Position numbers and translations under genes: made by a program
Source: Candidatus Peribacteria bacterium
GTDB lineage: Bacteria; Patescibacteriota; Gracilibacteria; Peribacterales; Peribacteraceae
Assembly (NCBI GenBank): GCA_023245865.1
Contig: JAHFJN010000001.1
Location: 263,649 to 327,648, forward strand
Length of the DNA: 64,000 nucleotides
Reading direction: 5' to 3'
Notes under the pieces: model-generated
Told to the model about the DNA's origin: nothing
Databases searched by the model: none
What the model saw: the letters and a program-made list of their open reading frames with translations, nothing else
Shown: positions 1 to 64,000 of the stretch, piece after piece
Layout: each line of letters starts with the position of its first letter
Position numbering within the stretch: position 1 is the stretch's first letter

Positions 1-258
1 TCCTTCGCTCAGAGCAGGCTCGACCACAACCTCATTGTGCCATGCTCGATCGGCGCAAAAGAGCATCTGTAATGCCGCAGCAGGCATGGTGCCCTTCCCA
101 AGCTCTTGTCTGATGGTTTGGCCAATGGGGCCATCTGTCGGCTCTTTTGTCAGTACGATATCCACAGTAAGCGACTGCAGAGACTCTGCAAGCAGACGGC
201 TGTGGAGCGTTGTTCCTGCGCCGTCGGGGCCCTCCAGTACAATGAATCGAGACCGCAT
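1..258 (-). CDS. tmk: Thymidylate (dTMP) kinase, N-terminal part; the gene runs off the left edge
   Basis: Not in the ORF track. Reverse complement from CAT 256-258 reads MRSRFIVLEGPDGAGTTLHSRLLAESL..TKEPTDGPIGQTIRQEL..LQMLFCADRAWH. These match the Tmk P-loop-like, TxEP and LLFxADRxxH blocks. Confidence 0.7.
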   Translation of the reverse strand, partial: MRSRFIVLEGPDGAGTTLHSRLLAESLQSLTVDIVLTKEPTDGPIGQTIRQELGKGTMPAAALQMLFCADRAWHNEVVVEPALSEG

Positions 259-315
259 ACTACTCGAATCGTAAACGACTTTGCGGTATAATGATAGGAT
301 ACACTCGCACAAACT

Positions 316-735
316 ATGTCAGAGTCCGACACCCTAGCAATACAGGCATACAGAGCTCCCTCCGGTGCACGCTTTTTGATGTGGTACTGGTCGGTACACC
401 CCAGAAAAGTTCTTCGAATGTACGCCTCATACGCGCAGGCCTTCGGCGAAATGTTTTCGATCATATTTCTCCTCAAAACTCTCTTTGCCCCGTGGAAGAG
501 CATACGAGACGCATACCCAACAAAGGGATTCGATATTTCCGCGATTTTGGAAACCTGGACACTCAACGTAACCGCGCGATCTATCGGCTGCATCATTCGT
601 ATCGTCGCGATTGTGGTCGGTGTCATTTTGCAAGTCATTGTACTCGGATTTTTCGTGGCTTACCTCACGCTGTGGTTTGCATTCCCGTTCCTGATTCTTG
701 CTCTGATTCCGCTTTCCGTACTTCCTTTACTCTGA
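316..735 (+). CDS. Small polytopic membrane protein, function unknown
   Basis: 139-aa ORF with a very hydrophobic C-terminal half (IVAIVVGVILQVIVLGFFVAYLTLWFAFPFLILALIPLSVLPLL). TATAAT at 287-292 lies upstream. Its TGA stop (733-735) directly abuts ATG 736 of the next gene. Confidence 0.6.
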   Translation: MSESDTLAIQAYRAPSGARFLMWYWSVHPRKVLRMYASYAQAFGEMFSIIFLLKTLFAPWKSIRDAYPTKGFDISAILETWTLNVTARSIGCIIRIVAIVVGVILQVIVLGFFVAYLTLWFAFPFLILALIPLSVLPLL

Positions 736-3147
736 ATGCGGTTGCATACAATCACACTGACAGGCACCCGTCCGTTCATCGCCCGAAGACTGCGATTGAT
801 TTTCTTGAGCAGATTTTCCTCCCCAGCGTACGTTGCCCTCGTACTCCTTTTAGGTTGGCAGCTTCAGCGAGCGCATGACGTTCGATTGCCATTGCTTTGC
901 ATTCTCATTCTTCTTCTTTTTATACATGTCATCAGCACCTACCTGCAGGAAATTCTTGAAAATGATGCTTTGCCACTGCCCGAGAATGCTCCGATCGTCG
1001 ACTACTTGTCCTCGGAATTAACCCATGCGCTCAGAAAAACTTCCTCTGTGGCTCCGTCAGATGTGCTTGATGCGGCTCTCAGAACAAAGCGAGGCAGATT
1101 TATCCTCGAGGAAATGAATATTACTGCATCTCATATGCGTGAGCGTTGTGAGAAGGAGGTCGATGAGTCGGTCGAATTGTCGTCGTTTCTAGACTTTGCA
1201 AAGAGTAAGCTTGCGACACTCGGAGAAACGCGAATTGATGCGAACGTCGTTCTGTGGTTGTTTTTTTTGTACGTCCAGAGTTGCAAAAAAGTTCAGGAGG
1301 AAGCGGATCTTTCCGATGAAGAGTTGCTCGGCATCATGCATTGGGAGGCTTTTCATCATCGTTTCCGTGTGCGTGAGAATCCTTGGGATGCCACGACGAT
1401 CATGCGTAACAGCTCCATGGGTCGAAGTTGGGTCATGGGTTACACGGATATGCTGGACCAATTGACAGTCGAAGTGCCTTGCGAGGCTCGCGTTGCAGGT
1501 GAGCGAAGCGTCGTCATACACACAGACGCAATCGATGCGGTACTGCGCTCACTCACACGCTCGAAGGGCCACAATACACTGATCCTCGGAAAGGTTGGAG
1601 TCGGAAAACGGTCACTCGTGGAAAATACCGCTTGCGCGCTGCGTACGTTCGAGCAGCAGAGGCATTTGTCTTTCACGCGCGTGCTTACGCTGCAAACGGA
1701 GACCCTGCTGTCGGGTGTGGGAAATCCCGATACCTTTCTTCTTCATGCGCTCAGTCGTGCGCAGCAGTCCGGTCGCTTTGTGCTGGTCATACGTGATCTG
1801 GCGTTGCTACTGCGTTCTGCAAACGGAAATCTGAAGGCAGTGCTGCTCAAATGCTTGCAGGCCCAAAGTATTGCAATTATCGGCATTGCTGACACGCAGG
1901 ATTATCATGCGCTCATTAAAACTGATCCGCTGCTCGATAACTTGTTTGAGAAAATCGTTGTGGAGGATCCCTCCGATGACGAAACGATGCAAGTGCTCAT
2001 GGCTCACTACTTTGCACTGGAATCGCGCAATGTTCGCATCACCTACAAGGCACTTAAATCCATTCTCGATCTTACGAAGCGTTACCTGAGCACACGCAAA
2101 GGTTTGCCCGGTATTGCGATTGACGTGATGGACGATTCGGTACTCCGTGCACGCGAACAAGCGGACGCATTCGTGCGTGAAGATCATGTACGCAGCGTCA
2201 TTTCCTTGAAGAGCAAGGTGAACGTGGAGCGCGTTGGCCAGGGGGAGAAGGAGCGTCTGTTGAATCTCGAAGAAACATTGAAGAAGAAAGTGATCGGGCA
2301 GGAGAACGCCATTCGTGCCGTTGTAAGTTCGCTCAAGCGAGCACGGATGGATCTCCACGACCGCCGAAAGCCCGTTGGAACATTCCTCTTCCTCGGACCC
2401 ACAGGTGTCGGTAAAACACAGACTGCGAAGGCACTTGCGGAGGAATACTTCGGTTCGAGTGACGCCATGATCCGGCTCGACATGAACGAGTACAGCCAGC
2501 CGAATTCCGTTTTCAACATCATCGGCGATGCCGGGTCGAGTGAGGGCTTCCTCGCACAGCGTGTTCAGGATAAGCCCTTCTCACTCGTGCTGCTGGACGA
2601 AATAGAAAAAGCACACCCTGCGGTGCTCAATTTGTTTCTTCAAATTCTCGACGAAGGCTTCCTCAATGACAGCCGTGGTATGAGAACGGACTTCCGCAAC
2701 ACTATTATCATCGCAACGTCCAACGCAGGAGCTCTCTTCATTCGAGAATTTATCAAATCACACGCAGACATCGACAAGAGTCAATTCAAGCAGGCTCTCA
2801 TAGAGACCGTGCTGCGCGAGAAACAATTCGCTCCGGAGTTTATCAACCGCTTCGATGAGGTTGTCCTGTTCCACCCGCTCAGCCCGGAGGTGGCGTCTCA
2901 GGTTGCGTCGCTCATGCTCACCGAGATTGTCTCGGATGTGCAAAAGCGTCGTGGAATCACGGTAAAATTCGGCGATGATGTTATCGCAACTGTTGTCGAG
3001 CGCGGATACAGCGTCGATTTTGGTGCACGTGAAATGCGCCGTACGATCACGGAATTGATCGAAGATTATCTTGCCGACTATCTGCTGAAACACGAGGTCA
3101 AGCGAGGTGAGGAAATCGTCATACACAAGGACGATTTGCGATCGTAG
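736..3147 (+). CDS. Membrane-anchored Clp/Hsp100-type double AAA+ ATPase (ClpB/ClpC-like)
   Basis: 803 aa. The N-terminus has hydrophobic helices (AYVALVLLLGW, LLCILILLLFIHVI). First P-loop is GKVGVGKRS. Second module has GPTGVGKT, Walker B LVLLDEIEKAH and the ClpB D2-small-like EFINRFDEVVLFHPL. Confidence 0.8.
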   Translation: MRLHTITLTGTRPFIARRLRLIFLSRFSSPAYVALVLLLGWQLQRAHDVRLPLLCILILLLFIHVISTYLQEILENDALPLPENAPIVDYLSSELTHALRKTSSVAPSDVLDAALRTKRGRFILEEMNITASHMRERCEKEVDESVELSSFLDFAKSKLATLGETRIDANVVLWLFFLYVQSCKKVQEEADLSDEELLGIMHWEAFHHRFRVRENPWDATTIMRNSSMGRSWVMGYTDMLDQLTVEVPCEARVAGERSVVIHTDAIDAVLRSLTRSKGHNTLILGKVGVGKRSLVENTACALRTFEQQRHLSFTRVLTLQTETLLSGVGNPDTFLLHALSRAQQSGRFVLVIRDLALLLRSANGNLKAVLLKCLQAQSIAIIGIADTQDYHALIKTDPLLDNLFEKIVVEDPSDDETMQVLMAHYFALESRNVRITYKALKSILDLTKRYLSTRKGLPGIAIDVMDDSVLRAREQADAFVREDHVRSVISLKSKVNVERVGQGEKERLLNLEETLKKKVIGQENAIRAVVSSLKRARMDLHDRRKPVGTFLFLGPTGVGKTQTAKALAEEYFGSSDAMIRLDMNEYSQPNSVFNIIGDAGSSEGFLAQRVQDKPFSLVLLDEIEKAHPAVLNLFLQILDEGFLNDSRGMRTDFRNTIIIATSNAGALFIREFIKSHADIDKSQFKQALIETVLREKQFAPEFINRFDEVVLFHPLSPEVASQVASLMLTEIVSDVQKRRGITVKFGDDVIATVVERGYSVDFGAREMRRTITELIEDYLADYLLKHEVKRGEEIVIHKDDLRS

Positions 3148-4350
3148 GTGTATCGTATACGCATGCACAGCAACATTTGGAAACTCAATTGCATTGCCGG
3201 TTCCATCGGGAGTGTCATATTCATTTCCGTCGTTGTGCCCTTTTGGCAAAGCAATGGCCTGACATTGCACCAGATTTTTTTACTGCAGAGCGCGTTCGGT
3301 TTTGCTCTCGTTCTGTCGCAGATTCCTACCGGATATCTTTCTGATGTGTGGGGGCGAAAAAATGTCATCGTTACGGGCATGTTTCTTCTGCTGCTCAGCA
3401 TGGTCGCTCAGGCAATGTCTTGGACTTTCTCGGGATTTCTTGTCGCTGAGGCGCTTCGTGGCTTTGGCCTGAGCTTTCTTTCCGGTACGGTGGAAGCAAT
3501 GCTCTACGAGAGCATGCATACTACGCCCGGTCAGCGAACGTATCGTGATCTGATAGGGAGTCAAATGTTCTTACGCTACGGGTTTGAGGCGATCACATCT
3601 GTCTTTGGCGGCTTTCTTGCAGTCTATGGACTGCGGATACCCGTGGTTGCGAGTATCGCACCGTTTGCATTTGGTTTTGTCGTTGCACTTTCCCTCAAAG
3701 AACTTCCCTTGAGAGCTCGCATCAAACAAGCTCACAGCAAGGCAATCGTAAATGTTTTTCGGTATACGCTTTTTCGACACGGCGAGATCCGCAGCATCAT
3801 GCTTCTTCACTCCACAGTGTCCGCATCGACACTTCTTATCTTCTGGTTTACGCAGCCATACCAATCTCTTGTCGGGCTTCCATTGGGTTTGTTTGGTATC
3901 ACGTATGCCACTATTGTCGGCTTCGGAGCCGTTGCCTCACGCTACGTTCACGTGCTTGAGAAACATGTCAGCGATAAGGCGTTGCTGTGTATCATCTGCG
4001 GCATGGTTGCGGGAAGTTACCTCTTCCTTGGCTCCGTTCTTTCCTGGTGGGGTCTCGTGTTCTTTCTGGTCGCGCGCATTGCGTACGGACTTATTTCTCC
4101 GCTCACGAACGATGTTTTGAATCGAATGACGCCGGCACACATGCGGGCAACCGCGCTTTCTCTTCGTTCCTCGATCACGAGTTTGCTCTTCGCATGTCTT
4201 TCTCCCATTGCAGGGTATCTCACCGACGCCTACACATTAAATCAAGCTATTTTTATTACGGGGTGCGGCATTACCGCTCTGCTCCTACTCCAGTTATTTT
4301 CAATGCGTCAATCTTTTCTCTCATCGAGTACTGTTAGAGTTCGTACATGA
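3148..4350 (+). CDS. MFS-type transporter
   Basis: 400 aa with about 12 hydrophobic segments and the MFS loop motif GYLSDVWGRKNV. Listed start is GTG 3148; ATG 3163 is an alternative. Confidence 0.75.
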   Translation: MYRIRMHSNIWKLNCIAGSIGSVIFISVVVPFWQSNGLTLHQIFLLQSAFGFALVLSQIPTGYLSDVWGRKNVIVTGMFLLLLSMVAQAMSWTFSGFLVAEALRGFGLSFLSGTVEAMLYESMHTTPGQRTYRDLIGSQMFLRYGFEAITSVFGGFLAVYGLRIPVVASIAPFAFGFVVALSLKELPLRARIKQAHSKAIVNVFRYTLFRHGEIRSIMLLHSTVSASTLLIFWFTQPYQSLVGLPLGLFGITYATIVGFGAVASRYVHVLEKHVSDKALLCIICGMVAGSYLFLGSVLSWWGLVFFLVARIAYGLISPLTNDVLNRMTPAHMRATALSLRSSITSLLFACLSPIAGYLTDAYTLNQAIFITGCGITALLLLQLFSMRQSFLSSSTVRVRT

Positions 4351-4670
4351 AAAAATTAAAGATCTCCGTCATCGGCGTTTCATTGCTCGTCCCGTTTCTC
4401 GTACAGGCACATCCGGGTCTTGTTGATAAAAATGGTTGCCATGTATGTACGAGGGCTTGTGAGGACCGCTACCATGTAAAAGAGGGTGCATATCATTGTC
4501 ACGTCGGAGACGATCGCATGAAGAGTTATACGTATGAAGAGATGAAGGCTATGAAAGGCGAAACTCCGAACACCAGTTCCGCACCTGCCGTGATGAAATC
4601 AAGCAAGAAGTCAGCAGCATCTGTCGCGACTGTGGAGAGGGCAAAGAAAGGAAACAAGCCAAGGAAATAG
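4347..4670 (+). CDS. Small secreted Cys/His-rich protein, possibly metal-binding
   Basis: 107 aa. Signal peptide MKKLKISVIGVSLLVPFLVQA, then NGCHVCTRACEDRYHVKEGAYHCHVGDD. ATG 4347-4349 overlaps the TGA 4348-4350 of the MFS gene. Confidence 0.6.
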   Translation: MKKLKISVIGVSLLVPFLVQAHPGLVDKNGCHVCTRACEDRYHVKEGAYHCHVGDDRMKSYTYEEMKAMKGETPNTSSAPAVMKSSKKSAASVATVERAKKGNKPRK

Positions 4671-4673
4671 CAT

Positions 4674-4719
4674 GAAAAACGTGTCATGGTGAGCACAGTC
4701 GAACCACAGACACGTTTTC
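4674..4719. terminator. Long hairpin between convergent genes, likely a bidirectional terminator
   Basis: GAAAAACGTGTC (4674-4685) pairs with GACACGTTTTC (4709-4719). It sits between the stop of 4347-4670 (+) and the stop of groEL (-). The loop contains TGAGCACAGTCGAA, which recurs at 37307-37320. Confidence 0.55.
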
Positions 4720-4723
4720 ATTT

Positions 4724-6364
<1,641 letters not shown>

Positions 6365-6419
6365 CTAGTAGGTTAGGAGATAGGAAATAGGAAATAGCTT
6401 CGTTAGAAGCATAAGAAAA

Positions 6420-6749
6420 TTATTTGACGAGACCGAGGACAGAATCGAGATGCAAAATCTTCACCTCGACGTCTTTACCATCTTTATCCTTTAACTTCAC
6501 CTCATCACCCGCGTACTTGCCAAAGAGTACCTTGTCACCGACTTTCAGGTAATCGTGGGGATTTGCCATGTCTTTGCCGATACCACCTTTACCGAGTGCA
6601 AGGATGATTCCTTCCTGAGGCTTTTCACCCTTCGCCGTGTCGGGGATGACAATACCAGAGGCCGTGACTTGTTCCGCCTCGAGTGGGAGAACGACGACGC
6701 GATCGCCGAGGGGTTGAATACTGACCGTGAGTTTGGGGAGGGATGCCAT
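6420..6749 (-). CDS. groES: Co-chaperonin GroES
   Basis: 109 aa: IQPLGDRVVV..ASGIVIPDTAKEKPQEG-like..VGDKVLFGKYAGDEVK. It lies immediately upstream of groEL on the same strand. Confidence 0.95.
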   Translation of the reverse strand: MASLPKLTVSIQPLGDRVVVLPLEAEQVTASGIVIPDTAKGEKPQEGIILALGKGGIGKDMANPHDYLKVGDKVLFGKYAGDEVKLKDKDGKDVEVKILHLDSVLGLVK

Positions 6750-6751
6750 AT

Positions 6752-6806
6752 GAATGGAGAATGTAGGATGTAGAATGCCTGCCTGCTGCAGGCAGGGAGA
6801 ATGTAG
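6752..6806 (-). repeat. ATGTAGAATG/ATGTAGGATG leader repeats flanking a GC palindrome in the groES 5' leader
   Basis: Plus strand has ATGTAGGATG at 6761-6770, ATGTAGAATG at 6768-6777, palindrome CCTGCCTGCTGCAGGCAGG at 6778-6796 and ATGTAG at 6801-6806. In the groES sense these read CATTCTACAT-type. Confidence 0.7.
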
Positions 6807-6831
6807 TGCGGCTGTCTCTGGCCGCAGTCAA

Positions 6832-6858
6832 TTAGCAGTCGGCATTTTAGAGTGATAA
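6832..6858 (-). promoter_or_regulatory. CIRCE operator (HrcA-binding inverted repeat) upstream of groES
   Basis: TTAGCAGTC-N9-GAGTGATAA versus consensus TTAGCACTC-N9-GAGTGCTAA. Confidence 0.8.
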
Positions 6859-6871
6859 TTTTTCCAGTCAA
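6844..6871 (-). promoter_or_regulatory. Putative sigma-70-type promoter of groES-groEL
   Basis: On the minus strand: TTGACT (6866-6871), 16-nt spacer, TAAAAT (6844-6849). The -10 overlaps CIRCE. Confidence 0.55.
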
Positions 6872-6877
6872 GGGATC

Positions 6878-8542
6878 TTGGTGACAGAGCGTACACTTGA
6901 TCGGATGTCCGATAGGAAACAGTCTTGGCTTGCTGCAGGAGCACTCCTTCTTTTGGTGCTCTGCCTCTACGCACCTTCACTCGAAAACGGTTTCGTTGAT
7001 TGGGACGACGGTTCACTCATCGAACAGAACCCGATCGTGCATGGACTCACGTGGGAGCATATCAAAAGCTCTTTTTCTACCTACGATCCGGAACTCTACA
7101 CGCCACTGACATTCTTAAGCTACCAACTGACCTACGCGATCGCCGATCTACAACCATTTGCGTATCACCTCGGGAATGTGATGCTCCATGCACTGAATGC
7201 GATTCTGATTCTTTGGATGGTATATGTATTGAGACGCAAAAAATTCGAAGCGTTCGTGTGTGGACTACTGTTCGCAGTCCATCCACTCAATACTGAGGCA
7301 GTTGCATGGGCGAGCGCACGGAAGGATGTGCTTGCGGCGTTTTTTTTCCTCTCATCCATTGTTGCGTATTTGTATAGAGGCGAGGGGAAAAAATATTATT
7401 TCCTGAGTATTCTGTTTTTTCTTTTGGGACTTCTCTCGAAGGTCAGCATCCTCATGCTGCCCCTTGCACTTGTTTTGATCGATCGATTGCAAGGCAGACA
7501 TTTCGATCGCAAACAATTGATGGAAAAAGCCCCGTACATGTTTCTGAGCATCGTCTTTGGAATCGTCGCAGTGTTTGGTAAGTTCGCAAATACATCTTTT
7601 TACTGGGAGAAATTTCTTCTCGGATGCAAAGCGATTGTTTTTTACCTCGGCAAATTATTTCTGCCCGGTCACTTTTCTCTTCTCTATCCTTACACGCAAA
7701 CAATTTCTCTCGCATCGACGGACATTCTTCTCTCCGTTCTTGCTGTGATCGCTCTTTGCGTTACATCGATCCTCGTACGTAAACGGTATCCTCTTGTTTT
7801 CTTTTGCTGGTGGTGGTACGTGATACTGCTTCTGCCAACCTTTACGACGATCGCCAAGGGGCACGATGCGGCACTGGATGTGTACTTTGCGTCTGATCGC
7901 TATGCCTATGTTCCCTCCATTGGGATCCTGATACTTATAGCGACAGTAGTCGATGTTCTTTACCGAAAATTCCAAGCAGTTGCCATCGCATTTGTCTCGT
8001 TCACTTTCCTCGTCCTCATCATGCTGACGTATCACCAGAGTCTTGTGTGGTCTGACACAGAATCACTCTTTCGGAGTGTCTTAGCATCATATCCCAATTC
8101 CCACGTGGCACATACGCAACTCGGCGTCGTCCTCTTCAATCGCGATGAAATCGATGGTGCTTTTGCAGAATTTCAGAAAGCGCTCGCCATCCGTCCCGAT
8201 GGAACTGCGTACTATGACATCGGACAGATCTATCTCAAAAAAGGAATGATCGATGAAGCAATGCAAGCGTACCGGAGTGCCATTGTCGCAAATCCCGTCG
8301 ATCCGGACCCGTACATTAATCTCGGTGCTCTTCTCCTACAGCAAGGCAAGGACAAGGAGGCACTCGCAATTCTTGAACCGGCAAAGGATTTGAAGTCCGA
8401 TTCCCGACTCTATATCAATTTGGGTCTCGCCTACGAGCATCTCGGACGCAAAAAGGATGCTATCGATGCCTACAAGCGTGCACTCGAACTTGATCCTGAG
8501 AATGAGGAGATCCGCCAATCACTGAGTGAGCTTTCGCAATGA
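6878..8542 (+). CDS. Polytopic membrane protein with C-terminal TPR repeats, TMTC/PMT-like (GT-C type) glycosyltransferase candidate
   Basis: 554 aa. N-terminus has NGFVDWDDGSLIEQNP and many TM segments. The C-terminus has TPR-like repeats (AFAEFQKALAIRPD.., AMQAYRSAIVANP.., AIDAYKRALELDPEN). GTG start listed; ATG 6905 is an alternative. Confidence 0.75.
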   Translation: MVTERTLDRMSDRKQSWLAAGALLLLVLCLYAPSLENGFVDWDDGSLIEQNPIVHGLTWEHIKSSFSTYDPELYTPLTFLSYQLTYAIADLQPFAYHLGNVMLHALNAILILWMVYVLRRKKFEAFVCGLLFAVHPLNTEAVAWASARKDVLAAFFFLSSIVAYLYRGEGKKYYFLSILFFLLGLLSKVSILMLPLALVLIDRLQGRHFDRKQLMEKAPYMFLSIVFGIVAVFGKFANTSFYWEKFLLGCKAIVFYLGKLFLPGHFSLLYPYTQTISLASTDILLSVLAVIALCVTSILVRKRYPLVFFCWWWYVILLLPTFTTIAKGHDAALDVYFASDRYAYVPSIGILILIATVVDVLYRKFQAVAIAFVSFTFLVLIMLTYHQSLVWSDTESLFRSVLASYPNSHVAHTQLGVVLFNRDEIDGAFAEFQKALAIRPDGTAYYDIGQIYLKKGMIDEAMQAYRSAIVANPVDPDPYINLGALLLQQGKDKEALAILEPAKDLKSDSRLYINLGLAYEHLGRKKDAIDAYKRALELDPENEEIRQSLSELSQ

Positions 8543-8545
8543 TTA

Positions 8546-9841
8546 TCAGCCGACCCATTCCTTGTGTGTGAACAGGTCGAGCAGGTGGAGCTGCAGTGTG
8601 AGTGCTGCGATGCAGTAGACGGAAAATACAATACAGGCAACGTATTTCGTACGTCCTTCAAGATTCGACTCTGTAAGTCTGTGCGAGACGATGATTGCAA
8701 GCAGAATAAAAACAGGGAGGCAGTAGCGAGACATGCTCCGAAAACCGAGAGAGGAAACTGCCGACGCCTGCAGGTAAAAAAGAATGATAGCGAGGGACAG
8801 GAGCCCATACCGTACCTCGATAAATTTAATAGCTGTGTCACACTGAGTGTTCGGCATCTTCCGTCCCTCGATACTATTTTGCTTTGCAAAATCACTCGGG
8901 ATGACACAGGAAGATGCCGAACGTATCGAAGTGCGGTGTAACATCGCAAGAGAAAGTAACACAAGAATCCAGAACATCAGCGTGGTGATGTTTGCACTCA
9001 CTTGATTCGGGTCCAGAAGGTGCTGGCCGAATGTTGGAAGAAAATGAAAACCGTCATGAAGCGGAAACAGATAATCCGGTACCACGAGCCACCCCACTCT
9101 TTGAATTTTGAGATAGAAATCCCAGTACCCGAATATGAAATGCAGATACGTAAAAAATACTACCACTCCCATCATCGATGCTATGGTAACGAGAATGCGT
9201 CGTTGTATCAGTGCATAGAGACTCACAACCAGTCCGAGGATTCTTGTAAGAGACATAGCAAAACCATGAAGTCCGGCAAGTATGCAAGCATATTTCGATT
9301 CGCAGTTGCACCAGTACAAAAATCCCATCATGAAAAAGAGAAACAGTGATTCCGAGTATCCCGTAACCAGAAAAAACGTCGATGGATAGACGATGATCGA
9401 AAGTATGCACAGCTGTCGCATTCGTTTTGAAACTCGTAATTGATTCAGAAATAGTTGCAAGTAGATCCAGAATCCCACACAGAATGCTTGCGAAACAAGA
9501 AGCATCGCAGTGCGAAATGGTATTCCGATCATTCGGTGGAAGAAGTGAACAAGGAGCGGATACGCAGGAAGGAAAGCGATGTTCGTCAATTGCTGAAATT
9601 TGTCTTGATCAATATCCTTCCAATCGTCTCTGTCGCGAGGGAGATTGCTGAAGTATCCCTTCTCTGCAATTCCTTGGTACCACACACTGTCGAATGCATT
9701 GAGATGCTCGTACGACACGATGGGAGATCGCTGACCTTGTACCAAAATGGCAAGGAGGATTTGGATGAATGTGATTCCGCATGCAATGGCGAAGATTCGC
9801 ATAAAGCCAGTTTCGCATACAAGCTGAATCCTTGCTATCAT
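8546..9841 (-). CDS. Polytopic membrane protein, PIG-V-like mannosyltransferase candidate
   Basis: ORF 8546-9880. I trimmed the start to ATG 9841 (MIARIQL..) because the longer form overlaps tRNA-Leu. It has a DSVWYQGIAEKGY motif and about 10 TM segments. ATG 9802 is also possible. Confidence 0.7.
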   Translation of the reverse strand: MIARIQLVCETGFMRIFAIACGITFIQILLAILVQGQRSPIVSYEHLNAFDSVWYQGIAEKGYFSNLPRDRDDWKDIDQDKFQQLTNIAFLPAYPLLVHFFHRMIGIPFRTAMLLVSQAFCVGFWIYLQLFLNQLRVSKRMRQLCILSIIVYPSTFFLVTGYSESLFLFFMMGFLYWCNCESKYACILAGLHGFAMSLTRILGLVVSLYALIQRRILVTIASMMGVVVFFTYLHFIFGYWDFYLKIQRVGWLVVPDYLFPLHDGFHFLPTFGQHLLDPNQVSANITTLMFWILVLLSLAMLHRTSIRSASSCVIPSDFAKQNSIEGRKMPNTQCDTAIKFIEVRYGLLSLAIILFYLQASAVSSLGFRSMSRYCLPVFILLAIIVSHRLTESNLEGRTKYVACIVFSVYCIAALTLQLHLLDLFTHKEWVG

Positions 9842-9850
9842 CTGTGTAGT

Positions 9851-9937
9851 GCCGATGTGGCGGAATTGGTAGACGCGCACGCTTCAGGAGCGTGTATCCG
9901 CAAGGATGTGAGAGTTCGAGTCTCTCCATCGGCACCA
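9851..9937 (+). tRNA. tRNA-Leu (anticodon CAG), class II, CCA encoded
   Basis: GCCGATG acceptor pairs with CATCGGC. Anticodon arm is CACGC-TTCAGGA-GCGTG, with a long variable arm TATCCGCAAGGATGT and T arm GAGAG-TTCGAGT-CTCTC, then ACCA. Confidence 0.9.
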
Positions 9938-9978
9938 GTATGGAGAGACGAGAAGCCTGTGGTGAGCTTGACGAACCA

Positions 9979-9997
9979 AGTCTCTCCATCGGCACCA
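9979..9997 (+). repeat. Exact 19-nt direct copy of the tRNA-Leu 3' end
   Basis: AGTCTCTCCATCGGCACCA occurs at 9919-9937 (tRNA 3' end) and again at 9979-9997. Confidence 0.85.
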
Positions 9998-10017
9998 TGT
10001 GATGTATACTGTTCACG

Positions 10018-12039
10018 ATGAAGCGCATCTCCTTATCACGGTCCAGCGAATGGGTTGTTCTCCTCCTCATTGCATTTTCCATACTCTGGCGCGGTGGCAA
10101 AGGGATCGAATCCACACTGTTGCTTGCACTCGTCGCTGGCTTTGTGACACTCATCTACAGTGCTCGCAAGATTCTGCGGATCAGGCATCGTTTGCCTGAC
10201 GGAGTACGGACCGGCCTGCCCAAGAGTAATGCCCAAGTACCACTTTCTCTTTGGGGGGTAGCGTTTCTCTTTGTTCTCTGGACGCTTCTTAGTTGGATTT
10301 TTTCTGATACCCGCAACTACGGACTCGATGAGGTAATCCGCGATGCGTCGTTGCTCCTTCTTTTTTTATGGATCGTTCGTGCAGGGGTTGATGGCATGCA
10401 GGGTGCGCTTTTTGATCGTTTCGTTCGATTCGTAGCGTACGGTGCGATTTCCTCCTCCATTGTCGGACTCTTTGTCTACATGCTGCAGCCTGCAAACCGG
10501 TTCGTCGGAACATTTTTTTACATATTCTCCCATGCTGACTACTGGCCCAACGCTTGGGCAGAGTTTGTCCTCCTCAGCTGGCCGTTTGTACTCATTGCCT
10601 ACATCAGAGAACAACGCACAAGGGTGAAGAGGTTGCTTCTTTGTGGCTTCACACTGCTTCTTACCTCCTTGCTTCTTAGCTACTCAAGAGGGGGTTTACT
10701 GGTCTTCTGCGTTCAGATGCTTCTGGGGGTCGGCTTTCTTATCACCCTTGCTCTTCATGATGTTCGGTTTCGCCGTACACTTCGCATGCAGCGCAGTCGT
10801 ACTGTCATTTGTTTCCTGGCGATTACCGCGTCTGCTTTCCTCCTTGCAGGCTGTATCAATGTTGTTCGCTCAACTTTGTACACAGTTCAATCTGCTCAAG
10901 AAAAGATTACATTCACCGCCGCCGAGGGTACATCGTCCATTCAGGAACGGATCCAATTTTGGAAGCAAGCGCTGACCCTTTCTTTCCATCATCCGCTTCT
11001 TGGATATGGCCCCTATAGTTTTCGATTTGAACAGCCTTGGCTTGCAGAAGGTGTGCTGCAGACATCGGATCATCCCCATAACGTTCTGCTGAAGCTTGCC
11101 ATGGAGCGTGGCTGGCCTGCCGTGTTCCTTTTCGTGTTGCTGATCGCAGCTGTCCTATGGAAATCTTTGCTTGCCTACCGCCGTGATGCGGCGTCCATCC
11201 TCATGATGATTTCTGTGCTCGGAGTACTTCTGCACAACTTGATTGATTACAATCTCCAATTTGTCGCCATTGCGTTACCGTTCTGGCTCTCGCTCGGGTT
11301 TCTTGTCGTTCCGGAATCCTCAGAGCAATCGATCGTTACATCATTCGGTAAATGGAAAAGAGCACAGTATCTATCCTACGTAAAAATTCTCGCAGCAATA
11401 GTCATTCTATGCGTGACTGGATTCGAATCGATCAGCCTTGCATCGACTGCACTTGCACGTAGTTTAATAGCACGGGGAGAACTATCGCGTTCATTGTACT
11501 GGTACGGTTTTTCCGATCACACTCTTTTTGGTAGAGATATCTATCTGAAAGAAGCTGAATTGTCTCTGCAACGTAGTAAGCTCATCGATGCCCAGGAATT
11601 TCTGTCGTCGTATCGTCAGCAAAACTCAGTCGATTATCGTTTCTGGAAGCTGCAGGGAGTCCTTCAGTTTCGTCAGGGCGACATTGTAGCTGCGAAGGAT
11701 TCACTCAAGAGAGCGTTCGAGATCGGAAAGTACATGGATCTCGATATCCTGCACCTCGTCCTCAGTACGGCAAAGACAGAACAGGACCGACAACAGCTTC
11801 TTCCCGGTAAAATGATCTATGATGCTGTTTTTTCGGATTTCTCTGATGCCATTCTTCATAATACTCACTATGTTTCCCTTTCGCAGAATCCTGAGTACCT
11901 CATGGCGGTTTCGAGAGATCTCGGTAAGCTCTTTCCGTCTGACGCGAAGCGTTACACTGTCATTGCCAGAAAGGCCTACAACGAGGCTTCCATACTGCGA
12001 AAAAATGCCGCAGCGCAGGGCACCGGGTTTCTTTGGTAA
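10018..12039 (+). CDS. O-antigen ligase/polymerase-like (Wzy_C-type) membrane protein with a soluble helical-repeat C-terminal domain
   Basis: 673 aa, many TM segments, SYSRGGLL and DHPHNVLLKLAMERGW motifs typical of the O-antigen ligase family. The C-terminal ~200 aa are TPR-like. Confidence 0.8.
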   Translation: MKRISLSRSSEWVVLLLIAFSILWRGGKGIESTLLLALVAGFVTLIYSARKILRIRHRLPDGVRTGLPKSNAQVPLSLWGVAFLFVLWTLLSWIFSDTRNYGLDEVIRDASLLLLFLWIVRAGVDGMQGALFDRFVRFVAYGAISSSIVGLFVYMLQPANRFVGTFFYIFSHADYWPNAWAEFVLLSWPFVLIAYIREQRTRVKRLLLCGFTLLLTSLLLSYSRGGLLVFCVQMLLGVGFLITLALHDVRFRRTLRMQRSRTVICFLAITASAFLLAGCINVVRSTLYTVQSAQEKITFTAAEGTSSIQERIQFWKQALTLSFHHPLLGYGPYSFRFEQPWLAEGVLQTSDHPHNVLLKLAMERGWPAVFLFVLLIAAVLWKSLLAYRRDAASILMMISVLGVLLHNLIDYNLQFVAIALPFWLSLGFLVVPESSEQSIVTSFGKWKRAQYLSYVKILAAIVILCVTGFESISLASTALARSLIARGELSRSLYWYGFSDHTLFGRDIYLKEAELSLQRSKLIDAQEFLSSYRQQNSVDYRFWKLQGVLQFRQGDIVAAKDSLKRAFEIGKYMDLDILHLVLSTAKTEQDRQQLLPGKMIYDAVFSDFSDAILHNTHYVSLSQNPEYLMAVSRDLGKLFPSDAKRYTVIARKAYNEASILRKNAAAQGTGFLW

Positions 12040-12070
12040 GCCAGAGTGTCTTTGTTCACAGCCTCAACAC

Positions 12071-12190
12071 TTAACGCAAGACCGGGAGGCTCATCACCAT
12101 GCTCAGAGAGAGGAAGGTGATGAAGGCTACGTGCATCAGCACGAGCGGTAGTGAAGCGGCACGATGAGTAGGATACTTCACGTATTTCAT
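12071..12190 (-). CDS. Candidate 39-aa hydrophobic micro-protein
   Basis: Not in the ORF track. MKYVKYPTHRAASLPLVLMHVAFITFLSLSMVMSLPVLR, preceded by AGGAG 4 nt upstream of the ATG. Confidence 0.3.
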   Translation of the reverse strand: MKYVKYPTHRAASLPLVLMHVAFITFLSLSMVMSLPVLR

Positions 12191-12437
12191 AGTACTCCTG
12201 TAACGGAGTGCGGGGAGTGTACGGAGGTGCGATTTATTGTCTAGTCACTATTGACGCAATTATGTGTTCGAGTTGAAATGTCTTCAATAGGTGCATTTTT
12301 GCCTAGGTGCCACTCATGTCTAATGGGATGCTGAATTGCATGCGAAATTTATGAACAAATTATTTGTACAAACTGACTGTAAACTTGGCCTTGGGATGGA
12401 TTGCTATAATGAGAAAATATTTCAAGGTAGTAATTGA

Positions 12438-12513
12438 TGGTCGGGATGACAGGACTCGAACCTGCGGCCTTACGGTCCCGAACCGTACGCTCTACCAACT
12501 GAGCTACATCCCG
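12438..12513 (-). tRNA. tRNA-Pro (anticodon CGG), CCA encoded
   Basis: Reverse complement: CGGGATG TA GCTC AGTTGGTA GAGC G TACGG TTCGGGA CCGTA AGGCC GCAGG TTCGAGT CCTGT CATCCCG ACCA. Confidence 0.9.
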
Positions 12514-12541
12514 GTAATCGTATGCTACAGTAGAGGAAAGT

Positions 12542-13420
12542 ATGATTCCAGCAACGTACTCATCTCTCGGCCGTGATCTTGCAGCCATGCTCAAGGGTGG
12601 AGTAATCATGGATGTCGTCAGTGCAGAGCAGGCGAAGCTGGCAGAGACGGCAGGGGCAAGCGCGGTGATGGCTCTTGAGCGTGTACCGGCGGATATTCGT
12701 CGCGATGGAGGCGTAGCGCGGATGAGTGACCCTTCACTTATTAAAGAGATTCAGGCATCCGTCACGATTCCTGTCATGGCAAAAATCCGTATCGGCCACA
12801 CGACGGAGGCGAGGATTCTCGAGGCTCTGAAAGTAGACTTTATCGATGAATCCGAAGTACTGACGCCCGCAGATCCGTTCGACCATGTTGATAAAACAAA
12901 ATTCGCAATTCCGTTTGTCTGCGGAGCGAGAAATCTCGGAGAAGCACTGCGGCGAATTCAGGAAGGAGCAGCTATGATCCGCACAAAAGGTGAGGCAGGC
13001 ACAGGCAATGTCATCGAGGCTGTGCGACATCTAAAGGAAATTCAACGTGACATTGCTTCCTTAAAACTGATGACAGAGAGTGAGCGTCGAGACAGGGCTG
13101 TCATGTATCGAGTGCCTGCTGAGCTTGTCGAACAGGTGTGTACCCTCGGCCGCCTGCCGGTCGTGACGTTTGTCGCCGGTGGCATTGCGACTCCTGCCGA
13201 CGCCGCGCTGCTCATGCAGCTCGGTGCAGAGGGGGTGTTTGTCGGCTCGGGCATCTTCAAGTCTGAGAGTCCTGCACGCACGGCCGCTGCGATCGTACTG
13301 GCGACGACGCATTTTGAAGACTCTATGAAGCTCGCAGAGGTATCAACGAATCTTCCAAAGCCGATGCAGGGACTGGAAATTGCGGCGCTCGAAACGCGTT
13401 TACAGGAGCGAGGATGGTAG
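12542..13420 (+). CDS. pdxS: Pyridoxal 5'-phosphate synthase, lyase subunit PdxS
   Basis: 292 aa: [80 protein letters not shown] lies 7 nt upstream of the ATG. Confidence 0.95.
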
Positions 13421-13950
13421 TGGGAATTCTGGCATTTCAGGGTGATGTTGCGGAGCATCGCAGCATTCTGACTCAGCTGGAGCTCTCCGCACGGGATGTG
13501 CGCACTCTGCATGAGCTCGCGGAAGTGACGCATTTGATAATTCCCGGTGGCGAAAGTACGGTGATTGGATTGCACATGAAGTTCACCGGTCTTGATACTC
13601 GTATAACGGAGCGCGTACGAGAAGGATCTCTCTTCGTGCTCGGGACATGTGCGGGGTTAATTTTGCTCGCAAGATTGGGGCTTTTGCATGCGACTGTTGA
13701 GCGTAATGCCTATGGATCACAAATCGATAGTTTTGATGCAGCCATCAACGTACGAGGAATAGATGCGCAAATGTACGCCGCCTTCATTCGCGCCCCAAAA
13801 ATAAGTCATGTGGACGGGTCCGTTGAAATACTTGCCGAATGTGACGGGATTCCTGTTGTCGTACGTGAGGGTAATATTCTCGCCTCGACCTGTCACCCGG
13901 AGCTGCGAGGTGAAAGCCTCTTGCACGAGATGTTTCTTGGGCTACGATGA
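13414..13950 (+). CDS. pdxT: PLP synthase glutaminase subunit PdxT
   Basis: 178 aa: [31 protein letters not shown]. It overlaps the pdxS stop by 7 nt. Confidence 0.9.
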
Positions 13951-13954
13951 AGGA

Positions 13955-14479
13955 ATGAAGCATCCAGTTGTGTATGTCGTTTGCGCGGTTGCCGCGCTAT
14001 CAGTGGTTCTCATCGTCTGGTCGCAAACATTTGTAGCCCCGATGCGTCTCACGAGCACGGCGTTTGGAGAAGGCGAACGAATCCCTGAGAAATACACGTG
14101 TGATGGAGAGAATGTGAACCCTCCTCTTGCCGTACGTGATGTCCCCAAGGGCACAAAGAGCCTGACGATCACGATGATCGACCCCGACGTGCCAAAAACT
14201 CCGTGGGTGCATTGGCTGGTATATGGCCTGGATCCTGGAACTGAAATAGTTGAAAACATGAAATTCGATATTGCGTCTGAAGGAATGACAAGTTTTAAAA
14301 AGAGTGCGTACGGGGGTCCCTGTCCGCCGAGTGGTAAGCATCATTATATTTTCACGGCTTATGCCGTTTCCACTCCTATGGTGTTTCATAAGGCACCGGA
14401 TATCAACGGCCTCAAGCGCGCGATGAAGGGAAATGTCCTTGGACGTGCAGAATTGACCGGAATCTACTATCATCCGTAA
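13955..14479 (+). CDS. PEBP (YbhB/YbcL) family protein with an N-terminal signal/anchor
   Basis: In frame with listed ORF 13808-14479, but the start is placed at ATG 13955 (MKHPVVYVVCAVAALSVVL). Motifs: IPEKYTCDGENVNPPL, DPDVP..WVHWLVY, GPCPPSGKHHYIF. Confidence 0.8.
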   Translation: MKHPVVYVVCAVAALSVVLIVWSQTFVAPMRLTSTAFGEGERIPEKYTCDGENVNPPLAVRDVPKGTKSLTITMIDPDVPKTPWVHWLVYGLDPGTEIVENMKFDIASEGMTSFKKSAYGGPCPPSGKHHYIFTAYAVSTPMVFHKAPDINGLKRAMKGNVLGRAELTGIYYHP

Positions 14480-14506
14480 GCTATTTCAGCTTTTCTCAAC
14501 AATTTT

Positions 14507-15088
14507 ATGAGTAATCAATTCCTGCCCATTCGCCGGTTGTGGATAGTTCTTGGAGTCATTGCCTTGGCCCTCCTCTGGATAGGTTTTGGATACAACGGAC
14601 TCGTGACAGAGAAAGAGAAAGTGAATAATGCATGGAGACAAGTGGAAACACAGTATCAACGAAGGGTGGATCTTGTTCCGAATCTCGTGCGTACCGTTCA
14701 GGGCGCTTCGAATTTTGAGAAGTCGACGCTGACGGACATAACGAAAGCGCGCACCGATTGGTTGGCTGCCTCAGGCAACAGAACGAAGCAAGTAGCAGCT
14801 GCCGAAAATTTGGACGGAGCGCTCTCTCGGTTACTTGTTTCTGTGGAGGCATATCCGCAGTTGCAAGCAACGCAAGCATTCAGGGACTTAATGACGCAGC
14901 TGGAGGGAACGGAAAATCGCATCGCGACTGCACGCAAGGATTACAATGATGCTGTGCTTTCGTATAACCTTTCCGTGAAGCGCTTCCCGCGTAATGTCAT
15001 CGCGGGGTTCTTTGGTTTTGCCGAGGAAGCGGGCTACCACGCGGTGTCCGGCTCTGAGAACGCGCCAAGTGTCAATTTTATGCAGTAA
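14507..15088 (+). CDS. lemA: LemA family membrane protein
   Basis: 193 aa with an N-terminal TM helix and NAWRQVETQYQRRVDLVPNLV..YPQLQATQAF..LEGTENRIATARKDYN. Confidence 0.85.
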   Translation: MSNQFLPIRRLWIVLGVIALALLWIGFGYNGLVTEKEKVNNAWRQVETQYQRRVDLVPNLVRTVQGASNFEKSTLTDITKARTDWLAASGNRTKQVAAAENLDGALSRLLVSVEAYPQLQATQAFRDLMTQLEGTENRIATARKDYNDAVLSYNLSVKRFPRNVIAGFFGFAEEAGYHAVSGSENAPSVNFMQ

Positions 15089-15090
15089 CC

Positions 15091-15930
15091 ATGAGAGTGC
15101 ACGCACTTACCTTGTGGGTCGCTACGAGCGTATTCATTCCGTACATGGCGTGTGCCGGTGCGACTCCCGCCAATGACGGATTTGTTACCGATGACGCACA
15201 TCTGCTCACAAGCAGCCAGGAGGCAACGCTTGAGAAAACCCTGCAGGACTACCAGTCGACGACAAGCAATGAAATAGCAGTCCTCACGGTCCCTTCTCTT
15301 AGCGGAGCTGATATCGCTCAATGGAACGTCGAAATATTTCGAAAATGGGGTATCGGTGGCAAGGAGAAAAATAATGGCATTCTCCTGACAATTGCTTACG
15401 CTGACCGACAAATCAATATTACGACGGGGTACGGTCTTGAGGGTGCGGTGCCCGATATTGTTGCCAAGGGTATTATCGATCAGGATATGAATCCTAGATT
15501 CAAAAAAGGGGATTACTATCAGGGGATTGCCGCAGCGGTCGATGCGCTCGAAAAACATATCGGAGGTGAGTACACAGCATCACGGTATGATCGGCAGAGC
15601 TCGAGCTTTGCCTCGTGGGTCTTCTTCTTTTTTATTTTTCTCAACTGGATTGCTGCATACCTTGCCCGCAGCAAGTCGTGGTGGGCGGGAGGGATCGTTG
15701 GTGCTGTCTTCGGTATTATTCTGACACTTGTGTACGCGTGGTGGGTTAGTATTCCGCTTCTTGTGATCATCGGACTGATATTCGATTACATTGCATCAAG
15801 GATCGGTCCTCGCATGCGTGGAAGGCGCAGCGGCACAGGAGGCTGGAGCGGGGGAGGGGGCGGCGGACTGGGAGGTGGGGGGTTTGGCGGAGGATCCACA
15901 GGTGGAGGGGGAGCAAGCGGTAGTTTTTGA
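15091..15930 (+). CDS. TPM-domain (YgcG-like) membrane protein with a Gly-rich tail
   Basis: 279 aa: signal peptide, then TPM block VTDDAHLLTSSQEATLEKTLQDY..NEIAVLTV..NNGILLTIAYADRQINITTGYGLEG. It also has 3 TM segments and a GGWSGGGGGGLGGGGFGGGSTGGGG tail. Starts 2 nt after lemA. Confidence 0.8.
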   Translation: MRVHALTLWVATSVFIPYMACAGATPANDGFVTDDAHLLTSSQEATLEKTLQDYQSTTSNEIAVLTVPSLSGADIAQWNVEIFRKWGIGGKEKNNGILLTIAYADRQINITTGYGLEGAVPDIVAKGIIDQDMNPRFKKGDYYQGIAAAVDALEKHIGGEYTASRYDRQSSSFASWVFFFFIFLNWIAAYLARSKSWWAGGIVGAVFGIILTLVYAWWVSIPLLVIIGLIFDYIASRIGPRMRGRRSGTGGWSGGGGGGLGGGGFGGGSTGGGGASGSF

Positions 15931-15949
15931 GTTTTGGTATGATGCTCGT

Positions 15950-16852
15950 ATGCGCAAAGTATTTTTCGTCACCTCGGCACTCGTCCTTTCCATTGTCATC
16001 AAAGCAGACGCGCAGGCGCAGCCGACATTGACGGTCACAGACATTTCACCCACAGGCTCGATTTCCCTCCCGCAGGGCGGGCAACGTATTAATATGCAGA
16101 CATTGTCTTTTGCAGCTTCGTGCGATCGCCCCATCGCTGTCCGCAACATTGCGATTCACCATCAAGGGCCCGGTGATACCCGCGACATCGCAGGCGTATA
16201 CATCACAAGGGAGGCTGAACGCCTGAGTAGAAGTATGGAGTTTTCCCTTCGTGATCGAGTTGTCATTCTCCCGATACGCTCTCTCACTATCGCGCCCTGC
16301 ACAACATCCATTATCGAGGTTATGATGGATATTTCTGAGAACGCTTCCGTCGGAGGGGGTCACGCCATCGGCATCGTTGACGCGAATGATGTGGATGCCG
16401 GCACTGCACGGATCGTATGGAAACCGCGATTGCCCATGCGGGCACCAGCTACCTCTCCTGCATCGCTTGGAAGCGTTGATGCCAGTTATCCATCACTTCC
16501 GCCCGACAGCACGCTTTTTGGAAAGCAGAGACTGCTGCTGCGACTTCAACTCAAATCGTCCGCAGCACATTCTCAATTGCTGAACGCAGTCACCCTCACG
16601 AACGACGGCAAGGCACGCGATGCGGACGTTCGTAATCTCTTCATGACAACAAGTAATGCTGTTCGAGTGTCGAAGATCGAACCGATGTTAACCGGCAATT
16701 GGGTTCGTATTGTTTTTGATCCGCCGTTTCTGCTCGAGCGAAATACTGCGACCCTTCTCATTTTGAGGGGCGACATAGTTTCGAGCCGTCGACGTACGAT
16801 TCATTTTATTCTTGAGCAGCCATCGGATGTCGAGATGACTGCGACGAATTGA
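15950..16852 (+). CDS. Secreted protein of unknown function with two similar beta-rich halves
   Basis: In frame with listed ORF 15791-16852. Start placed at ATG 15950 (MRKVFFVTSALVLSIVIKADAQA signal peptide). Confidence 0.6.
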   Translation: MRKVFFVTSALVLSIVIKADAQAQPTLTVTDISPTGSISLPQGGQRINMQTLSFAASCDRPIAVRNIAIHHQGPGDTRDIAGVYITREAERLSRSMEFSLRDRVVILPIRSLTIAPCTTSIIEVMMDISENASVGGGHAIGIVDANDVDAGTARIVWKPRLPMRAPATSPASLGSVDASYPSLPPDSTLFGKQRLLLRLQLKSSAAHSQLLNAVTLTNDGKARDADVRNLFMTTSNAVRVSKIEPMLTGNWVRIVFDPPFLLERNTATLLILRGDIVSSRRRTIHFILEQPSDVEMTATN

Positions 16853-16856
16853 CAGT

Positions 16857-17660
16857 ATGAGCAAGTTTTTTTTCATGAGCGCATTGCTGATTCTTACCTC
16901 CTGCGCGCCGAGAGTTGCGCTTCCAGCAGAGTTAGTTCTGGAGAGGGCATCCACGGAGAATCGCAATCTCAATGCCGCGCGCTTCGAGGCCGACGTCTCC
17001 TATAATGCGCTGATCACCGCGCGCATCACCGGCATTATGCAAAATGGTGGCAATCAGGCAGTGTCCGATGTCGATATCCACGCAGGGCCGATGAACTTCA
17101 TCGCTCGCTATGTTATTGCTTCCCCGGTGGAGCAATATTTGCTGGTACATGCAACGACTGTTGATTCACTCAAAAGTTTGGTTGGACAATGGTGGATACT
17201 CAACGCCAATCGCGTCTCCGATGATGCGTCGATACCTCTCAGTCCCGATCCTGCATTGATCCGCAAGCAAATGAGTATCATGCATGTGACGAACGATCGT
17301 GGCTTCGTACAGCTCGATGGTCATGCGGTCTACCACTATGATGTCGAGCTCGACCGGCAGAAGGCACTGGATTTTCTCAAAGAAGTTGCGCGTCAGAGCG
17401 GACAGAATGATAGTTCTGTTATCTTGCCTCAAGAATTACAGTTCAGGGGAGAGTGCTGGATCGACGCAGATTCTTTTCTGTTACGCAGGATAGTATGGAA
17501 CATTACGTCGACAGATCAGCAAAAACCACTACACATACAACTCGCCGTGGCGATTCACGACCAGAATTCCGCTATTGCAATTGAGCCGCCGAAGGATGCC
17601 AAGCCATTTCCCATCGAAACGAGTGTCATGACTGATATACTGCGCTCCGTACATTTGTAA
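16857..17660 (+). CDS. Putative lipoprotein, unknown function
   Basis: 267 aa. MSKFFFMSALLILTSCAP lipobox-like signal. Starts 4 nt after the preceding gene. Confidence 0.6.
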   Translation: MSKFFFMSALLILTSCAPRVALPAELVLERASTENRNLNAARFEADVSYNALITARITGIMQNGGNQAVSDVDIHAGPMNFIARYVIASPVEQYLLVHATTVDSLKSLVGQWWILNANRVSDDASIPLSPDPALIRKQMSIMHVTNDRGFVQLDGHAVYHYDVELDRQKALDFLKEVARQSGQNDSSVILPQELQFRGECWIDADSFLLRRIVWNITSTDQQKPLHIQLAVAIHDQNSAIAIEPPKDAKPFPIETSVMTDILRSVHL

Positions 17661-17667
17661 ATCTCCC

Positions 17668-19671
17668 ATGCCCGAAGAACCACTCTCCGTCGACAGTGTC
17701 AGTGCGGTGACACCCGAGCCTCCGAAGCCACAGGTTCCGGTTGCACAGACCCTGAGCCCCGCTGCGAAGCGATGGGAGTTTGTTCTGCTCACAACCTTCA
17801 GCCTTGCGTATATCGTCTACATTATTTGGTGCGTCGCGCTCCTCATCATCCTTCCGACAACCGGACCGTTGAAGTCACTCGTCCCGATCGGACTCGGGTC
17901 ACTCAGTGTCGGAGCATTGCTCTTTTTAACACTCGGTGTCGTCGTCCTTACACATATCGGTCAGTCGAAAGTCGCACCGCAAAACAGAAAACGTGCGCTC
18001 ATCAAACTTCTCGTTTTTGCCATCCCCGGCTTACTGCTGAGTGCAGCAACAGCCTACAGGATCATGCAAGAGCCTCCGCTAGGCATTGATATCGTGAGCC
18101 CTGCATCAAGTCAGGACCTCATTGCGCCTGTCACGATGACGTTCAATCTTGATACGGCGGTATCGACGCTCCGTGGACGCGGGTTTAAGCCCATTCAATT
18201 CAAGTGGGACATCAATGGAGATCATCAAGTGGACCAGGAAACCGTTGTTCCTGAACTCACGGCGACCTACGACCGTCAGGGTGTCTACACCGTTTCCGTG
18301 ATTATGGTGGGAAGTGATGGCGCAACTCGCACCGCCCTCAAACGCTTCATTATTTTACAGGCGGTATTTTCCATCCTGCCACCGTCTCCGATCGTTGAGA
18401 AACCGGTTATTTTTAATCTCAGTTCGCTCGTGACAGATCCCGCAGCCATTCAGAAAGTGCAATGGGACTTTGACGGTGACGGGAAGATTGATGAAACGAC
18501 CAACAGTCCTCAAATTGCGTATACCTTCTACAAGACCGGCAGCGTGAAGGTTTCCGCGCTCGTAGATCTGCAAAATAAAACTCAGGCGAAGTACGAGCGT
18601 ACAATCGAAATTCGTAATCCCCCCAAGCTGCCGTTCCCGGTTGATCTCAAAAGTGAACCGAGGCATTTGATCGGCTCTCCGCCGTTTGCGGTACTCTTCA
18701 CGGTGTCATCCAAAGAGCCGCTTGCTCGCATTGATTGGAATTTCGGAGACGGAGACAAAGGTGAGGGGCAAAAGGTTCTCCACACGTATAACCAGAATGG
18801 TACGTTCACAGTCGACGTGAAGGTACGCAGCCAGAGTGGGGTGATCGCGCCGCTTTCATCGCTCGTTCAGATCGTTGATCCCTTGCAAGTCGGTGATCTG
18901 ACGTTTGAGGGAAAACCGGAAGTGAAGGGTGATGTTATAGAAGGGGAGTCTCCGCTAACACTCAACCTCAAGCCGCGGACGTCGATACCGTACGTACAGT
19001 TCTTCTGGGAGGCGCCCGATGCGAGTGACGTGGGGTCCACGGATACGACATTGCAAGCAATATACCGAAAGGAAGCGAACTACACGGTGACGCTGATTGC
19101 GCAAGACCTGAACAACCATGTCATGCGTAAAAAAATAACCGTGCATGTGCTACCGCCGACTGCGTCGATCGTCATCAACGCGAGCCCTGAAACAGGGATT
19201 TCTCCTCTCACTGTCAATTTTGATGCATCTGCATCGGACATTCCGAACGACGATGCCATCGGCTACATCTGGAATTTCGGCGACGGATCGCCGGAGGTGA
19301 CGAAGGGCGCCAGCATTTCGCATCAGTACATCACTCCGCAGACCTACACCGTCAACTTGCGCATTCAAACATCAGACGGAAAAGAATACTCCTCGAGCAA
19401 AAAACTCGTTGTTCGAGCAGCGGCGCTCCAAGCTTGTTTTCAACCAAGCAGAACATCTATTGCGTCAGGACAGTCCGTCGACTTCGATGCCGGCTGTACG
19501 ACGGGCGCTGCGGCAAAGTATCTCTGGGACTTTGATGATGCCTCCACAACCGATGAGCAGCACCCCATTCATCTCTTCACAAGTACGGGTGTCCACACTG
19601 TGAAATTGCTTGTTGAGGACGCAAGTGGTGTGCGCAGCACGTATTCTATTTCCATCACCGTCACTCCATGA
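17668..19671 (+). CDS. Membrane-anchored protein with multiple PKD-like Ig-fold repeats
   Basis: 667 aa with about 4 N-terminal TM segments. It has repeated (W/F)DFGDG..-type units (KWDINGDH, WDFDGDGKID, WNFGDGDKG, WNFGDGSPE, WDFDDAST) spaced about 90 aa apart. Confidence 0.75.
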   Translation: MPEEPLSVDSVSAVTPEPPKPQVPVAQTLSPAAKRWEFVLLTTFSLAYIVYIIWCVALLIILPTTGPLKSLVPIGLGSLSVGALLFLTLGVVVLTHIGQSKVAPQNRKRALIKLLVFAIPGLLLSAATAYRIMQEPPLGIDIVSPASSQDLIAPVTMTFNLDTAVSTLRGRGFKPIQFKWDINGDHQVDQETVVPELTATYDRQGVYTVSVIMVGSDGATRTALKRFIILQAVFSILPPSPIVEKPVIFNLSSLVTDPAAIQKVQWDFDGDGKIDETTNSPQIAYTFYKTGSVKVSALVDLQNKTQAKYERTIEIRNPPKLPFPVDLKSEPRHLIGSPPFAVLFTVSSKEPLARIDWNFGDGDKGEGQKVLHTYNQNGTFTVDVKVRSQSGVIAPLSSLVQIVDPLQVGDLTFEGKPEVKGDVIEGESPLTLNLKPRTSIPYVQFFWEAPDASDVGSTDTTLQAIYRKEANYTVTLIAQDLNNHVMRKKITVHVLPPTASIVINASPETGISPLTVNFDASASDIPNDDAIGYIWNFGDGSPEVTKGASISHQYITPQTYTVNLRIQTSDGKEYSSSKKLVVRAAALQACFQPSRTSIASGQSVDFDAGCTTGAAAKYLWDFDDASTTDEQHPIHLFTSTGVHTVKLLVEDASGVRSTYSISITVTP

Positions 19672-19760
19672 GGAAAGCAGCTATTATCCGCGCCGTCGCG
19701 ACTGTCGGGGTCATCGCCATCATTCTTGGTGCGCTGCTTCCCGTTCTTTCGAGTTTTTGA
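19668..19760 (+). CDS. Candidate 30-aa single-TM micro-protein coupled to the PKD gene
   Basis: Not in the ORF track. ATG 19668-19670 overlaps TGA 19669-19671 of the PKD gene. Sequence: MRKAAIIRAVATVGVIAIILGALLPVLSSF. Confidence 0.3.
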   Translation: MRKAAIIRAVATVGVIAIILGALLPVLSSF

Positions 19761-19775
19761 TGGTATACTCAGAAC

Positions 19776-20636
19776 ATGAGGCACGGATTTTTACTCATTG
19801 ATAAGCCAACAGGGCCTACCAGCCATGATGTCGTCTCGCAGATCCGGCGGAGCCTTCATGAGCCCTCGGTAGGGCATCTGGGAACGCTCGATCCCGCCGC
19901 ATCGGGTCTCCTTGTGCTTGCCATAGGGGCAAAGGCACTGAAAGTGATAGAATTTTTTCAGGATCTTTCCAAGGAGTACGAAGCATCCATTCGTTTCGGC
20001 GCGGTAAGTTCAACGTACGATCGTGAGGGCGCCATCGAGGCAGTGAAACCAAAGCCTGGCTGGCAAGTTCCGGACGAACTGAAACTCAGGCGCATCATTG
20101 AGGATCGATTGACCGGAGACATTGCTCAAATTCCCCCGGCCTTTTCTGCGATTCACATTGATGGCAAACGAGCACACGAGCTCGCACGGCGGGGAAACTA
20201 TGTGCATTTGCCTGCACGCCCTGTTCACATTGAAAAGTGCGACATACTCACGTACGAGTTTCCACATCTGTCGCTTCGTATAGCGTGCGGCTCCGGTACG
20301 TACATTCGCTCTCTTGCGCATGATTTGGGACAACTCTCAGGCTTCGGTGCCTACCTCGATAACCTTCGTCGAACGAGAGTGGGGGGGTGGAGGATCGAAG
20401 ATGCACACTCACCCGAGTCCGCAGCATGGGGAGATGTTATTCCATTAAAAGATGTTTTGTCCGCATTCAATGCCATCGAGGTGACCGACGGCGAGGAAAA
20501 AGATATTCGCTGCGGCAAAAACATTCAGCGTGAGGTAAAAGCGGAGACCTTCGCATGGCACGATGGACTGCCAATCGCAGTGCTCGTCCCGAGCAAGGAC
20601 GGGTCCCGCACAGCGCATCCGAGGAAGGTGCTGTGA
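19776..20636 (+). CDS. truB: tRNA pseudouridine-55 synthase TruB
   Basis: 286 aa: GFLLIDKPTGPTSHDVV..GHLGTLDPAASGLLVLAIG..QIPPAFSAIHIDGKRAHELAR. Confidence 0.92.
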   Translation: MRHGFLLIDKPTGPTSHDVVSQIRRSLHEPSVGHLGTLDPAASGLLVLAIGAKALKVIEFFQDLSKEYEASIRFGAVSSTYDREGAIEAVKPKPGWQVPDELKLRRIIEDRLTGDIAQIPPAFSAIHIDGKRAHELARRGNYVHLPARPVHIEKCDILTYEFPHLSLRIACGSGTYIRSLAHDLGQLSGFGAYLDNLRRTRVGGWRIEDAHSPESAAWGDVIPLKDVLSAFNAIEVTDGEEKDIRCGKNIQREVKAETFAWHDGLPIAVLVPSKDGSRTAHPRKVL

Positions 20637-20668
20637 TAACATTTCACCTAATCAGGGTCGTAAGACCC

Positions 20669-21028
20669 TTACTCCAAGTCATAGTCTAGATTAAGATTCG
20701 TTCTATTTGCCAATAGTTCTGCCACGGTTAAACGGAGGTAAAGTGCTATGTACCCAGGCTTCTCTGGTACAAGAGTTTGAGCTTCATGCGACTTTCTCAC
20801 GTTATACGCAGTACCAGAAATTGATTCTGCAGGAGATTCCATACCTAAACGAGCAACATCCTCTGGATTGCGTAGTTGCTTTGCGAGGGCATCAACCATT
20901 GGTTGTTTGCCTTTGTATGTTTGGACAAAAAGTTCACCTTCATCTTGTTCTATGGCAATGCAGGGTGTTCCATCAATAGACGTCGCTATTCCGATTCTGC
21001 CGAGCGCTCTGAAATTCTGATGCTCCAT
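20669..21028 (-). CDS. Hypothetical protein
   Basis: 119-aa ORF. On the minus strand, TTGACG (21057-21062), 17-nt spacer and ATTATC (21034-21039) lie 5 nt upstream of the ATG. Confidence 0.5.
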   Translation of the reverse strand: MEHQNFRALGRIGIATSIDGTPCIAIEQDEGELFVQTYKGKQPMVDALAKQLRNPEDVARLGMESPAESISGTAYNVRKSHEAQTLVPEKPGYIALYLRLTVAELLANRTNLNLDYDLE

Positions 21029-21090
21029 GGAGTGATAATATCACTTAATATAATACCGTCAAGATAGAATAAATGGCTTATGTTAGCCAA

Positions 21091-21166
21091 TGGTGGGCCA
21101 GGCGGGACTTGAACCCGCGACCAATTGCTTAAGAGGCAACTGCTCTACCAACTGAGCTACTGACCC
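21091..21166 (-). tRNA. tRNA-Lys (anticodon CTT), CCA encoded
   Basis: Reverse complement: GGGTCAG TA GCTC AGTTGGTA GAGC A GTTGC CTCTTAA GCAAT TGGTC GCGGG TTCAAGT CCCGC CTGGCCC ACCA. Confidence 0.9.
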
Positions 21167-21244
21167 GTGATTCGAGAGACCGACTGTAAAGGGTGAACAA
21201 CCGAGCTGCAATGATTTATTACGCCATCGCAAGCGATGGCTAGG

Positions 21245-21262
21245 CAACTGAGCTACTGACCC
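21245..21262 (-). repeat. Exact 18-nt copy of the tRNA-Lys 5' end (nt 1-18), 96 nt upstream of the gene
   Basis: CAACTGAGCTACTGACCC occurs at 21149-21166 (in the tRNA) and at 21245-21262. In the tRNA sense it is followed by hairpin GCCATCG-CTTG-CGATGGC (21223-21240). Confidence 0.85.
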
Positions 21263-21288
21263 ATTCCTTCCGTCATAGGATAATCACA

Positions 21289-22023
21289 TTACTTCATCTT
21301 CACAATCATCTTGTCCAGATCCTTCACTCTCACTTCGGCTCGTGCTTTTTGAGTCGCTGTGAATTCGGATAAAAGCTGGTGAAGAAGTGTGCTCGATTTT
21401 TCATCCCCGAGTTTTTCAGCGAGTGCAAACCATGCGTATGCCTCGACAATATCAGGCTTTGCTCCCTCACCCTTCGCATACATGACCCCGAGATTATACG
21501 CAGCTTTGCTGTAGCCCTGCTTGGCAGATTGCCAAAAGAGATTCAAGGCCTTGCCCAGATCCTGTTTCATGCCCTCTCCGCGATACTCCATCACGCCGAG
21601 ATTGTATGCAGACCGTTCGTTATTATTCGTCACACCCTTCGTAAACCACTCGATCGCCTTTTGATAATTCTGTGCGACTCCCTTCACTCCTTGGTAGTAC
21701 GTCATGCCGACGTTAAACTGCGCCATCGCGTCTCCACGATTTGCCGCACGTGTGAGCAGATCCACACCCTTCCTTGCATCCTGCGCCACGCCCGAGCCCT
21801 CCAGGTACATCATACCGAGATCAAATTGTGCAGACAGGTCACCCTTGTCTGCCAGTGCTTGGAGCTCACTGACGGACTGTGGCTTTTTCTCTGGTGGAGA
21901 AGCTTGAACATTTCCGGTGCCCGCTTTCGACGATTGCGGAGTGTTTGGCTGGCAGGCGGAAATCGCAAGCACAGAAATCAACGACAAAAAAATGATGCGT
22001 ACATCCATGCAGCAATCGTACAA
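21289..22023 (-). CDS. Sel1-like repeat (SLR) lipoprotein
   Basis: 244 aa. LAISACQP lipobox. Repeated units: AQFDLGMMYLEGSGVAQD, AQFNVGMTYYQGVKGVAQN, AYNLGVMEYRGEGMKQD, AYNLGVMYAKGEGAKPD. Confidence 0.8.
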   Translation of the reverse strand: MYDCCMDVRIIFLSLISVLAISACQPNTPQSSKAGTGNVQASPPEKKPQSVSELQALADKGDLSAQFDLGMMYLEGSGVAQDARKGVDLLTRAANRGDAMAQFNVGMTYYQGVKGVAQNYQKAIEWFTKGVTNNNERSAYNLGVMEYRGEGMKQDLGKALNLFWQSAKQGYSKAAYNLGVMYAKGEGAKPDIVEAYAWFALAEKLGDEKSSTLLHQLLSEFTATQKARAEVRVKDLDKMIVKMK

Positions 22024-23475
22024 CTATTGACGCAGTGCAGCAATCGTTTGCGTCACTGACGCGAGAGGAGCAGCAGAGGTGTCTGCGGCAATCGGAGCAC
22101 CGAGCAATTCTGCAATACCTCTACTGACGGGGTATTCCTTTGCAAGTGAGTGCGGCATTTTCTCATACCGAGACACGATCGTCTCGTGCCGGGTCGATCC
22201 ACTGCCGTACGTGACGGTGTTGTTCCAGCCAACTTCGCTGCTTGCGAGTGGGCGATTCCTTACGAGGAAGTTTGTCGGGGCGGTTGATGCAAAATACGGT
22301 CCTTCCAGCTGTACCATTCGACCATCCGGAATCCCGTACAAATCTACGAATGCTTCCTCTCCTACCGTGTGTCCGAGGAAAACCAGATCACCAGGTGTGT
22401 CATTCGTAAATGTCAGGTCCTGCTTTCCGGGGTACACAGTCGCGTCGATTCCCATGCCATATTGCTTGTAGTGGATCACGTACAAACTGTGATTTTTGCG
22501 CTCGTGAATGGGGAGTCCTGCCAGTACAACCGCACGCATCGTTGTCGTCGCTCCTTGGCAGATTCCTCCACCCGCTTCCGGCACCAAGTCGTGCCCGTTC
22601 ACGATCACGAGCGAATCCAGCCAACCATTTCCGTGCGTGATCGGGCCTCCGAGCGTTGAGTTGAACGAGAATACTTTGCCCATCGGCGCGATAGCACCGT
22701 TAATTTTTTCATTGATCACTTTGTGAACATTCTTGATGCGTCCGTACGGTGAATGTGAGAATTCTGATTTGCCCGTCGAGAGGTGGACAAGAGTCTGCGG
22801 ACCCTCCGCGCCGGGGTAGGTGATCGTTCCCAATTTATATTGCAGTGATACCGTGAGCTCTGCTTGATCGTTGCCAAGGGCAGACACCATCTGCTCTGCA
22901 ACCGAATCTACATCAAGTGTAAATCCGTCGACAGGATTTCCCTTCAGCTCCACACGCATGATCGTATGATCTTTGTACGTATTGCTGACAAGAGCATGTT
23001 GCACGATTGGGATCTGTCCAAGACTAAACTCTATAAGCGAAGCTGCAATCTTATCTTTGTTCAGGAAAAACGGATGGTTTGGTACGGATGCATTCAATGT
23101 TACCCATTCAGGATGCGCCTGCAGGTTTGTCTGCCACGTCACATCGAGTGGATGGTCGTTCCCTTCCGATACAAAATGAAGAGAAATTGTTTTCTTCAAA
23201 AATTCTCTGCGCTCCTGCACAGAGTACGTGAGTCTCGAAGCGGAAATGTCCGTGCCCAGTCGAGTTCGAATACGGTTACTGAGCCTACGTGCGACGCGCT
23301 GTGTTGAAGGATCCATGGGAACAATGAATTCCTGCAGCGGCCGGACTGCCGTGCGAACAATAGCCGCAATGCCTGTCTCTGAGGTCATATGGATCATCGC
23401 AGCTTGCATACACACAAAGACACCAAGGAACCCCAAAGTGTGACACTGTTGACTTTTATTTCTTTTTGTTTTCAT
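22024..23475 (-). CDS. VanW family protein
   Basis: 483 aa. C-terminal block FSFNSTLGGPITHGNGW..GGGICQGATTTMRAVVLAGLPIHERKNHSLYV..GIDATVYPGKQDLTFTND matches the VanW signature. It abuts the Sel1 gene with a 0-nt gap. Confidence 0.8.
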   Translation of the reverse strand: MKTKRNKSQQCHTLGFLGVFVCMQAAMIHMTSETGIAAIVRTAVRPLQEFIVPMDPSTQRVARRLSNRIRTRLGTDISASRLTYSVQERREFLKKTISLHFVSEGNDHPLDVTWQTNLQAHPEWVTLNASVPNHPFFLNKDKIAASLIEFSLGQIPIVQHALVSNTYKDHTIMRVELKGNPVDGFTLDVDSVAEQMVSALGNDQAELTVSLQYKLGTITYPGAEGPQTLVHLSTGKSEFSHSPYGRIKNVHKVINEKINGAIAPMGKVFSFNSTLGGPITHGNGWLDSLVIVNGHDLVPEAGGGICQGATTTMRAVVLAGLPIHERKNHSLYVIHYKQYGMGIDATVYPGKQDLTFTNDTPGDLVFLGHTVGEEAFVDLYGIPDGRMVQLEGPYFASTAPTNFLVRNRPLASSEVGWNNTVTYGSGSTRHETIVSRYEKMPHSLAKEYPVSRGIAELLGAPIAADTSAAPLASVTQTIAALRQ

Positions 23476-23503
23476 TTGATCGTATTATACCATATTTATA
23501 TTA

Positions 23504-24868
23504 TTATGCAATCATAATCTTCCTTTGCAATCCTCCTAGCCCCAGGGCCACAACGCTTGCTAAAACCACGAACAATGAATCAAACGCCGCTCCTGTCGAA
23601 GGAAGCTCAGCGACAACACCCGATTGGCCGACCGTCACGCGTTCGTTGAGGGAAAGGTACCGAAGGTCACTGCCGGAGATACTTGCTGCATTATCAATGA
23701 TAGATCCGCTTTGCAGATCCGAGGCAATAAGCATCGTGTACGTGCGCTTCCAAACCTCCCCCGGCTGCAGCACAGGAAGATTCCACGTGATTTGTCCATC
23801 ACTCGACAGATCTCCACCAGCCGCACTCACCACACTCATTTGAGTAGGATCAAAGCGATCAGTGACGACGGCATCGGCGATTGCGTGTGTCATAACGTTC
23901 TGGACATAGACGGTGTAGTGCACTGTTCCGCCCGGCACCACCTCATTCGTGTCCGAAATTTTACGAAAGAGAATCTTGCGTGCAAGCTCCATTGGTTTCT
24001 GCTGAACAGGAGCATCATCGAGTTCGAGTGTGGGCTTCTCGGCCGTAAACCGATTTTGATACGGATACCACGGTACGATGTTTGTATTGTCCGAAGCGGA
24101 AACTCCACCCACTCTCGCCATTGCGTGGACGTACGTGTACGGTGTCAAGTGACGCCGAATCATTGTGTGAATGTGGAATACCTTCTTTTCATTCGGTCCA
24201 AAGGAGATGCTCGGCCATGTGATACTCGGATATGTATTGATGGATCCCTCGGGGTCCATGCTCTGAATACCAAGCAAATCAGACAGCGAGACAGAAACAT
24301 CTGTTTGTCTGGCATATTCGCTCGTATTGAGCACCGTAACAGTGTAATCGAGCGTCTCTCCCGGTCGTGCGGTTTCCATACTATCCGTAATACTGACGCG
24401 ATACGTATTATTGGTGAAAGGCGCGCTGCCAACGGCTGTGACATCTGTAGCGCTTGATCCCTCGGACTCTGCGCGTGCAAAAATCTGTGTGCCCTGCGTG
24501 AGGTTCGGAAGCAAGTTCACGTTCACGGCAAGAAGCATCGGGTAGCCGTCCTGCACGGTAACATGGTCCCAACGAATCGTATTTCCTCTCCTGTATCCTC
24601 CGTTATCCGCACTTACCGTGTTCGCTTCAGGAGGAATGACGAATGTCACATTCACGTCGCGGTTATAGCTGTAGTTCTGCTGCAGACGAATGATGTAAAC
24701 GAGGCTTCCGCCCGGTGCCACCACATCCTTACCATCGCCCAATGTTATAAAGAGAGGGGCGTTTTGGGCTGACCCGGACCTCGCCTCAACGAAGAGGAAT
24801 CCTGCTACGAGGATCGCTGCCAATGCCGTTAGGAGGCTCAACTGATTGAGGAGGGGCAAGCGCTTCAC
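23504..24868 (-). CDS. Cell-surface repeat protein with a C-terminal LPXTG-type sorting signal
   Basis: 454 aa, GTG start, N-terminal signal peptide. It has repeated beta-sandwich-like units (..GETLDYTVTVLNT.., ..GGTVHYTVYVQNV..). The C-terminus is ELPSTG plus a hydrophobic stretch plus RK. Confidence 0.8.
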   Translation of the reverse strand: MKRLPLLNQLSLLTALAAILVAGFLFVEARSGSAQNAPLFITLGDGKDVVAPGGSLVYIIRLQQNYSYNRDVNVTFVIPPEANTVSADNGGYRRGNTIRWDHVTVQDGYPMLLAVNVNLLPNLTQGTQIFARAESEGSSATDVTAVGSAPFTNNTYRVSITDSMETARPGETLDYTVTVLNTSEYARQTDVSVSLSDLLGIQSMDPEGSINTYPSITWPSISFGPNEKKVFHIHTMIRRHLTPYTYVHAMARVGGVSASDNTNIVPWYPYQNRFTAEKPTLELDDAPVQQKPMELARKILFRKISDTNEVVPGGTVHYTVYVQNVMTHAIADAVVTDRFDPTQMSVVSAAGGDLSSDGQITWNLPVLQPGEVWKRTYTMLIASDLQSGSIIDNAASISGSDLRYLSLNERVTVGQSGVVAELPSTGAAFDSLFVVLASVVALGLGGLQRKIMIA

Positions 24869-24897
24869 AAGGGGATGGGTGAAAGAAAAAGGAGAGC

Positions 24898-24926
24898 ATT
24901 AAAACAGAGTAAAGTATTATTGTCAA
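24898..24926 (-). promoter_or_regulatory. Putative promoter of the LPXTG-VanW-Sel1 gene string
   Basis: Minus strand: TTGACA (24921-24926), 17-nt spacer, TTTAAT (24898-24903). Confidence 0.5.
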
Positions 24927-25002
24927 ATATAATCTCAAAATAACTCAAATCAGCCTTTCTACTGTCCCATAGGGAGAGGGCCTGGGTAAGGGAAGCCACC
25001 CG

Positions 25003-25218
25003 TTACTTCGCCACAAACGCCGTCGCCCCGAGCCACGCCAGGTCGAAGACAGCCTTCATTGTCCGTGCAAATGTCGGGCTCTCCATAATCACGCCAAGCA
25101 GTTCATCTTTATTGAGCGACACCACTCCGAACGTGTCACCCTGAGCTCGCCGAAGGGTGGAGGCAGTGTGTGATACAATTATGCTCATATGCAGAAAACC
25201 TGCACTCACTGCAGTCAT
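25003..25218 (-). pseudogene. Probable C-terminal remnant of a TrmB-like regulator (paralog of 26934-27707)
   Basis: GDTFGVVSLNKDELLGVIMESPTFARTMKAVFDLAWLGA aligns by eye with ADTVALFAYDDELTIVKVENQNFADMFQKIFECLWERA at the C-terminus of the intact regulator. It has the same position and orientation relative to a Cys-rich paralog. The N-terminal wHTH part is missing. Confidence 0.4.
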
Positions 25219-26886
25219 GCATTCGAAGTCACGGATGATGATCTAAAATTCTATGACAAAGTTTCACCGGTGATTGCTGGTAGAAAGTTTGCAATTCCCG
25301 CACCCGTTGAGTGCTATGACTGTCGCCAACAACGTCGCCTTGCAATGCGTAACGAGAGGAAACTTTATTCACGAACATGCGATCTTTGCCATGCAAGCAT
25401 TATTTCCAACTATTCTCCGGACAAGAAAGTGACGGTGTATTGCCCTGCCTGTTGGTGGGGAGATTCCTGGAGCGCACTGTCATTTGGTCGAGACTTCGAC
25501 TTCAATCGTCCATTTTTCGAGCAGTACCGCGAGTTATCACAGAGTATGCCAAAAATCAGCAGCATCACACTCGGTGATAATATCAATAGTGACTACACAC
25601 ACGATGGCTACCGTCTGAAAAATTGCTATTTAATTTTCGACGGAGAACAAGCGGAGGATTGTTACTATGGTGAACTCTACGGACTTATCAAGGATTGCTG
25701 CGACTTTTTGTACGTGAAGGAGTGCGAGCTTTGTTATGAGTGCATCCACTGCAACAAGTGTTTTGATCTGCGGTTTTCCCGCTATTGCAATAATTGCTCA
25801 TCCTCTTGGTTTCTTCTCGATTGTAACAGCTGCAAAAACTGCATCGGCTGCACGAATCTCGTGCAGAAGGAATACCATATTTTCAATCAGCCATATTCGA
25901 AGGAGGAATTTGAATCAAAGAGAGTCGCAATGCGACTTGATACGCACAGCGGTGTAGTGGAACTACGGAGGAAGGCAGAGGACTTTTTCCTCACACATCC
26001 CAGGCGCGCGACACGCGGATACATGAACGAAGATGTCAGCGGCGATAATCTGAGTGAGTCAAAAAATACCTTCGATTCATATGATTGCATGGGCATGCGT
26101 GATTGTCGTTACTGCACCAACTGCATGATGGGCTGCAACGACAGTTATGACATCGATGCATGGGGCACTGATACTGCGAACTGTTACAATTGTGCGTACG
26201 TTGGGGCCGGGGCTCAGAACATGCTTGGTTGTTTCTATTGTGGATTTGGTGTCAGCAATTTATCTTACTGCATTTTCTGCTTACAGGGTGGTAAGGGAAG
26301 TTTGTTTGGATGTGAGGCGATTCGTAAGGAAGGATACTGCATCTTGAACAAGCAATACTCCCAAGATGAATATGAAGAGATGGTTCCTCGCATCATCGAG
26401 CATATGCAGAAGACAGGAGAATGGACGCAATTCTTTCCTTTGACCATGTCCCTGTTTGCGTACAACGAAACCGTTGCAAATGATTATTTTCCCCTAGCGA
26501 AGCAAGAAACACTGAACAGTGGCCTGCAGTTGAAGGAGACCGATGATCGTATGCCTGACGTGGAGAGAGTGATCAACGCATTGGAGCTTCCTGACTCGAT
26601 CAACGATATTCCCGATGACATTCTAAACTGGGCAATCCGCTGTGATCAATCTGGGAGACCGTTCAAAATCCAAAAGGCGGAGCTTGAATACTATAGAAAA
26701 ATGACCATACCGCTTCCACGAAAACACTTTGACATTCGTCATGCGAAACGGCTCGCATTACGCCCTCCAAGGAAATTGTGGAATCGACAATGTACGAAGT
26801 GCCAGAAAGTGATAGCAACCAGCTATGCGCCGGACAGTCCAGAGATTGTGTATTGCGAATCTTGCTATTTGCACCTTGTTTATTGA
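25189..26886 (+). CDS. Cys-rich protein with zinc-ribbon-like N- and C-terminal caps (paralog 1), unknown function
   Basis: 565 aa: CTHCSHAFEV..ECYDCRQQRRLAMRNERKLYSRTCDLC..VYCPACWW at the N-terminus, a dense Cys central region, and CTKCQKVIATSYAPDSPEIVYCESCYL at the C-terminus. TGATACAAT (25171-25179) lies 9 nt upstream of the ATG. Confidence 0.8.
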   Translation: MQKTCTHCSHAFEVTDDDLKFYDKVSPVIAGRKFAIPAPVECYDCRQQRRLAMRNERKLYSRTCDLCHASIISNYSPDKKVTVYCPACWWGDSWSALSFGRDFDFNRPFFEQYRELSQSMPKISSITLGDNINSDYTHDGYRLKNCYLIFDGEQAEDCYYGELYGLIKDCCDFLYVKECELCYECIHCNKCFDLRFSRYCNNCSSSWFLLDCNSCKNCIGCTNLVQKEYHIFNQPYSKEEFESKRVAMRLDTHSGVVELRRKAEDFFLTHPRRATRGYMNEDVSGDNLSESKNTFDSYDCMGMRDCRYCTNCMMGCNDSYDIDAWGTDTANCYNCAYVGAGAQNMLGCFYCGFGVSNLSYCIFCLQGGKGSLFGCEAIRKEGYCILNKQYSQDEYEEMVPRIIEHMQKTGEWTQFFPLTMSLFAYNETVANDYFPLAKQETLNSGLQLKETDDRMPDVERVINALELPDSINDIPDDILNWAIRCDQSGRPFKIQKAELEYYRKMTIPLPRKHFDIRHAKRLALRPPRKLWNRQCTKCQKVIATSYAPDSPEIVYCESCYLHLVY

Positions 26887-26933
26887 GCATTTACTTTCAC
26901 TATCATTAATTAATATATGATAGTAAATATGGA

Positions 26934-27707
26934 TTAGTTCTTTCCCGTATTTTTAGTCACTGGTGCACGCTCCCACAAACACTCGAAGATTTTTTGAAAC
27001 ATATCTGCGAAGTTTTGGTTCTCGACCTTCACGATTGTCAGTTCATCGTCGTAGGCGAAGAGTGCAACAGTATCGGCGAAAATCACCATCTCAGAAATAA
27101 ATTGCATCTCTGTGGGCAGCAGTCGGATCTCGTATTCGTCATCCTGTGGGATCTCCTTGATGTACCGCCGCGCTCCTGCATTGTCGACGAAGAGCTCGCG
27201 TCCGCGCAGTCGCGCTTTACCAAACAACAGGGGCACGACGTTTTGTCCGAATGCGTTGAACATCACTTCAGCGTTGAAGAACGCGCAAAAATCTTTCTGG
27301 AGCAGCACGTCACGGTACACCTGCTTCATCCCGTCGATGCCGTGGAGTGTCGTCACACGAGGGGGGCTGACGAGGGAGGGAGTCAACGATTGGAGGTAGG
27401 GAAGAGCTGATTCAAGCAGCATCTGCGTTTCACTCCACTGCTTCTCTCGATCTTTGGCATAGTGCACTAGTCTGTGGACGGGTTCTGCGATGAACTGCAG
27501 GACTTTGCCGGATTCAATATGGGAAACGAGAGCCTTCTCTTCAAGACTCTGGAGTACCAAATACGTATGACTGCGTGATTGCTTGGATGCCTTGGCGATA
27601 GCGCTTACGCGCCCGCTTTTCATGGCAAGCAGTGCTAAGTAGACCTCGACTTCTTTGTCATCGAGTCCAATGCGCTTGAGCAATGGTCGAATCGCAGAAT
27701 GTTGCAT
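26934..27707 (-). CDS. TrmB-family transcriptional regulator
   Basis: 257 aa. N-terminal wHTH: LLKRIGLDDKEVEVYLALLAMKSGRVSAIAKASKQSRSHTYLVLQSLEEKALV, plus a TrmB-like C-terminal domain. Confidence 0.8.
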   Translation of the reverse strand: MQHSAIRPLLKRIGLDDKEVEVYLALLAMKSGRVSAIAKASKQSRSHTYLVLQSLEEKALVSHIESGKVLQFIAEPVHRLVHYAKDREKQWSETQMLLESALPYLQSLTPSLVSPPRVTTLHGIDGMKQVYRDVLLQKDFCAFFNAEVMFNAFGQNVVPLLFGKARLRGRELFVDNAGARRYIKEIPQDDEYEIRLLPTEMQFISEMVIFADTVALFAYDDELTIVKVENQNFADMFQKIFECLWERAPVTKNTGKN

Positions 27708-27727
27708 TTGTCTATAATTATAGACAA
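27708..27727. promoter_or_regulatory. Perfect 20-bp palindrome, candidate operator with two face-to-face TATAAT boxes
   Basis: TTGTCTATAATTATAGACAA starts 1 nt upstream of the regulator ATG (27707). TATAAT reads on the plus strand at 27713-27718 and on the minus strand at 27717-27722. Confidence 0.6.
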
Positions 27728-27812
27728 TATGAGTTTAATTGTAAAGTATGCTAATAATTGACTCTTGATGTAGGCCATTTACAAATGTCAATAAATGTTC
27801 ATAATGATGGAC

Positions 27813-29510
27813 ATGAGTATCCGTCCATGTCGTTTATGCCAAGCAATGTTTGAGGTCGATGAAGAAGATCTTCATCTCTACGAAGAGATTTCTCCAACCT
27901 TCAACGGAAAAAAGGAATTGATTCCTCCTCCAACACTTTGCCCGTCGTGTAGGTCGCAGCGACGGCTCGCGTGGCGCAATGAAAGAACGCTCTACAAGCG
28001 AACGTGCGATGCATCCAGAAAAAGTACGTTGTCCGTTTTTTCACCGGACAAACCCTTCAAAGTGTATAGCGTTGAGCAGTGGTATGGTGATGCATGGGAT
28101 CCAAAATCGTACGGAAGAGATTTCGATTTCAATCGACCGTTTTTCCCGCAGTTTCGTGAGCTCATGGAAGCAGTGCCGCAGCTTGCACTTTCCGTCACAA
28201 ATAATCAAAACTCCGATTATGTGAATCAGGCAGGGTGGCTGAAAAACTGCTATCTGATTTTTGAAGCTGACTTTGCTGAGAATTGCATGTACTCGCATCA
28301 CATAGTCGATTCACGAAGCACGTTGGACGTACTCCAAGCATCGAGCCTCGAGCTCTGCTACGAGTGCGTGTTCTGTCGCAATAGCTATAACCTTCGCTAC
28401 TCACAGCAATGCGAGAACTGCTCTGATTCGTGGTTCCTCAAAAATTGCGTCGGGTGTCGCAATTGCTTTGGATGCATGAATCTGCGCAATAAAGAATTCC
28501 ACATCTATAACCAAAAATATTCTGAAGACGAGTACCGAGAGAAATTGGCCAGCATGCATCTCGATTCCTATTCTGCACTGAAGGTTTTGCGTGAGCAGTT
28601 CGTAGCATTTGCACAGCAATTTCCGAATCAATATTATTACGGAACGCAGAACGAAAACTCGACCGGAAATTACCTTTGGAACACGCAGAATTGCAGGAAT
28701 TGTTACGAAATTCAGGAATGCCAGGACTGCAAGCACGTTGTAAATTCTCGTTTCATGAAAAGGGTTCATGACACGACCGTGTTCGGCTCACAAAAAGGCG
28801 TGGAATATTGCTATGAAAATCATGAGATCGGAGACGCTGTCCGCAACGTCGCATTCAGCGATCAGATTTGGACAGGCGTGAGCAATGTGTATTATTCGAA
28901 GCTCTGCCTGCAGAGTTCTCACGATCTTTTCGGCAGCATGGGGCTGCGACACAGCAGTTACTGCATTCTCAATAAGCAATACACGAAAGAAGAATACGAG
29001 AATCTTGTGCCACGCATCATCGAACACATGAGAAAAACAGGAGAATGGGGGGAATTTTTTCCGATCGAGATCAGCCCCTTTGCATACAACGAAACTCTCG
29101 CATCGGTGCATTTCCCTATGGAGCAGAAGGAAGTGGATGCTCGAGGGTGGAAGTGGAAGGACATTCAAGTGGAGGAGCCGAAAGTTGATCAAATTGTCGA
29201 AGCTTCTGACTTGCCAGAAACAATCGCAGAAGTCTCAGATGATATTGTGAACAGCGCCGTTCGGTGTGAGAAGTCAGGTCGATTGTTCAAGATTATCAAG
29301 CAGGAGCTCGATTTCTACCGCCAACAAAATCTTCCTTTACCCCACGTACATCCCGATGAGCGACATCTTGAACGTGTCGCACTTCGAAACCCCCGAACGC
29401 TCTATGCTCGCACCTGCATGAAGTGCCAGAAGCCGATTGAAACGACCTATGCGCCAGACAGGTCAGAAATTGTGCATTGTGAGGAATGCTACCTGAACGA
29501 GGTCTATTGA
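27813..29510 (+). CDS. Cys-rich protein with zinc-ribbon-like N- and C-terminal caps (paralog 2), unknown function
   Basis: Listed ORF starts at 27795. ATG 27813 (MSIRPCRLC..) matches the paralog 1 N-terminus and sits 7 nt after CATAAT (27800-27805). It shares long blocks with 25189-26886: GRDFDFNRPFF, LKNCYLIF, VPRIIEHMxKTGEW, FAYNET, YAPDxxEIVxCExCYL. Confidence 0.8.
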   Translation: MSIRPCRLCQAMFEVDEEDLHLYEEISPTFNGKKELIPPPTLCPSCRSQRRLAWRNERTLYKRTCDASRKSTLSVFSPDKPFKVYSVEQWYGDAWDPKSYGRDFDFNRPFFPQFRELMEAVPQLALSVTNNQNSDYVNQAGWLKNCYLIFEADFAENCMYSHHIVDSRSTLDVLQASSLELCYECVFCRNSYNLRYSQQCENCSDSWFLKNCVGCRNCFGCMNLRNKEFHIYNQKYSEDEYREKLASMHLDSYSALKVLREQFVAFAQQFPNQYYYGTQNENSTGNYLWNTQNCRNCYEIQECQDCKHVVNSRFMKRVHDTTVFGSQKGVEYCYENHEIGDAVRNVAFSDQIWTGVSNVYYSKLCLQSSHDLFGSMGLRHSSYCILNKQYTKEEYENLVPRIIEHMRKTGEWGEFFPIEISPFAYNETLASVHFPMEQKEVDARGWKWKDIQVEEPKVDQIVEASDLPETIAEVSDDIVNSAVRCEKSGRLFKIIKQELDFYRQQNLPLPHVHPDERHLERVALRNPRTLYARTCMKCQKPIETTYAPDRSEIVHCEECYLNEVY

Positions 29511-29562
29511 TACCGTCTCGACTGCCCAAAAAGCACCAAATAGTGTATAATAAAGGCTAAAT

Positions 29563-31806
29563 ATGGCTTTGCGCTACCTCCACATCGTCGTGCCACAGGG
29601 GTCGCAGGAAAACAAGAAGCTGGAGTCCAAGTTCCAGGAATTGCTTGTGAATATGCGAAATACCTTCACAGGGAAGTCAATTTCGCTCGAATTCTTCGGA
29701 TACAATCAATACACGTATTTCTTCATCGTCCTCGATGAGAAGTTGCTCGAAACCGTCGAGGGATTGATCTACGCGACGTTCCCGGACGCCGAGATCAAAG
29801 AGACGCAAGACTATACACAGATCTTTGACTCAAAAAAGCTGGCGCTCGCGGGAGCGGCCATCAGCATGCATCACTCGGACATTTACCCTATCAAAACGTA
29901 CGATCTCTTCGAGGAGGACAGTTGCTCCCGGCTCTTCTCCGTGGTCTCCAAAATCGGAAGTCAAGACCAAGTGTGGGTGCAGATCATCACGGAGCCGCAG
30001 GACGATACTGGTGCCTATCACTTGCTTCGAAAAATCAAGACGCGGCTCGCGATCTTTTTTCACTTCTTCAGCATCCGCGACCGCATGCGCGAGGGTGGCC
30101 GCAAGTCCATCAACCATGTGCGGCATGATCTTGCCAAGAAAAAGGCGGAACAGAAGCCGTACCGGGTGAGTATCCGTTGCGCGTACATAGCTGAAACGGC
30201 CGAAGCTGCGAAAAGAAAACTGGAGGCGGTCATTTCTGCGTTTGCTCAATTCAATGATCGCGACATCAACAGTCTGCATGGGCACCTTGAACACAATACC
30301 GCATCATTTATTCAAAAATACCGCGCACGTGTACAAGGCACACCATGCATCATGAATACTCAGGAGGTCGCGACCCTCTATCATTTTCCGAATGCCGATT
30401 ACGTCTCACACGTCGTGCATGTGCTTGCACGCAAGGCCGATCCACCGCAAGATCTCCCCAAGATCGGCGAGAAGGACGTCAGCGGCTTTGGCATCACGAA
30501 CTATCACAATAACTTCGTGCCGTTTGGCATCAAGCGCAGTGACCGCCGGCGTCATCTCTACACGGTCGGAAAATCAGGATCGGGCAAGAGCAAATTACTC
30601 GAGCTCCTCATCAACGAAGACATTCAATCGGGGCAGGGGATTGCGGTTCTCGATCCGCACGGAGATCTCGTTGATGCGGTGTTGCGCTACATCCCCAAAC
30701 ACCGTATCGACGACGTGGTGCTCTTTAACCCTGCCGACACCGACTTCCCGATAGCGTTCAACCCCATGGAAATCGTGAGCGACGAATTCAAAATGCAAGT
30801 GACGATCGGTTTCATTCAGATCTTCAAAAAACTCTTTGGAGGCAACTGGACATACCGCCTTGAGCACGTCCTTCGCTATACGACCCTCGCACTCCTCGAT
30901 AGCCCAAACACAACGGTTCTGAGCATCCTTAAAATGCTGACAGATAAAAACTATCGGCAAAAGATCGTAGCGCGGATCGAAGACAGTGTCGTCAAAAGTT
31001 TCTGGGTTTCGGAATTTGCTGCATGGAGTGAAAAGTTCGATGCCGAGGCGATCACGCCGCTGCTCAATAAAGTCGGCCAGTTCGTTGCAACGGATATGAT
31101 CAGAAACATCATAGCGCAGCCTCAGACAAAGTTCGACATTCGCGACATTATGGACAATAAGAAAATTCTTCTCATGAAAGTAAGTAAGGGCCTGCTCGGA
31201 GAGGAAAATTCTTCGCTGATCGGTTCTATGATCATCACAAAGCTCTATCAAGCTGCCATGAGCAGAGCCGATACACCCGAGGAACAACGAAAAGACTTTT
31301 ACTTCTACGTCGATGAGTTTCAAAACTTTGCAACCGAAACCTTCGCAGAAATCCTCAGTGAAGCTCGCAAGTACCGACTGAATCTGACGCTTGCGCATCA
31401 ATACATGGGACAACTCAGTGACATCGTCCGCGAAACAGTCTTTGGAAACATTGGTTCGATGGTGAGCTTCCGTGTGGGCGCAGAGGATGCGCTCGTGCTC
31501 GAAGGAGAGTACAACCCCATTTTCAAGGAGCGAGACATCATCAACCTGGGTGTTCGTGAGTTTTACATCAAGATGCAGGTCAACGGCGAGCAGCGTGAAG
31601 CGTTCTCCGGTCGTACGCTTGATGCTCCGCAGGTAACAACGGACTACACGCAGGAGATCATCGAAGCATCACGGAGAAAATACTGCACGCCACGTAAAGA
31701 TGTCGAAACTGCTCTCAAGCAATGGGACGAAGCAGCATCAAAGCCTGCAGAGAAAGGAGAAATTCCGGAGGAGGATCTGGAAACGTTTGAGGAGCCGCTC
31801 ATTTGA
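29563..31806 (+). CDS. Soluble VirD4/TraD-like (type IV coupling protein-like) P-loop ATPase
   Basis: 747 aa. Walker A GKSGSGKS, Walker B-like FYFYVDEFQNF, then ARKYRLNLTLAHQYMGQL. No N-terminal TM segment is seen. TATAAT at 29546-29551. Confidence 0.8.
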   Translation: MALRYLHIVVPQGSQENKKLESKFQELLVNMRNTFTGKSISLEFFGYNQYTYFFIVLDEKLLETVEGLIYATFPDAEIKETQDYTQIFDSKKLALAGAAISMHHSDIYPIKTYDLFEEDSCSRLFSVVSKIGSQDQVWVQIITEPQDDTGAYHLLRKIKTRLAIFFHFFSIRDRMREGGRKSINHVRHDLAKKKAEQKPYRVSIRCAYIAETAEAAKRKLEAVISAFAQFNDRDINSLHGHLEHNTASFIQKYRARVQGTPCIMNTQEVATLYHFPNADYVSHVVHVLARKADPPQDLPKIGEKDVSGFGITNYHNNFVPFGIKRSDRRRHLYTVGKSGSGKSKLLELLINEDIQSGQGIAVLDPHGDLVDAVLRYIPKHRIDDVVLFNPADTDFPIAFNPMEIVSDEFKMQVTIGFIQIFKKLFGGNWTYRLEHVLRYTTLALLDSPNTTVLSILKMLTDKNYRQKIVARIEDSVVKSFWVSEFAAWSEKFDAEAITPLLNKVGQFVATDMIRNIIAQPQTKFDIRDIMDNKKILLMKVSKGLLGEENSSLIGSMIITKLYQAAMSRADTPEEQRKDFYFYVDEFQNFATETFAEILSEARKYRLNLTLAHQYMGQLSDIVRETVFGNIGSMVSFRVGAEDALVLEGEYNPIFKERDIINLGVREFYIKMQVNGEQREAFSGRTLDAPQVTTDYTQEIIEASRRKYCTPRKDVETALKQWDEAASKPAEKGEIPEEDLETFEEPLI

Positions 31807-31819
31807 TGGTTCGTCGAGC

Positions 31820-33805
31820 TCACCATGACACGGTTCTAATTTGAGGGAACGGAATCAACACTTCACCGTGCTCCACAAATTCACGCAGCTTTTTGAGCAT
31901 GTGCGCTTCGTAGTTCCATGAAAGCAGTAGAAATGCAGTTGCGGGCATCGAAGCAAGTTGATCCCAAGAAATGACAGGTACATGGGTACCGGGGGAGACG
32001 CATCCTTGCTTCAGAGGTGTGTCATCGATGATCGCGTCGATGAGATTTGTCCCGATCTTACATGCATTTAAAATCACGACCCCGCGCGCGGATGCTCCGA
32101 GAGCTATTGCTCGGCCATGTTTTCTTTTAAGCTCCTGAAGACTACTCACGATGCTTTTCTTGAATTCCTCAACGCGCCGTCCAACATCTAGGTACGTCTG
32201 ATCATTGCATACACCCAGTGCCTCTTCCTGTCGTAAGAGAGTTGATACGCTCGCATCAACCCCGGGATTACTGTCCGTTAGTTTGCCCGAAACCCGAATA
32301 GACCCCCCCTGCGTTTCTATCTGCTCAACGTTGACGATGGTAAGCCCAGACTTTGCAAAGAGCGGCACGAGAGCGGTAAGGGAAAAACAGTAGTCGTGCT
32401 CGTGGTAGACGGTGTCGAATTCTCCGTTCAAAATCGTAGAAAAGACGTAGACTGATTCCATGACAAAGGTTCCATCACGTGAGAGTGTTGCAGCTATGCC
32501 TCGCAAGAGCGAGCGGACATCGGGAGTGTGTGCAACGACATTCAATGCGAGAACCACATCGTATTTCCCATGTTGCCGTACGATATCGGGAGCAGTCTGA
32601 TCGTTAAAAAATGCTGCAACTTGCTCGACACCCTTTTCTTTCGCGTACGAGACAAGATTTTCCGCGGGGTCGACCCCGAGGACGTTTTTGGTGACGTCGA
32701 GGAACTGTTCAAGTAATGCTCCGTCATTCGATCCAACATCCATGATCTTCGTTTGATCGTTGATATGCAAACGTGATTTCAATGTGCTAGCGAGCTCTTT
32801 CAAATGGTAAATGTTAGTCTGAGAGGCGGAGGAAAGATGCTGATAGTGTGAGAAGAGCTCCTCCGGTGACACAATAGTCTTCAGCTGAACAAGCGTGCAG
32901 CGCCTGCACCAGCAGACATGGAGTGGGTACGCACGCTCACGCTCGAGCTCATTCGATTGCAAGAAAGCATTGACCGAGGGAACATCGCCAAGGTCGAACA
33001 TATCGCAAATGTCAGGGCTGTCACAGCCTTGGCACCGGGTGATCGTGTGACTTTTGGCATCATCCGGCTTTGGGAAAATAGTGCTGTAATAGATACCCGC
33101 TCTGGCAAGAATGTAGCGAGCGAGTACACCGAACGTCCGTACGGCATAGAGCGATGCTCCATGGAGACTGTGTGAGGTGTGCTCATCGCGGTAATCGGCC
33201 TCAGCCGGGACCTCCGCAGCTTTTGCATTCACATACGCAGCCTGCGCGATGATTTGAAAACTGAAAAGGTGCGTGTTGGAATTATGTTGCCACGCCGCAC
33301 GCTCGAGGAGTGGTCTGCTATAAATCCGGAAACCCGTATGGTACTCAGAGAAGGGGAGTCGCAGGACTAGTTTATCGATGAAGGTTAGCCCCCGGTTCGC
33401 AAGGTAGCGCACGAGTGGCATCCCAAGTTCTCGTGCGCGGCCAGGCACGATGAAGCGAGATCCTATAACGAATTCATAGCCTTGCAGCAGGTATGGCATC
33501 GCATCGCGAAGCGCAGCGGGGTTAAATTGTCCGTCCCCGTGAACCTCGACGATGTAGTCAGCACCCGACTCAAGAGCGAGTGCGATGCCGGCCTTTACAT
33601 TTCCCCCATACCCTCGATTGGGAGTATGCCTGTGAAGCTTCAAACCAAGCTTCTGCGCCTCGAGCTCGATTTCATCCTTCGATCCGTCGTCAGTCACGAT
33701 GATCTCGTCAACCAAGTCTTTTGGCAAACTCGCGTACGCTTTCGCAAGCATGCTCGCACAATTGTAAGTGAGAATGACGGCAATGACTTTTGGTTTTTTC
33801 ATCAC
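31820..33805 (-). CDS. Fusion protein: family-2 glycosyltransferase (N-terminal) plus sugar C-methyltransferase-like SAM methyltransferase (C-terminal)
   Basis: 661 aa. GT2 part: VIAVILTYNCASML..VTDDGSKD..EVHGDGQ. Then Cys cluster CQGCDS..CWCRRC, SAM motif IMDVGSNDGALLE, and a C-terminal domain like NDP-hexose C-methyltransferases. Confidence 0.8.
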   Translation of the reverse strand: MMKKPKVIAVILTYNCASMLAKAYASLPKDLVDEIIVTDDGSKDEIELEAQKLGLKLHRHTPNRGYGGNVKAGIALALESGADYIVEVHGDGQFNPAALRDAMPYLLQGYEFVIGSRFIVPGRARELGMPLVRYLANRGLTFIDKLVLRLPFSEYHTGFRIYSRPLLERAAWQHNSNTHLFSFQIIAQAAYVNAKAAEVPAEADYRDEHTSHSLHGASLYAVRTFGVLARYILARAGIYYSTIFPKPDDAKSHTITRCQGCDSPDICDMFDLGDVPSVNAFLQSNELERERAYPLHVCWCRRCTLVQLKTIVSPEELFSHYQHLSSASQTNIYHLKELASTLKSRLHINDQTKIMDVGSNDGALLEQFLDVTKNVLGVDPAENLVSYAKEKGVEQVAAFFNDQTAPDIVRQHGKYDVVLALNVVAHTPDVRSLLRGIAATLSRDGTFVMESVYVFSTILNGEFDTVYHEHDYCFSLTALVPLFAKSGLTIVNVEQIETQGGSIRVSGKLTDSNPGVDASVSTLLRQEEALGVCNDQTYLDVGRRVEEFKKSIVSSLQELKRKHGRAIALGASARGVVILNACKIGTNLIDAIIDDTPLKQGCVSPGTHVPVISWDQLASMPATAFLLLSWNYEAHMLKKLREFVEHGEVLIPFPQIRTVSW

Positions 33806-34900
33806 CTATTTTTCAGAAACGAGAGCAGGTTTTGGAGACGAAGCGACCGACCATCGGCTCTCTTTGCTCTCTCCATAGGCATTTTTCATCATGGTGAGAT
33901 TATAATAGATTGCGTCGTCCATGTCGCTGAGGACTCCGTCTTGAACGGCTTGCTTAATTTCATGCACGCCATCGGCGATGCTGTGCGTTGGCTTAAAGTT
34001 CAGGGCCTCGGCGAACTTTTGGAAGCGCACCTGATAGGAGCGGACATCGCTGTTCGCGTTAACGTAATCAATGCCGACTGCAGGAAAACATTTTTGAATT
34101 TCTTCGGCAAGTCCACGGATCGTGAAGTTCAGATGGTCTCCTCCAACATTGAAGATCTGCCCTTTGACAACCGCTGGCTCCGCACGAAGAACACGCAGAA
34201 TGCCATCGATCGCATCAAGGATGTGAATGAAAGGTCGGTACTGATCACCTTCGCCGTTCACAATAATGTTTTTGCCCTTGATGCAGTTTTTTGCCATCGC
34301 ATTGACAGCCAAATCGAACCGCATCCGGTTCGAGAGACCAAAGAGGGTACTGAAGCGAAGAACTGTCACGCGGAAGTCATCACTGCTGAGATCAAGTAAT
34401 TCGCGTTCGCTCGCGAGCTTCGTGAGCGCATAGAGCGTGATCGGACCGGTGTGCGAAAATTCATCGAGAAGTCTGCCAGTCGAAGATCCGTACACGCTGC
34501 ACGATGAACTGAAGATGAATTGTTGAACCTCCTGTGCGCGCGCAAGTCGTGCGATCGCGGTCGTCGCGAGGTAGTTGGTACTGATCGTGAGATCGGGGTC
34601 CAGATCGGCGGTTGGGTCATTGGAAATACTCGCGAGGTGAATGACAACGTCGACATTACTGAAGATAGAGCTGAACTGATCAATGTTGCGGATGTCCTGC
34701 TTGTACACATGCAGGTGCGGATGATGCAGGACGCTCTCGAGCGGAGTCTCGCCGAATGCAAAGAGATCGAGCACACTGACTTCGTATCCCTGTTCCAGCA
34801 ATATTGGCACGAGCATCGATCCCAAATAGCCCGCACCACCCGTCACGAGAACGTGGCGGCCTCGAGCGTTTGAACCTGCAATGCTATCATGAAGGCGCAT
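33806..34900 (-). CDS. NAD-dependent sugar epimerase/dehydratase (extended SDR)
   Basis: VLVTGGAGYLGS Rossmann motif and YALTK catalytic motif. Listed ORF extends to 34966; ATG 34900 (MRLHDS..) is the more conservative start. It abuts the upstream fusion gene with a 0-nt gap. Confidence 0.8.
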   Translation of the reverse strand: MRLHDSIAGSNARGRHVLVTGGAGYLGSMLVPILLEQGYEVSVLDLFAFGETPLESVLHHPHLHVYKQDIRNIDQFSSIFSNVDVVIHLASISNDPTADLDPDLTISTNYLATTAIARLARAQEVQQFIFSSSCSVYGSSTGRLLDEFSHTGPITLYALTKLASERELLDLSSDDFRVTVLRFSTLFGLSNRMRFDLAVNAMAKNCIKGKNIIVNGEGDQYRPFIHILDAIDGILRVLRAEPAVVKGQIFNVGGDHLNFTIRGLAEEIQKCFPAVGIDYVNANSDVRSYQVRFQKFAEALNFKPTHSIADGVHEIKQAVQDGVLSDMDDAIYYNLTMMKNAYGESKESRWSVASSPKPALVSEK

Positions 34901-36614
34901 GACAGCAATTAAAGAGCAATTGAATCGCTTTATCAACCCCTTGGTCGGTCTTCCTTTGGCGCTCATTCTTTCTCTCTATCTCAATGCGCCGACGCTCGTC
35001 CATCGATTCACAGACGCAAACTGGAGTAGTGCCATAGAGCAGAGCCTCCTTGAGCAAGATGAAGCGCGGTACATCGCTAAAACCCACGAAATTGTCGATG
35101 GGCACTGGAACATCGGCAACGCCAGCCTGAAGGAACACAATAATGCAATTTCACCGACCGGATACATCGAGTACGTGACAGCTGCGTTCATGAAAATGAC
35201 CGGACTGGACATAGTAAACGCGATAGCGATCACAGATTTGCTGTACACATTCCTGAATATTTTCCTGACATACCTGTGGGTGCAAAAACTTCTCAAAAAT
35301 AAATTCGCGACTGTCGTTCTCATCTTGATGTTGATGCTCGACGTGTGGAGCTTTCAGGGCGGGCTCGTTCGCGATTCAACGCCGAAAATAACACTCTTGC
35401 TTGTGAATATGTATTTGTGCGTCGTGGCACTCAGGGATACACAAACGCACTGGCTCCGTATCGCGCGAGGCACGCTCCTTGGGCTAATGTTCTACTCGTA
35501 TTCCTACCATTGGACAACGTTTCTGTGCTTTGAAATGCTCATGTGGTTCCATGGACTATTCATCGAAAAAAAGAATTGGAAAAGTCTCACGATCGATTGG
35601 CTCGAAGTCTTCGGTGTTTTCCTTGTGATTTCTCTCCCGCATGCAGTCACGCTTGCAGGCAGTAGTCACACACCGGAATTCATCGAGGGCTACCGACATT
35701 TTGGCTTGATAGAAACACATTTACCCTCTGCGCCTTCTCTTCAATTTGTGCTCATCCTCTGCATCGCAGCGCTCCTCGCAGCGCGCATGACTCGCCTCAC
35801 ACGTGACAGAACATCACTCCTTCTTCTGATGATTCTCGGCGGGGGACTGATCGCAGTGAATTCAAATGTAATCTCAGGCCGCGAAGCGGACTTCCTCGGA
35901 CACTACTCACGCGTACTCTCGGAATTTATATTGCTCACTGTAATCTACGGCGTTCTTAAATTCTTGAAACCAATCGCAGCCCGTGGAATTTTTTACGGCA
36001 TTACCATTATCTTCGTCCTCCGCCAATTTTCCGCACTGCCAGATGCGCTTGCGAAGGCCGATGAAGCAAGAAAATATTGGAGTGAAACAAAAGCGTGGGA
36101 GTTAATGCAGTGGATAGACGCCAATACGCAGCGTGAGAGTGTCATACTCGCCCCCTATGTGATGTCGGGGTACATTCCCGCGCTCACGGACAACTACGTT
36201 CTCACCGGTCCAGCCGCACAATTCTACTTTGTCACTGACAAAGAAATGCTCGAGCGCTACTTCATTGAGCTCTCGTTTTTCCCGGAGACCGCCGAACACT
36301 TCGACCCCGGTCAGCAGCATGTCTTTGGCAATTACCCGGGCCAAGCGTGGGCGCGAGCGCGTACTGCCTATCAATTGCGTACCCTCTTTCAAAAGCCATA
36401 CCCAAAGACTGTCCAGGATTTCATCGTGCATCAGGAACTCCTCAGTGAACTCAATGCTTGGTACCGAAGGCCCGACTACGAAAAGGCGAAGAAGTTGATG
36501 CAGAAGTACGAAATCGATTACTTGATCACCGATCACGATTTCCCCGAAACCTTCAAAACGATGTTTCAAGAACTTAAAACGATCGGAACGTATGTGATTT
36601 ACAAGAAAATATAG
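34899..36614 (+). CDS. Large polytopic membrane protein, unknown function (possible GT-C-like)
   Basis: 571 aa with about 11 TM segments followed by a soluble C-terminal domain. TATCAT (34885-34890) lies 8 nt upstream of the ATG. Confidence 0.65.
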   Translation: MTAIKEQLNRFINPLVGLPLALILSLYLNAPTLVHRFTDANWSSAIEQSLLEQDEARYIAKTHEIVDGHWNIGNASLKEHNNAISPTGYIEYVTAAFMKMTGLDIVNAIAITDLLYTFLNIFLTYLWVQKLLKNKFATVVLILMLMLDVWSFQGGLVRDSTPKITLLLVNMYLCVVALRDTQTHWLRIARGTLLGLMFYSYSYHWTTFLCFEMLMWFHGLFIEKKNWKSLTIDWLEVFGVFLVISLPHAVTLAGSSHTPEFIEGYRHFGLIETHLPSAPSLQFVLILCIAALLAARMTRLTRDRTSLLLLMILGGGLIAVNSNVISGREADFLGHYSRVLSEFILLTVIYGVLKFLKPIAARGIFYGITIIFVLRQFSALPDALAKADEARKYWSETKAWELMQWIDANTQRESVILAPYVMSGYIPALTDNYVLTGPAAQFYFVTDKEMLERYFIELSFFPETAEHFDPGQQHVFGNYPGQAWARARTAYQLRTLFQKPYPKTVQDFIVHQELLSELNAWYRRPDYEKAKKLMQKYEIDYLITDHDFPETFKTMFQELKTIGTYVIYKKI

Positions 36615-36631
36615 AGGTATACGATCGAGAT

Positions 36632-37261
36632 ATGGGAATAAACGCTCTAAAAGATCAGCACATTGAAATAAGTCCAAGAAAAACGAAAGGGAACGCTGCG
36701 ACCACTATAGCTAGGACACTTGTTCTGAGCGCAGGACTCTTGCTCGGTTCTTCCAATAACGTAGGTGCTGAAGAAGAATCCAACAAACCGGGCACCAATG
36801 AAGTGCAACCTGAAGAATTGCCGGATCTTGCAGACATCAAAACAGATGACGAAGGAAACTTCCCGATTGGTTCAAAATCAACAGTTACTATCAACGGACA
36901 AAAGCATGTCATCTATGTGAGGGAAACAAGGTTGAAAAAAGATGGTGTACAGAATGTCGCCGAAACCGATATTATGGTTGGTAATAAACGTTTGAGACTA
37001 TCATGTCTGCAAAGCCCAGTGGTAATTACGGGACAGAAGCTGAAGGTTAATAAAGATGGCGTAAAGGAGCTGCATATATCTGGGAAAAATGCTATCAGTA
37101 GCGGGAAGACTGTCGTACCGCTCGATGAATTTTGTAAGAGTCTTGAATGTTTTTTTGATGAAGATGATAAAAATGACGAAGTACCGTTCGATGTAGATAT
37201 CGGTGACATTTTCACCGTCGGCGCAACACTAAAACTAGCGGAAAGGGCGAATGCGATGTGA
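36632..37261 (+). CDS. Hypothetical secreted protein
   Basis: 209-aa ORF with an N-terminal hydrophobic stretch (TLVLSAGLLLGSS). Composition is visibly more A/T-rich than neighbouring genes. Confidence 0.5.
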   Translation: MGINALKDQHIEISPRKTKGNAATTIARTLVLSAGLLLGSSNNVGAEEESNKPGTNEVQPEELPDLADIKTDDEGNFPIGSKSTVTINGQKHVIYVRETRLKKDGVQNVAETDIMVGNKRLRLSCLQSPVVITGQKLKVNKDGVKELHISGKNAISSGKTVVPLDEFCKSLECFFDEDDKNDEVPFDVDIGDIFTVGATLKLAERANAM

Positions 37262-37327
37262 AGCTTTTTATGGTGGTTTACCATGAGCCAATAATTAGTG
37301 TCATCCTGAGCACAGTCGAAGGACGAG

Positions 37328-37402
37328 TGGTGGCCCAGGCCGGGATCGAACCGGCGACACCTCGCTCTTCAGGCGAGTGCTCTACCACTGAGCTACCGGG
37401 CC
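37328..37402 (-). tRNA. tRNA-Phe (anticodon GAA), CCA encoded
   Basis: Reverse complement: GGCCCGG TA GCTC AGTGGTA GAGC A CTCGC CTGAAGA GCGAG GTGTC GCCGG TTCGATC CCGGC CTGGGCC ACCA. Confidence 0.9.
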
Positions 37403-37647
37403 ATAGGGAAATGGTAGTGGAATTTGGCAATACGACAAGTTCTCGTTTTGTAGCTACAATACATCTAAGGAAAATCACATTCCGAACCATGTATGGGATC
37501 GTCTTCCTGATTCAACAAAGATTTGGGCACTCTAGAAGACGAATACGATGCACGCTGGGCAAAAGATCCACTTGTCAGTGCATGGAAGCTTCAAAGAGAT
37601 AAATAGGTACTCATAGAAATGGCATTTCCGAAGTTCCAATTCCCGAA

Positions 37648-37677
37648 TGGTGGAGCTTTCCGAACCAATCTCGAACT
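37648..37677 (-). repeat. tRNA 3'-end-like repeat, copy A
   Basis: TGGTGGAGCTTTCCGAACCAATCTCGAACT. The first 10 nt equal the complement of the tRNA-Ala 3' end (40104-40113). A degenerate tandem half-copy TTTCCGAAGTTCCAATTCCCGAA lies just upstream (37625-37647). Confidence 0.6.
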
Positions 37678-37693
37678 ACATTGAATTACAGCC

Positions 37694-38095
37694 TTACTGT
37701 TGCTCTTTCGATTTGTACCTAAGAGGTGAGTTTGCATCTCCGTTGTGTGACATTACCTTTGATAAAAGAAAGGCTGTGGCTGTCTCATTGAGAAGCGGAT
37801 CGTTTTCTGTAACCTCGGTGATTTTCGTAACCTGATTGCAATTATCTCTACCCTCACCCGCAAGAAAGCGACAAAAGCCGTTGATAGCTTCTCGGAATTT
37901 CCCGCGTTCATCTTGTATCACTGAGTTAGGTTGATCTCCATGCATTTCAAGAAAACCGTCTAAAATTGTTTTGCCTAAGCCGTCTTTTGTATCGAGTACC
38001 AATTCCTGCGCTGTGCCGGGTATTGCAGGCAAATACATCCCATCAGCAGCAGAACCTAACATTGGATATCCTTCGACTAAGACTTTGAAACGCAT
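37694..38095 (-). CDS. Hypothetical protein
   Basis: Listed ORF 37694-38203 begins with TTG directly after a terminator hairpin. The first ATG (MRFKVLVEGYP..) is at 38095. No recognisable motifs. Confidence 0.45.
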   Translation of the reverse strand: MRFKVLVEGYPMLGSAADGMYLPAIPGTAQELVLDTKDGLGKTILDGFLEMHGDQPNSVIQDERGKFREAINGFCRFLAGEGRDNCNQVTKITEVTENDPLLNETATAFLLSKVMSHNGDANSPLRYKSKEQQ

Positions 38096-38210
38096 AGGTG
38101 GATATTTTAACTGTTGTAGTATTTTTGTCAAGTGCAGTGCAGAGCTGGAGGGGCTTGAACCAGTGAGTATGCAAAGTCGCACGAAGTGTGCAGACTCGTT
38201 CAAGGTGCAT

Positions 38211-38232
38211 CAAAAAAGCGCCAAGTGGCGCT
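38211..38232 (-). terminator. Rho-independent terminator (minus strand)
   Basis: Minus strand reads AGCGCC-ACTT-GGCGCT followed by TTTTTT (plus strand AAAAAAGCGCCAAGTGGCGCT). Confidence 0.55.
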
Positions 38233-38365
38233 TTCTGATCAAACTGATCAAAGTGTGCATAGTTGTCATTGGCTGCGCTACGTGATCGTGCGCAGGGACG
38301 TAAAGCGACTGCGTCGCTACGTCCCACGTAAAATAGCTGCTCGCTTCGCTGTGCGCGATTTTACG

Positions 38366-38395
38366 TGGTGGAGCTGTAGGGATCAATTTCGAACT
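38366..38395 (-). repeat. tRNA 3'-end-like repeat, copy B
   Basis: TGGTGGAGCTGTAGGGATCAATTTCGAACT. The first 11 nt are identical to tRNA-Ala 40104-40114. The last 25 nt are identical to copy C. Confidence 0.7.
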
Positions 38396-38541
38396 CGACA
38401 GGCCTACAAAAGTGGATCCGCTTGAACGGTCAGAAAAGCTCATCGGGCTGAGGAATTCTCTGGATTTTGTAAAAAATATTCTCAAGAGTGCAGAAGCCAT
38501 GAAATGTACTCTTACGCTATGAAATGTTGTGGGTCGTCAAT

Positions 38542-38566
38542 GAGCTGTAGGGATCAATTTCGAACT
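38542..38566 (-). repeat. tRNA 3'-end-like repeat, copy C
   Basis: GAGCTGTAGGGATCAATTTCGAACT, 25/25 identical to 38371-38395. Confidence 0.7.
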
Positions 38567-38599
38567 TTTTGATCCACAGGTTAAGAGTAAGATTGAGGT

Positions 38600-38857
38600 A
38601 TGAAAAAAGTCTCAAAAGCTCTACGCAAAGAGAAAAAATCCAAGCAGGAGCCTGCCTCTTTTCACATTTTGGATATATTGTTTGGAGCAAGATCGGCTGC
38701 TGCGATCAGCTATTTTGGGGGACTTCTTGTCTTTGCATCCACGCAATCTGTTCCAGGCATAGGTACTGATGGTCATGGCAATTTAAATTTTGGCCGAGCA
38801 CCGTACTATTTCATCGCCGAAGTGTTCCGTCTTTTACAAGGTGGGGATTGTTTTTAA
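38600..38857 (+). CDS. Hypothetical small protein with one hydrophobic segment
   Basis: 85-aa ORF. GAGG lies 4 nt upstream of the ATG. Lys-rich N-terminus, then AAAISYFGGLLVFAS. Confidence 0.4.
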   Translation: MKKVSKALRKEKKSKQEPASFHILDILFGARSAAAISYFGGLLVFASTQSVPGIGTDGHGNLNFGRAPYYFIAEVFRLLQGGDCF

Positions 38858-38969
38858 TTGCTCTTGGTTTTGCTTTGCAGTTTACAGATGGCTTTCGATA
38901 TAGAAATCGGATACCCATCATTATCGGATGTGTGATTCCATTTCTTTTTCGTCTTTTCAGTACGTCCCA

Positions 38970-39776
38970 TTAGTCAGTTGTCGAAGCTGCAATTCCCACA
39001 AATCGCCCATCGGGCAGATACAACGTCCAAAAGAAACTACCCCACCATTCTTTGCCAGCATCAAAATAATTGGAGCAGTCCGTATTCCACCTGTAGATCA
39101 CCGCATCAGATGGAAGGTCACCCAATACTGTCTTAACCATCTCATCGAATAACTGCTGCAATTCGATACCGTGGATTCTCACACTGTATGGCGGCTCCGA
39201 AAAGGAGTATGCATATCCCTCATGCTGTGGTGATGTGCCAGCACTGAAGACAATATTCTTTTTGGATTCTTCCTCTCCTGCTCGAAAATAATCATTCAAG
39301 AAATCCCGATGTCGCCCTCGGGCAAACAAATGTTTTGTTTTTATATCAAAATACGGTCCCAAGAATTGCTCCATTGTTATACGCTCTCCGGTCATCCCAT
39401 CGGTTTTGTATGTCATATGCCAGTAGGTGCCTGGGTCCTTGTGTTCATTCTTGAATTCAACGACAACATCTTTACCTTCTTCTTTAATCGAAATGATGAG
39501 GTCTTTATTTCCGAATGTTTTCAGAGCTTCATCTATCGATTTGCAATCCTTGTATTGCATAAACAGGCTGTCTTTCGAAACATGTTCGCCAACTTCCTGT
39601 TCGCGTTTTTTCTGTAATGTATCCAAAGTCAAAATAGCAGCTTCACGATGTGCTTCTTCTGTGCTTCCTAAGGCACCTTCGCCATTGATTAAGACGTGAT
39701 CAATTACACCACCAATTTCCCTGTATTTATTCAATACACTCTCCTCAGCCGGAGATAACTGCTGGATAGCTTTCAT
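38970..39776 (-). CDS. Hypothetical protein (no signal peptide; Trp-rich C-terminal block)
   Basis: 268-aa ORF. C-terminus: YRWNTDCSNYFDAGKEWWGSFFWTLYLPDGRF. I cannot assign a family from memory with confidence. Confidence 0.6.
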   Translation of the reverse strand: MKAIQQLSPAEESVLNKYREIGGVIDHVLINGEGALGSTEEAHREAAILTLDTLQKKREQEVGEHVSKDSLFMQYKDCKSIDEALKTFGNKDLIISIKEEGKDVVVEFKNEHKDPGTYWHMTYKTDGMTGERITMEQFLGPYFDIKTKHLFARGRHRDFLNDYFRAGEEESKKNIVFSAGTSPQHEGYAYSFSEPPYSVRIHGIELQQLFDEMVKTVLGDLPSDAVIYRWNTDCSNYFDAGKEWWGSFFWTLYLPDGRFVGIAASTTD

Positions 39777-40015
39777 ACGGTTACTATATCAGAGATTCTC
39801 TAATATAACCTTGTCCCATCCTCATCAATCTTTATGACATTAGGATCATCCAATGGTTCCTGCTCCTGAATCTCTTTCATAAGGAGTAATAGACCGATGA
39901 CATTGGTAAAATCGTAGTTTTTCCATTTCGCAGGAAGCTTGTCTCTAAAGTCGTCCATAGTGGGCAAACCGTTGCTCTCCTATGCAAAGATTGCAACTCA
40001 GTGGACTGGACTTAA

Positions 40016-40037
40016 GTTCGAATCCCTTCAGCTCGAG
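40016..40037 (+). repeat. Inverted tRNA-Ala-3'-end-like fragment
   Basis: GTTCGAATCCCTTCAGCTCGAG on the plus strand resembles the sense 3' end of tRNA-Ala (GTTCGACTCCCCTCAGCTCCA), but in the opposite orientation to the gene about 70 nt away. Confidence 0.5.
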
Positions 40038-40103
40038 CTGTTCCTCTTCAAACTGACTTTTGCTCTTCAGATAAACGAAAAGTCTGTGTTGTGTCATATT
40101 CGT

Positions 40104-40179
<76 letters not shown>

Positions 40180-40231
40180 AACAAGTGAAGTATGAATCAA
40201 GTAATAAGAATTATGAAGAGCATTTGAATTC

Positions 40232-40265
40232 AAAAAAACCACCACCCCACAGAGCAGGGTGGTGG
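40232..40265 (-). terminator. Rho-independent terminator (minus strand)
   Basis: Minus strand: CCACCACCC-loop-GGGTGGTGG followed by TTTTTTT. It lies downstream of the small ORF 40309-40521. Confidence 0.6.
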
Positions 40266-40308
40266 CCGGACAACTTAGTCCTTTCTGGCAGACTCATGCT
40301 TCGTGGTG

Positions 40309-40521
40309 CTACGTCGCGACACGAAGTTTGTGGGTTCTCCAATGTAAGCTCGTCAAGCGATTCTCGCTCCGAGTAATGCTCGCCGCGTTCGTCAGGGCAC
40401 TGACTTGCGCGTTCTGATGGACCGTCATCGTGCTTGCCATTCTTTCTTGTGCTGGCACGACACTGAAGCCGAGGGCCACGACTGCTATCAGCAGTAGTGG
40501 CACGAGTAACTTCCGATACAT
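40309..40521 (-). CDS. Small secreted protein (70 aa)
   Basis: In frame with listed ORF 40309-40554. ATG 40521 gives MYRKLLVPLLLIAVVALGFSVVPAQE (signal peptide). GGAG lies 7 nt upstream. Confidence 0.45.
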   Translation of the reverse strand: MYRKLLVPLLLIAVVALGFSVVPAQERMASTMTVHQNAQVSALTNAASITRSENRLTSLHWRTHKLRVAT

Positions 40522-40665
40522 GATCGTTCTCCATCTTGAGAAATGTGGACTCAAAAATCACTTGTCCTTGCAAAGCAGGAAACAACCCCCTTTCTCGTCT
40601 GCTCGTGGTTTAAAGGACCAAGCCTAGTGCGAGTATAGAATAGAGACAGATGCCGTCAACGCTTT

Positions 40666-42395
<1,730 letters not shown>

Positions 42396-42442
42396 GCATA
42401 AATACTCTTCTAAAGTAGATTTGGTGTCAATTCTACATTCTA

Positions 42443-42471
42443 TTGACCAAGTAGTTTTGTCACTCTACAGT
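42443..42471 (+). promoter_or_regulatory. Putative dnaK promoter
   Basis: TTGACC (42443-42448), 17-nt spacer, TACAGT (42466-42471). Confidence 0.55.
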
Positions 42472-42483
42472 AGCGAGTGATAA
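42457..42483 (+). promoter_or_regulatory. CIRCE-like operator upstream of dnaK
   Basis: TTGTCACTC-N9-GAGTGATAA. The right half is identical to the groES CIRCE right half. The left half has 2 mismatches to consensus. Confidence 0.7.
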
Positions 42484-42520
42484 TTTCATTCTACATTCTT
42501 CATTTTACATTCTACATTCT
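42484..42520 (+). repeat. CATTCTACAT/CATTTTACAT repeat block in the dnaK 5' leader, right arm of the inverted repeats
   Basis: CATTCTACAT at 42487-42496 and 42508-42517, CATTTTACAT at 42501-42510. An extra AATTCTACATTC lies at 42429-42440. Confidence 0.7.
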
Positions 42521-42526
42521 ATCTCT

Positions 42527-44425
42527 ATGTCAAAAATCATTGGAATCGACCTTGGCACCACAAACTCCTGCGTCTCTGTCATTGAGGGCGGAGAACCCGT
42601 CGTGATACCAAACGCAGAAGGTAACCGAACAACTCCTTCTGTCGTTGGATTCAAAGATTCCGAAGTACTTGTGGGAGTTTCTGCGAAGAGACAAGCAGTG
42701 ACGAATCCAAAAAATACGATTTATTCCGCAAAGCGATTCATCGGTCATCGCTACAGTGAGGTGGAAAAGGAGGCAAAACAGATGCCTTTTGAGGTCAAGC
42801 GAGGGAAGGAAGACCGTGCAGTCATCGTCGTAAATGGCAAAGAAATGCTACCGCAGGAAGTGAGTGCGAAGGTTCTGCAGAAACTGAAAAACGACGCAGA
42901 GGCTTTCCTTGGAGGCAAGGTCGAGAAGGCCGTGATCACCGTCCCCGCATACTTCGATGACTCACAACGGCAAGCGACAAAAGAAGCGGGGCAAATAGCT
43001 GGACTCGAGGTTGTCCGCATCATAAACGAACCGACCGCTGCCGCACTCGCGTACGGACTCGACAAGGGGAAAGAGCAGAAGATTGCAGTGTACGACCTCG
43101 GTGGAGGTACATTCGATATTTCTGTCCTCGAACTTGGTGATGGTGTCTTTGAAGTATTGGCAACGAATGGCGACACGCACTTGGGAGGTGATGATTTTGA
43201 TCAGGTGATCATGGATTGGATTCTTGGTGAATTTAAAAAGGAGAGTGGCGTGGATTTGAGTAAAGACAAGATAGCAATCCAACGCTTAAAGGAGTCCGCA
43301 GAGAAGGCAAAGATAGAGCTGTCATCTGCAACGGAAACCGAAATCAATTTGCCCTTCATTACGGCCGATGCCTCCGGGCCAAAACATCTCCTTATGAAGC
43401 TTTCCCGTGCAAAGCTCGAATCGCTTGTTGCACCCCTCATCGATAAGACATTGGCGCCATGCCTTAAAGTCCTCAAAGATGCAAAAGTCAGCAAGAGCGA
43501 CATCCAAGAAGTAGTCCTCGTCGGCGGTATGACGCGGATGCCCAGAGTCATCGAGAAAGTGAAGGAGATCTTTGGTAAGGAACCACATAAGGGTGTGAAC
43601 CCTGATGAAGTCGTCGCAATAGGCGCTGCGATTCAGGCGGGAGTGCTTGGTGGAGACATCAATAAGGACATCGTTCTCGTGGACGTGACACCCTTGAGCC
43701 TTGGTATCGAAACGCTCGGCGGTGTCGCAACGAAACTCATCGAACGAAATACGAAGATTCCGACGAGCAAATCGCAAATCTTTTCGACAGCAGCAGACAA
43801 TCAACCCTCGGTCGAAATTCACATCACACAAGGAGAACGTGAACTTGCGAAGGACAATAAATCACTCGGTCGCTTCATCCTCGATGGCATTCCACCCTCA
43901 CCACGCGGCATTCCGCAGATAGAAGTCAGTCTTGATCTCGACAGCAATGGAATCCTCAATGTGAAGGCAGCGGATAAAGGAACGGGAAAGACGCAGCACA
44001 TCACGATTCAAGGATCGACGGGCTTGAGCAAGGACGAAGTGGAGAAAATGCGCAAAGACGCCGAGATGCATGCAGAAGAAGACAAGCAGAAGCGCGAATT
44101 GATCGACACGCGTAACGGCGCAGATGCATTCATGTTCAATCTTGAGAAGCAAATGCGCGAGCACGATGCGAAAATTCCCGATGAATCTAAGAAAACAATC
44201 AATGAAAAAATGAACGGTCTTCGAGATACCCTTAAAAAAGAAGATGCCACCTCAGAGGAAATCAAGGATAAAATGGATCAGCTCGCAGCAGCCTCGCAAG
44301 AAATCGGCAAGATTGTGTACGAGGAGGCGGCGAAGAAAACTGCGGATGAAAGTAAGGGAGCAGAAAAGAAGGAGGATAAGGTTGTTGATGCGGAAGTGGT
44401 GGATGACAAGAAGCAAGAGAGCTGA
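42527..44425 (+). CDS. dnaK: Chaperone DnaK (Hsp70)
   Basis: 632 aa: [40 protein letters not shown]. Confidence 0.98.
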
Positions 44426-44446
44426 AAGACATGTAATCGGAGAATG

Positions 44447-44471
44447 GGGCTCAAACGAGCCCTTTTCTTTT
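44447..44471 (+). terminator. Rho-independent terminator of dnaK
   Basis: GGGCTC-AAAC-GAGCCC followed by TTTTCTTTT. Confidence 0.7.
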
Positions 44472-44501
44472 GTTTGACTGGATGAAATAATAGTTTTAAC
44501 C

Positions 44502-45557
44502 ATGGCAAGCAATAACAAAATGAAAGAGCCGATACACGAGCTTAGAAGTAACATAGGCTATGGGAAGAAAAGACGAGAGATTCTGCGGTTACTGCAAGAT
44601 CCGATTCAGACAGAAATCTGTCGTTTATTTTCAGATGAGCACTTGTATGCTCACGAAATTGAGAAGAGGCTCAATGGACAACTGGCATTGGACGAAGAGC
44701 TAAAGGAACCAACCAGATCTCAAATTGTGAGAGAAGTTATCACACATTCCATACCCACTGAGGAACGAATTGCCATTGAAAAAATACAATGGGAGAGAAC
44801 ATATAGACATCGAGTCAATACTCCAGCAAAGCTAGCTCGAGATAGATATCAACGTAAAATTGGCTGTGTTGTTTTCACGGATACAGAACTCGAATACATG
44901 TTGAAAATTCGCAAACAAAAGAGAATGCAAAAAGGGCCAATCCATTGTGACAATGAAAAAATAGCAAATGCCATGAATGACCGTTTTTGCACAAGCAGGT
45001 TCACTGCAGATAACTGCAGGCAGAAATTTGCAAATTACAACATTGCACTAAGAAAGCGCACAGAGAGGAGTCAGGAAATTATTGCTCCGACTGTCACCAA
45101 GGCGATGATCAATCCTCAAGGCGAAGGTCACTTCCTTCTTTCAGTGATTCGTTGGACCATGCTTTCGGCAGAGTTGGAGACAATTGATGTAAATCAAGAC
45201 ATTCTTTCAAGAGCCATCAGCACTATCGAAGGTTTTTTGAAAACAAGAGAGTGGGAGCATGCGATAAATATTATTTGTGCTACGTACTCAAAATACACGC
45301 CCGATGTTATCCACATCCTGGAATTCGTATTGGCATGCTGTTACTTGGAGACAGGAAAAACGCAGGATGCAGAATTCGCTTTCAGACGCTGTGCTGAGTA
45401 CAAGTCAGGACCCTTGATAGGGAGAATCCAACAGGCAAGACAGAGTGTGAATTCAAATCCTGTCGCCGATATATTCTGCAAGCTCAACGAGGCGACTGCT
45501 GTACCCCCACTCGTTGTCGTACCACCCGAAGACCTTGGCGAGGTTGCCTTGTCCTGA
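44502..45557 (+). CDS. Hypothetical protein (A/T-rich orphan ORF)
   Basis: 351-aa ORF with no recognisable motifs. Its last ~35 codons run antisense through the 3' end of the gap gene. Confidence 0.5.
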   Translation: MASNNKMKEPIHELRSNIGYGKKRREILRLLQDPIQTEICRLFSDEHLYAHEIEKRLNGQLALDEELKEPTRSQIVREVITHSIPTEERIAIEKIQWERTYRHRVNTPAKLARDRYQRKIGCVVFTDTELEYMLKIRKQKRMQKGPIHCDNEKIANAMNDRFCTSRFTADNCRQKFANYNIALRKRTERSQEIIAPTVTKAMINPQGEGHFLLSVIRWTMLSAELETIDVNQDILSRAISTIEGFLKTREWEHAINIICATYSKYTPDVIHILEFVLACCYLETGKTQDAEFAFRRCAEYKSGPLIGRIQQARQSVNSNPVADIFCKLNEATAVPPLVVVPPEDLGEVALS

Positions 45558-46484
45558 GCCTGTCGAAGTGGCAACGACCTGCGTGAGTGCAGGGTCAAAA
45601 ATGCAACTGTGACTGTCTCCAACGATGTCGTTGGAAACAATGGGCCTTTTTTCGACTCTGAGGATGCCCTTGAGTGGCTTCGTAGATGCTGCCTTCTCGA
45701 ATGCAGCGTTGATAGATTCTACGGACATGGGTTTTGCAGATACAATCGTAAGATCATTGAGGCTGCCGGTCGGAGTCGGAACTCGGATCGCAATTCCGTT
45801 GAGTTTGCCATTGAGCTCCGGGATCACAAGCCCTATCGCCTTTGCGGCGCCGGTGCTTGTCGGCACAATATTGACTGCAGCCGCACGCGCTCTGCGAAGA
45901 TCCGCGTGCGGGAGATCAAGCAAATTCTGATCATTCGTGTAGCTGTGCACGGTCGTCATGAGTCCGTGCATAATGCCAAAGCTATCATGCAAAACCTTTG
46001 CCATCGGCGCGAGGCAGTTTGTGGTGCAGGACGCATTACTTATAACGTTCATGGCTGCAGGGTCATAGATGGCTTCATTGACGCCCATACAGATGGTTGC
46101 ATCTGCCTTATCCTTACAGGGAGCCGAGATGATGACTTTTTTCGCACCTGCTTTTATGTGGAGTGCCGCTTCGTCGCGCTTGGTGAACCGACCCGTGCAT
46201 TCGAGCACAACATCGACCTTCAAATCCTTGTGTGGCAGAGTGGCGGGATCTTTTATTGCGGTAATGGCGATTGATTTTCCCCTCACAACAATGGAATCTG
46301 CCGTCGAAGAAACGTTGCCACCTGCGTAAGTTCCGTAACTCGAATCAAATTCAAAGAGGTGAGCGAGCGTCGCAGGATCTGTCAGATCATTAATGAGCAC
46401 CACGTGAAGGTCGGGGTGTTTTTCGAGAATGATCCGTAGCACTTGCCTTCCAATTCTCCCAAATCCATTGATTGCTATATTCAT
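45453..46484 (-). CDS. gapA: Glyceraldehyde-3-phosphate dehydrogenase, GapA-like
   Basis: 343 aa: INGFGRIGR, LINDLTD (Asp after the first beta-alpha-beta, as in NAD-type enzymes), SNASCTTNC, WYDNEWGYS. Confidence 0.93.
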   Translation of the reverse strand: MNIAINGFGRIGRQVLRIILEKHPDLHVVLINDLTDPATLAHLFEFDSSYGTYAGGNVSSTADSIVVRGKSIAITAIKDPATLPHKDLKVDVVLECTGRFTKRDEAALHIKAGAKKVIISAPCKDKADATICMGVNEAIYDPAAMNVISNASCTTNCLAPMAKVLHDSFGIMHGLMTTVHSYTNDQNLLDLPHADLRRARAAAVNIVPTSTGAAKAIGLVIPELNGKLNGIAIRVPTPTGSLNDLTIVSAKPMSVESINAAFEKAASTKPLKGILRVEKRPIVSNDIVGDSHSCIFDPALTQVVATSTGSGQGNLAKVFGWYDNEWGYSSRLVELAEYIGDRI

Positions 46485-46489
46485 AGTGG

Positions 46490-47314
46490 CTAGATTGTAG
46501 CGAAGGTTCTCTGAAGCAACAACGTATCCACCTCCATCAAAGGGGATTCACACACAAGTACTCCGCCTATCTCCCTTTTTTTGAGAACGCGGAGAAAATC
46601 TTCCCACTGCGCATCACTTTCTTGCAGCGGCACATGATGTTTTTCGCCCTTTGCACCATACGCTATACCGGAGTAGTGGAGGTGCATGTGCCTCAGAGAC
46701 TTCGAGCCCAAATATTCCTGATAAAGGTCGAACATTTCATTCCATTCCTTGGTGCTGTTCACGGCACCGCCGGCACGCGCATGCAGATGCGCCGCATCAA
46801 TGCAGGGGTACAGACCGAATTCCTTGCTCACTGTAAGTACCTCCTGCATCGTACCAAATTGCGACTGCTTACCCATCGTTTCATACGCAAGATTGACATG
46901 CGGGAAGAGTGTATGTTTCTGCTTCATGATGTCATCAGTCGCTTTGCGGACATTTTCGAGACAATGCTCGGGGCTGGAGCCAAGATAGAAGGCGGCATGC
47001 ACACAAACGGATGCCGCCCCTGAGAGCTCTGCCATACTGAGTGCATCGACAATTCTTTTGATGCTCGCAGATCTCTTTTTAGGATCGGGCGTGTTGAGGT
47101 TGATGTAGTACGGCGCGTGAACAGTCAGTTGAAATGAAAGTGAGTGCGCAATAGCCGCAATTGCACGCATGTGAGTTGGATTCAAGGGTACACGCTGAAC
47201 CCACTCCATTTCCATAGCACGAATACCCATGGTGTCGGCATGCTTGATACCCTCGATTGTCCCGCCGGTTCCGGGGGTCGATTTCGGTACGCCGGGCGTT
47301 GCGAACGTGAGCAT
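46490..47314 (-). CDS. Xylose-isomerase-like TIM-barrel protein, endonuclease IV (AP endonuclease 2)-like
   Basis: Listed ORF extends to 47353. ATG 47314 (MLTFATPGVP..) avoids overlap with cca. It has His-rich metal-site blocks VHAPYYINL, CIDAAHLHA and HLHYSG. Confidence 0.75.
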   Translation of the reverse strand: MLTFATPGVPKSTPGTGGTIEGIKHADTMGIRAMEMEWVQRVPLNPTHMRAIAAIAHSLSFQLTVHAPYYINLNTPDPKKRSASIKRIVDALSMAELSGAASVCVHAAFYLGSSPEHCLENVRKATDDIMKQKHTLFPHVNLAYETMGKQSQFGTMQEVLTVSKEFGLYPCIDAAHLHARAGGAVNSTKEWNEMFDLYQEYLGSKSLRHMHLHYSGIAYGAKGEKHHVPLQESDAQWEDFLRVLKKREIGGVLVCESPLMEVDTLLLQRTFATI

Positions 47315-47334
47315 GGACGAACTATAGTTTCGGT

Positions 47335-48696
47335 ATGCCCGTTGATCAATCAATCATCGATGCAACTCTTCGGTCCCCGTACGGTGAGCAAGCTTATCTG
47401 ATCGTGGAGAAGCTTATGGATGCGGGCTTTGATGCGTGGTGGGTGGGAGGAGCCGTGCGCGACATGCTTCTTGGTACTATTCCCCATGACATCGATATTG
47501 CAACCGACGCCGAGCCTGACGAAATTGTCGATCTTTTCTCAAAGGTGGATACAAGGTCAAAGCTGCTCGGAAGCTTGCGCATTGCGATGAAAAAGTTCAG
47601 TTTCGAAGTGACGACGTTTCGCGAAGATGATGAAGCATCCGACGGCCGCCATCCTGAGTCGATTGCATTCAGCACGCGTGAGAAAGATGCACACAGGCGA
47701 GATTTCACCATCAATACGCTCTATTTTAATCCGATCAGTCGGGGTCTGTACGATCCGTTTGGCGGAGAGGCGGATTTGAAGGAAAAATTGATTCGATTCA
47801 TAGGAATTGCGGGCATTCGCATACAGCATGACGCACTACGGATGCTGCGCGCCGTGCGATTTCGCGCCCTGCTCAATGGACAATATCACCCGGAAACGTA
47901 CGCAGCGCTCCGGGAGCTGGCTCCGATGGTCGAGACTCTCTCCGGCAGCAGGCAACTGGAAGAGCTTCAAAAAATGCTGCTTGGGCCTCACCCCGATCGC
48001 GCACTCAATGACTTGTGGGAACTGTCGATTCTGCAGTACTTCCTGCCGGAACTCGCCGCATGCAAAGGCATTGCGCAACCGGCAGATTACCATCACGAGG
48101 GCGATGTCTGGGAGCATATGCTGCACATTGTTCGTGCGTTTCGTAAGGAGGATGGTATAGACATCAGAATCGCTGCACTCTTTCATGATTGTGGAAAGGT
48201 ACAAACGTTTTCCCTGCAAGAGCGCATCCGCTTTGACCATCATGCGAGTGTGTCATCAGAGAATGCGAGAGTTGCCCTCACTCGACTGCAAATGCCCGCC
48301 GGACGCATTGAGAAAATTTGTTGGCTGATCATGCACCATATGATGATGGGATCATTCTCAGAAATGAATGATACGCGCAAAGCTCACTGGTATTACCATC
48401 CATGGTTTGCAGAGCTTCTACAACTGTTCTGGTTGGATATCGCAGGGACAACACCTCAAGACTTTTCCTTGTACGACAGCATTGTAAAGGACTATCAACA
48501 CTTTCTTGATTCTCATCCGCGACCACAGAGACCGCTGCTCACGGGAGAGGAAGTCATGACACTTGCCGGCATCCGTCCGGGCGAAAAAGTAGGGGAGATT
48601 CTCCTGTCACTGCACACTGCTCAATTGGAAAAGAAAATCACAAGTAAAAAAGAGGCGGAGGAATTCGTTCAAAGCTTGGTGCAGGGACGCAGTTGA
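47335..48696 (+). CDS. cca: CCA-adding tRNA nucleotidyltransferase with HD domain
   Basis: 453 aa: WVGGAVRDMLLG..HDIDIAT, RRDFTINTL, and HD region YHHEGDVWEH..LFHDCGK. Confidence 0.88.
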   Translation: MPVDQSIIDATLRSPYGEQAYLIVEKLMDAGFDAWWVGGAVRDMLLGTIPHDIDIATDAEPDEIVDLFSKVDTRSKLLGSLRIAMKKFSFEVTTFREDDEASDGRHPESIAFSTREKDAHRRDFTINTLYFNPISRGLYDPFGGEADLKEKLIRFIGIAGIRIQHDALRMLRAVRFRALLNGQYHPETYAALRELAPMVETLSGSRQLEELQKMLLGPHPDRALNDLWELSILQYFLPELAACKGIAQPADYHHEGDVWEHMLHIVRAFRKEDGIDIRIAALFHDCGKVQTFSLQERIRFDHHASVSSENARVALTRLQMPAGRIEKICWLIMHHMMMGSFSEMNDTRKAHWYYHPWFAELLQLFWLDIAGTTPQDFSLYDSIVKDYQHFLDSHPRPQRPLLTGEEVMTLAGIRPGEKVGEILLSLHTAQLEKKITSKKEAEEFVQSLVQGRS

Positions 48697-50705
48697 ATGA
48701 GTGCAACATGGCCGAGGAGCGTGATCGACTGCGTGTCACCGGATTTGCGAAGGTCCAAACTGATCTTTTTACGCTCATCATCGACATTGGGCGACATGGC
48801 ATGTCGCAGTCCCCAGGTTAGGCGCGTATCGAGGCTTGCTGTTCCAGCAAAGAGAACACCTTCCGGTGTCGCAAAACCAGTATTCCACAAACGGACATGA
48901 TGACGTGACCGAGGGGAACCGGAGATACTTGCGTATTCAAAGGAAAAATCCTGTGGGAAGGAACGATAAAAAACCGGTGAGACAGGTGCGGACGGAGGAA
49001 ACTCTTCCGAAAGAAATGCCGCGATGGAAATTTTAAGGAGTGAGGGAAAGGAAATACTGTCCGCTCTGTTCCATCGGGCATCCTCAAACGCATGAAGCAA
49101 ACATTGTTCATTTGCGACGATGAGGATGTTCACCGGCTGTCGTTTTCTGCCGAGCAGAGTCTCTGTGAATTCCGGCAATACGCCATCAGTAAAAAGATGA
49201 GGGATCGCCTTCGTTTCAGTCATCTGATTTTCGGCTGTCGCTACTACCCCGTTGAAATGAACAGGGAAAACAGTGAGGAAAAGAATCAAAAAAAGAACTT
49301 CAGCAAGAATAGTTGTGATAACCAATCCCCAAAGATTCTTTCCATAAGCTGGCACCAGCCGTGATTGTTCACGCAACCACTCTCCAATACTGATGGCGAA
49401 GAGAAGGCTCATAAATCCCACAAGGTTGCCTGCAAGTACATCGCTTACATAGTGCACGCCAAGATACAGTCGGCTGAAATCCACCAAAACAATGATGGAA
49501 AGTGCCATAAAAAATGCCGAAACTCTTGATCGCCAGGAGGACTGTGTACGAATAATGACGTATGCGAGGAAGCCATAGAACGAAACGACAATCGTTGCGT
49601 GCGCACTGGGAAACGAATAGCCGTGCTCCTCAATGGCAGGCAAGAGTCCCGATGGGCGCAGGCGGTGAAACACAATTTTGCATATCAATGTAATAATTCC
49701 ACTGGAAAGAAGCGCGACCCAGAGGGTGATAACAAACGATCGTAATCGATGGTGCAAGAAGAAAAGTGAAAGAAGAAGAGAAAGAACAATAACGATAGAC
49801 CATTCTCCGAGCATGGTTATGAAGTAAAAAATTTTCAGAAGCAGGCCTGTGCGGAACGCAAGCAACAAATTTTCAAATCTGACATCGATAAGCGTCAATT
49901 GATCGCCATGGAGAAAGTCTTCCGTAATGCCGAGGAATATTGCAATAATGACCAGCATAACGCCCACAAGAAACGTCAGAGGGAGCCCGTTGAATTTTCT
50001 TGTCGCAAATCTTTGAGCGACTGCCGAGCCAAACGTCGGGTACCGTTTCCCTACAGCATCAGTGATCGGCCGAATACACTGCAATGTGTCGTTCAGAACA
50101 ATTTTTCCGTTGATGATGGCCCATCGCCAGAGCAAGAGAAATACTGAGACAGTCGCAAAACCAAGGACGCAGAGAAGTAGCAACCTGGACGACAGAAGCA
50201 ACGCAACTCTCCAGGCGGCTCCGAATACGTAGCCGATGCCGATGTAAAATACAGACCACGCAGTGGCACTGATACTATCCATACTATAAAAAAGAGTCCG
50301 CGACATCCCAGCAACACCCGCTAAAAACGGCATGATGGGCCGTGTAGGACCAATGAAGCGACCAAGGAAGATGCTTTTGCGCTGGTGACGCTGAAAAAAC
50401 GGACGTGCGCGGTCGATGTGTTTTTTGAGAAATGACCAACGCTCGAGATGCATCTGCCCTCTGCGACCGATCTCATAGCTGATACCGTCACCAAATATTG
50501 CGCCAACGGATGAAAACAGACAAAGCAGCCAGAAATGGTAGTATCCATGAACGGCAAAACCGCCCATGAGGACAATCACGATGGTTCCCGGTATGAATGT
50601 GCCCGTAAAAACGAGTGATTCCGCCAAGGAGATAAGAAACACAAGCCAGTATCCTATGAGTCCCAAGTGCTGCAGGTCCGCCAAGAAAGAGGGAAGGGAT
50701 TCCAT
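48669..50705 (-). CDS. Three-module membrane protein: DedA-like + PAP2 phosphatase + LssY_C-like C-terminal domain
   Basis: 678 aa. N-terminal DedA-type helices (LAESLVFTGTFIPG). PAP2 motifs KIVFHRLRP..SFPSAH..SRLYLGVHYVSD. The C-terminal soluble domain ends ..RHHVRLW..GTASLD. Confidence 0.8.
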   Translation of the reverse strand: MESLPSFLADLQHLGLIGYWLVFLISLAESLVFTGTFIPGTIVIVLMGGFAVHGYYHFWLLCLFSSVGAIFGDGISYEIGRRGQMHLERWSFLKKHIDRARPFFQRHQRKSIFLGRFIGPTRPIMPFLAGVAGMSRTLFYSMDSISATAWSVFYIGIGYVFGAAWRVALLLSSRLLLLCVLGFATVSVFLLLWRWAIINGKIVLNDTLQCIRPITDAVGKRYPTFGSAVAQRFATRKFNGLPLTFLVGVMLVIIAIFLGITEDFLHGDQLTLIDVRFENLLLAFRTGLLLKIFYFITMLGEWSIVIVLSLLLSLFFLHHRLRSFVITLWVALLSSGIITLICKIVFHRLRPSGLLPAIEEHGYSFPSAHATIVVSFYGFLAYVIIRTQSSWRSRVSAFFMALSIIVLVDFSRLYLGVHYVSDVLAGNLVGFMSLLFAISIGEWLREQSRLVPAYGKNLWGLVITTILAEVLFLILFLTVFPVHFNGVVATAENQMTETKAIPHLFTDGVLPEFTETLLGRKRQPVNILIVANEQCLLHAFEDARWNRADSISFPSLLKISIAAFLSEEFPPSAPVSPVFYRSFPQDFSFEYASISGSPRSRHHVRLWNTGFATPEGVLFAGTASLDTRLTWGLRHAMSPNVDDERKKISLDLRKSGDTQSITLLGHVALIQLRPCTKL

Positions 50706-50745
50706 GAAACCATTGTACGCTATGAGCGTTGCAGTACAATTTCTG

Positions 50746-50764
50746 CGGGCGCGTAGCTCAGTTG
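50746..50764 (+). repeat. Exact 19-nt copy of the tRNA-Ile 5' end (nt 1-19), 96 nt upstream of the gene
   Basis: GGGCGCGTAGCTCAGTTGG occurs at 50746-50764 and 50842-50860. It is followed by hairpin GTATC-GCCTTGGA-GATAC (50770-50787) and AGCTCTGACCAAC (50812-50824). The latter is the reverse complement of D-arm 50856-50868. Confidence 0.85.
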
Positions 50765-50841
50765 GGTCGAGTATCGCCTTGGAGATACGAGCATTATAAA
50801 AAAGCGCGAAGCAGCTCTGACCAACGGTGGTATAGTTGTCA

Positions 50842-50918
50842 TGGGCGCGTAGCTCAGTTGGTCAGAGCTCCGGACTTATAAACCGGCGGTCGATGGTTCA
50901 AATCCATCCGCGCCCACC
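50842..50918 (+). tRNA. tRNA-Ile (anticodon TAT), CCA encoded
   Basis: GGGCGCG TA GCTC AGTTGGTCA GAGC T CCGGA CTTATAA ACCGG CGGTC GATGG TTCAAAT CCATC CGCGCCC ACCA. Anticodon positions 34-36 are TAT. Positions 31 and 39 are A and A. Confidence 0.85.
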
Positions 50919-50919
50919 A

Positions 50920-51372
50920 CTAAGAAGCCTTCTCCGCCTCCACTATGACTGTGAGCGGCAACATCTGTTCACCCATTTTTACACGAACCTGATGGGATCC
51001 TGTCACTTTGATCGGCTCAGCGATTTCAATGGCAGACTCCTCCACTGTAATGGAATGCTCCTTCTTCAGAGCATCAGCAATCAATTTCTCCTGTATGGCT
51101 GCATAGAGTTTGCCGGTTTTCGTCACTTTACGAACGAAGGTAACAGTCTTTCCTTGGAGTGCCTGCGCCGCTCCGGCTTCTGCGGCCTTCTCGCGCTCGC
51201 GCTCCTCCGCACGCCTGCGAATGAGGTCTGCATAGCGCTTTCGCACAAGTGGTGTTGCCACGAGAGCGGCCCGTTTTGGGAGCAGGCAATTGAGCGCATA
51301 ACCATCACCGACGACGAGCAAGTCGTTTTTCTTTCCGATGCCCTTGATATCTTCCAGTAATAATATTTCCAT
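50920..51372 (-). CDS. rplI: Ribosomal protein L9
   Basis: 150 aa: MEILLLEDIKGIGKKNDLLVVGDGYALNCLLPKRAA. Confidence 0.9.
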   Translation of the reverse strand: MEILLLEDIKGIGKKNDLLVVGDGYALNCLLPKRAALVATPLVRKRYADLIRRRAEEREREKAAEAGAAQALQGKTVTFVRKVTKTGKLYAAIQEKLIADALKKEHSITVEESAIEIAEPIKVTGSHQVRVKMGEQMLPLTVIVEAEKAS

Positions 51373-51452
51373 GGATCGCTTTGATGAAAGAGCTAAAAGA
51401 TCCTACGCGAGACGTACATCTGCGTCAATACGATGCAGTTCGGCCCGGGACA

Positions 51453-53678
51453 TTACAAAAACAAGCTTGACAACCAGTGGAAAAAACTCAGCCATCCTTT
51501 TCCTGCCTCAAAAACACGATCCTGCTGTACATACCACCGATAGAGCGTGAGAAAACGATCTGAATGAAGCGAAAGATGACCAAGATCAACTCCAAGAATA
51601 TCATCCCTGTGCGCAAATGTGTAGACAGGGGAGTAGAGAAAGACGGCTGGGACATCTTTTTTTAGTATGTCCTGAAGGTGCGTGAGCGCAGTCGTACGCT
51701 CCTTTTCACTACTCGTACCTCTGATGGTCTCGAGCAAAGCATCAGATTGAAATGACGCATACTGTGAAAGATTGTATGCATCTAAACGCAGGTCGCTTCG
51801 ATTCTTCGTGAGCTTCTGAACGCCACTGCTATGCCAGTATGGATAGCTGTCGAGATTATCAAGAAGTGACTGACCAAAGAGAAGAATATCGTAATTGCGC
51901 TTCAGAAGACGCTCCTCGAAAACAGAACGCGTCTCCGACACTTCGATTTGCACATCCACACCAAGAGTTGCCCATTGTTTTTTTATTATCTCAGCAATTT
52001 TTTTATAAACGGCAGGTGACGGGCTCGTGACGAGCGCGAGAGACAATTTCTCTCCCCGGTCATTGATGCGTGTTCCGATCGAGTCCTCGGGTGTTTTTAG
52101 CCGCATGAATCCATGGTCGAGAAACAGATCTTTCACGGAAATTCTCTGTACGACGGGGATTTTTCCCGCCTTCGAGGCAAGGAAACGATCAACAAGATGT
52201 TGTTCAGTGAGCGCTCGCTGAAATGTCGCGGCATTGGCAGCCCGAAGAACATAGACGGAATCAATCGTTTTATTTTTTTCGCCGGTCAGTTTTATGAGAT
52301 TCAAGCCGATCGCCAAACTTCCGGTCCCTCCACTTGTGGGAAGGCCGACAATCCATGCACCGGAAGCCGCAGGATTTTGCCTGAGGGAAATGCCATTGAG
52401 CTTATTTTTTGCGCTGAGGTTATGACCGGAACCAGTGATGGTAAGAACGGCTCCTGTATCGAGCAGAACAACAGACTCAACCTTGAGGAATCCGGTGGCA
52501 TTCGCTTCTCGCTGCTCCAAGAGACGCTGCAAGCGTAATTTCTCAGGAAAGTACCACTCTGATTCAAAGAGTGCACCCTGTGCCGCTTCGGGATCAAAGT
52601 GATAGCGCCAGTCTGAAGAAGCAAGCTCAAGAAGGGGAGTATCAACAATGGCTGATTCGCCTATGGCATCAACGATCTCCTGCTTGTTGGTTCCCAACTG
52701 AAGGCCCAGCCTCAAATTTTGATCTTGCAATGCCTTGCGATCAATGTTGAAAAAGAGAGCAGTGTACTGAGGAAGATTGTAATTATGTGCGGTGAAACGA
52801 TTGGGGATTGCAGGCAGTCCCTTCTCCGTATGCGGCACGAGTCGAATGCCATCAAGATTTCTGAGGTCCGAAAGAAGTGTCGGATAATCGGAAAAAATGC
52901 GAAAAACAATGCGATCGATACGATACAGCGGCGTGAGTTCACGCGGGAATCTCTCGAGCGTGACTTCCGTACTAAGCTCGGTTTCCACGATACTCTTCAG
53001 ATGGTACGGTCCCGCTCCGATAGGATGAAAACCAAAGTCAAGCGTCTGATCAAGGAGTTTCACCGGAATGCCGACAAACGACTGCTTTGGGAGAAGACCC
53101 AATGTAAGATTGCTCGGGAAGAAGCTGTACGACACATCAAGATGAAACCGGACCGTACGATCGTCAATTTTTTCAATGGAGACTCCGCGAAAATTCTGAC
53201 GGAGCAGGCTGTTTGGGAACTCCGGATCCTGAATTGTTTTGTAGGTGAAAAGAACATCGTCCGCTGTCACGGGGTGCGGGCGTGTTTTTGTGGAATCGTG
53301 CCAATAGAGATTATCCTTCAAGCGAACCGTGTATGTCTTTCCATCGTTCGATGCATTCAAGGTCGCCAAGTCATCTTCAATCCTCTTGGTTTGAGGGTTG
53401 TAACGAAGCAGTCCGGAAAATATCAGGGAATTAATGTCATGGTTCACGTCATTGGTGACGGCAAACCAAGGATTTAGCGGCTGAAGGCTACCGACCGATC
53501 CCTCAATGTACGTCCCCCCGGAAGCAGGAACAAGAATGGTATTCGCACGATAGAAGGACCAATAGAGAATGAGAAAACTGAGAGCGGCGAGGACTCCAAG
53601 AGTGACAAAGGCCCACCGTTCCCATCGCACGTACGCGCCAAGAGTCCTCTTGAGGATGGAGGCAAGAATGCGGAACAT
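51453..53678 (-). CDS. ABC-transporter family-5 (peptide/nickel type) solute-binding protein with an N-terminal TM anchor
   Basis: 741 aa. TM segment WAFVTLGVLAALSFLILYW, then SBP_bac_5-like blocks (YWHDS..VTADDVLFTY, IGAGPYHLKS). Confidence 0.8.
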   Translation of the reverse strand: MFRILASILKRTLGAYVRWERWAFVTLGVLAALSFLILYWSFYRANTILVPASGGTYIEGSVGSLQPLNPWFAVTNDVNHDINSLIFSGLLRYNPQTKRIEDDLATLNASNDGKTYTVRLKDNLYWHDSTKTRPHPVTADDVLFTYKTIQDPEFPNSLLRQNFRGVSIEKIDDRTVRFHLDVSYSFFPSNLTLGLLPKQSFVGIPVKLLDQTLDFGFHPIGAGPYHLKSIVETELSTEVTLERFPRELTPLYRIDRIVFRIFSDYPTLLSDLRNLDGIRLVPHTEKGLPAIPNRFTAHNYNLPQYTALFFNIDRKALQDQNLRLGLQLGTNKQEIVDAIGESAIVDTPLLELASSDWRYHFDPEAAQGALFESEWYFPEKLRLQRLLEQREANATGFLKVESVVLLDTGAVLTITGSGHNLSAKNKLNGISLRQNPAASGAWIVGLPTSGGTGSLAIGLNLIKLTGEKNKTIDSVYVLRAANAATFQRALTEQHLVDRFLASKAGKIPVVQRISVKDLFLDHGFMRLKTPEDSIGTRINDRGEKLSLALVTSPSPAVYKKIAEIIKKQWATLGVDVQIEVSETRSVFEERLLKRNYDILLFGQSLLDNLDSYPYWHSSGVQKLTKNRSDLRLDAYNLSQYASFQSDALLETIRGTSSEKERTTALTHLQDILKKDVPAVFLYSPVYTFAHRDDILGVDLGHLSLHSDRFLTLYRWYVQQDRVFEAGKGWLSFFHWLSSLFL

Positions 53679-53682
53679 CGGA

Positions 53683-53895
53683 TCAAATGTACCAGTCGAG
53701 GACCGTCAGAAGGAAGAAGACAATTCCCATGATGATGGTTGCTTGGTGCAATACCTTTTCCGCGCCCCTGCGCTGCACGAATGTCGTGCCCATGCCGCCC
53801 ATGCTGGTGGAAAGGCCCGATGCCCTGTGCTGCAGGAGAATACACAGACTGAGTAAGCCTGCAAGAACCGCTTGGATGGAGAGGATGAAGGACAT
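53683..53895 (-). CDS. secG: Preprotein translocase subunit SecG
   Basis: 70 aa with two TM helices flanking a Gly-rich loop (GLSTSMGGMGTTF). Confidence 0.85.
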   Translation of the reverse strand: MSFILSIQAVLAGLLSLCILLQHRASGLSTSMGGMGTTFVQRRGAEKVLHQATIIMGIVFFLLTVLDWYI

Positions 53896-53963
53896 GGAAA
53901 TAGTGTAGTAGACGAGATGTTGTGTGTCTATACTTCGATAGGCTCAGCCTGATACAGATTGTG

Positions 53964-53982
53964 GGGCGCCTAGCTCAGTTGG
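53964..53982 (+). repeat. Exact 19-nt copy of the tRNA-Val 5' end (nt 1-19), 98 nt upstream of the gene
   Basis: GGGCGCCTAGCTCAGTTGG occurs at 53964-53982 and 54062-54080. It is followed by hairpin GAGTGTTC-ACTTGA-GAACAC(G)ACTC (53986-54010) and GCTCTAACCAA (54024-54034). The latter is the reverse complement of D-arm 54077-54087. Confidence 0.85.
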
Positions 53983-54061
53983 ATGGAGTGTTCACTTGAG
54001 AACACGACTCTATAAAGATAAACGCTCTAACCAAATTTTGTTGTATACTTTGCAGCAGCAA

Positions 54062-54138
54062 GGGCGCCTAGCTCAGTTGGTTAGAGCATCTCGTTTACAC
54101 CGAGAGGGTCAGGGGTTCGAATCCCTTGGCGCCCACCA
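54062..54138 (+). tRNA. tRNA-Val (anticodon TAC), CCA encoded
   Basis: GGGCGCC TA GCTC AGTTGGTTA GAGC A TCTCG TTTACAC CGAGA GGGTC AGGGG TTCGAAT CCCTT GGCGCCC ACCA. Confidence 0.9.
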
Positions 54139-54145
54139 CAAAGTC

Positions 54146-54463
54146 CTATTGCAACGACTTGAAGATCTCCTGCATCAGGTTAATGATCGTGGAGAAATTC
54201 AGATCGAAGGGAATGTCGAGGAGCTTGCTGATCCAGGCAACCGCAAAGAAAGCTACGAAGGTAACAATGAGACCGATGATGGCGTAACGGATCGTATGCA
54301 CAGCTTTCTTGATCTTCTCTTCGTTACCGGCGGAGAGGATGAAGGTGATACCCCCGACGATGATAAAAACGAGACAGAGAATGGATGCCACAATTAATGA
54401 GAGCGCTATGAACGTCGAGATGATATCGATGATGCTGCCTTTTTCGAGAAGATCATGAAGCAT
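54146..54463 (-). CDS. Small two-TM membrane protein with TrbC/VirB2-pilin-like topology
   Basis: 105 aa. Two long hydrophobic helices (ALSLIVASILCLVFIIVGGITFIL and YAIIGLIVTFVAFFAVAWI) are separated by a short polar loop. The family call is from topology only. Confidence 0.55.
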   Translation of the reverse strand: MLHDLLEKGSIIDIISTFIALSLIVASILCLVFIIVGGITFILSAGNEEKIKKAVHTIRYAIIGLIVTFVAFFAVAWISKLLDIPFDLNFSTIINLMQEIFKSLQ

Positions 54464-54481
54464 ACGAAGGAGTGGAGAAAT

Positions 54482-54757
54482 TTAAGAAGTAGGAGGCTCG
54501 AGAATTTTGAGATTGATGCGTTGCTGCATGGTACCACCGAGCATACGCAGCAACGTACGAAGTGCCTTGACAGTTTGGCCACCCTTTCCGATGAGCTTGC
54601 CCATATCGCGATCACTGACTTGCACGGTGAGCAAAATACCCAGTTCATCGACCTTCGCTTCAATCTGAAGCGCATCCTTGTCCTCGACAATGGAAGAAAG
54701 AACGTAGTGAAGAAAAGCATACCCGGGAACTTCTGTCGATGTATCGGTTGGAAGCAT
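54482..54757 (-). CDS. KH-domain RNA-binding protein (YlqC/UPF0109-like)
   Basis: 91 aa: ..VSDRDMGKLIGKGGQTVKALRTLL.. (GxxG KH loop). It is directly downstream of rpsP, as in many bacteria. Confidence 0.8.
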   Translation of the reverse strand: MLPTDTSTEVPGYAFLHYVLSSIVEDKDALQIEAKVDELGILLTVQVSDRDMGKLIGKGGQTVKALRTLLRMLGGTMQQRINLKILEPPTS

Positions 54758-54768
54758 ACCGAAAAAGT

Positions 54769-55113
54769 TTACTCTGTCTTGGGTACGGTGTCACTGGCAG
54801 GTTTTTCTGGTGCTGCAGGAGCAACCTCCCCCTTGGACTTCCTCTTGGTATAGCGTTTGATATAGGAATCCATTCCCTTCATACCGTCGCGATGCAAGAC
54901 ACGAGCCAGCGTATTACTGGGAATCGCGCCATTTTTCACCCAGTGTAGAATTCTCTCCGTATCATATTTCAACACCGGCGTTTTCTGGGCGGGAAGGTAA
55001 TGCCCGAGCACCTCCAAGAACTTTCCTTTAACAGCCCGTGCTTTCTCTGCGGCCACGATACGATAGGTCGCGAGATTACTTCGGCCGGTACGCTGCAGAC
55101 GAATAACAAGCAT
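54769..55113 (-). CDS. rpsP: Ribosomal protein S16
   Basis: 114 aa: MLVIRLQRTGRSNLATYRIVAAEKARAVKGKFLEVLGHY. Confidence 0.93.
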   Translation of the reverse strand: MLVIRLQRTGRSNLATYRIVAAEKARAVKGKFLEVLGHYLPAQKTPVLKYDTERILHWVKNGAIPSNTLARVLHRDGMKGMDSYIKRYTKRKSKGEVAPAAPEKPASDTVPKTE

Positions 55114-55128
55114 AACGAGGCGCCTATA

Positions 55129-55431
55129 CTAGTGAGAGGGAGTCGAGCGCGCAAGGCGTACATCTCGAATCACGGCAAATGGGCACTCTTGCTGCAAAAA
55201 AGAACGCAAATCAGAAAGAGCAGCCTGACATTCCTGGGCTGCAATGGAATGCGTGCAGGCTATAAAAAGCGTTCCATCATTGATTTTGAGTACTTCAAGA
55301 TAGGGCGCAGCGGAGGGAAGCTGCTCTGCGATCCATGAACGCGCTCGGTGGACGACCAAAGCAGAAACAGCGTGCTCCTGGAGACCGCGCTTTTGAAGAA
55401 CGCCGGGGAGAAGCTTGAAAATATGTTCCAT
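55129..55431 (-). CDS. DUF721 (DciA-like) protein
   Basis: 100 aa. The pattern KLLPGVLQKRGL...AL.V..A..W....L......L.V..I.DGTLFIACTHS.AAQE resembles DUF721. Confidence 0.6.
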   Translation of the reverse strand: MEHIFKLLPGVLQKRGLQEHAVSALVVHRARSWIAEQLPSAAPYLEVLKINDGTLFIACTHSIAAQECQAALSDLRSFLQQECPFAVIRDVRLARSTPSH

Positions 55432-55535
55432 GAATGAAGCGTGAATGTTCAGTATGAACGGCCTTTGCAGACTCTGTCTATTGCTTTTCTATGCAGTTTG
55501 TTCGCAAACTGTCTCACCTTCTCCCCAATATTATT

Positions 55536-57047
55536 ATGATGAAACATGCCAAATCGATTCTTTCCATTCCTTTTCTTCTCGGGGCGATCCTCGGTGCGGC
55601 CTCGAGCGGTCTGGCGTCAGGCCTGCTCGGATCCTCTGTTTTTACAGATGTGCCCGCAGGATCTAACTATGATGAAGCAGTGGGGGAGTTGAATGATGCC
55701 GGAATTATGAAAGGGATTGATGCAACTCATTTTAAGCCAAATGACACTGTTACACGTGCGCAGCTTGCAGTCATACTGAAGCATCTGCGAGATGAAATGA
55801 ACGGAGTGACAAAGGAAACTGTTCCCGTATCTGTGAGCAGTGCGACTTCCCGCAGCTCGCGTAAAAGTGTGAAAAGTTCCAGTGAAAAATCGAGTGCTGT
55901 TTCTTCATCGAGCAGCTCTGCTTCTGCCGGACAGGCAGCAGTACGAAATCCCAAGGGAACCGTGCGATTCACATCGAACAACTTTGTTACGGCGGAGAGC
56001 ATGGTGAATGCGACGATTGCCGTTGTTCGCACGGGCGGCGCTGAGGGAACGATCACGGTGGATTATGCCACGGGCACGGATGGTACAGCTGTTGCAGGAA
56101 CCGATTTCACGGCAACGAAAGGCACGCTCACGCTTGAAAACAAGCAGACAAGCAAGACCTTCACGATACCGATCGTAAACAGTGTCCTTGCGCAGGGTAA
56201 TAAGACCGTCACTATCACGCTTACAAACATAACAAATGGCGCGACGCTCGGCTCACCCGCAAGCGCCACACTGACAATCACCGATAACCAATCGAACACG
56301 GATGCTTCTTCCTCTTCAGCGGCAACTGTTGTCTCCTCCGCGGCTGCACCGAGTAATCCTGCAGGCACGCTATCCTTGGCCGCAAGTGCGTACATGGTCA
56401 ATGAAACGGCAGGCACCCTCACGGTGAATGTGAAACGTGACGGTGGTTCCACCGGGGCAGTTGGCGTGAACTACGCAACGATCGACGGATCCGCCATCGC
56501 AGGAAGTCAGTACACGGGTACCACAGGAACTCTGAGCTTCGCAGCAGGGGAGACGGTAAAATCATTCACTGTGTCGATAGTGAACAGCCCTTCCATCACA
56601 GGCAGTCGAACATTTGGTGTAACGATCAGTAGCCCCACCGGCGGGGCGACAATCGCAGCGGGTGGAAACACTGCCAATGTCATTGTCTTCGACAATGAAT
56701 CCGGCAACTTCGGATCGGGTTCATTCAAGCTCCAAAAGAGTACCGCAAATGTCAGTAAAGGTGCGGGGACCATTGCAATTTCCATTACGCGCGTTGGAGG
56801 AACCGTGGGGACGGCAACCGTCAATTACGTGACAAACAATGGCTCTGCATCTGCAGGCACAGATTTTACCGCAGTTTCTGGGACCGCAACATTTGCCCCC
56901 GGGGAGCAAGCGAAGAACATCCTTGTCCCGATCCTCAAGACCTCTGCGGTCAATGCCGGAAAGACATTTACGTTTGATCTAAGCTCGCCATCGTCGCCAA
57001 CCACACTCGTTGTCCCGTTTTCAGAAACGATCACGATCGATAATTAA
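55536..57047 (+). CDS. Surface protein: signal peptide + SLH domain + four Calx-beta repeats
   Basis: Listed ORF starts at 55491; ATG 55536 gives MMKHAKSILSIPFLLGAILGAASS. SLH: FTDVPAGSNYDEAVGELNDAGIMKG. Repeated Calx-beta units: ..V.RTGG..G..TV.YAT.DG(T/S)A.AG.D(F/Y)T...GTL(T/S)F..GE..K.F.(I/V).I. Confidence 0.8.
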   Translation: MMKHAKSILSIPFLLGAILGAASSGLASGLLGSSVFTDVPAGSNYDEAVGELNDAGIMKGIDATHFKPNDTVTRAQLAVILKHLRDEMNGVTKETVPVSVSSATSRSSRKSVKSSSEKSSAVSSSSSSASAGQAAVRNPKGTVRFTSNNFVTAESMVNATIAVVRTGGAEGTITVDYATGTDGTAVAGTDFTATKGTLTLENKQTSKTFTIPIVNSVLAQGNKTVTITLTNITNGATLGSPASATLTITDNQSNTDASSSSAATVVSSAAAPSNPAGTLSLAASAYMVNETAGTLTVNVKRDGGSTGAVGVNYATIDGSAIAGSQYTGTTGTLSFAAGETVKSFTVSIVNSPSITGSRTFGVTISSPTGGATIAAGGNTANVIVFDNESGNFGSGSFKLQKSTANVSKGAGTIAISITRVGGTVGTATVNYVTNNGSASAGTDFTAVSGTATFAPGEQAKNILVPILKTSAVNAGKTFTFDLSSPSSPTTLVVPFSETITIDN

Positions 57048-57096
57048 CATCGAGCTCTCAATAATTTCCCCGGTGCCAGTAATGACCCGGGGATTT

Positions 57097-58152
57097 TTAG
57101 AATGCTGACCGAAATATCGATAGGGCACTGGCAGCAGCCTGTTCCCAGGTCGTACCGATAAATGGCAGTGGCCTCTCAGAAGGCATACTCATAGCCGTAG
57201 CAAGACATTCCACTGTTGGCTCGACAAGAACACTTCTGCCGGCCGCAGTCTCGGGGATCGCTGCACGATGGGAAGCAATGACAGGACACCCGCACGCCAG
57301 TGCCTCAGCAATCGGCAGACAAAATCCCTCATAGAGGGATGCGGTGACAAAAGACCGTGCACCGGAATACAAACACGACATCGCTTGATCGGAAAGACCT
57401 GAAAGAACACGGACACCGAGCGGAAGTATGCCAAGCTGCCTTACTTCCTTGCCACCTGTCACAAGTATCAACTGAGATGAACCTCTCGGCAACATCAAAA
57501 ATGCTCCGAGCAACGTAGAAACATTCTTGTGCTGCTTACAATTTCCAACATACAGAAAGTACGGCTTGTCGAGACCGTAGGCCTTTTTGACAACGTCGAT
57601 CTCTTCAGCGCTACGAAAGCGATAGGATTCACTCACGCCTTCACGAACAACAGAGATGCGTTTCGCGATATTCGTCCCGTAGCTATCCACAATCTCCTGC
57701 ATCACAAAATTGCTGACGGTCATGATGTGAGAGGCGCGACGCACCGACCTTGCCAAAAGCAATCTGTATGCCACTTGCTTCAAAAACGAAGCCTCATTCG
57801 GAAAGTGATGCAAAATGAGATCATGAACGGTCATCACGAATGGAGTGGGGCAGAAGAAGGGAACATTGAAGTGAGGAGAGAAAAACAGATTTGCTTTCGA
57901 GCGCAGAATCAAGCGGGGAAGATGCCATTGTTCCGCAAAGGAATAGTGAGAAAAGTTCGACTCGACGACACTCACATGTTGCAGTTGTCGCGGAATCCAA
58001 TCCTCGCTTGCCGATCGCACGAAAAGGACATACCGAGATGCATGATCACGCTGAACCACACGCGTAATGAGTTCACGTGTGTAACGACCCAAGCCCGACT
58101 GTGTTGCGGCAAATCTGCAATCAATGGCGATGGTGTTCATAGATTGTGGCAT
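57097..58152 (-). CDS. Family-4 (GT-B) glycosyltransferase
   Basis: Start trimmed to ATG 58152 (MPQSMNTIAIDCRF..). C-terminal E(x7)E-type region: SLYEGFCLPIAEALACGCPVIAS. Confidence 0.8.
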   Translation of the reverse strand: MPQSMNTIAIDCRFAATQSGLGRYTRELITRVVQRDHASRYVLFVRSASEDWIPRQLQHVSVVESNFSHYSFAEQWHLPRLILRSKANLFFSPHFNVPFFCPTPFVMTVHDLILHHFPNEASFLKQVAYRLLLARSVRRASHIMTVSNFVMQEIVDSYGTNIAKRISVVREGVSESYRFRSAEEIDVVKKAYGLDKPYFLYVGNCKQHKNVSTLLGAFLMLPRGSSQLILVTGGKEVRQLGILPLGVRVLSGLSDQAMSCLYSGARSFVTASLYEGFCLPIAEALACGCPVIASHRAAIPETAAGRSVLVEPTVECLATAMSMPSERPLPFIGTTWEQAAASALSIFRSAF

Positions 58153-58161
58153 GATAGCTGC

Positions 58162-58977
58162 ATGACGGTACAAGATGCACTGGCACGCAGCAGCATACAG
58201 CACATAGACGCTGAAATTCTCCTTTGCTCGGTTCTAAAACGAGAACGAACGTGGTTACTGGCCCATCAGGAGACACAGCTCTCCTCTGCAGAGAAGCAAC
58301 AGTGGTCGACCTTCATGGAACGACGCAGTCGCTTCGAGCCGTCTGCGTACATTACCGGTGAACGGGAATTTTATGGCCGGAACTTTTTTGTTGATGCATC
58401 CGTACTCATTCCACGCCCTGCGACGGAGCAATTGGTGCAAACGACTCTCAGGATCATGCAGGGAGATATGGTCAAACAAGTCATCCCAGCAGATGAACAG
58501 ATTGTCATTGCAACATACGTTTGGGGAGATATTGCCTCACTCCGGACAATTGCAGACATCGGTACAGGCAGCGGATGTATCGCGGTGACACTTACCTGCG
58601 AGCGACCGGATTTTCGCATGATCGCAACGGATATCAGCTCCGATACCTTGCGTATCGCAAGGCGCAATGCGAAGCGCCACAACGTTCTGAGCCAGGTCAA
58701 ATTCCTCCAAGGAAATGCGCTGAAGCCATTGTCCTGCCTCAAGGAGCCTTTCCTTGTCGTCAGCAATCCGCCTTACATCCCGGAGGGAACGGCAATGATG
58801 AGAGACGTCATTGATTACGAACCGCATGAGGCATTGTTCAGTGGAAAAGACGGTATGAACGTCATTCGCACCATCATGAAAGACGCACGGCAGCATCCGC
58901 AGTGTGTAGGCGTTGTGATTGAGTGCATGGAAAAGCAAGCGGATCTTATCGTTCACCCCACTTCAACTTTGTCCTGA
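58162..58977 (+). CDS. prmC: Release-factor glutamine methyltransferase PrmC (HemK)
   Basis: C-terminal 271 codons of listed ORF 57529-58977. Motifs: ITGEREFYGRNFFVD..LIPRPATE, IADIGTGSGCIAV, VVSNPPYIP. ATG is at 58162. Confidence 0.85.
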   Translation: MTVQDALARSSIQHIDAEILLCSVLKRERTWLLAHQETQLSSAEKQQWSTFMERRSRFEPSAYITGEREFYGRNFFVDASVLIPRPATEQLVQTTLRIMQGDMVKQVIPADEQIVIATYVWGDIASLRTIADIGTGSGCIAVTLTCERPDFRMIATDISSDTLRIARRNAKRHNVLSQVKFLQGNALKPLSCLKEPFLVVSNPPYIPEGTAMMRDVIDYEPHEALFSGKDGMNVIRTIMKDARQHPQCVGVVIECMEKQADLIVHPTSTLS

Positions 58978-59806
58978 GAGTGTGGAAGAATGTATCTTCG
59001 CGGCGACGAATGAATTTCACTGTTTCATTGTGGATACACGCGATCACACGATCATTTTTCAGCAGTTCGTGGTAGACTTGCCCATCGAGCGTTAGGCTGA
59101 CGCTGCTTTGTTCGAACGAATCATTGCACCTTGTCACCTGTGACTCCACATCGGCGTTTCCCGGAAGCACGATCGGCCGCTGGTTGAAGCTGTGTGGGTT
59201 AATGGGAGTCAGAATCAAACCTGGAATACGCGGATGGACGACGGGGCCACCTGCTGCGAGTGAGTAGGCCGTCGATCCTGTTGGCGTTGCAATGATAAGG
59301 CCGTCGGCATGAAAGTTTGCAAGCTTTTCTCCGCTGACTTTTGTCTCTAGGTCGAGGAGACGAGAGATCGTTCCTTGCGATATAACAGCCTCATTGAGTG
59401 CAAAGCCATGAAAGATTTCTGCGTCATCCCGTAGCACAGAAACAGAAAGAACGCTGCGCTCTTCGACAACTCCTTCACCACGCAGCAATTGCGGCAGAAG
59501 TACATCTGCTTCGTCGATGTTGATTTCTGCCAGGAATCCGACCTCTCCTTTTTTCACGCTGATGATCGGCACTGAAAAATCATGAAGCTCTCGCACGGAA
59601 CGCAGGATCGAACCATCACCGCCGATCACGAGTAACGCATCGATCTCGGCATCACGCGATACGCTCTTGCAGTTCTTGAGTACCTCAACATGCTCCTTCG
59701 CCAAAATCGAAAGAACACGTGAAACGGTTGCGTCACTCTCATCGACACCCTGCTTCATGGTAAGGCCAATGGTCTGGTAGCGAAGATGCTTCATCCGATC
59801 CATCAT
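58946..59806 (-). CDS. nadK: NAD kinase
   Basis: Start trimmed to ATG 59806 (MMDRMKHL..). Motifs: VIGGDGSILRS, ALNEAVI, DGLIIATPTGSTAYSLAAGGP. Confidence 0.85.
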   Translation of the reverse strand: MMDRMKHLRYQTIGLTMKQGVDESDATVSRVLSILAKEHVEVLKNCKSVSRDAEIDALLVIGGDGSILRSVRELHDFSVPIISVKKGEVGFLAEINIDEADVLLPQLLRGEGVVEERSVLSVSVLRDDAEIFHGFALNEAVISQGTISRLLDLETKVSGEKLANFHADGLIIATPTGSTAYSLAAGGPVVHPRIPGLILTPINPHSFNQRPIVLPGNADVESQVTRCNDSFEQSSVSLTLDGQVYHELLKNDRVIACIHNETVKFIRRREDTFFHTLRTKLKWGER

Positions 59807-59813
59807 ACGATAT

Positions 59814-60890
59814 TTACACAACAGTTTCCATCCGTGCCAAGAAGAGATCGACAGTCCGCTTCCACGTGAAGAGGCTTGCTCTCGCCTTTGCCTTATCCGA
59901 GAGTGCTGCCCTGAGTGCATTGTCGCTCAGAAGTACCTGCAAACCCTTTTCAATAGACGAAACATCTTCCGGGTCAATCAGAAGTGCAGCATCGCCGACG
60001 AGCTCTTGAAGACTGCCACGAGCGGATGTGAGAACCACAATGCCGCTCTGCATCGCATCAAGGACAGACAAACCGAATCCTTCGTAGAGAGAAGGAAAGG
60101 CATAGATGGTCGCACGACTGAGCAAGTCCAAACAATCGGTATCCGACAGATATTGCTTCCAAAGCACACCAGGAGTTTTTCTGATGAGTCTGATGACAGA
60201 ATTATCTTTCCATCCGCGCTTGCCGACGAGCACAAGAGACGTTCCATCACGCAAATCCATAGGAAGAGAAGCAAATGCTTGTATCAACCTGCGTTGATTC
60301 TTACGCGGCGAGAGCGTCCCGATCGAGAGAATCATACTGGGCTGATCAGGATGCCTGAGAGTGGGCTCTGAGGTTGGACCTGCAAAGATCGTTGCAATAC
60401 GGCTTGGCTTGAGGGTTGAATAACGAGTGAGAAGATCGTGTTTCGTAGCGTCGCTCACGGTACAAAGAAATTCGGCAGTCGCTACGGTTCTACCGAGCGT
60501 GCATCGCTCAATCAGAGAAGCCTTACGCTCATGCGGCTCCGATCTGAAAGCAATCAAATCATGAATAATAGGAACAACCTTCTTCCTTCTACCAAGGAGA
60601 AAGGGAACGATGTAGCTTGTTGTACTGATGTACGCATCAATGTGCGGTTGTTCAAGGAGAATTCTCGCAACCGTGCAATGCCAGGAAAGCCCCCTTGCAC
60701 AAATCTTCACAAGATGAAATCTTTCATCATTGGTAAATAATAACCGCACGTGCTCGGGAGGATCTGTATTCGTAAAGAGCGTGAGTTCGTGTTCTCGTGA
60801 GAGAAGCTCACGTAAAAATCCGAGTGTCCACTGGCCTTTACCGGTTCGCTTGTCACTACATGCTTCACGAATATCTATACCGAGATGCAT
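59814..60890 (-). CDS. Family-4 (GT-B) glycosyltransferase
   Basis: Start trimmed to ATG 60890 (MHLGIDIREA..). C-terminal block: FPSLYEGFGLSVLDAMQSGIVVLTS. Confidence 0.8.
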   Translation of the reverse strand: MHLGIDIREACSDKRTGKGQWTLGFLRELLSREHELTLFTNTDPPEHVRLLFTNDERFHLVKICARGLSWHCTVARILLEQPHIDAYISTTSYIVPFLLGRRKKVVPIIHDLIAFRSEPHERKASLIERCTLGRTVATAEFLCTVSDATKHDLLTRYSTLKPSRIATIFAGPTSEPTLRHPDQPSMILSIGTLSPRKNQRRLIQAFASLPMDLRDGTSLVLVGKRGWKDNSVIRLIRKTPGVLWKQYLSDTDCLDLLSRATIYAFPSLYEGFGLSVLDAMQSGIVVLTSARGSLQELVGDAALLIDPEDVSSIEKGLQVLLSDNALRAALSDKAKARASLFTWKRTVDLFLARMETVV

Positions 60891-60913
60891 GCGAGTAGTG
60901 TACGCTACGTGTG

Positions 60914-61498
60914 ATGGCATCACGACTGCAACGAATTCTTCAATCGCTCGATCTTGAGGAGAGAATCCTGAATGGGGCTGCGTTCTTTTCTTTGATAGCG
61001 CTCTTTTTCCCTTGGCTTTCAGGTGAGTGGATAGGCGGAGAAACTGTCAATTACACGGGACTCAGCTTCTACACATCATTCATTGGCATGATCATTTTTA
61101 TTCTCCTTCTGTTTCTCCTTGCCCTGACAGCAGTACCCCTTCTGGGCGGTCCGATCGTTCTCAAAAGGAGGCAAAAAGAAATCACACGACTCTGCGTAGC
61201 AAGTCAAATAACCATCCTCACGCTTGCTGCGCTCTCAGTTCTCACAGAAGTGACGTATGAATTTTCGCGGATTGAAATTCGCTTCGGTATTTATAGCACA
61301 TTGGTGGGCAGCCTTATTGCAACACTCTATTCCTTCCTGAAATGGCAGGAATATCACCGACAGGAAGCACAAGATCTGTTCCGGCACCCTGAAGACCCGA
61401 CTCCTCTAAGCGAGCGGCAGGAAACCATCAGCCCCTTACCTCCTCCGCCCGCTCCACCGCCACCATTACCACCCGAAGAGCACCATTTGAGACCATAA
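60914..61498 (+). CDS. Membrane protein with a Pro-rich C-terminal tail
   Basis: About 194 aa (GTG 60911 or ATG 60914) with four hydrophobic segments. The tail is PLPPPPAPPPPLPPEEHH. Confidence 0.6.
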   Translation: MASRLQRILQSLDLEERILNGAAFFSLIALFFPWLSGEWIGGETVNYTGLSFYTSFIGMIIFILLLFLLALTAVPLLGGPIVLKRRQKEITRLCVASQITILTLAALSVLTEVTYEFSRIEIRFGIYSTLVGSLIATLYSFLKWQEYHRQEAQDLFRHPEDPTPLSERQETISPLPPPPAPPPPLPPEEHHLRP

Positions 61499-61528
61499 CC
61501 GGGGTTGCCGGCATGCTATACTGTCCTC

Positions 61529-61885
61529 ATGGATGAATCCGTTTCTGTGACAGAACAGGCAGCAACACCTTATCATGACGATGATTTAGTCTACGTTGAT
61601 CCTAAACTACGCATTGTGGTCTCAAGAGTGGAGTGGAATCTCAATGGCAGACCAAAATCCCTGCCCATGAAGGATAGCTTCGATGAAGCCGATGATGCTG
61701 ATGAAAAAGACGCAAGCTCGAAGAAAAATTCCAAGAGACCACGGCGTCAGCGATTTTATCCATGGGGAACCTATCGCTCCATGAAGCGGATTTACAAGCT
61801 CGAAGGAAAGCTGCCACGTGTGGAGTCGAGTTATACCTTAAACGACGTGCTGGAAAAGGCACTGAAGGAACCATTTTGGGATTAG
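61529..61885 (+). CDS. Hypothetical acidic/basic small protein
   Basis: In frame with listed TTG-start ORF 61505-61885. ATG 61529 sits 6 nt after TATACT (61517-61522). Confidence 0.45.
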   Translation: MDESVSVTEQAATPYHDDDLVYVDPKLRIVVSRVEWNLNGRPKSLPMKDSFDEADDADEKDASSKKNSKRPRRQRFYPWGTYRSMKRIYKLEGKLPRVESSYTLNDVLEKALKEPFWD

Positions 61886-61886
61886 A

Positions 61887-62855
61887 CTACTTCAACATTT
61901 TACACACTCTTTTTACCTCCGTCTTCGAGCCGATGATGAGGGGACTGCGTTGATCGAGAGAATCGATTTTTTTCTTGAGGATTGATTGCGTACCGTCGGA
62001 CGCAGCACCGCCTGCTTGCTCCATAAGATAGGCAAACGGACCGCACTCAATGACCAACCTCAGTTTACCGAGTGGATATTTTCCTCCGCCGATATTGGTG
62101 AATATTCCCTGACCTTTACTGAGGATATGGTGCACGTCCGCAACCATGCAACCGGAATACCGCAGTGTCATCTCTTCCTTCATCCAAACATCCATCAATG
62201 ATCGATAGCCGGCGTTTACGTTGACTGCACGCAAATTACCAGGACTGTAATTTTTTGCGATGTCCGCCACTCCCAAAAATTCACGGAGAAGGATGAATTC
62301 TCCGACTTCATTAAGAATAAATTCGTGTACGCTGTTGCCGACACTGTAGACAAGAAGCGTCCGTGGGCCATAGAGAACATACAACGCTGCGACTTGATCA
62401 CCGGGCGTGCTTCCGATCACGTGCATGCCTTTGTAAATGCCAAAAATGGAACCGATGGCAAAATTGACATCGACAAGAGAGGAGCCATCCAGAGGATCGA
62501 ACACAACGGTGTACGGTGCGGTCGGATCAAGCTCGACGGCCTCAGATTGTTCCTCCGAAACATACGAGGCCACGACTCTGCTTTCACAAAGATGCTGTCG
62601 AATGATGTCGTCGCTGAGCACATCAAGCTTCTCCTGCTCTTCTCCGAATTGGTTGCGCGTTCCGGCCAACCCCGCCTCAGTATTGCGGATTGCGTAATGA
62701 ATGTATTTGGCGGCACGTGAGATGTCGAGAATGAGGTGGCGCAAGCTATCCGGAACATTGCCGGTTCTATAGATATGATGATTGAGCGAGATGCGCTGCG
62801 GGATGGGACACACTGCTTCGTTTTGCATATCAATGAGAGGAAAAGAGAAGTTCAC
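61887..62855 (-). CDS. fbp: Fructose-1,6-bisphosphatase, class 1
   Basis: 322 aa: VVFDPLDGSSLVDVNFAIGSIFGIY and GKLRLVIECGPFAYLMEQAGG. Alternative start at ATG 62828. Confidence 0.9.
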   Translation of the reverse strand: MNFSFPLIDMQNEAVCPIPQRISLNHHIYRTGNVPDSLRHLILDISRAAKYIHYAIRNTEAGLAGTRNQFGEEQEKLDVLSDDIIRQHLCESRVVASYVSEEQSEAVELDPTAPYTVVFDPLDGSSLVDVNFAIGSIFGIYKGMHVIGSTPGDQVAALYVLYGPRTLLVYSVGNSVHEFILNEVGEFILLREFLGVADIAKNYSPGNLRAVNVNAGYRSLMDVWMKEEMTLRYSGCMVADVHHILSKGQGIFTNIGGGKYPLGKLRLVIECGPFAYLMEQAGGAASDGTQSILKKKIDSLDQRSPLIIGSKTEVKRVCKMLK

Positions 62856-63870
62856 CCATGCGAAGGGTCATTTCGGTGACGCGCATAGCATAGCCCCATT
62901 CGTTGTCATACCAGCTGAGAATTTGTGCCGCCTTCCCTCCGATCACCTTGGTCGATGGAGCATCAATGATGGAGGAATGCGGATCGGTTTGGAAGTCGAT
63001 GGAAACACACTGATCCTCAGAAACAGAAAGAATGTGTTTGAGCTCAGGTGTGTGCGAAGCGGCATGCAGACACGCATGGATACCATCGATGGTTGCAGTT
63101 TTCTTGAGAATGAAATCCATGGAAGCACAGCTGACCGTCGGAACGGGTACGCGAAACGCCATGCCGTCGATTTTTCCTGCCAGGTGCGGGAAAATTTTTG
63201 CGCATGCTTTCACCGCCCCCGTTTTTGTGGGAATCATCGAGAGCGTGGCGGCTCGCGCCCTGCGAAGCTCCCCACCGCCGTCTCTTGCTTTGTTATCGAG
63301 AAGATTCTGCGAAGTGGTGAATGCATGCACGGAGGTGACCAGGAGGAATTCGATACCAAACGCCGCATCCATCACCTTGATAACCGGAGCTATGCAATTC
63401 GTCGTGCAGGATGCATTGGAAATAATATGCATGTCAGCAGTGAGTTCGTGATCGTTCACGCCTTTGACGAACATCGGCGTGTCATCTTTGGTTGGTGCGG
63501 TGATGATCACGCGCTTGGCACCCGCGGCAAGATGTGCCTGCGCAGCCTTACTCGTTTCAAAATTACCGGTTGACTCCACGACGATGTCAACCGAAAGTCC
63601 TTTCCAAGGACACTGAGAAGGATCGCTTTCCTTGACAACATTCACAGTTCTGCCATTCACGGAAAAATTGCTTCCGTTGACCTGAACGTCCGCATCGAGT
63701 CGATGATGGAGCGAATCATATTTCAGCAAGTATGCACGCATTTCGGCATCGGAAGACGCATTCACCGCAACAACTTCGACTTGATCAGAAAAACGCTGAA
63801 TGAACTGCCTATGGACAAGTCGACCGATCCGTCCGTAGCCGTTAATCGCAACCCGCAGCATTGCGGGCAT
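62830..63870 (-). CDS. gapB: Glyceraldehyde-3-phosphate dehydrogenase, GapB-like
   Basis: 346 aa: INGYGRIGR, VVAVNASSD (Asn-Ala-Ser instead of the NAD-type Asp, as in B. subtilis GapB VAINASY), SNASCTTNC, WYDNEWGYA. Confidence 0.9.
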   Translation of the reverse strand: MPAMLRVAINGYGRIGRLVHRQFIQRFSDQVEVVAVNASSDAEMRAYLLKYDSLHHRLDADVQVNGSNFSVNGRTVNVVKESDPSQCPWKGLSVDIVVESTGNFETSKAAQAHLAAGAKRVIITAPTKDDTPMFVKGVNDHELTADMHIISNASCTTNCIAPVIKVMDAAFGIEFLLVTSVHAFTTSQNLLDNKARDGGGELRRARAATLSMIPTKTGAVKACAKIFPHLAGKIDGMAFRVPVPTVSCASMDFILKKTATIDGIHACLHAASHTPELKHILSVSEDQCVSIDFQTDPHSSIIDAPSTKVIGGKAAQILSWYDNEWGYAMRVTEMTLRMGELLFSSH

Positions 63871-64000
63871 TATACCATCAGACCCAAGATGATTCCAAGG
63901 AGTGCAAAGAAACTCCCCAGGATCCAGAGTCTCATCGTAACCTTACTTTCTCCCCATCCCAGGGCTTCAAAATGATGATGGATGGGAGCTGCAAGAAATA
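63870..64000 (-). CDS. mraY: Phospho-N-acetylmuramoyl-pentapeptide transferase MraY, C-terminal end; the gene runs off the right edge
   Basis: Not in the ORF track. Reverse complement reads ..[42 protein letters not shown]. Its TAA shares one nt with the gapB ATG (TAATG). Confidence 0.8.

Follow-up and report, generated by a model that had tools for sequence, protein, structure and literature searches.

Partial tRNA copies and related arrangements

Partial copies of tRNA genes beside intact tRNAs are usually dismissed as integration or duplication scars. In the att repeats of tRNA-targeting tyrosine integrases, the 3' part of the tRNA gene is duplicated and the repeats bracket kilobases of DNA including the integrase. 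Decayed tandem copies of tRNA genes (pseudo-tRNAs) also occur, and the distal repeat units of Escherichia coli tyrT carry the last 19 bp of tRNA-Tyr.

The unit described here, found upstream of tRNA genes, shares features with several known systems and differs from each of them in others. Like att sites, it holds an exact copy of a tRNA end (about 16-25 nt) outside an intact tRNA, with a block of identity that stops exactly at the tRNA end. Unlike them, it copies the 5' end, has a 77-nt interior, no recombinase nearby and a structured module that is kept across species. With pseudo-tRNAs and the tyrT repeats it shares a partial tandem tRNA copy whose period is near the tRNA length plus a spacer, but pseudo-tRNAs, such as our gammaproteobacterial matches, decay evenly, whereas here a sharp, perfect block of 18-19 nt is joined to a family-wide module. 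The unit also recalls the tandem P1/P2 promoters with UP elements at rRNA and tRNA operons: its two -10-like boxes are separated by about 96 nt, and an A-rich box precedes the tRNA. Such promoters, however, are not known to repeat the first 19 nt of the gene or to carry a covarying hairpin or an inverted copy of the gene's 5' region. The three segments that could pair in alternative ways (the copy, an inverted D-arm copy and the real 5' region) recall attenuators and T-box leaders. The unit differs from these in having no terminator or antiterminator, Rfam match, ligand or tRNA-binding platform, and the regulated product would be the tRNA itself. Finally, archaeal split and permuted tRNA genes (for example PMC3218864) have a separate 5' portion that could pair with a 3' portion, as the copy could here; there the tRNA comes from the halves alone, joined through a bulge-helix-bulge motif, whereas here a complete tRNA follows and the copy has no anticodon stem partner. 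A full-text literature search returned no description of upstream tRNA 5'-copy elements of this kind, and this conserved element family upstream of tRNAs in tiny groundwater bacteria is previously undescribed.

The tRNA-Lys locus

The window, by which we mean the whole 64,000-nt stretch of DNA analysed, carries seven tRNAs above the Rfam gathering threshold. One is an intact tRNA-Lys(CTT) with encoded CCA (21091-21166, minus strand; ARAGORN; Rfam tRNA, 75.3 bits). A terminator scan places a terminator-like site downstream of it (21089-21074). Nucleotides 1-18 of this tRNA, GGGTCAGTAGCTCAGTTG, occur on the minus strand at 21262-21245 and again at 21166-21149, with a start-to-start distance of 96 nt. 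A first-pass annotation of the DNA had reported this upstream duplication, starting at the +1 position and offset by 96 nt, and sequence comparison agrees with it exactly. Among shuffles of the window, none yielded any 18-nt copy/tRNA pair of the Lys type.

The exact upstream copy, or mimic (21245-21262, minus strand), is followed by a linker, CCTA (21241-21244, minus strand), which a left-justified listing of 32 copies and the model alignment identify as what is left of the D-arm 3' strand. Extended by the following G and C it becomes CCTAGC, the real tRNA having GTAGAGC, and its AGC can pair with GCT at nt 10-12. Hairpin 1, GCCATCG-CTTG-CGATGGC (21223-21240, minus strand), stands at the place of the anticodon arm; it had been annotated 4 nt after the copy, and the inverted repeat, the folds and the family covariation bear this out. 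The sequence after the hairpin is GUAAUAAAUCA at Lys and CGU(G/A/U)AUAAAAA family-wide. A single G separates hairpin 1 from an A-rich box, TAATAAA (21215-21221, minus strand, 49-55 nt ahead of tRNA +1; family consensus (T)ATAAAAA(G)), and a degenerate GCTC box, GCAGCTCGGTTG, follows at 21198-21209 (minus strand), which the copy listing and pairing tests define as a direct-like copy at this locus. Its GCAGCUCGGUUGUUCACCC pairs with the mimic solely via G-U pairs. The first reading of this segment, TAATAAA followed by a second degenerate AGCTCGGTTG, was right as to the letters present; the two are in fact a weak (T)ATAAAAA(G) box and the family GCTC box. It was also correct, under strict Watson-Crick matching, that Lys lacks the inverted D-arm copy seen at Ile and Val.

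A model of the unit's interior (R1) matches the Lys element at 21198-21245 (32 bits, E 9e-5), and the module ends 32 nt before the tRNA. The listings show a non-conserved spacer in between (21167-21197, minus strand), with a -10-like TACAGT (21183-21188) 16 nt before tRNA +1. Another -10-like box, TATCCT (21277-21282, minus strand), lies 14 nt upstream of the mimic, outside the 7-12 nt window of the family, and is a weak P1 candidate; sigma-70 rules may not be those of this phylum. A simple promoter scan found no canonical promoter inside the Lys element. Beyond it, a Sel1-repeat ORF (21289-22023, minus strand; Pfam Sel1) has its stop 26 nt before the copy, as first noted.

Units before tRNA-Ile and tRNA-Val

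Two more units lie on the plus strand. The one before tRNA-Ile(TAT) (50843-50919) spans 50747-50842 and opens with an exact 19-nt copy of the tRNA 5' end (50747-50765) at an offset of 96 nt, followed by a hairpin (50771-50788), TATAAAAAA (50795-50803), an inverted D-arm copy, AGCTCTGACCAAC (50813-50825), and TATAGT (50831-50836). Before tRNA-Val(TAC) (54062-54138), the unit spans 53964-54061 at an offset of 98 nt, with the same order of parts: an exact 19-nt 5' copy (53964-53982), a hairpin (53988-54005), TATAAA (54011-54016), an inverted D-arm copy, GCTCTAACCAA (54024-54034), and TATACT (54044-54049). Over nt 20-66 the Lys, Ile and Val units share about 62-74% identity. A pattern of copy, TAWWAA and tRNA matched exactly these three in the window (none expected), and a custom motif scan of the 64 kb found no unit beyond them. 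The window also has an element-free tRNA-Ala, preceded by a hairpin with T7 and a stretch rich in A/T, with GCTCT at 42 nt and CATACT at 9 nt upstream of +1.

A recurrent family upstream of tRNAs

The family scan took in one genome per species and additional collected loci; since the genome scan demanded TAGCTCAGTTG and a TAWWAA box, the sample is biased. Genome and locus scans gave 32 clean copies in Candidatus Peribacteria, and the same layout occurs in Melainabacteria and Saccharibacteria. Upstream tRNA 5'-copy units are a recurrent family, and chance is excluded. The first-pass annotation had allowed for coincidental duplications, should no further instances turn up and orthologous loci lack the element; instances are in fact abundant, and orthologous Lys loci carry the unit.

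All 32 Peribacteria copies have an identity block that starts at tRNA nt +1 and runs for 18-19 nt. After the copy come the hairpin, the A-rich box and the GCTC box, and the unit ends 26-38 nt before the tRNA, a spacing that is kept although the spacer sequence is not conserved. The R1 model found 37 matches in 321 kb. Most of them (32/37) are located 26-38 nt before a called tRNA, four lie about 120-125 nt upstream of one, as the outer of two units in an array, and one (L035, 7873-7925) belongs to a locus that ends before any tRNA; no match in the 321 kb falls at any other position. Arrays of two to three units exist. Between copies, interior identity has a median of about 64%, the 3' third is not conserved and the unit's 3' part shows about 33% identity; the mimic is perfect in 29/32. 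Copies from the same genome are marginally more similar to each other than to the rest (0.645 vs 0.595), the exception among same-genome pairs being L064/L066 (both assembly CAZXIV01), with 0.87 identity. A mirror-image unit is found at the 3' end of tRNA-Leu, with an inverted copy of the 3' strand, a conserved 29 nt and an exact copy of the last 19 nt.

Constraint on the copy

A comparison of truB-adjacent tRNA-Lys loci, which had been proposed as a check, shows the unit in L073 and L080 and a decayed form in L109. The truB-linked Lys loci have acceptors GGATCGG and GGGTCAG, syntenic His loci have GCGGGTG, GCGGGCG, GCGAGCT and GCGAGCG, and the copy matches its own tRNA each time. All five His copies include G-1. 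The three differing positions (L031, L048) all still pair with the tRNA 3' strand, the evidence for wobble compatibility thus amounting to three positions, and the D-arm-like fold is preserved in the copies. The copy is constrained while its surroundings diverge.

Which segment could pair with the first nucleotides of the copy? The element itself contains no complement to copy nt 1-7 (own vs non-cognate acceptors, percentile 0.53, p 0.62), so the tRNA 3' strand is the only available partner. The GGGUCAG/UUCACCC pairing at Lys was rejected as a family feature, since own acceptors score no better than non-cognate ones. A general complementarity between the mimic and an 'anti' segment was also rejected, given noisy alignments and a weak G-U excess (72 G-U vs 45 A-C pairs). 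Hairpin 1 likewise shows a weak excess (14 G-U vs 7 A-C pairs).

Among relatives, L001-L003 (TruB 83% and 67% identity) have no tRNA-Lys beside truB, and more distant relatives do. At related Lys loci the unit is decayed in L109 and absent in L100, L097 and L098, the last two with upstream regions that are not alignable; the element is therefore dispensable. L100, syntenic and with an identical tRNA, was not accepted as a clean empty site, as its 113-nt spacer may be a fully decayed unit.

The hairpin, the A-rich box and the inverted D-arm copy

The G(CUUG)C tetraloop was at first taken as a hallmark of the element. Across the family this does not hold: a CTTG loop occurs in only about 9/32 Peribacteria copies, other loops being GAA, GTA, GCA, AAA and GAAA, among others. 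Hairpin 1 is conserved as a structure and not as a sequence, with a stem of 6-8 bp and many compensatory changes. In the alignment 82% of cells are paired (65% in shuffles), and there are 42 double-sided changes vs 13 in shuffles, a number reached by 0/500 shuffles. UUUU follows the hairpin in L015 and L033 only.

The A-rich box, about 40-55 nt before tRNA +1, may resemble the proximal subsite of an UP element. Elsewhere in the family, the GCTC box is often an exact inverted copy of the real tRNA D-arm. This inverted copy is cognate-specific (p 2e-4) and is present in 20/71 mimic-bearing tRNAs vs 2/98 other tRNAs; its pairing to the real tRNA is stronger (-19.6 kcal/mol) than its pairing to the mimic (-16.6 kcal/mol; p 0.008). 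It is recognisable in about one third of the copies only and is missing at Lys.

Probable transcription of the unit

A TAnnnT box lies 7-12 nt upstream of the copy in 12/31 cases (background 0.089, p 7e-6), and at the same distance upstream of 7/8 element-free tRNAs. In L010 and L064 the copy begins 20 nt after tRNA-Arg, within an operon. The copy is thus placed as a tRNA start would be, some 9 nt downstream of a -10-like box or some 20 nt downstream of the preceding tRNA, and from these boxes and the operon position it is likely transcribed. The real tRNA has its own -10-like box in 16/32 cases (background 0.089), and need not, therefore, come from a long precursor.

The suggestion that the Lys element is part of the 3' end of the upstream operon finds no support as a general explanation, because the unit also follows divergent genes (Ile, Val) or a tRNA (L010, L064), and because the hairpin lacks a following U tract and is not predicted to be a terminator. 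At Lys itself, it may also stop some read-through.

A proposed competing leader for the tRNA

The element probably affects how the tRNA is made, and we infer that the effect is on maturation. Our preferred reading, held tentatively, is that the unit derives from a tRNA and is transcribed as a leader, in which the 5' copy is a competitor of the real 5' strand. Consistent with a two-state pre-tRNA leader, changes in the acceptor stem are matched in the copy, and the inverted copy complements the real D-arm, the latter in about a third of the copies and not at Lys. For all three window precursors (Lys, Ile, Val) the RNAfold minimum-energy structure is the long fold described below, a kind of prediction that ignores tRNA tertiary stabilisation and co-transcriptional folding.

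According to this model, transcription would produce the unit either at the head of a long pre-tRNA or by itself, as a short stub. The 5' copy would act at the RNA level as a competitor of the real tRNA 5' strand and would pair with the 3' acceptor strand of the tRNA, while the inverted D-arm copy, if present, would hold the real nt 10-27. The precursor could then adopt two mutually exclusive folds: a normal cloverleaf behind a leader that folds by itself, or a 'long' fold in which the copy supplies the closing strand. The yield of mature tRNA from RNase P cleavage would depend on the ratio of the two.

A wider and more doubtful version takes the units as 'end-swap' modules, in which a distal exact copy of about 19 nt of either tRNA end (5' or 3') works together with a proximal inverted copy, the latter sequestering the real end. 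Such a precursor would be bistable, with the copy able to replace the real acceptor strand. The modules of Peribacteria, Melainabacteria and Saccharibacteria would form an RNA switch of a new class, controlling tRNA maturation or yielding a long tRNA-like RNA, kept by three-way co-variation between copy, 5' strand and 3' strand.

Alternative explanations

The unit could instead act at the DNA level as a tandem promoter or insulator, a partial tandem duplication of the tRNA promoter together with the first 19 transcribed nt, the stub RNA having no role. We consider this rather unlikely. Hairpin 1 would be a terminator or insulator hairpin, the A-rich box an UP element and the GCTC box part of a -35 region, and the benefit would be a second promoter, or the shielding of a strong tRNA promoter from read-through. 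The -10-like boxes are indeed properly spaced before both copy and tRNA. The A box fits UP subsites of the type AAAAAARNR, about 40-55 nt before the tRNA, and the distance from module end to tRNA stays at 26-38 nt despite the non-conserved spacer. The element-free tRNA-Ala of the window shares the geometry, arrays of two to three units exist, and in the outermost unit of L033 the A-box/GCGCTCG/-10 segment follows a canonical terminator. However, hairpin 1 is mostly without a U tract, and the distance from the GCTC box to the -10-like box, read from the listings as 15-30 nt, is too variable for a fixed -35 hexamer. Promoter duplication also leaves unexplained why nt 1-7 of the copy track the cognate acceptor, why His copies have G-1 and the D-arm-like fold is kept, why the GCTC box repeats the D-arm of specifically its cognate tRNA in inverted form, and why tRNA-Leu has a mirror 3' unit.

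Improbable, in our view, is a mutational footprint with little or no function. This could be what remains of a direct-inverted-direct tandem duplication for which the palindromic D-arm was the seed, or the scar or miniature of a mobile element that targets the D-loop and rebuilds the 5' end, in the way that integrative elements rebuild the 3' ends of tRNAs. Presence, absence and decay across relatives would fit such a history, as would the expanding arrays and the att-like repetition of about 19 nt from both ends of tRNAs. Downstream of a mimic unit in L020, a fragment of tRNA-Ile (nt 1-62) and the full tRNA-Ile flank a GIY-YIG gene (Pfam E 1.5e-12); in L028 and L034, tRNA copies are interrupted by the module; and the same search pattern caught decayed tandem tRNA copies in gammaproteobacteria. 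But the unit is kept at syntenic loci with TruB 50-62% identical or a neighbour protein about 75% identical, and hairpin covariation and a perfect copy persist amid randomised flanks. Same-genome copies are not near-identical as transposon copies would be (62-74% in the window, 87% for L064/L066), the termini are not conserved, no integrase or transposase adjoins any window tRNA, and an interior of 77 nt falls far short of what an autonomous element needs.

Very improbable is an independent small RNA of about 45 nt (a 5' tRNA-half look-alike with a 3' hairpin), driven by the upstream box and acting in trans. Its targets might be, for instance, RNAs with complementarity to the tRNA 5' end or proteins with affinity for tRNA 5' halves. 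The upstream -10-like box, the stable 3' hairpin (followed by CGUUUUAU in L015 and L033) and the maintained D-arm-like fold agree with it, but mostly just one or two U follow the hairpin, and the tRNA-operon copies L010 and L064 have no promoter of their own.

Known element classes were rejected in turn. The Lys element is not a tRNA gene: ARAGORN calls the downstream tRNA only, Rfam at E<=10 gives no tRNA match on 21167-21262, and nt 1-7 are without a complement in the element. Nor is it a curated Rfam 15 family, only the window tRNAs passing the gathering threshold; the sub-threshold matches between 20900 and 21400 (E 0.08-8) mostly cover the tRNA gene or the flank downstream of it, and none covers the mimic. 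A sub-threshold YrlA match (E 7.8) extends to 21233. A terminator scan finds no intrinsic terminator at hairpin 1, and no U tract comes directly after it. A decayed copy of the cognate tRNA is contradicted by the comparison of linker and hairpin with tRNA nt 20-46 (percentile 0.51) and of the post-A-box part with the 3' half (0.57, p 0.24); the cognate-specific similarity in the unit's remainder is solely to the reverse complement of the tRNA 5' half. An att-site repeat or integrated island would show such a direct repeat, but here it encloses 77-79 nt, with no recombinase among the neighbours, which are Sel1, VanW, TruB, L9, S16 and similar. A MITE or insertion sequence was discarded, with R1 matches confined upstream of tRNAs, a median interior identity of about 64% and an unconserved 3' third. 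The rrn/lambda boxA reads CGCUCUU..., and boxA was rejected as the main reading of the GCTC box because the box varies with the cognate D-loop. Integron attC, CRISPR, casposon and retroelement target duplication were dropped, none of their defining features being present.

Significance

The 5'-end copy is set apart from ordinary scars by its sharp bounds, its structured module shared across species, the way it follows acceptor changes, its occurrence in distant small-genome lineages and its 3' mirror at tRNA-Leu. On the practical side, tRNA annotation and the prediction of att sites and islands would misread these repeats. If the units act at the RNA level, they would represent an undescribed control of tRNA output in organisms with a single gene for most tRNAs. 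If they are promoters or insulators only, they would provide the first concrete view of tRNA promoter architecture in an uncultivated phylum.

The tRNA-Lys locus and other tRNAs of the window

The gene for tRNA-Lys(CTT) lies on the minus strand at 21166-21091, and its first 18 nt, GGGTCAGTAGCTCAGTTG, recur upstream at 21262-21245 (minus), 96 nt away from start to start. None of the window shuffles yielded such a pair; the exact copy and CTTG hairpin described in the first-pass annotation are real and far beyond chance. The copy is directly followed by CCTA and then, on the same strand, by the hairpin GCCATCG-CTTG-CGATGGC (21240-21223), G, TAATAAA, GCAGCTCGGTTG and a 31-nt spacer with TACAGT that leads into the tRNA. 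The stop of a Sel1-repeat ORF lies 26 nt from the copy. TruB, encoded at 19776-20636, is 455 nt from tRNA-Lys; among its named relatives, the best come from Candidatus Peribacteraceae/Peregrinibacteria (Candidate Phyla Radiation). The tRNA also holds an internal near-repeat (21134-21160, minus), formed by GTAGCTCAGTTG (nt 7-18) and GTAGAGCAGTTGCCT (nt 19-33). Since the upstream copy runs on as ...AGTTGCCT, resembling the second of these repeats, the junction could be read as a deletion between two AGTTG.

Two further tRNAs of the window, tRNA-Ile(TAT) and tRNA-Val(TAC), carry 19-nt copies at -96 and -98, respectively; after each copy come a hairpin, TATAAA(AAA) and an inverted D-arm copy that is exact. 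No such 5' copy precedes tRNA-Pro, tRNA-Phe, tRNA-Ala or tRNA-Leu, giving a prevalence of 3/7, or 3/5 among tRNAs with the TAGCTCAGTTG D-loop, in what is the sole unbiased sample. A tRNA-Ile gene with anticodon TAT, encoded here at 50843-50919 (+) and also present in L020, a Lake Baikal Peribacteria locus, is unusual in bacteria.

A family of tRNA-upstream units

A scan of one genome per species with the pattern TAGCTCAGTTG-N20-35-TAWWAA-N44-62-TAGCTCAGTTGG, to which tRNAs lacking this D-loop and units with other boxes are invisible, matched 85 loci, mostly in metagenome-assembled genomes and about 33 of them from Peribacteria/Peregrinibacteria. In no case among these loci could the upstream copy be called as a tRNA. 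The 32 Peribacteria copies, the window's three included, have an identity block that starts at nt +1 and extends for 18-19 nt, with a period of 89-107 nt, and they precede tRNAs for Lys, Ile, Val, Met, Ala, Pro, His, Trp, Arg and Thr. Listed side by side, they share a common plan: the copy; what remains of the D-arm 3' strand (CTAGC, CCCAG or GTCGAG); a hairpin of 6-8 bp, different in sequence in almost every copy; CGT and (T)ATAAAAA(G); after 4-14 nt, GCTCG(G/A)T or a GCTCTAGCCAAC-type sequence; and, ahead of the tRNA, a spacer rich in pyrimidines that is not conserved and holds a -10-like hexamer.

A covariance model of the interior, built without the copy and with rough E-values, gave 37 matches in 321 kb of Peribacteria DNA. 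Thirty-two lie 26-38 nt upstream of a called tRNA, four, about 120-125 nt upstream, form the outer member of two-unit arrays, and one (L035, 7873-7925) stands where the locus ends before any tRNA; no match was found elsewhere in this DNA. The element is recurrent, as the first-pass annotation held, and not a coincidence. Shuffling lowers the share of paired hairpin cells in the model alignment from 82% to 65% and the number of double-sided changes from 42 to 13; none of 500 shuffles scored as high as the real alignment, and slid controls collapse. The CTTG loop, previously taken as a hallmark, occurs in only about 9 of the 32 copies, the others having GAA, GTA, GCA, AAA, GAAA and similar loops.

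The same layout was matched in Gastranaerophilales/Melainabacteria, Saccharibacteria and a few other Patescibacteria. In Gastranaerophilales (L014, L017, L037, L060 and others) and Saccharibacteria (L025, L070) it comprises a copy of nt 1-18/19, a hairpin, an A/T-rich box and a perfect inverted D-arm copy of 12-16 nt, often as 2-3 identical tandem units. The remaining matches, Bacteroidales and gammaproteobacterial loci with longer copies or plainly decayed tandem tRNAs, look like different things. In nine Bacteroidales loci (L004, L018, L050, L052, L063, L069, L074, L077, L088) the copies before tRNA-Gly(GCC) and tRNA-Thr(CGT) are exact over nt 1-36/40, through the anticodon, and lie about 94-105 nt upstream. 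Next come an A-rich stretch and a near-copy of the anticodon stem; such copies may represent a separate type of greater length.

Is the unit a variant of something known? Archaeal split tRNAs, leader switches based on alternative pairing, att-site repeats of tRNA ends, tandem rRNA/tRNA promoters with UP elements and decayed tandem tRNA copies each have one feature in common with it. Apart from those of promoters, which are addressed below, it lacks their testable defining features. tRNA calling and an Rfam search rejected it as a tRNA or Rfam family, and no canonical terminator is predicted at the hairpin. A decayed cognate tRNA is rejected beyond nt 25 by the lack of cognate-specific similarity to the unit's own tRNA. 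A transposon-like repeat is rejected by the divergence of the copies and the confinement of interior-model matches to tRNA upstream sites, and an integrase-bounded island by the 77-nt interior and the absence of a recombinase near any window tRNA.

Co-variation with the cognate tRNA

The copy co-varies with the acceptor stem. At four tRNA-His loci whose neighbouring genes are 74-78% identical in amino acids (L030, L048, L076, L086), the unit is present in all four, the acceptors read GCGGGTG, GCGAGCG, GCGGGCG and GCGAGCT, and the copies match their own tRNA with one exception: L048 has a C-to-T change, at which pairing with the 3' strand persists as U-G. G-1 is kept in 5/5 His copies. The L031 copy reads GCCCCTG where its tRNA has GCCCTCG; the two differing positions can still pair with the 3' strand CGGGGGC, so that the wobble argument comprises three positions in total.

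tRNA-Lys adjoins truB in the window and in L073, L080, L109 and L100 (TruB 50-62% identical), orthology of the units being judged by synteny. The presence of the unit at tRNA-Lys loci is partial: L073 and L080 (acceptor GGATCGG), like the window (GGGTCAG), have a matching copy; the L109 unit is decayed, with 12/19 copy positions, no A box and GCTCGGT retained; in L100, whose tRNA-Lys is identical and whose upstream gene end is orthologous, what is left of a unit, if anything, is beyond recognition; and L097 and L098, with identical tRNA-Lys, have no unit. Across Peribacteria, 29/32 copies are perfect despite a median interior identity of about 64% and only about 33% in the 3' third, and gene conversion of a 19-nt patch without flanking homology is unlikely; we therefore read copy identity as probably selected.

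The inverted D-arm copy is likewise cognate-specific. At a length of at least 9 nt it lies upstream of 20/71 tRNAs with a 5' copy versus 2/98 without, and it matches the real D-loop (for example GCTCTGACC in Ile, GCTCTAACC in Val, CACTCTAGCC in a Pro tRNA with GAGT) and not the diverged linker of the 5' copy. Its duplex with the real tRNA is predicted to be stronger (-19.6 kcal/mol) than the one with the 5' copy (-16.6 kcal/mol, p 0.008) and than those with foreign tRNAs (p 0.01); the Lys unit of the window departs from this. Beyond the A box, cognate specificity shows solely in reverse complementarity to the tRNA 5' half (p 2e-4). The Lys leader can be folded as one long stem via GGGUCAG/UUCACCC (-28.9 kcal/mol, z -2.6); this pairing was rejected as a family feature because the units hold no complement to copy nt 1-7 that is better than for foreign acceptors.

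Placement relative to promoter-like boxes

The following counts use the promoter-like pattern TAnnnT. It occurs 8-11 nt upstream of +1 in 7/8 element-free tRNAs of these genomes and, against a background of 0.089, 7-12 nt upstream of the real tRNA in 16/32 cases (p 2e-9) and of the copy in 12/31 units (p 7e-6). In L010 and L064 a tRNA-Ala copy starts 20 nt after tRNA-Arg(GCG), a normal operon spacing. By these distances, the copy occupies the place of a tRNA start. The earlier idea that the element could form the 3' end of the upstream operon finds no general support, and at the Lys locus the hairpin may still stop some read-through; this idea and the CTTG hallmark are the only details on which the first-pass annotation erred.

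In five loci the units form arrays of two or three, and there the sequence ahead of the copy is a repeat of the one ahead of the tRNA; traces of this remain in two more loci, and in the other 24 the segments are unrelated. One array (L033) opens, in its outermost unit, with a canonical terminator, and the same A-box/GCGCTCG/-10 segment comes next. The region upstream of tRNA-Ala(CGC) in the window (40180-40300, minus), without a 5' copy, has a unit-like geometry: a canonical terminator after obg (CCACCACCC...GGGTGGTGG and T7), an A/T-rich stretch, and GCTCT and CATACT 42 and 9 nt upstream of +1. From these two cases, the A-box-to-(-10) part looks like the tRNA's own promoter region. The truly extra part would be the upstream box, copy, D-arm remnant and hairpin.

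Related structures at tRNA ends

A mirror-image unit follows tRNA-Leu(CAG) (9851-9937) at 9938-9997 (+), with the order GT, ATGGAGAGAC, GAGAAGCCTGTGGTGAGCTTGACGAACCA and the last 19 nt of the tRNA, CCA included, copied exactly (9979-9997). ATGGAGAGAC is an inverted copy of tRNA-Leu nt 70-79, so that it and the 3' part of the tRNA itself make up a hairpin of 10 bp. The layout recurs after tRNA-Pro(CGG) in L002, with an identical 21-nt interior stretch. A trailer, TTCGACTCG - hairpin - CTCGCTCATGG(C/T)AA(G/A)CC, lies directly 3' of tRNA-Arg, Met, Val and Lys in several Peribacteria (L031, L040, L049, L065, L068, L072, L080), and in L065 occurs a second time, behind 18 nt copied from the tRNA 3' end.

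Second copies of the same tRNA stand 19-22 nt after tRNA-His in L028 (about 6180-6275, minus) and tRNA-Thr in L034 (about 2314-2450, +), with nt 20-28 and nt 20-23, respectively, replaced by a hairpin, A-rich and GC-rich module like that of the upstream units. In L020 (6676-7200, minus; a Lake Baikal MAG of Candidatus Peribacteria), the sequence leading up to tRNA-Ile(TAT) holds first a mimic unit, next a fragment with nt 1-62 of tRNA-Ile, then an ORF of 82 aa with a GIY-YIG domain (Pfam PF01541, E 1.5e-12) and a promoter-like segment that shares homology with the one in the window's Ile unit, before the full tRNA begins. This arrangement shows a nuclease-gene insertion duplicating the tRNA 5' part.

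Possible roles

The unit is a conserved, structured, tRNA-specific upstream element, subject to array formation, decay and loss, with the placement relative to promoter-like boxes given above. What could it do? In a tentative model, the best of the readings considered, the unit would be transcribed, certainly so within the Arg-Ala operons, the copy and the real 5' strand would be competitors for the 3' acceptor strand, and the inverted copy could hold the real nt 10-27; two mutually exclusive precursor folds would then give a handle on tRNA maturation. In the RNAfold minimum-energy structures of all three window precursors, the tRNA 3' acceptor strand is taken up by the copy, and the real 5' part is paired to the GCTC region. 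A reading at the DNA level, with a second promoter and an insulating hairpin before the UP/-35/-10 region, explains the geometry well and leaves acceptor tracking, the inverted copy and the 3' mirror image unexplained; we consider it rather unlikely. A functionless duplication or insertion scar, improbable in our view, would account for the arrays, the losses and the GIY-YIG-associated duplication, but not for retention with covariation at deeply diverged syntenic loci. A trans-acting stub RNA is very improbable.

No description of such units was found in the literature searched. The pattern of constraint points to a putative role at the RNA level, and the element is apparently a member of an undescribed family.

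Follow-up and report, generated by a model that had tools for sequence, protein, structure and literature searches.

A probably contracted array of Cys-rich paralogs, TrmB-type regulators and a VirD4-like ATPase in a Peribacteria genome, with the tail of a truncated regulator gene

Described relatives of the encoded proteins

The closest described relatives of the genes at this locus are the TrmB-family regulators (PF01978; archaeal TrmB, TrmBL1 and TrmBL2) and the T4CPs (VirD4, TrwB, TraD). Variable gene arrays beside a coupling ATPase are known from T7SSb, where EssC is accompanied by downstream effector modules, and from T4SS effector clusters. The window, i.e. the whole 64-kb stretch of DNA that was analysed, contains an intact TrmB-like gene (TrmB-1, 26934-27707, minus strand, 257 aa), two Cys-rich genes on the plus strand (CysA, 25189-26886, 565 aa; CysB, 565 aa, with an ORF opening at 27795, a likely ATG start at 27813 and its end at 29510), a plus-strand ATPase gene (29563-31806, 747 aa) and a minus-strand stub ORF (25003-25218, 71 aa). 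The ORF list of the window agrees with an earlier note on the position of all these genes, in both of the units into which that note had divided them.

TrmB-1 was assigned to the TrmB family by its wHTH, which scored above the Pfam cut-off (PF01978, 47 bits versus a gathering threshold of 25.6, residues 10-68). It shares with this family the divergent orientation to its neighbour and a palindrome over its own promoter, as expected of an autoregulated repressor. Unlike in TrmB, the C-terminal ~170 residues form a domain of no recognised type, matching neither the TrmB sugar-binding domain nor another family, and NCBIfam scores for TrmBL1 and TrmBL2 were far below the cut-offs. A further difference is that at least two paralog lineages, deeply diverged and each with an operator of its own, were distinguished here, namely TrmB-1 and TrmB-2. 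Some related loci carry additional TrmB-like genes beyond these two.

The P-loop domain of the ATPase is homologous to those of TrwB and VirD4. Pfam PF02534 and PF10412 were above cut-offs, Walker A (GKSGSGKS) and Walker B-like (YVDEF) motifs were recognised by eye, and the closest solved structure was TrwB (E=5e-5). Unlike T4CPs, the protein has no N-terminal transmembrane anchor (no transmembrane segment was found along its length; maximum 19-residue hydropathy 1.04) and carries a ~300-aa DUF8128 domain instead (PF26449 in precomputed annotation). It is not encoded beside virB4, a relaxase or any T4SS gene, and its NCBIfam equivalog scores were far below cut-offs. Pfam, TrwB match and hydropathy thus confirm the soluble VirD4-like ATPase that had been proposed downstream of the Cys-rich genes. 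By analogy, the locus resembles the T7SSb EssC and T4SS clusters in combining a conserved FtsK/VirD4-superfamily ATPase with a copy-variable paralog array. It differs from them in that the ATPase lies at the downstream end, the array genes are a single family of cytoplasmic multi-zinc proteins, and the array is devoid of secretion apparatus and toxin/immunity domains and gives no sign of rapid turnover. The ATPase is one of the orphan T4CP homologues found in Patescibacteria (PMC12102498).

CysA is a cytoplasmic protein in which 41 residues (7.3%) are Cys. Both of its ends consist of a zinc-ribbon module, and between them lie two Cys-rich segments that resemble beta-hairpins or a solenoid. CysB has 28 Cys. 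The AF2 model of CysA (pLDDT 87, pTM 0.88) and its sequence yielded no significant match in structure and family searches. The family is large (no fewer than 2,279 clusters when grouped at 50% identity), unannotated and without structural neighbour, and we infer that its members are cytoplasmic zinc proteins. A solenoid-like repeat segment at about residues 145-250 of CysA, ending in C..L..KEY(H/Y)IFN.P.SKE.FE, is shared with the phage proteins of phrog_15341 (225 aa; IMG/VR contigs, L088, L089). Only about 60 residues are similar (local E 1e-5 to 1e-11), and the phage proteins differ in being short single modules with few cysteines and without zinc-ribbon ends.

Gene array in related genomes and its possible role

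The window is likely a contracted copy of a large, undescribed array of Cys-rich paralogs, TrmB-type regulators and a VirD4-like ATPase, in which a deletion left the tail of TrmB-2. Such arrays are conserved across one branch of the ultra-small CPR bacteria, having been found in Peribacteria, Peregrinibacteria and Gracilibacteria, and contain from one or two to about 15 ancient paralogs, all ~565-aa Cys-rich genes on the same strand. In the usual layout a divergent TrmB-2 is followed by the Cys paralogs and inner minus-strand TrmB-family genes (TrmB-1 and others), and the soluble DUF8128/VirD4-like ATPase usually closes the array. Among 76 loci, 57 arrays with two or more genes were counted, 32 of them with TrmB-like genes. 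A script placed the ATPase directly downstream in 13 of the 25 arrays with a visible 3' end; L040 is a fourteenth case, missed because its ORFs overlap, and two more arrays have the ATPase upstream. Sampled from the ATPase side, two of three homologs were preceded by TrmB genes and Cys arrays. No partner was found near 19 Cys genes that stand alone, nor near one ATPase (L096). This gene-neighbourhood comparison bears out the earlier expectation that a TrmB-like gene and a VirD4-like ATPase are recurrent neighbours.

ATPase orthologs at array ends are 52-80% identical. The CysB orthogroup usually provides the last Cys gene before the ATPase, and the CysB orthologs of L052, L054 and L056 (53-55%) each lie immediately upstream of it. 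In the closest relative, L080 (CysA 76%, CysB 87%), TrmB-1 is missing between the CysA and CysB orthologs. The genome studied here retains only CysA, TrmB-1, CysB and the ATPase, together with the TrmB-2 tail.

A role of the Cys proteins as clients or adaptors of the ATPase is considered the likeliest function, albeit with low confidence. They may serve a hexameric FtsK/VirD4-type motor as alternative clients or as its specificity adaptors, and subsets of paralogs would be switched on via separate ligand-responsive TrmB-like repressors.

Coupling ATPases are often encoded beside their substrates, as in T4SS and T7SS loci. This habit and the homology of the ATPase to T4CPs would fit a second, unlikely reading, namely that the Cys paralogs are effector cargo of a VirD4-like coupling ATPase and are exported by the Patescibacteria T4SS into host cells. 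The ATPase, however, is without membrane anchor, T4SS genes are absent from the 64-kb window, and the Cys proteins are predicted to fold tightly around multiple zinc sites and to have a structured C-terminus, not a disordered charged tail. The paralogs are moreover old and conserved one-to-one across genomes, without rapid turnover. T4CP homologues in Patescibacteria number thousands and mostly lie far from virB4, which is in line with export, but the t4cp homologue of Ca. S. epibionticum is dispensable, being, unlike other T4SS genes, not essential for epibiotic growth (PMC12102498).

It is quite unlikely that the locus serves anti-phage or anti-mobile-element defence, with diversified zinc-finger sensors and a HerA/FtsK-like motor. 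Matches of the ATPase to PADLOC mad8 (4e-13) and HerA models, a weak likeness of the regulator wHTH to CasR/Csa3, and the variable copy number with many paralogs per array point in this direction. The Cys proteins themselves, however, had no PADLOC match, profile searches revealed no recognisable nuclease or other effector domain, and the paralogs represent ancient orthogroups. High conservation of the ATPase (69-80% identity in its best 120 homologs) and its position among housekeeping genes in the window likewise speak against defence.

The TrmB-2 remnant and the deletion junction

Judged by its sequence, the stub at 25003-25137 (minus strand) is unambiguously a real gene remnant, the C-terminus of a TrmB-family protein. 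It comprises the last 44 codons and the stop codon of TrmB-2, as determined by BLASTP, tblastn and DNA alignment. In BLASTP, stub residues 28-71 aligned with residues 208-251 of the 251-aa L040 TrmB-2 (84% identity over 44 aa, E=3e-25), and tblastn with the stub gave matches in 18 related loci, all inside full-length ORFs that span 251-285 aa when read from their first start codon. DNA homology extends from the stop codon (25003) up to ~25137-25140. Both the interpretation of the stub as a 5'-truncated TrmB-family gene and the extent of the recognisable remnant given in the earlier note are thereby confirmed. Its alignment with the neighbouring regulator correctly identified a TrmB C-terminus, but that match is weak (36% over 25 aa, pairwise E=0.001). 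Likewise, the wHTH and operator are gone as had been claimed; the loss, however, amounts not to half of the gene but to about 207 of its 251 codons (~82%), all from the N-terminal side.

The 5' part of the 71-codon stub ORF (25138-25218, minus strand) has no TrmB-2 homology and is antisense to the first 10 codons of CysA and its upstream spacer, the two ORFs overlapping by 30 nt on opposite strands. In public gene calls the stub ORF is a CDS, and CysA is cut to 513 aa to fit.

No stops or frameshifts were found in the 44-codon remnant by comparison with its TrmB-2 relatives. Differences from these lie mostly at third codon positions (DNA alignment), with 0.09-0.15 non-synonymous differences per site and saturated synonymous sites against all relatives. 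Two other lineages (L084/L085 and L086/L087) carry ~72-codon TrmB-2 remnants with nearly the same breakpoint as each other. The undecayed state and the recurrence of such remnants could instead mean selection on the C-terminal piece. We assign a low probability to the possibility that the 71-codon ORF or its TrmB-2 C-terminal peptide is a functional small protein under selection, which might be a dimerisation or anti-repressor fragment. The ORF is open, starts with ATG and is publicly annotated, its 44 retained residues are undecayed despite the synonymous saturation, and short C-terminal pieces of TrmB-2 recur in further lineages, two of these pieces having a breakpoint at YDPNL nearly in common. 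Its first 26-27 codons, on the other hand, run antisense to the CysA start and spacer and are unrelated to TrmB-2, and the consensus scan found no promoter-like site for it. The breakpoint lies at codon ~207 here versus ~180 in the other remnants, so no common domain boundary was retained, and in L084 the homologous part of the remnant is closely preceded by an in-frame stop. Ascertainment also accounts for the observation of fresh remnants only, because the search cannot detect stubs that have decayed or deletions that left nothing behind.

The stub junction is not an assembly artefact, since two independent public assemblies match the window across it at 100.000% identity. A REP-like hairpin, GTGTCAYCCTGAGC-N4-5-CGAAGGRTGAC, was located by motif matches exactly at this junction (25133-25160, plus strand), its right arm being degenerate; canonical copies fold to a ~10-bp hairpin. 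Further copies of the element precede Cys genes by ~30 nt in L076 and L027, and L045 and L069 have one in the gap that separates the ATPase from a Cys gene. An extended -10-like element, TGATACAAT (25171-25179, plus strand), was read from the sequence 9 nt before the CysA ATG, and a leaderless or near-leaderless transcript is therefore predicted. A -35 element and an operator are absent upstream of CysA, where the consensus scan found no promoter with at least 9/12 matches. The Cys-gene spacers of L076 and L027 have an analogous order of hairpin, TGTATACT and ATG. The -10-like element is not embedded in the regulator remnant, as had been proposed, but in the 5' part of the stub ORF that lacks TrmB-2 homology and represents the spacer of CysA itself.

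In the preferred reading, a single deletion would have taken out about 207 TrmB-2 codons along with the promoter and the TGTAGA-N6-TCTACA operator; one or more Cys paralogs were probably lost with them. Its endpoint would be the left arm of the REP-like hairpin belonging to the spacer of CysA. This arm matches the TrmB-2 sequence at 7/9 bases, possibly as microhomology. The absence of decay in the remnant suggests that the deletion occurred recently compared with the time at which these genomes diverged. Since no close relative (>~80% identity) with an intact TrmB-2 beside a CysA ortholog was found, the deletion size and the additional Cys-gene loss are inferred, not observed.

A rearrangement, in which recombination of REP-like elements or of paralogs with each other brought CysA and its hairpin spacer next to a TrmB-2 that had been truncated before, is very unlikely. 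The arrays are clearly fluid, as the gene after TrmB-2 varies among genomes, TrmB-1 is missing in L080, and CysA orthologs stand alone or head other arrays; a dispersed hairpin element at the junction would also suit recombination. One deletion nevertheless accounts for all features, and a second junction, a duplication or an inverted segment is absent from the window.

Regulatory sites and relationship of the two units

The putative TrmB-1 operator TTGTCTATAATTATAGACAA (27708-27727; TTGTCTA-N6-TAGACAA) is a perfect 20-nt palindrome abutting the TrmB-1 start codon. No perfect palindrome in the window is longer, and ~0.02 of this kind are expected per composition-preserving shuffle. The exact pattern is kept upstream of the TrmB-1 orthologs in L013 (78% protein identity), L033 (75%), and L038 and L027 (51-55%), and was present in only those four among 81 loci and once in the window; the palindrome noted earlier is thus conserved at orthologous loci. 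The TrmB-2 palindrome TGTAGA-N6-TCTACA is conserved in about 15 loci, and a search of the window did not detect it. Consensus scans identified promoter-like sites for TrmB-1 (TTTACA-17-TATAAT, 27717-27745, minus strand, 11/12 matches), with the -10 hexamer inside the palindrome, and for CysB (TTTACA-16-CATAAT, 27778-27805, plus strand, 10/12 matches). The latter predicts a transcription start close to the ATG at 27813, a start codon also backed by N-terminal alignment with CysA and the family. Both palindromes coincide with promoters of the regulators themselves and not with those of the Cys genes, and the promoter of CysB and the ATPase, which TrmB-1 may or may not control as well, lies ~50-85 nt away. 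TrmB-1 would repress itself via the putative operator overlapping its -10, and CysA would now be transcribed from its own extended -10 as leaderless mRNA, freed of TrmB-2 control.

The orthogroup of the Cys gene that follows TrmB-2 varies from genome to genome, and the TrmB-1 orthologs of L027 and L038 appear from sequence to be followed by other genes. On this comparison, regulator-target pairing across arrays is loose. None of the closest CysA orthologs (76%, 69%, 69%, 63% and 60%) has TrmB-2 directly upstream; this position is taken by another Cys gene or a toxin gene, or the gene stands alone. The stub and CysA were therefore probably not original partners, contrary to their earlier assignment to one unit.

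The two units had been regarded as a tandem duplication within the lineage, with the copy-1 regulator decayed to a stub. Although both plus-strand Cys genes are preceded by minus-strand TrmB-family sequence and the stub weakly matches the C-terminus of the neighbouring regulator, this model is extremely unlikely and was rejected, as it is contradicted by the parent paralog of the stub (84% identity to the other family versus ~36% over 25 aa to the neighbour), by distinct conserved operators and by orthogroup structure. TrmB-1 and TrmB-2, which has orthologs of its own, are 30% identical, and CysA and CysB (45% identity, full length) are members of different old orthogroups, so no local tandem duplication took place. 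Each Cys protein is closer to its L080 ortholog than to the other. No recent within-array duplicates were found in any array compared, within-locus Cys paralogs being at most 61% identical (median 41%). For 94% of the array genes, the closer relative was in another genome rather than within their own array.

The stub as a truncated regulator gene

A 71-codon ORF, here called the stub, occupies positions 25003-25218 of the minus strand and is followed on the plus strand by CysA (25189-26886, 565 aa), the first of two genes for cysteine-rich (Cys-rich) proteins. The TrmB-type regulator TrmB-1 (26934-27707, minus strand, 257 aa) separates CysA from CysB (plus strand), for which the ORF opens at 27795, the likely start ATG lies at 27813 and the end at 29510. 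An ATPase gene (29563-31806, plus strand, 747 aa) comes last. These ORFs were found where an earlier note had placed them. CysA and CysB aligned end to end with 45% identity. 16-22 kb of the window, including the stub, were 100.000% identical in two independent public assemblies; since both agree across it, the stub junction is real. Large ORFs elsewhere in the window encode housekeeping and envelope functions (e.g. ClpB, GroEL, DnaK, Obg, CCA enzyme and PrmC). A 571-aa ORF without Pfam match (34899-36614, plus strand), of about the length of a Cys-rich protein, was discarded as unrelated to CysA (BLASTP E>7).

For comparison, 76 loci with CysA relatives (L numbers denote related loci from other genomes) were taken from species-representative genomes. 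The majority were Peribacteria, Peregrinibacteria, Gracilibacteria or Patescibacteria, and the record titles named CPR or unclassified lineages throughout, with a short Micrarchaeota-labelled contig as the one exception. In these loci, 18 places had 50-84% identity to the stub, each of them the 3' end of a 251-285 aa ORF (length from the first start codon). With the protein of L040, identity was 84% over 44 aa (E=3e-25, residues 208-251 of 251). This parent family, TrmB-2, is just 30% identical to TrmB-1. At the DNA level, homology to TrmB-2 begins at the stop codon and ends at about 25137-25140, and the other 26-27 codons of the stub ORF are antisense to the CysA start and the CysA upstream spacer. 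Given the C-terminal match and the extent of the DNA homology (25003 to ~25137-25140), the stub is evidently a 5'-truncated TrmB-2 gene with ~207 of 251 codons gone. The C-terminal regulator remnant that the earlier note had recognised at 25003-~25140 is thereby borne out. Its likening to the neighbouring regulator was right as to a TrmB-family tail and wrong as to TrmB-1, to which the alignment is weak (25 aa, 36%, pairwise E=0.001). The loss of wHTH part and operator, also proposed there, agrees with our results: the TrmB-2 remnant (25003-25137) gave no wHTH or other Pfam match, and the TrmB-2 operator TGTAGA-N6-TCTACA is absent from the window.

No promoter-like site was detected for the remnant by promoter scan. 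With partial homology to a full-length family and with its functional domain and expression signals lost, the remnant fits a pseudogene. Neutral decay is not visible in it as stops or frameshifts, and non-synonymous differences amount to 0.09-0.15 per site, compared with 0.04-0.13 between intact genes. Synonymous sites are saturated between the remnant and every available relative, and dN/dS gives no timing. The intact state is compatible with a recent deletion, and also with selection on the fragment. That the stub encodes a functional mini-protein, for which the open frame might speak, is regarded as improbable. A homolog search with a 47-aa query returned five short proteins, two of them on contigs too short to interpret. 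By itself, the stub is ordinary genome decay.

In L082, the public record of the same genome region, the stub is entered as a 71-aa CDS (5441-5656, corresponding to window 25003-25218). CysA is called there at 5783-7324 (window 25345-26886, 513 aa) and begins 52 codons late, owing to which its conserved N-terminal zinc ribbon is missing from the call. The practical consequence is a public annotation in which the stub counts as a CDS and 52 conserved residues are trimmed off CysA. The flank past the stub carries genes for a VanW-domain protein (22024-23475, minus strand) and, immediately adjacent, a DUF11/CLIPPER-repeat protein with LPXTG-type sortase anchor (23504-24868, minus strand). This flank (22024-24868) is absent from related arrays, and the LPXTG protein had no homolog among the 76 loci.

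Probable deletion at the stub and truncated genes of other lineages

TrmB-2 genes usually have a Cys-rich gene (Cys gene) opposite, across a 120-250-nt region. Upstream of the closest CysA orthologs (L080, L081, L001, L016, L077 and L078), TrmB-2 was found in none. The preceding gene is another Cys gene in L080, L081, L001 and L016, and the ortholog in L078 is solitary. In L077, the CysA ortholog (69%) is the first gene of its array and is directly preceded by a ParE/YafQ-type toxin gene (771-1067); judged by this gene, the array flank in that genome is a toxin-antitoxin module instead of TrmB-2. The most economical explanation is one deletion that runs from inside TrmB-2 through the control region and probably at least one Cys gene to just upstream of CysA. 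A single lost orthogroup for the Cys gene beside TrmB-2 was considered and rejected, since several orthogroups occupy that place.

On the right, the proposed deletion ends at a REP-like hairpin (GTGTCAYCCTGAGC-N4-5-CGAAGGRTGAC, 25133-25160), of which canonical copies fold with ~10 bp. In L076 and L027, the hairpin is followed by ~30 nt, the -10-like TGTATACT and then a Cys-gene ATG; its position in L045 and L069 is between ATPase and Cys gene. Because the same layout precedes Cys genes elsewhere, hairpin, TGATACAAT (25171-25179) and ATG represent the native spacer of CysA. The -10-like TGATACAAT had been described as embedded in the regulator remnant, which the hairpin/-10/ATG order in L076 and L027 contradicts. 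On its left arm, the hairpin overlaps with TrmB-2 (codons 27-29; window CGTGTCACC vs L057 CGTGTTGCC); this 7/9 match would allow a microhomology-mediated event and is no proof of one. From the lack of stops and frameshifts and the low non-synonymous divergence it follows that the deletion is recent relative to synonymous saturation, or that the fragment is still selected.

The hairpin is dispersed, and copies of the form GTGTCAYCCTGAGC-N4-5-CGAAGGRTGACAC recur in intergenic spacers of these genomes, often ~30 nt ahead of a Cys-gene ATG or between ATPase and Cys gene. Copies were located in the window (25133-25160 and 37297-37325), in L076 (6386, 15355), L027 (1135), L045 (5080), L069 (6239) and L067 (2639, 4448), and at other places. 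The window copy at 37297-37325 adjoins the apparent 3' end of a tRNA gene. Within 24800-27900, no Rfam family was matched.

Truncated TrmB-2 genes occur in other lineages as well. L086 (5847-6065) and L087 (JGI) contain a remnant of ~72 codons, which in L086 ends 41 nt short of a lone Cys gene that the ATPase follows. A further ~72-codon remnant is present in L084 (about 110-327) and L085 (NCBI VGKZ01000088, Logan), with an in-frame stop just upstream and a fatty-acid desaturase gene as neighbour. Both begin at nearly the same codon (YDPNLIEILL...), and their upstream sequences differ. By all appearances, these remnants arose independently of that in the window, which makes array contraction with clipping of TrmB-2 a recurrent event. 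The near-coincident breakpoint of the two ~72-codon remnants could reflect a deletion hot spot or a selected C-terminal piece.

Cys-gene arrays and their regulators

Cys-rich genes were found in same-strand arrays, with up to 10 genes seen within one 20-kb locus and about 15 on contig MFYJ01000013 (L076 and L027). Neighbouring Cys genes often overlap or are separated by just a few bases (3-12 nt in the tighter arrays). TrmB-like genes are scattered among them on the minus strand, and at the downstream end stands an ATPase gene orthologous to that of the window (52-78% identity); L095 displays the canonical form of TrmB-2, four Cys genes and ATPase. A TrmB-like gene was included in 32 of the 57 arrays with at least two genes. 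By script count, the ATPase lay directly downstream in 13 of 25 arrays with a visible 3' end; L040 is a 14th such array, missed by the script owing to overlapping ORFs. In two further arrays the ATPase lay directly upstream. None of 19 solitary Cys copies had a nearby ATPase, and one had a TrmB-like gene. When the search was started from the ATPase, TrmB genes and Cys arrays were directly upstream in two of three sampled homologs, the third having neither. The recurrent association of Cys-rich genes with TrmB-like and VirD4-like ATPase genes, which the earlier note had suspected, is upheld by this neighbourhood check.

Within loci, paralog identity had a median of 41% and a maximum of 61%, and for 94% of array genes the nearest relative was in a different genome; on this evidence, the array paralogs are old. 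Orthologs of TrmB-1 were identified in L013 (78%), L033 (75%), and L038 and L027 (51-55%). CysA has orthologs in L080 (76%), L081 and L077 (69%), L078 (63%), and L001 and L016 (60%). The CysB ortholog in L080 is 87% identical, and further ones (53-55%) in L052, L054 and L056 are each located immediately before the ATPase. Because CysA and CysB each have their own orthologs, the window represents a contracted array of two distinct orthogroups and contains no recent duplicate. The tandem module duplication assumed in the earlier note is thus ruled against, also by the low identity of TrmB-1 and TrmB-2 (30%); of that note as a whole, what stands is the remnant with its lost operator and the recurrence of the neighbours, and the duplication falls. 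In L080, the closest relative found (3-1329, 1428-3125, 3237-3959), the CysA and CysB orthologs are 112 nt apart and TrmB-1 is missing between them, indicating that regulators and array genes are gained and lost among close lineages. The upstream Cys gene of L080 is present as two ORFs, without a counterpart of residues about 278-386.

The array is conserved in one CPR branch and appears to be undescribed. In the literature, no paper combining Peribacteria, Peregrinibacteria or Gracilibacteria with tandem zinc paralogs was found. The "cysteine-rich" cluster of the Peribacteria genome paper was checked and consists of large extracellular pappalysin-like proteins, a different family.

TrmB-1 has a PF01978 wHTH at residues 10-68 (47.0 bits, gathering cut-off 25.6). 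Residues about 70-235 had no Pfam match even at E<=10, including any sugar/effector-binding domain, and the NCBIfam equivalogs TrmBL1 (16.8 bits, cut-off 650) and TrmBL2 (13.1 bits, cut-off 530) were not matched. No palindrome in the window is longer than the perfect one of 20 nt at 27708-27727, a kind of which ~0.02 would be expected by chance. The sequence TTGTCTA-N6-TAGACAA adjoins the start codons of the TrmB-1 orthologs in L013, L033, L027 and L038, was confined in exact form to those four among 81 loci searched, and occurs once in the window. This conservation and the overlap with a -10 element are supporting evidence for a putative TrmB-1 operator. The best minus-strand sigma-70-like site is TTTACA-17-TATAAT (11/12 matches); as its -10 falls within the palindrome, autorepression of TrmB-1 and a leaderless TrmB-1 mRNA are predicted. 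For CysB, a leaderless transcript beginning at ATG 27813 is predicted from a promoter-like site (TTTACA-16-CATAAT, 27778-27805) about 50-85 nt away from the palindrome; at this distance, TrmB-1 may also control CysB.

TrmB-2 genes have their own site, TGT(T)GTAGA-N6-TCTACA, 10-30 nt upstream of the start in about 15 loci. CysA has an extended -10 alone, with no operator, upstream, and we infer that its expression is probably free of TrmB-2 control. The pairing of regulator and target is loose, as the gene following TrmB-2 belongs to several orthogroups across genomes. All three genes of the cluster with a recognisable -10 (TrmB-1, 27717-27745, minus strand; CysB, 27778-27805, plus strand; CysA, 25171-25179, plus strand) have it 7-10 nt before the ATG, which suggests leaderless mRNAs for each. 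A second conserved motif, CTGTTGGAC(G/A)AA, was noticed in intergenic regions of L040, L020, L021, L007, L060 and L018, where ~70-90 nt separate it from the TrmB-2 operator in the direction of the Cys gene (e.g. L040 about 9925-9940). Its role may be that of a -35 region for the Cys promoter or of another binding site.

ATPase, Cys-rich family and proposed function

The N-terminus of the ATPase is DUF8128, a domain that no paper in the literature was found to name. Pfam matches comprised T4SS-DNA_transf (PF02534, 39.9 bits, cut-off 20.1), TrwB_AAD_bind (PF10412, 34.3 bits, cut-off 20.5) and DUF87, and TrwB 1e9r was matched with E=5e-5. Walker motifs GKSGSGKS and YVDEF were seen by eye in the translation. 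No transmembrane anchor was found (maximum 19-residue Kyte-Doolittle hydropathy 1.04), and by this measure the protein is predicted to be soluble. The soluble VirD4-like ATPase which the earlier note had placed behind the Cys gene is confirmed by these scores and the lack of a hydrophobic segment. The best 120 homologs are 69-80% identical. Type IV coupling proteins (T4CPs; VirD4/TrwB/TraD) have the P-loop domain with Walker A and B in common with the window ATPase, which however lacks their membrane anchor, T4SS or relaxase neighbours in the window and an equivalog-level score. Curated NCBIfam T4CP equivalogs gave at best 58.7 bits (conju_CD1115, cut-off 250) and 17-47 bits (TraD models, cut-offs 366-648), and a scan of large ORFs in the 64-kb window matched no T4SS (virB4 etc.) or relaxase family. 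A 2025 survey counted 5,713 VirD4-type T4CP homologues in Patescibacteria, just 148 of them near virB4, and its authors wrote of the orphans' role that exaptation "cannot be ruled out" (PMC12102498).

The Cys-rich proteins are of uniform length (about 545-600 aa) and contain 41 (CysA) and 28 (CysB) cysteines; neither CysA nor CysB has a signal peptide or transmembrane segment. A word-indexed search yielded >6,600 hits, and in an exhaustive profile search (E<=1e-30) the 50%-identity clusters numbered at least 2,279. Two nearly invariant four-Cys sites (C5/C8/C42/C45 and C535/C538/C556/C559, four CxxC pairs) each have an Arg-rich helix beside them, and the modules at the two termini are similar to one another. 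PF23477 zf_Tbcl_2 and PF13451 zf_Tbcl reached 17-18 bits at the C-terminus of CysA and CysB and 14.5 bits at residues 57-89, below the cut-off of 27; some homologs do carry these domains in precomputed annotation. In a PDB profile search, the C-terminal zinc finger alone showed similarity, which was LIM-like (E~0.01). An initial AF2 model, built on 21 sequences, was of too low quality in its central part and had no Foldseek match. The second, from 115 sequences (pLDDT 87, pTM 0.88), contains Cys-rich beta-hairpin/solenoid-like segments at about 138-177 and 281-335, each capped by a KEYxIFN/CILNKQYS motif and helices. Foldseek of this model against PDB and BFVD returned no significant neighbour: the best PDB match was a left-handed beta-helix (E=0.11, TM about 0.1), and BFVD gave local zinc-ribbon matches. 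No family was found in Pfam, NCBIfam or PADLOC. The family is thus very large and unannotated, with no structural neighbour despite a confident AlphaFold model.

The anatomy and history of the locus are well supported; its function we infer. On the grounds of conserved linkage, ancient one-to-one orthogroups, cytoplasmic zinc modules with basic helices and several regulators per array, the likeliest role of the Cys-rich proteins, proposed with low confidence, would be that of clients or specificity adaptors of the ATPase motor, with TrmB-like repressors switching on subsets of the paralogs. Secretion of the Cys-rich proteins as T4SS effectors, as the kinship of the ATPase with coupling proteins might suggest, is weakened by the missing membrane anchor, the absence of T4SS genes nearby and the tightly folded zinc-protein character of the presumed cargo. 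Slow paralog turnover weakens this reading and also a defence system, against which the absence of effector domains speaks as well and for which PADLOC matches of the ATPase to mad8 (4e-13) and HerA and of the wHTH to CasR (6e-5) were obtained, with no set-level match for the locus proteins and none for the Cys proteins.

The client or adaptor reading can be extended, tentatively, to an as yet undescribed cellular system specific to Peribacteria, Peregrinibacteria and Gracilibacteria, of which the locus would be a remnant and in which an exapted soluble DUF8128-T4CP motor and up to ~15 orphan-fold multi-zinc paralogs, with TrmB-like repressors per subset, might form an ATPase-adaptor machine for nucleic-acid or protein handling, possibly at the host interface. 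If true, such a system would account for thousands of orphan T4CP homologues in Patescibacteria. The arrays go together with TrmB-type regulators, which have lineage-conserved putative operators, and with a soluble VirD4-like ATPase of high conservation, and this linkage offers candidate partners for one T4CP clade as well as concrete operator sequences.

In phage databases, the Cys-rich proteins had a weak match to phrog_15341 alone (PHROGs) and none in GenBank phages by tblastn. Two IMG/VR viral contigs, L088 (9683-10360) and L089 (9719-10396), encode 225-aa phage proteins with a single solenoid module as in the Cys-rich family. They share the cap C..L..KEYxIFN.P.SKE.FE, have few cysteines and no zinc-ribbon ends, and are consistent with the weak phrog_15341 match.

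Follow-up and report, generated by a model that had tools for sequence, protein, structure and literature searches.

Zinc-finger-capped, cysteine-lined solenoid proteins of Patescibacteria form a large unnamed family encoded in arrays near a VirD4-like ATPase

Two paralogs at one locus

The window analyzed here, a 64,000-nucleotide stretch of a Candidatus Peribacteria contig, carries two open reading frames of 565 amino acids (25189-26886 and 27813-29510, both on the plus strand) that share 45% identity from end to end (BLASTP E 0.0) and are intact members of one very large unnamed family. An upstream ATG at 27795 in the ORF listing is an alternative start for copy 2, but 27813 is favored because relatives begin M-x3-C. 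The features of the locus are listed below.

25003-25218, minus strand: candidate remnant of a second TrmB-like gene (a weak match, E 0.001, with 25 aa aligned at 36% identity in the corresponding C-terminal position)
25189-26886, plus strand: copy 1 (565 aa, 41 Cys), with all Cys4 ligand sets of the N-cap intact
25189-25473, plus strand: copy 1 N-cap, two fingers
25585-25893, plus strand: copy 1 solenoid A, about seven 12-residue coils, with the end motif CxxCxxCxxC-NL..K.Y.I.N
25894-26004, plus strand: copy 1 variable helical linker (helices H238-247 and H253-267)
26005-26364, plus strand: copy 1 solenoid B, a homologue of solenoid A; no other part of the protein varies as much
26365-26640, plus strand: copy 1 conserved acidic C-module with a variable linker (VPRIIEHM.KTGEW..FFP, FAYNET)
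26641-26886, plus strand: copy 1 C-cap, with finger 1 degenerate and strongly basic and finger 2 an intact Cys4 site
26934-27707, minus strand: TrmB-like helix-turn-helix (HTH) regulator, between copies 1 and 2 and on the opposite strand to them
27708-27727, no strand: perfect 20-bp palindrome TTGTCTATAATTATAGACAA at the start of the regulator, unique in the window
27813-29510, plus strand: copy 2 (565 aa, 28 Cys), in which finger 2 of the N-cap reads C-S-S-Q and has lost its zinc site, and solenoid B has few Cys
29563-31806, plus strand: DUF8128 plus VirD4/TrwB-like P-loop ATPase, predicted to be soluble and without a transmembrane anchor, 52 nt downstream of copy 2

The architecture of the proteins comprises, in order, a double zinc-finger cap, solenoid A, a helical linker, solenoid B, a conserved acidic module and a second cap. 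Neither copy has a transmembrane or signal segment (Kyte-Doolittle hydropathy over 19 residues peaks at 1.36 and 0.95), in agreement with the initial annotation, and both are predicted to be soluble and cytoplasmic. The proteins are acidic as a whole (pI about 5.7-6), and cysteine makes up 5-9% of family members. The dense cysteine content that had been reported for their center is real; the two copies have 41 and 28 cysteines, and counts across the family range from 27 to 50. The palindrome between the copies is conserved upstream of the regulator orthologues in L018 and L039 and is probably an operator.

Duplicated zinc-finger caps

A zinc-ribbon-like unit had been described as duplicated at the N- and C-termini, and our comparisons bear this out. 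The N-terminal module (residues 1-94) is homologous to the C-terminal one (480-565; BLASTP 34% identity, E 3e-18), and profile-profile alignment of the two caps with hhalign gave a probability of 99.8% (E 4.9e-30). Each cap appears to consist of one finger of the zf_Tbcl type (PF13451) followed by one of the zf_Tbcl_2 type (PF23477), both classified by Pfam as probable treble clef fingers. The corresponding pattern in the family is CxxC..F.I...(D/E)..FY..P.P..CxxCR, then C..C.K.I.T.Y.P....VYC..CY. At residues 528-561, copies 1 and 2 score 17.0 and 18.1 bits against zf_Tbcl_2, both below the gathering cut-off of 27, and both have the four cysteines of this family in the arrangement CxxC...CxxC. 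At E<=0.01, zf_Tbcl_2 matches 35 of 46 relatives (best 5.2e-7) and zf_Tbcl matches 14 of them (best 5.5e-7), whereas zf_Tbcl matches neither copy at E<=1. The two Pfam families, which are themselves uncharacterized and consist mostly of small proteins, contain no counterpart of the approximately 380 residues between the caps.

In copy 1 the first finger of the N-cap is formed by C5/C8/C42/C45, with the basic helix CRQQRRLAMRNER, and the second by C64/C67/C85/C88. The first of these ligand sets is CCCC in 226 of 250 family members. The first finger of the C-cap is degenerate in copy 1 (C485/H513/H518), while the second is a Cys4 site in both copies (C535/C538/C556/C559) and is CCCC in 245 of the 250. 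Cap ligands are kept or lost all-or-none (phi 0.98-1.0), so that, judged by this covariation, the cap cysteines behave as true structural zinc ligands. Relative to the earlier description, copy 2 differs in that its second N-cap zinc site is gone.

The charge of the fingers is relevant to a rather unlikely reading of the family, namely that the proteins bind DNA or RNA on their own. The basic fingers would hold on to DNA or RNA, with the acidic solenoid rods serving as spacers or mimics and each paralog directed to its own target, and the neighboring ATPase would be either a DNA translocase on the same substrate or unrelated. The 46-residue first finger of the C-cap carries +7 at the median and +9 in copy 1, against +3 for the first finger of the N-cap, Arg-rich helices come after the second CxxC of each cap, and the VirD4/TrwB family consists of DNA-binding translocases. 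Foldseek matches of the caps are to DNA-binding zinc fingers and HNH-type treble clefs, at chance level only, and no significant match to a known nucleic-acid-binding domain was found. Also at odds with this reading are the acidity of the whole proteins and the location of most of the conserved surface outside the fingers.

A cysteine-lined solenoid core

The core between the caps had been suggested to be repetitive and solenoid- or beta-helix-like, and it is more regular than was described. Its cysteine-bearing columns follow a strict period of 3 inside 12-residue coils with the consensus [KE]-[ND]-C-[YF]-x-C-x-[DN]-C-x-[NG]-C, cysteine presence correlates at i+12, and MI-APC couplings peak at a separation of 12. 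The AlphaFold2 (AF2) model has a pLDDT of 93.7 and a pTM of 0.91. From the sequence period, the i+12 covariation and this model, the core is predicted to form two 12-residue-coil beta-solenoids. Solenoids A and B are homologous (hhalign E 1.1e-33), an internal duplication that went unmentioned in the initial annotation.

The core cysteines differ from the cap ligands in their conservation. Core columns are 16-97% Cys, most of them 16-80%, with Ser, Leu or Val as replacements, and only C215, C218 and C221 reach 89-97%. They also combine freely, with a maximum pairwise phi of 0.39 versus 0.98-1.0 at the cap sites. At a putative quartet (182/185/188/191), all partial combinations occur (e.g. CCCC 76, CCC. 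34, C..C 28, CC.C 27 and CC.. 21). Because core cysteines are exchanged freely with Ser, Leu or Val, they are packing residues, which face inward, and neither metal binding nor disulfide formation is obligatory for them. The metal- or disulfide-stabilized core proposed earlier is thus not supported, and a metal-filled or disulfide-braced core was rejected on the ligand covariation. The earlier account had been made to depend on conservation of the central cysteine pattern among homologs; the ladder does keep its positions among them, whereas the single cysteines vary.

These observations make it very improbable that the proteins store, buffer or conduct metal or redox equivalents, with four inward cysteines per coil stacked around Zn, Fe, Cu or Fe-S or forming disulfides. 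Such a role would fit the high cysteine content, the presence of up to four cysteines per 12-residue coil in CxxCxxCxxC spacing and the strong conservation of C215, C218 and C221. However, the core lacks the conserved, co-varying cysteine sets of Fe-S ferredoxin-like or metallothionein-like proteins, most of its columns tolerate replacement, and copy 2 has lost most solenoid-B cysteines, yet its ORF is intact.

Comparison with known folds and families

The initial annotation could not place the proteins in any characterized family, and neither could we. Searches of Pfam, NCBIfam, PHROGs, PADLOC (including its defense-system models) and PDB, by sequence and profile, and Foldseek searches of PDB and BFVD returned only sub-threshold zinc-finger and weak beta-helix matches. 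The top 50 Foldseek matches of the AF2 model in PDB are all beta-helix proteins, and all are weak (E 4.7e-3 to 0.14, TM <= 0.27, rmsd 10-20 A). The only consistent structural neighbors are left-handed beta-helix (hexapeptide-repeat) proteins such as GlmU, LpxA/LpxD and gamma-carbonic anhydrase. Their coils are 18 residues long and built on a [LIV]-G-x4 motif, whereas the family has 12-residue coils with Cys at every third position, no superposition was significant, and acyltransferase or carbonic-anhydrase residues are not present. The Pfam Hexapep model has no match in the copies or in the relatives searched.

A geometric parallel is the antifreeze protein of Tenebrio molitor (TmAFP; PDB 1EZG), a Cys-rich beta-helix with 12 residues per coil. 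Disulfides in TmAFP pair within the coil, i to i+6. The family shares with it the 12-residue coil period and small inward residues (Cys/Ser) at every third position. It differs in lacking i/i+6 cysteine coupling and a Thr-x-Thr face (the coil has N/D at position 2 and Y/F at position 4) and in being predicted cytoplasmic, without a signal peptide, whereas TmAFP is secreted. 1EZG is absent from the Foldseek top 50; the resemblance is one of geometry only, and homology is unsupported. Identity with the cysteine-rich proteins reported from Ca. Peribacter was also rejected, as those are extracellular, 580-3,860 aa long (mean about 1,650) and otherwise annotated, with pappalysin and Myxococcus-repeat annotations (PMC4736985, Table S4).

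Conserved and variable blocks

The highly conserved non-cysteine blocks noted previously (GRDFDFNRPFF, VPRIIEHMxKTGEWxxFFP, FAYNET) are conserved family-wide, with 12 residues invariant or >=90% conserved (G100, D104, F109, F110, E411, W412, F415, F416, P417, Y425, N426 and E427). The most conserved block is the end of solenoid B (FGC..L..K.YCILNKQY). Such conservation, with many invariant or >=90% conserved Asp, Asn, Glu and Tyr residues away from the zinc sites, could indicate an active site made up of the invariant polar blocks (D92, D104, Q112, N133, E411 and Y425-N426-E427) in proteins that are enzymes, with the solenoids as a substrate platform as in beta-helix transferases and lyases and with substrates that differ per paralog. 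The best Foldseek matches include beta-helix acyltransferases and gamma-carbonic anhydrases, and TrmB-type regulators often sense small molecules. We nevertheless regard an enzymatic function as unlikely, given the weakness of those matches and their different coil geometry, the lack of a catalytic motif of any known family, and the fact that several conserved Asn and Asp are coil turn residues.

Family size and gene arrays

The family comprises at least 6,601 clusters at 90% identity (E<=1e-3, among 8,000 candidates scored) and 3,745 representatives at 50% identity, and it is carried by at least 582 stretches in species-representative genomes. Its nearest relatives are found in Peribacteria, Peregrinibacteria and Gracilibacteria (Patescibacteria/CPR). 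The family is cellular, not viral: one partial match was found in the 2.9 million contigs of IMG/VR and the window context is one of housekeeping genes, and a phage or mobile origin was rejected. No published description of this unnamed family with its thousands of members was found in the literature searched, and no Pfam model covers the core.

Members are usually encoded in arrays that run in one direction and reach 11 copies, with TrmB-like regulators in between. The gene is 1.7 kb long, and a single 20-kb stretch can carry as many as 11 copies; summed over the loci of one assembly, the number reaches 12. For genomes as reduced as those of Patescibacteria, at about 1 Mb, such arrays represent a heavy investment, and this group accounts for a large part of bacterial diversity. 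Paralogs within arrays are old (median identity 42%, maximum 61%), and the lack of recent duplicates argues against a recent arms-race expansion. Few orthologues are shared between arrays of different genomes, and their order is shuffled. The array genes are a birth-and-death repertoire of old paralogs; a fixed set of hetero-oligomer subunits was rejected because of this low and shuffled sharing and because the copy adjacent to the ATPase does not form a clade. The initial annotation did not mention that both genes belong to an array-plus-ATPase cassette.

A VirD4-like ATPase next to the arrays

The ATPase downstream of copy 2 has, by its translation, intact Walker A (GKSGSGKS) and Walker B (FYFYVDEF) motifs. 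It matches T4SS-DNA_transf (PF02534, 39.9 bits versus a cut-off of 20.1) and TrwB_AAD_bind (PF10412, 34.3 bits), and its PDB sequence match is TrwB (1e9r, E 5.4e-5); PADLOC returned only generic mad8/HerA P-loop matches. It shares the P-loop domain with type IV coupling proteins (TrwB/VirD4/TraD). Those proteins have a membrane-anchored N-terminus, whereas the ATPase has a DUF8128 domain of roughly 320 aa and no N-terminal membrane anchor (maximum KD19 hydropathy 1.04). No VirB4, relaxase or T4SS channel genes were found among the ten large window ORFs scanned, which encode ClpB, TPR, Wzy, PKD, epimerase, DnaK, PAP2, SBP and SLH proteins and one protein without a family match. No plus-strand terminator is predicted in the gap between copy 2 and the ATPase.

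Among arrays of >=3 copies with enough downstream sequence, the ATPase directly ends 15 of 22, with gaps of 8-959 bp, and it adjoins only 1 of 14 solitary copies. The ATPase-adjacent copy is not orthologous between genomes, which indicates that the linkage persists while array content turns over. The N-terminal domain of the ATPase is 56-73% identical among its best 120 relatives (named Peribacteria or Peregrinibacteria), versus about 42% for the family. The loci examined all belong to a single broad CPR lineage, and some of the linkage could therefore reflect synteny by descent. In a 2025 survey, 5,713 VirD4-like T4CP homologues were reported in 2,918 Patescibacteria genomes, only 148 of them near virB4; its authors propose exaptation and describe orphan T4CPs as common in Patescibacteria, leaving their role open (PMC12102498).

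This context could also suggest that the proteins are exported effectors, delivered to a host by a route gated by the ATPase and diversified in an arms race. Their genes lie next to a coupling-protein homologue, the repertoire turns over, the C-terminus is conserved to its extreme end (..CYLKEVY), and CPR bacteria have an episymbiotic lifestyle (PMC12102498). We consider this quite improbable, since the ATPase has no membrane anchor, the scanned ORFs include no secretion channel genes and the paralogs are old, and since the proteins are zinc-folded and their caps are among their most conserved parts, with nothing resembling a variable 'warhead'.

A possible role as adaptors or cargo

The best explanation overall, which we put forward tentatively and with some reservation, combines the architecture and arrays of the family with a role as adaptors or cargo. 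The second element, taken by itself, is possible but doubtful: family proteins would be a repertoire of interchangeable adaptors or cargo for an exapted coupling-protein motor. The conserved parts, i.e. the first, basic finger of each cap, the end block of solenoid B and the C-module, would bind a partner common to all copies, which would be the ATPase or nucleic acid. The distribution of charge fits this reading, with +3 and +7 on the first fingers of the caps and -3 to -4 on the solenoids and the C-module. The variable surfaces of solenoid B and the linker would give each paralog its own specificity, and the TrmB-like regulators would choose which copies are expressed. Several observations weigh against a role as adaptors or cargo: the strongly conserved polar blocks (GRDFDF, EWGEFFP, FGYNET) would fit an enzyme active site as well, proteins whose fold is stabilized by zinc are unlikely to be translocated through a secretion channel, and about a third of arrays and nearly all solitary copies have no ATPase nearby.

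As a further and distinctly speculative step, the thousands of VirD4-like ATPases in Patescibacteria that are orphan and anchor-less may have their missing partner in this family, each individually regulated adaptor presenting a different protein or nucleic-acid cargo to one conserved, exapted motor. If so, these genes would encode a CPR-specific cytoplasmic sorting or transfer machine without a described counterpart, possibly for exchange with a host cell. The consistent linkage of arrays and ATPase provides a concrete, testable partner for those VirD4-like coupling proteins whose genes are not near a T4SS, and a first lead to the role of this motor. The predicted fold, with two tight Cys/Ser-lined solenoids of 12-residue coils capped by zinc fingers, is unusual and of structural interest by itself.

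A Rosetta-stone search for fusions yielded an 808-aa relative (P0199) whose extension has no Pfam match. The locus itself was matched in DNA metagenome runs only, with reads showing zero differences in four groundwater samples.

Two paralogs capped by paired zinc fingers

The initial annotation described two paralogous Cys-rich genes, each encoding a protein that begins and ends with a related zinc-ribbon-like unit and lacks a signal peptide or transmembrane segment. This description is confirmed by the present analysis. The two ORFs are of equal length and their products align from end to end with 45% identity. The ORF listing starts copy 2 at an upstream ATG, 27795; we prefer 27813 because relatives open with M-x3-C.

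Features of the locus (window coordinates)
25003-25218, minus strand, short ORF overlapping the start of copy 1, with a weak match to the regulator C-terminus (E 0.001)
25189-26886, plus strand, copy 1, ORF of 565 aa
26934-27707, minus strand, regulator, TrmB-like HTH gene
27708-27727, 20-bp perfect palindrome TTGTCTATAATTATAGACAA, abutting the regulator start codon and unique in the window
27813-29510, plus strand, copy 2, ORF of 565 aa
29563-31806, plus strand, DUF8128 and VirD4/TrwB-like ATPase
29563-30520, DUF8128 domain, ATPase residues 1-320, conserved N-terminal domain

Residues 1-94 and 480-565 of copy 1 are homologous (34% identity, BLASTP E 3e-18), and profiles of the N- and C-terminal modules from 250 family members align with an hhalign probability of 99.8% (E 4.9e-30). 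No stretch of either protein is hydrophobic enough for a signal peptide or transmembrane helix: 19-residue Kyte-Doolittle means peak at 1.36 in copy 1 and 0.95 in copy 2. In Pfam, the last ~35 residues resemble zf_Tbcl_2 below threshold (17-18 bits against a 27-bit cut-off); scanned singly, 35 of 46 relatives match zf_Tbcl_2 and 14 of 46 match zf_Tbcl (best E ~5e-7). Because relatives individually match both, each cap is predicted to be a pair of 'probable treble-clef' zinc fingers. The caps are like these two families, themselves uncharacterised, and are not assigned to them. NCBIfam and PADLOC scans gave no match, PHROGs gave weak matches only, all of unknown function, and PDB sequence and profile searches returned a single LIM-like half-finger (E 0.013). 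The ~380 residues between the caps had no match in the family searches, and a literature search turned up no description of either the family or its gene cassette. As initially annotated, the proteins thus belong to no characterised family in the databases searched.

A duplicated core of 12-residue coils

The core holds a second internal duplication, which the initial annotation had not recorded. Residues 120-245 align with residues 270-399 (hhalign probability 99.9%, E 1.1e-33), and both halves, solenoids A and B, finish in a common block, (F)GC.(N/G)L..K.Y(C)I.N..YSKEEYE. In an alignment of 250 members from fetched loci, Cys-bearing columns recur with strict three-residue periodicity (179, 182, ... 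221; 291-309; 361-384), and a 12-residue register yields the coil consensus [KE]-[ND]-C-[YF]-x-C-x-[DN]-C-x-[NG]-C.

Three lines of evidence indicate that residues 12 apart stack on one another, the arrangement of a beta-solenoid whose coils are 12 residues long. In half A, Cys presence at i is most strongly correlated with that at i+12 (in half B, with that at i+11 to i+13); a separation of 12 dominates the strongest MI-APC couplings within the cores (20 of 87); and an AlphaFold2 model from 142 diverse relatives (mean pLDDT 93.7, pTM 0.91) has 10-residue strand runs and 2-residue turns, with period 12. An earlier model from 46 sequences was less confident in the core (pLDDT 50-77), and Foldseek matched it only to generic zinc fingers in PDB and BFVD. 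With the confident model, the top 50 PDB matches were all left-handed beta-helices (GlmU, LpxD, LpxA and gamma-carbonic anhydrases) but were weak (E 4.7e-3 to 0.14, TM at most 0.27, rmsd 10-20 Å). The modelled core is therefore solenoid-like in local geometry without a real family match, and hexapeptide-repeat beta-helices are weak structural neighbours rather than fellow members. The Tenebrio antifreeze protein is a Cys-rich beta-helix of 12-residue coils; its coil geometry resembles that of the family solenoid, a likeness that implies no membership. Its structure (PDB 1EZG) is absent from the top 50 Foldseek matches of the family model.

The non-Cys blocks in which the initial annotation saw a possible active or binding site are conserved across the whole family. 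This conservation and the beta-helix geometry would be compatible with enzymes on a solenoid platform; the structural matches are weak, and we consider that function unlikely.

Cap and core cysteines differ in retention

The initial annotation had further suggested that the repeat fold is stabilised by metal or disulfides. The repeat fold is upheld; the stabilising role is not, as core cysteines are lost independently of one another. We asked whether putative Cys sets are retained or lost as a unit across the 250 members. N-cap finger 2 reads CCCC in 65, C... in 145 and .... in 39, with one intermediate, and its positions 67, 85 and 88 have pairwise phi of 0.99-1.0. Positions 488 and 516 of C-cap finger 1 have phi 0.98, and CCCC is found in 226/250 members at N-cap finger 1 and 245/250 at C-cap finger 2. 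At core positions 182/185/188/191, unlike the caps, partial sets are all common (CCCC 76, CCC. 34, C..C 28, CC.C 27, CC.. 21). Cys makes up 16-97% of single core columns, which are otherwise occupied by Ser, Leu or Val, and the highest pairwise phi is 0.39. Because core sets are not co-retained as the cap sets are, the core cysteines behave as residues favoured for packing the interior of a very narrow solenoid. This is not the behaviour of obligate Cys4 metal sites or of disulfide pairs. A metal or redox function might be read from the number of cysteines (41 in copy 1, which keeps N-cap finger 2 intact), but it is disfavoured by core sets that are not all-or-none, and we regard it as very improbable.

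The best-conserved core cysteines (C215, C218, C221, C375 and C384, 89-97%) lie at the C-terminal end of each solenoid. Copy 2 has lost N-cap finger 2 (C-S-S-Q) and most solenoid-B cysteines, leaving 28, and despite this is a full-length, conserved protein.

By mean entropy, conservation is highest at the solenoid-B end (1.1 bits), followed by C-cap finger 2 (1.5), the C-module at 393-450 (1.6) and C-cap finger 1 (1.7). Variability peaks in two linkers, a helical one at 236-272 and another at 451-467 (2.9 each), and in solenoid B at 273-372 (2.5-2.7). The first fingers are basic, with a median net charge of +3 in the N-cap and +7 within 46 residues in the C-cap (+9 in copy 1), and the solenoids and C-module are acidic, at -3 to -4 apiece. 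Autonomous nucleic-acid binding would suit the basic fingers; set beside the acidic character of the proteins as a whole, it seems to us a doubtful reading.

Tandem arrays linked to a DUF8128 ATPase

Family genes occur in co-directional tandem arrays of 1-11 copies per locus (tblastn, 83 fetched loci), the largest having 11 copies within 21.7 kb (L025). Within arrays, pairwise identity has a median of 42% and peaks at 61%, so by sequence the copies are old, with no recent duplicates. Between genomes, arrays have few recognisable orthologues in common (55-69% in reciprocal best hits) above a paralog background of ~45%, and orthologue order is shuffled, a repertoire-type pattern of evolution. 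TrmB-like HTH genes lie scattered among the copies on the opposite strand, as in the window.

The array ends in a 745-aa DUF8128 and VirD4/TrwB-like ATPase in 15 of the 22 loci that have three or more copies followed by at least 2.5 kb of sequence (gaps 8-959 bp); the ATPase follows a solitary copy in just 1 of 14. In a few loci (L049, L075, L081) it precedes or is embedded in the array, and L075 has two additional ATPase-like matches on the opposite strand. Since the ATPase-adjacent member is non-orthologous between genomes, the linkage has outlived array turnover. The window holds a minimal cassette of copy 1, regulator, copy 2 and ATPase, with a 52-nt gap and no predicted plus-strand terminator between copy 2 and the ATPase. 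Upstream, on the opposite strand (21289-24868), lie genes for a Sel1-repeat protein (by sequence), a VanW-domain protein and a DUF11/LPXTG-anchored surface protein; they are not kept beside arrays in other loci and, in the tests made, have no relation to the cassette.

The ATPase has intact Walker A and Walker B motifs and matches TrwB in PDB (E 5.4e-5). Whereas canonical coupling proteins carry a membrane anchor, hydropathy detects none in the window ATPase, which has the DUF8128 domain in its place; it is homologous to coupling proteins but, lacking the anchor and, among the ten large window ORFs scanned, a T4SS context, is not classed with them. Across the 120 best relatives, named Peribacteria or Peregrinibacteria, the N-terminal domain keeps 56-73% identity, and it is far more conserved than the Cys-rich family; our literature search found no paper mentioning DUF8128. 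Possible exaptation of VirD4-like coupling proteins in Patescibacteria has been suggested (PMC12102498). Export of the family proteins as effectors would accord with a coupling-protein homologue next door; the ATPase is soluble and the scanned ORFs include no T4SS channel genes, and we hold export to be quite improbable.

We tentatively propose, as one possibility, that the family proteins are interchangeable adaptors or cargo of this motor. The parts that stay constant (the basic first finger of each cap, the end block of solenoid B and the acidic C-module) would dock on a partner that is likewise constant, the ATPase or nucleic acid, variable surfaces on solenoid B and the linker would provide paralog-specific recognition, and TrmB-like regulators would select which copies are made.

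Putative regulatory elements

The palindrome recurs as TTTGTCTATA..TATAGACAAA upstream of the closest regulator orthologues (75-78% identical) at family loci of two other genomes, L018 and L039; at distant TrmB-like array paralogs (21-32% identity) it is absent or other palindromes take its place. As it abuts the start codon, is unique in the window and is conserved at these orthologues, it is likely an operator in a divergent promoter region shared with copy 2. The short ORF at 25003-25218 is possibly what is left of a second regulator gene. Both family genes may have no leader or a very short one. By consensus match only, a promoter-like TTTACA-16-CATAAT (within 27778-27813) ends at 27805, 7 nt ahead of ATG 27813, and a TACAAT hexamer (25174-25179) lies 9 nt ahead of ATG 25189.

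Distribution of the family

The phyletic distribution, which the initial annotation had proposed to determine, covers, among the sources named, Peribacteria, Peregrinibacteria, Gracilibacteria and other Patescibacteria. A word-indexed search gave 6,601 clusters (90% identity) at E<=1e-3 among 8,000 candidates scored, all named 'hypothetical protein', from sources named as Peribacteria, Peregrinibacteria, Abawacabacteria and 'Patescibacteria group'. An exhaustive search of 50%-identity representatives gave 3,745 matches, 1,561 with E<=1e-30; among those listed, nearly all of the latter are full length (545-580 aa). One relative (P0199, 808 aa) has a ~255-aa C-terminal extension without a Pfam match that may represent a fusion or an error in gene calling.

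Contigs from one genome per species contain at least 582 stretches coding for a relative. The 78 best loci come from Peribacteria, Peregrinibacteria, Gracilibacteria, Altimarinota and unclassified Patescibacteria, and some of these Gracilibacteria read TGA as a sense codon. A full-length member (49% identity) on a 2.2-kb contig binned as 'Candidatus Micrarchaeota archaeon' (L021, JAHJBR010000176.1) probably reflects misbinning rather than a member of the family in archaea. IMG/VR yielded a single partial match, and the window surroundings are ordinary chromosome (ClpB, DnaK, Wzy-like ligase, epimerase, SBP).

The locus was found in DNA metagenome runs only, with zero differences in four groundwater samples. 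There, contig depth rises 2- to 4-fold at 28829-29065, 26222-26458 and 31199-31435, where the best-conserved motifs (FGC.GL..K.YCILNKQY..EEYE.LVPKIIEHM) and a portion of the ATPase are encoded. Dozens of short contigs, which derive from other organisms in the community, have at least 85% DNA identity to these stretches; together with the depth peaks, they indicate that the community contains many other members of both the Cys-rich and the ATPase families.
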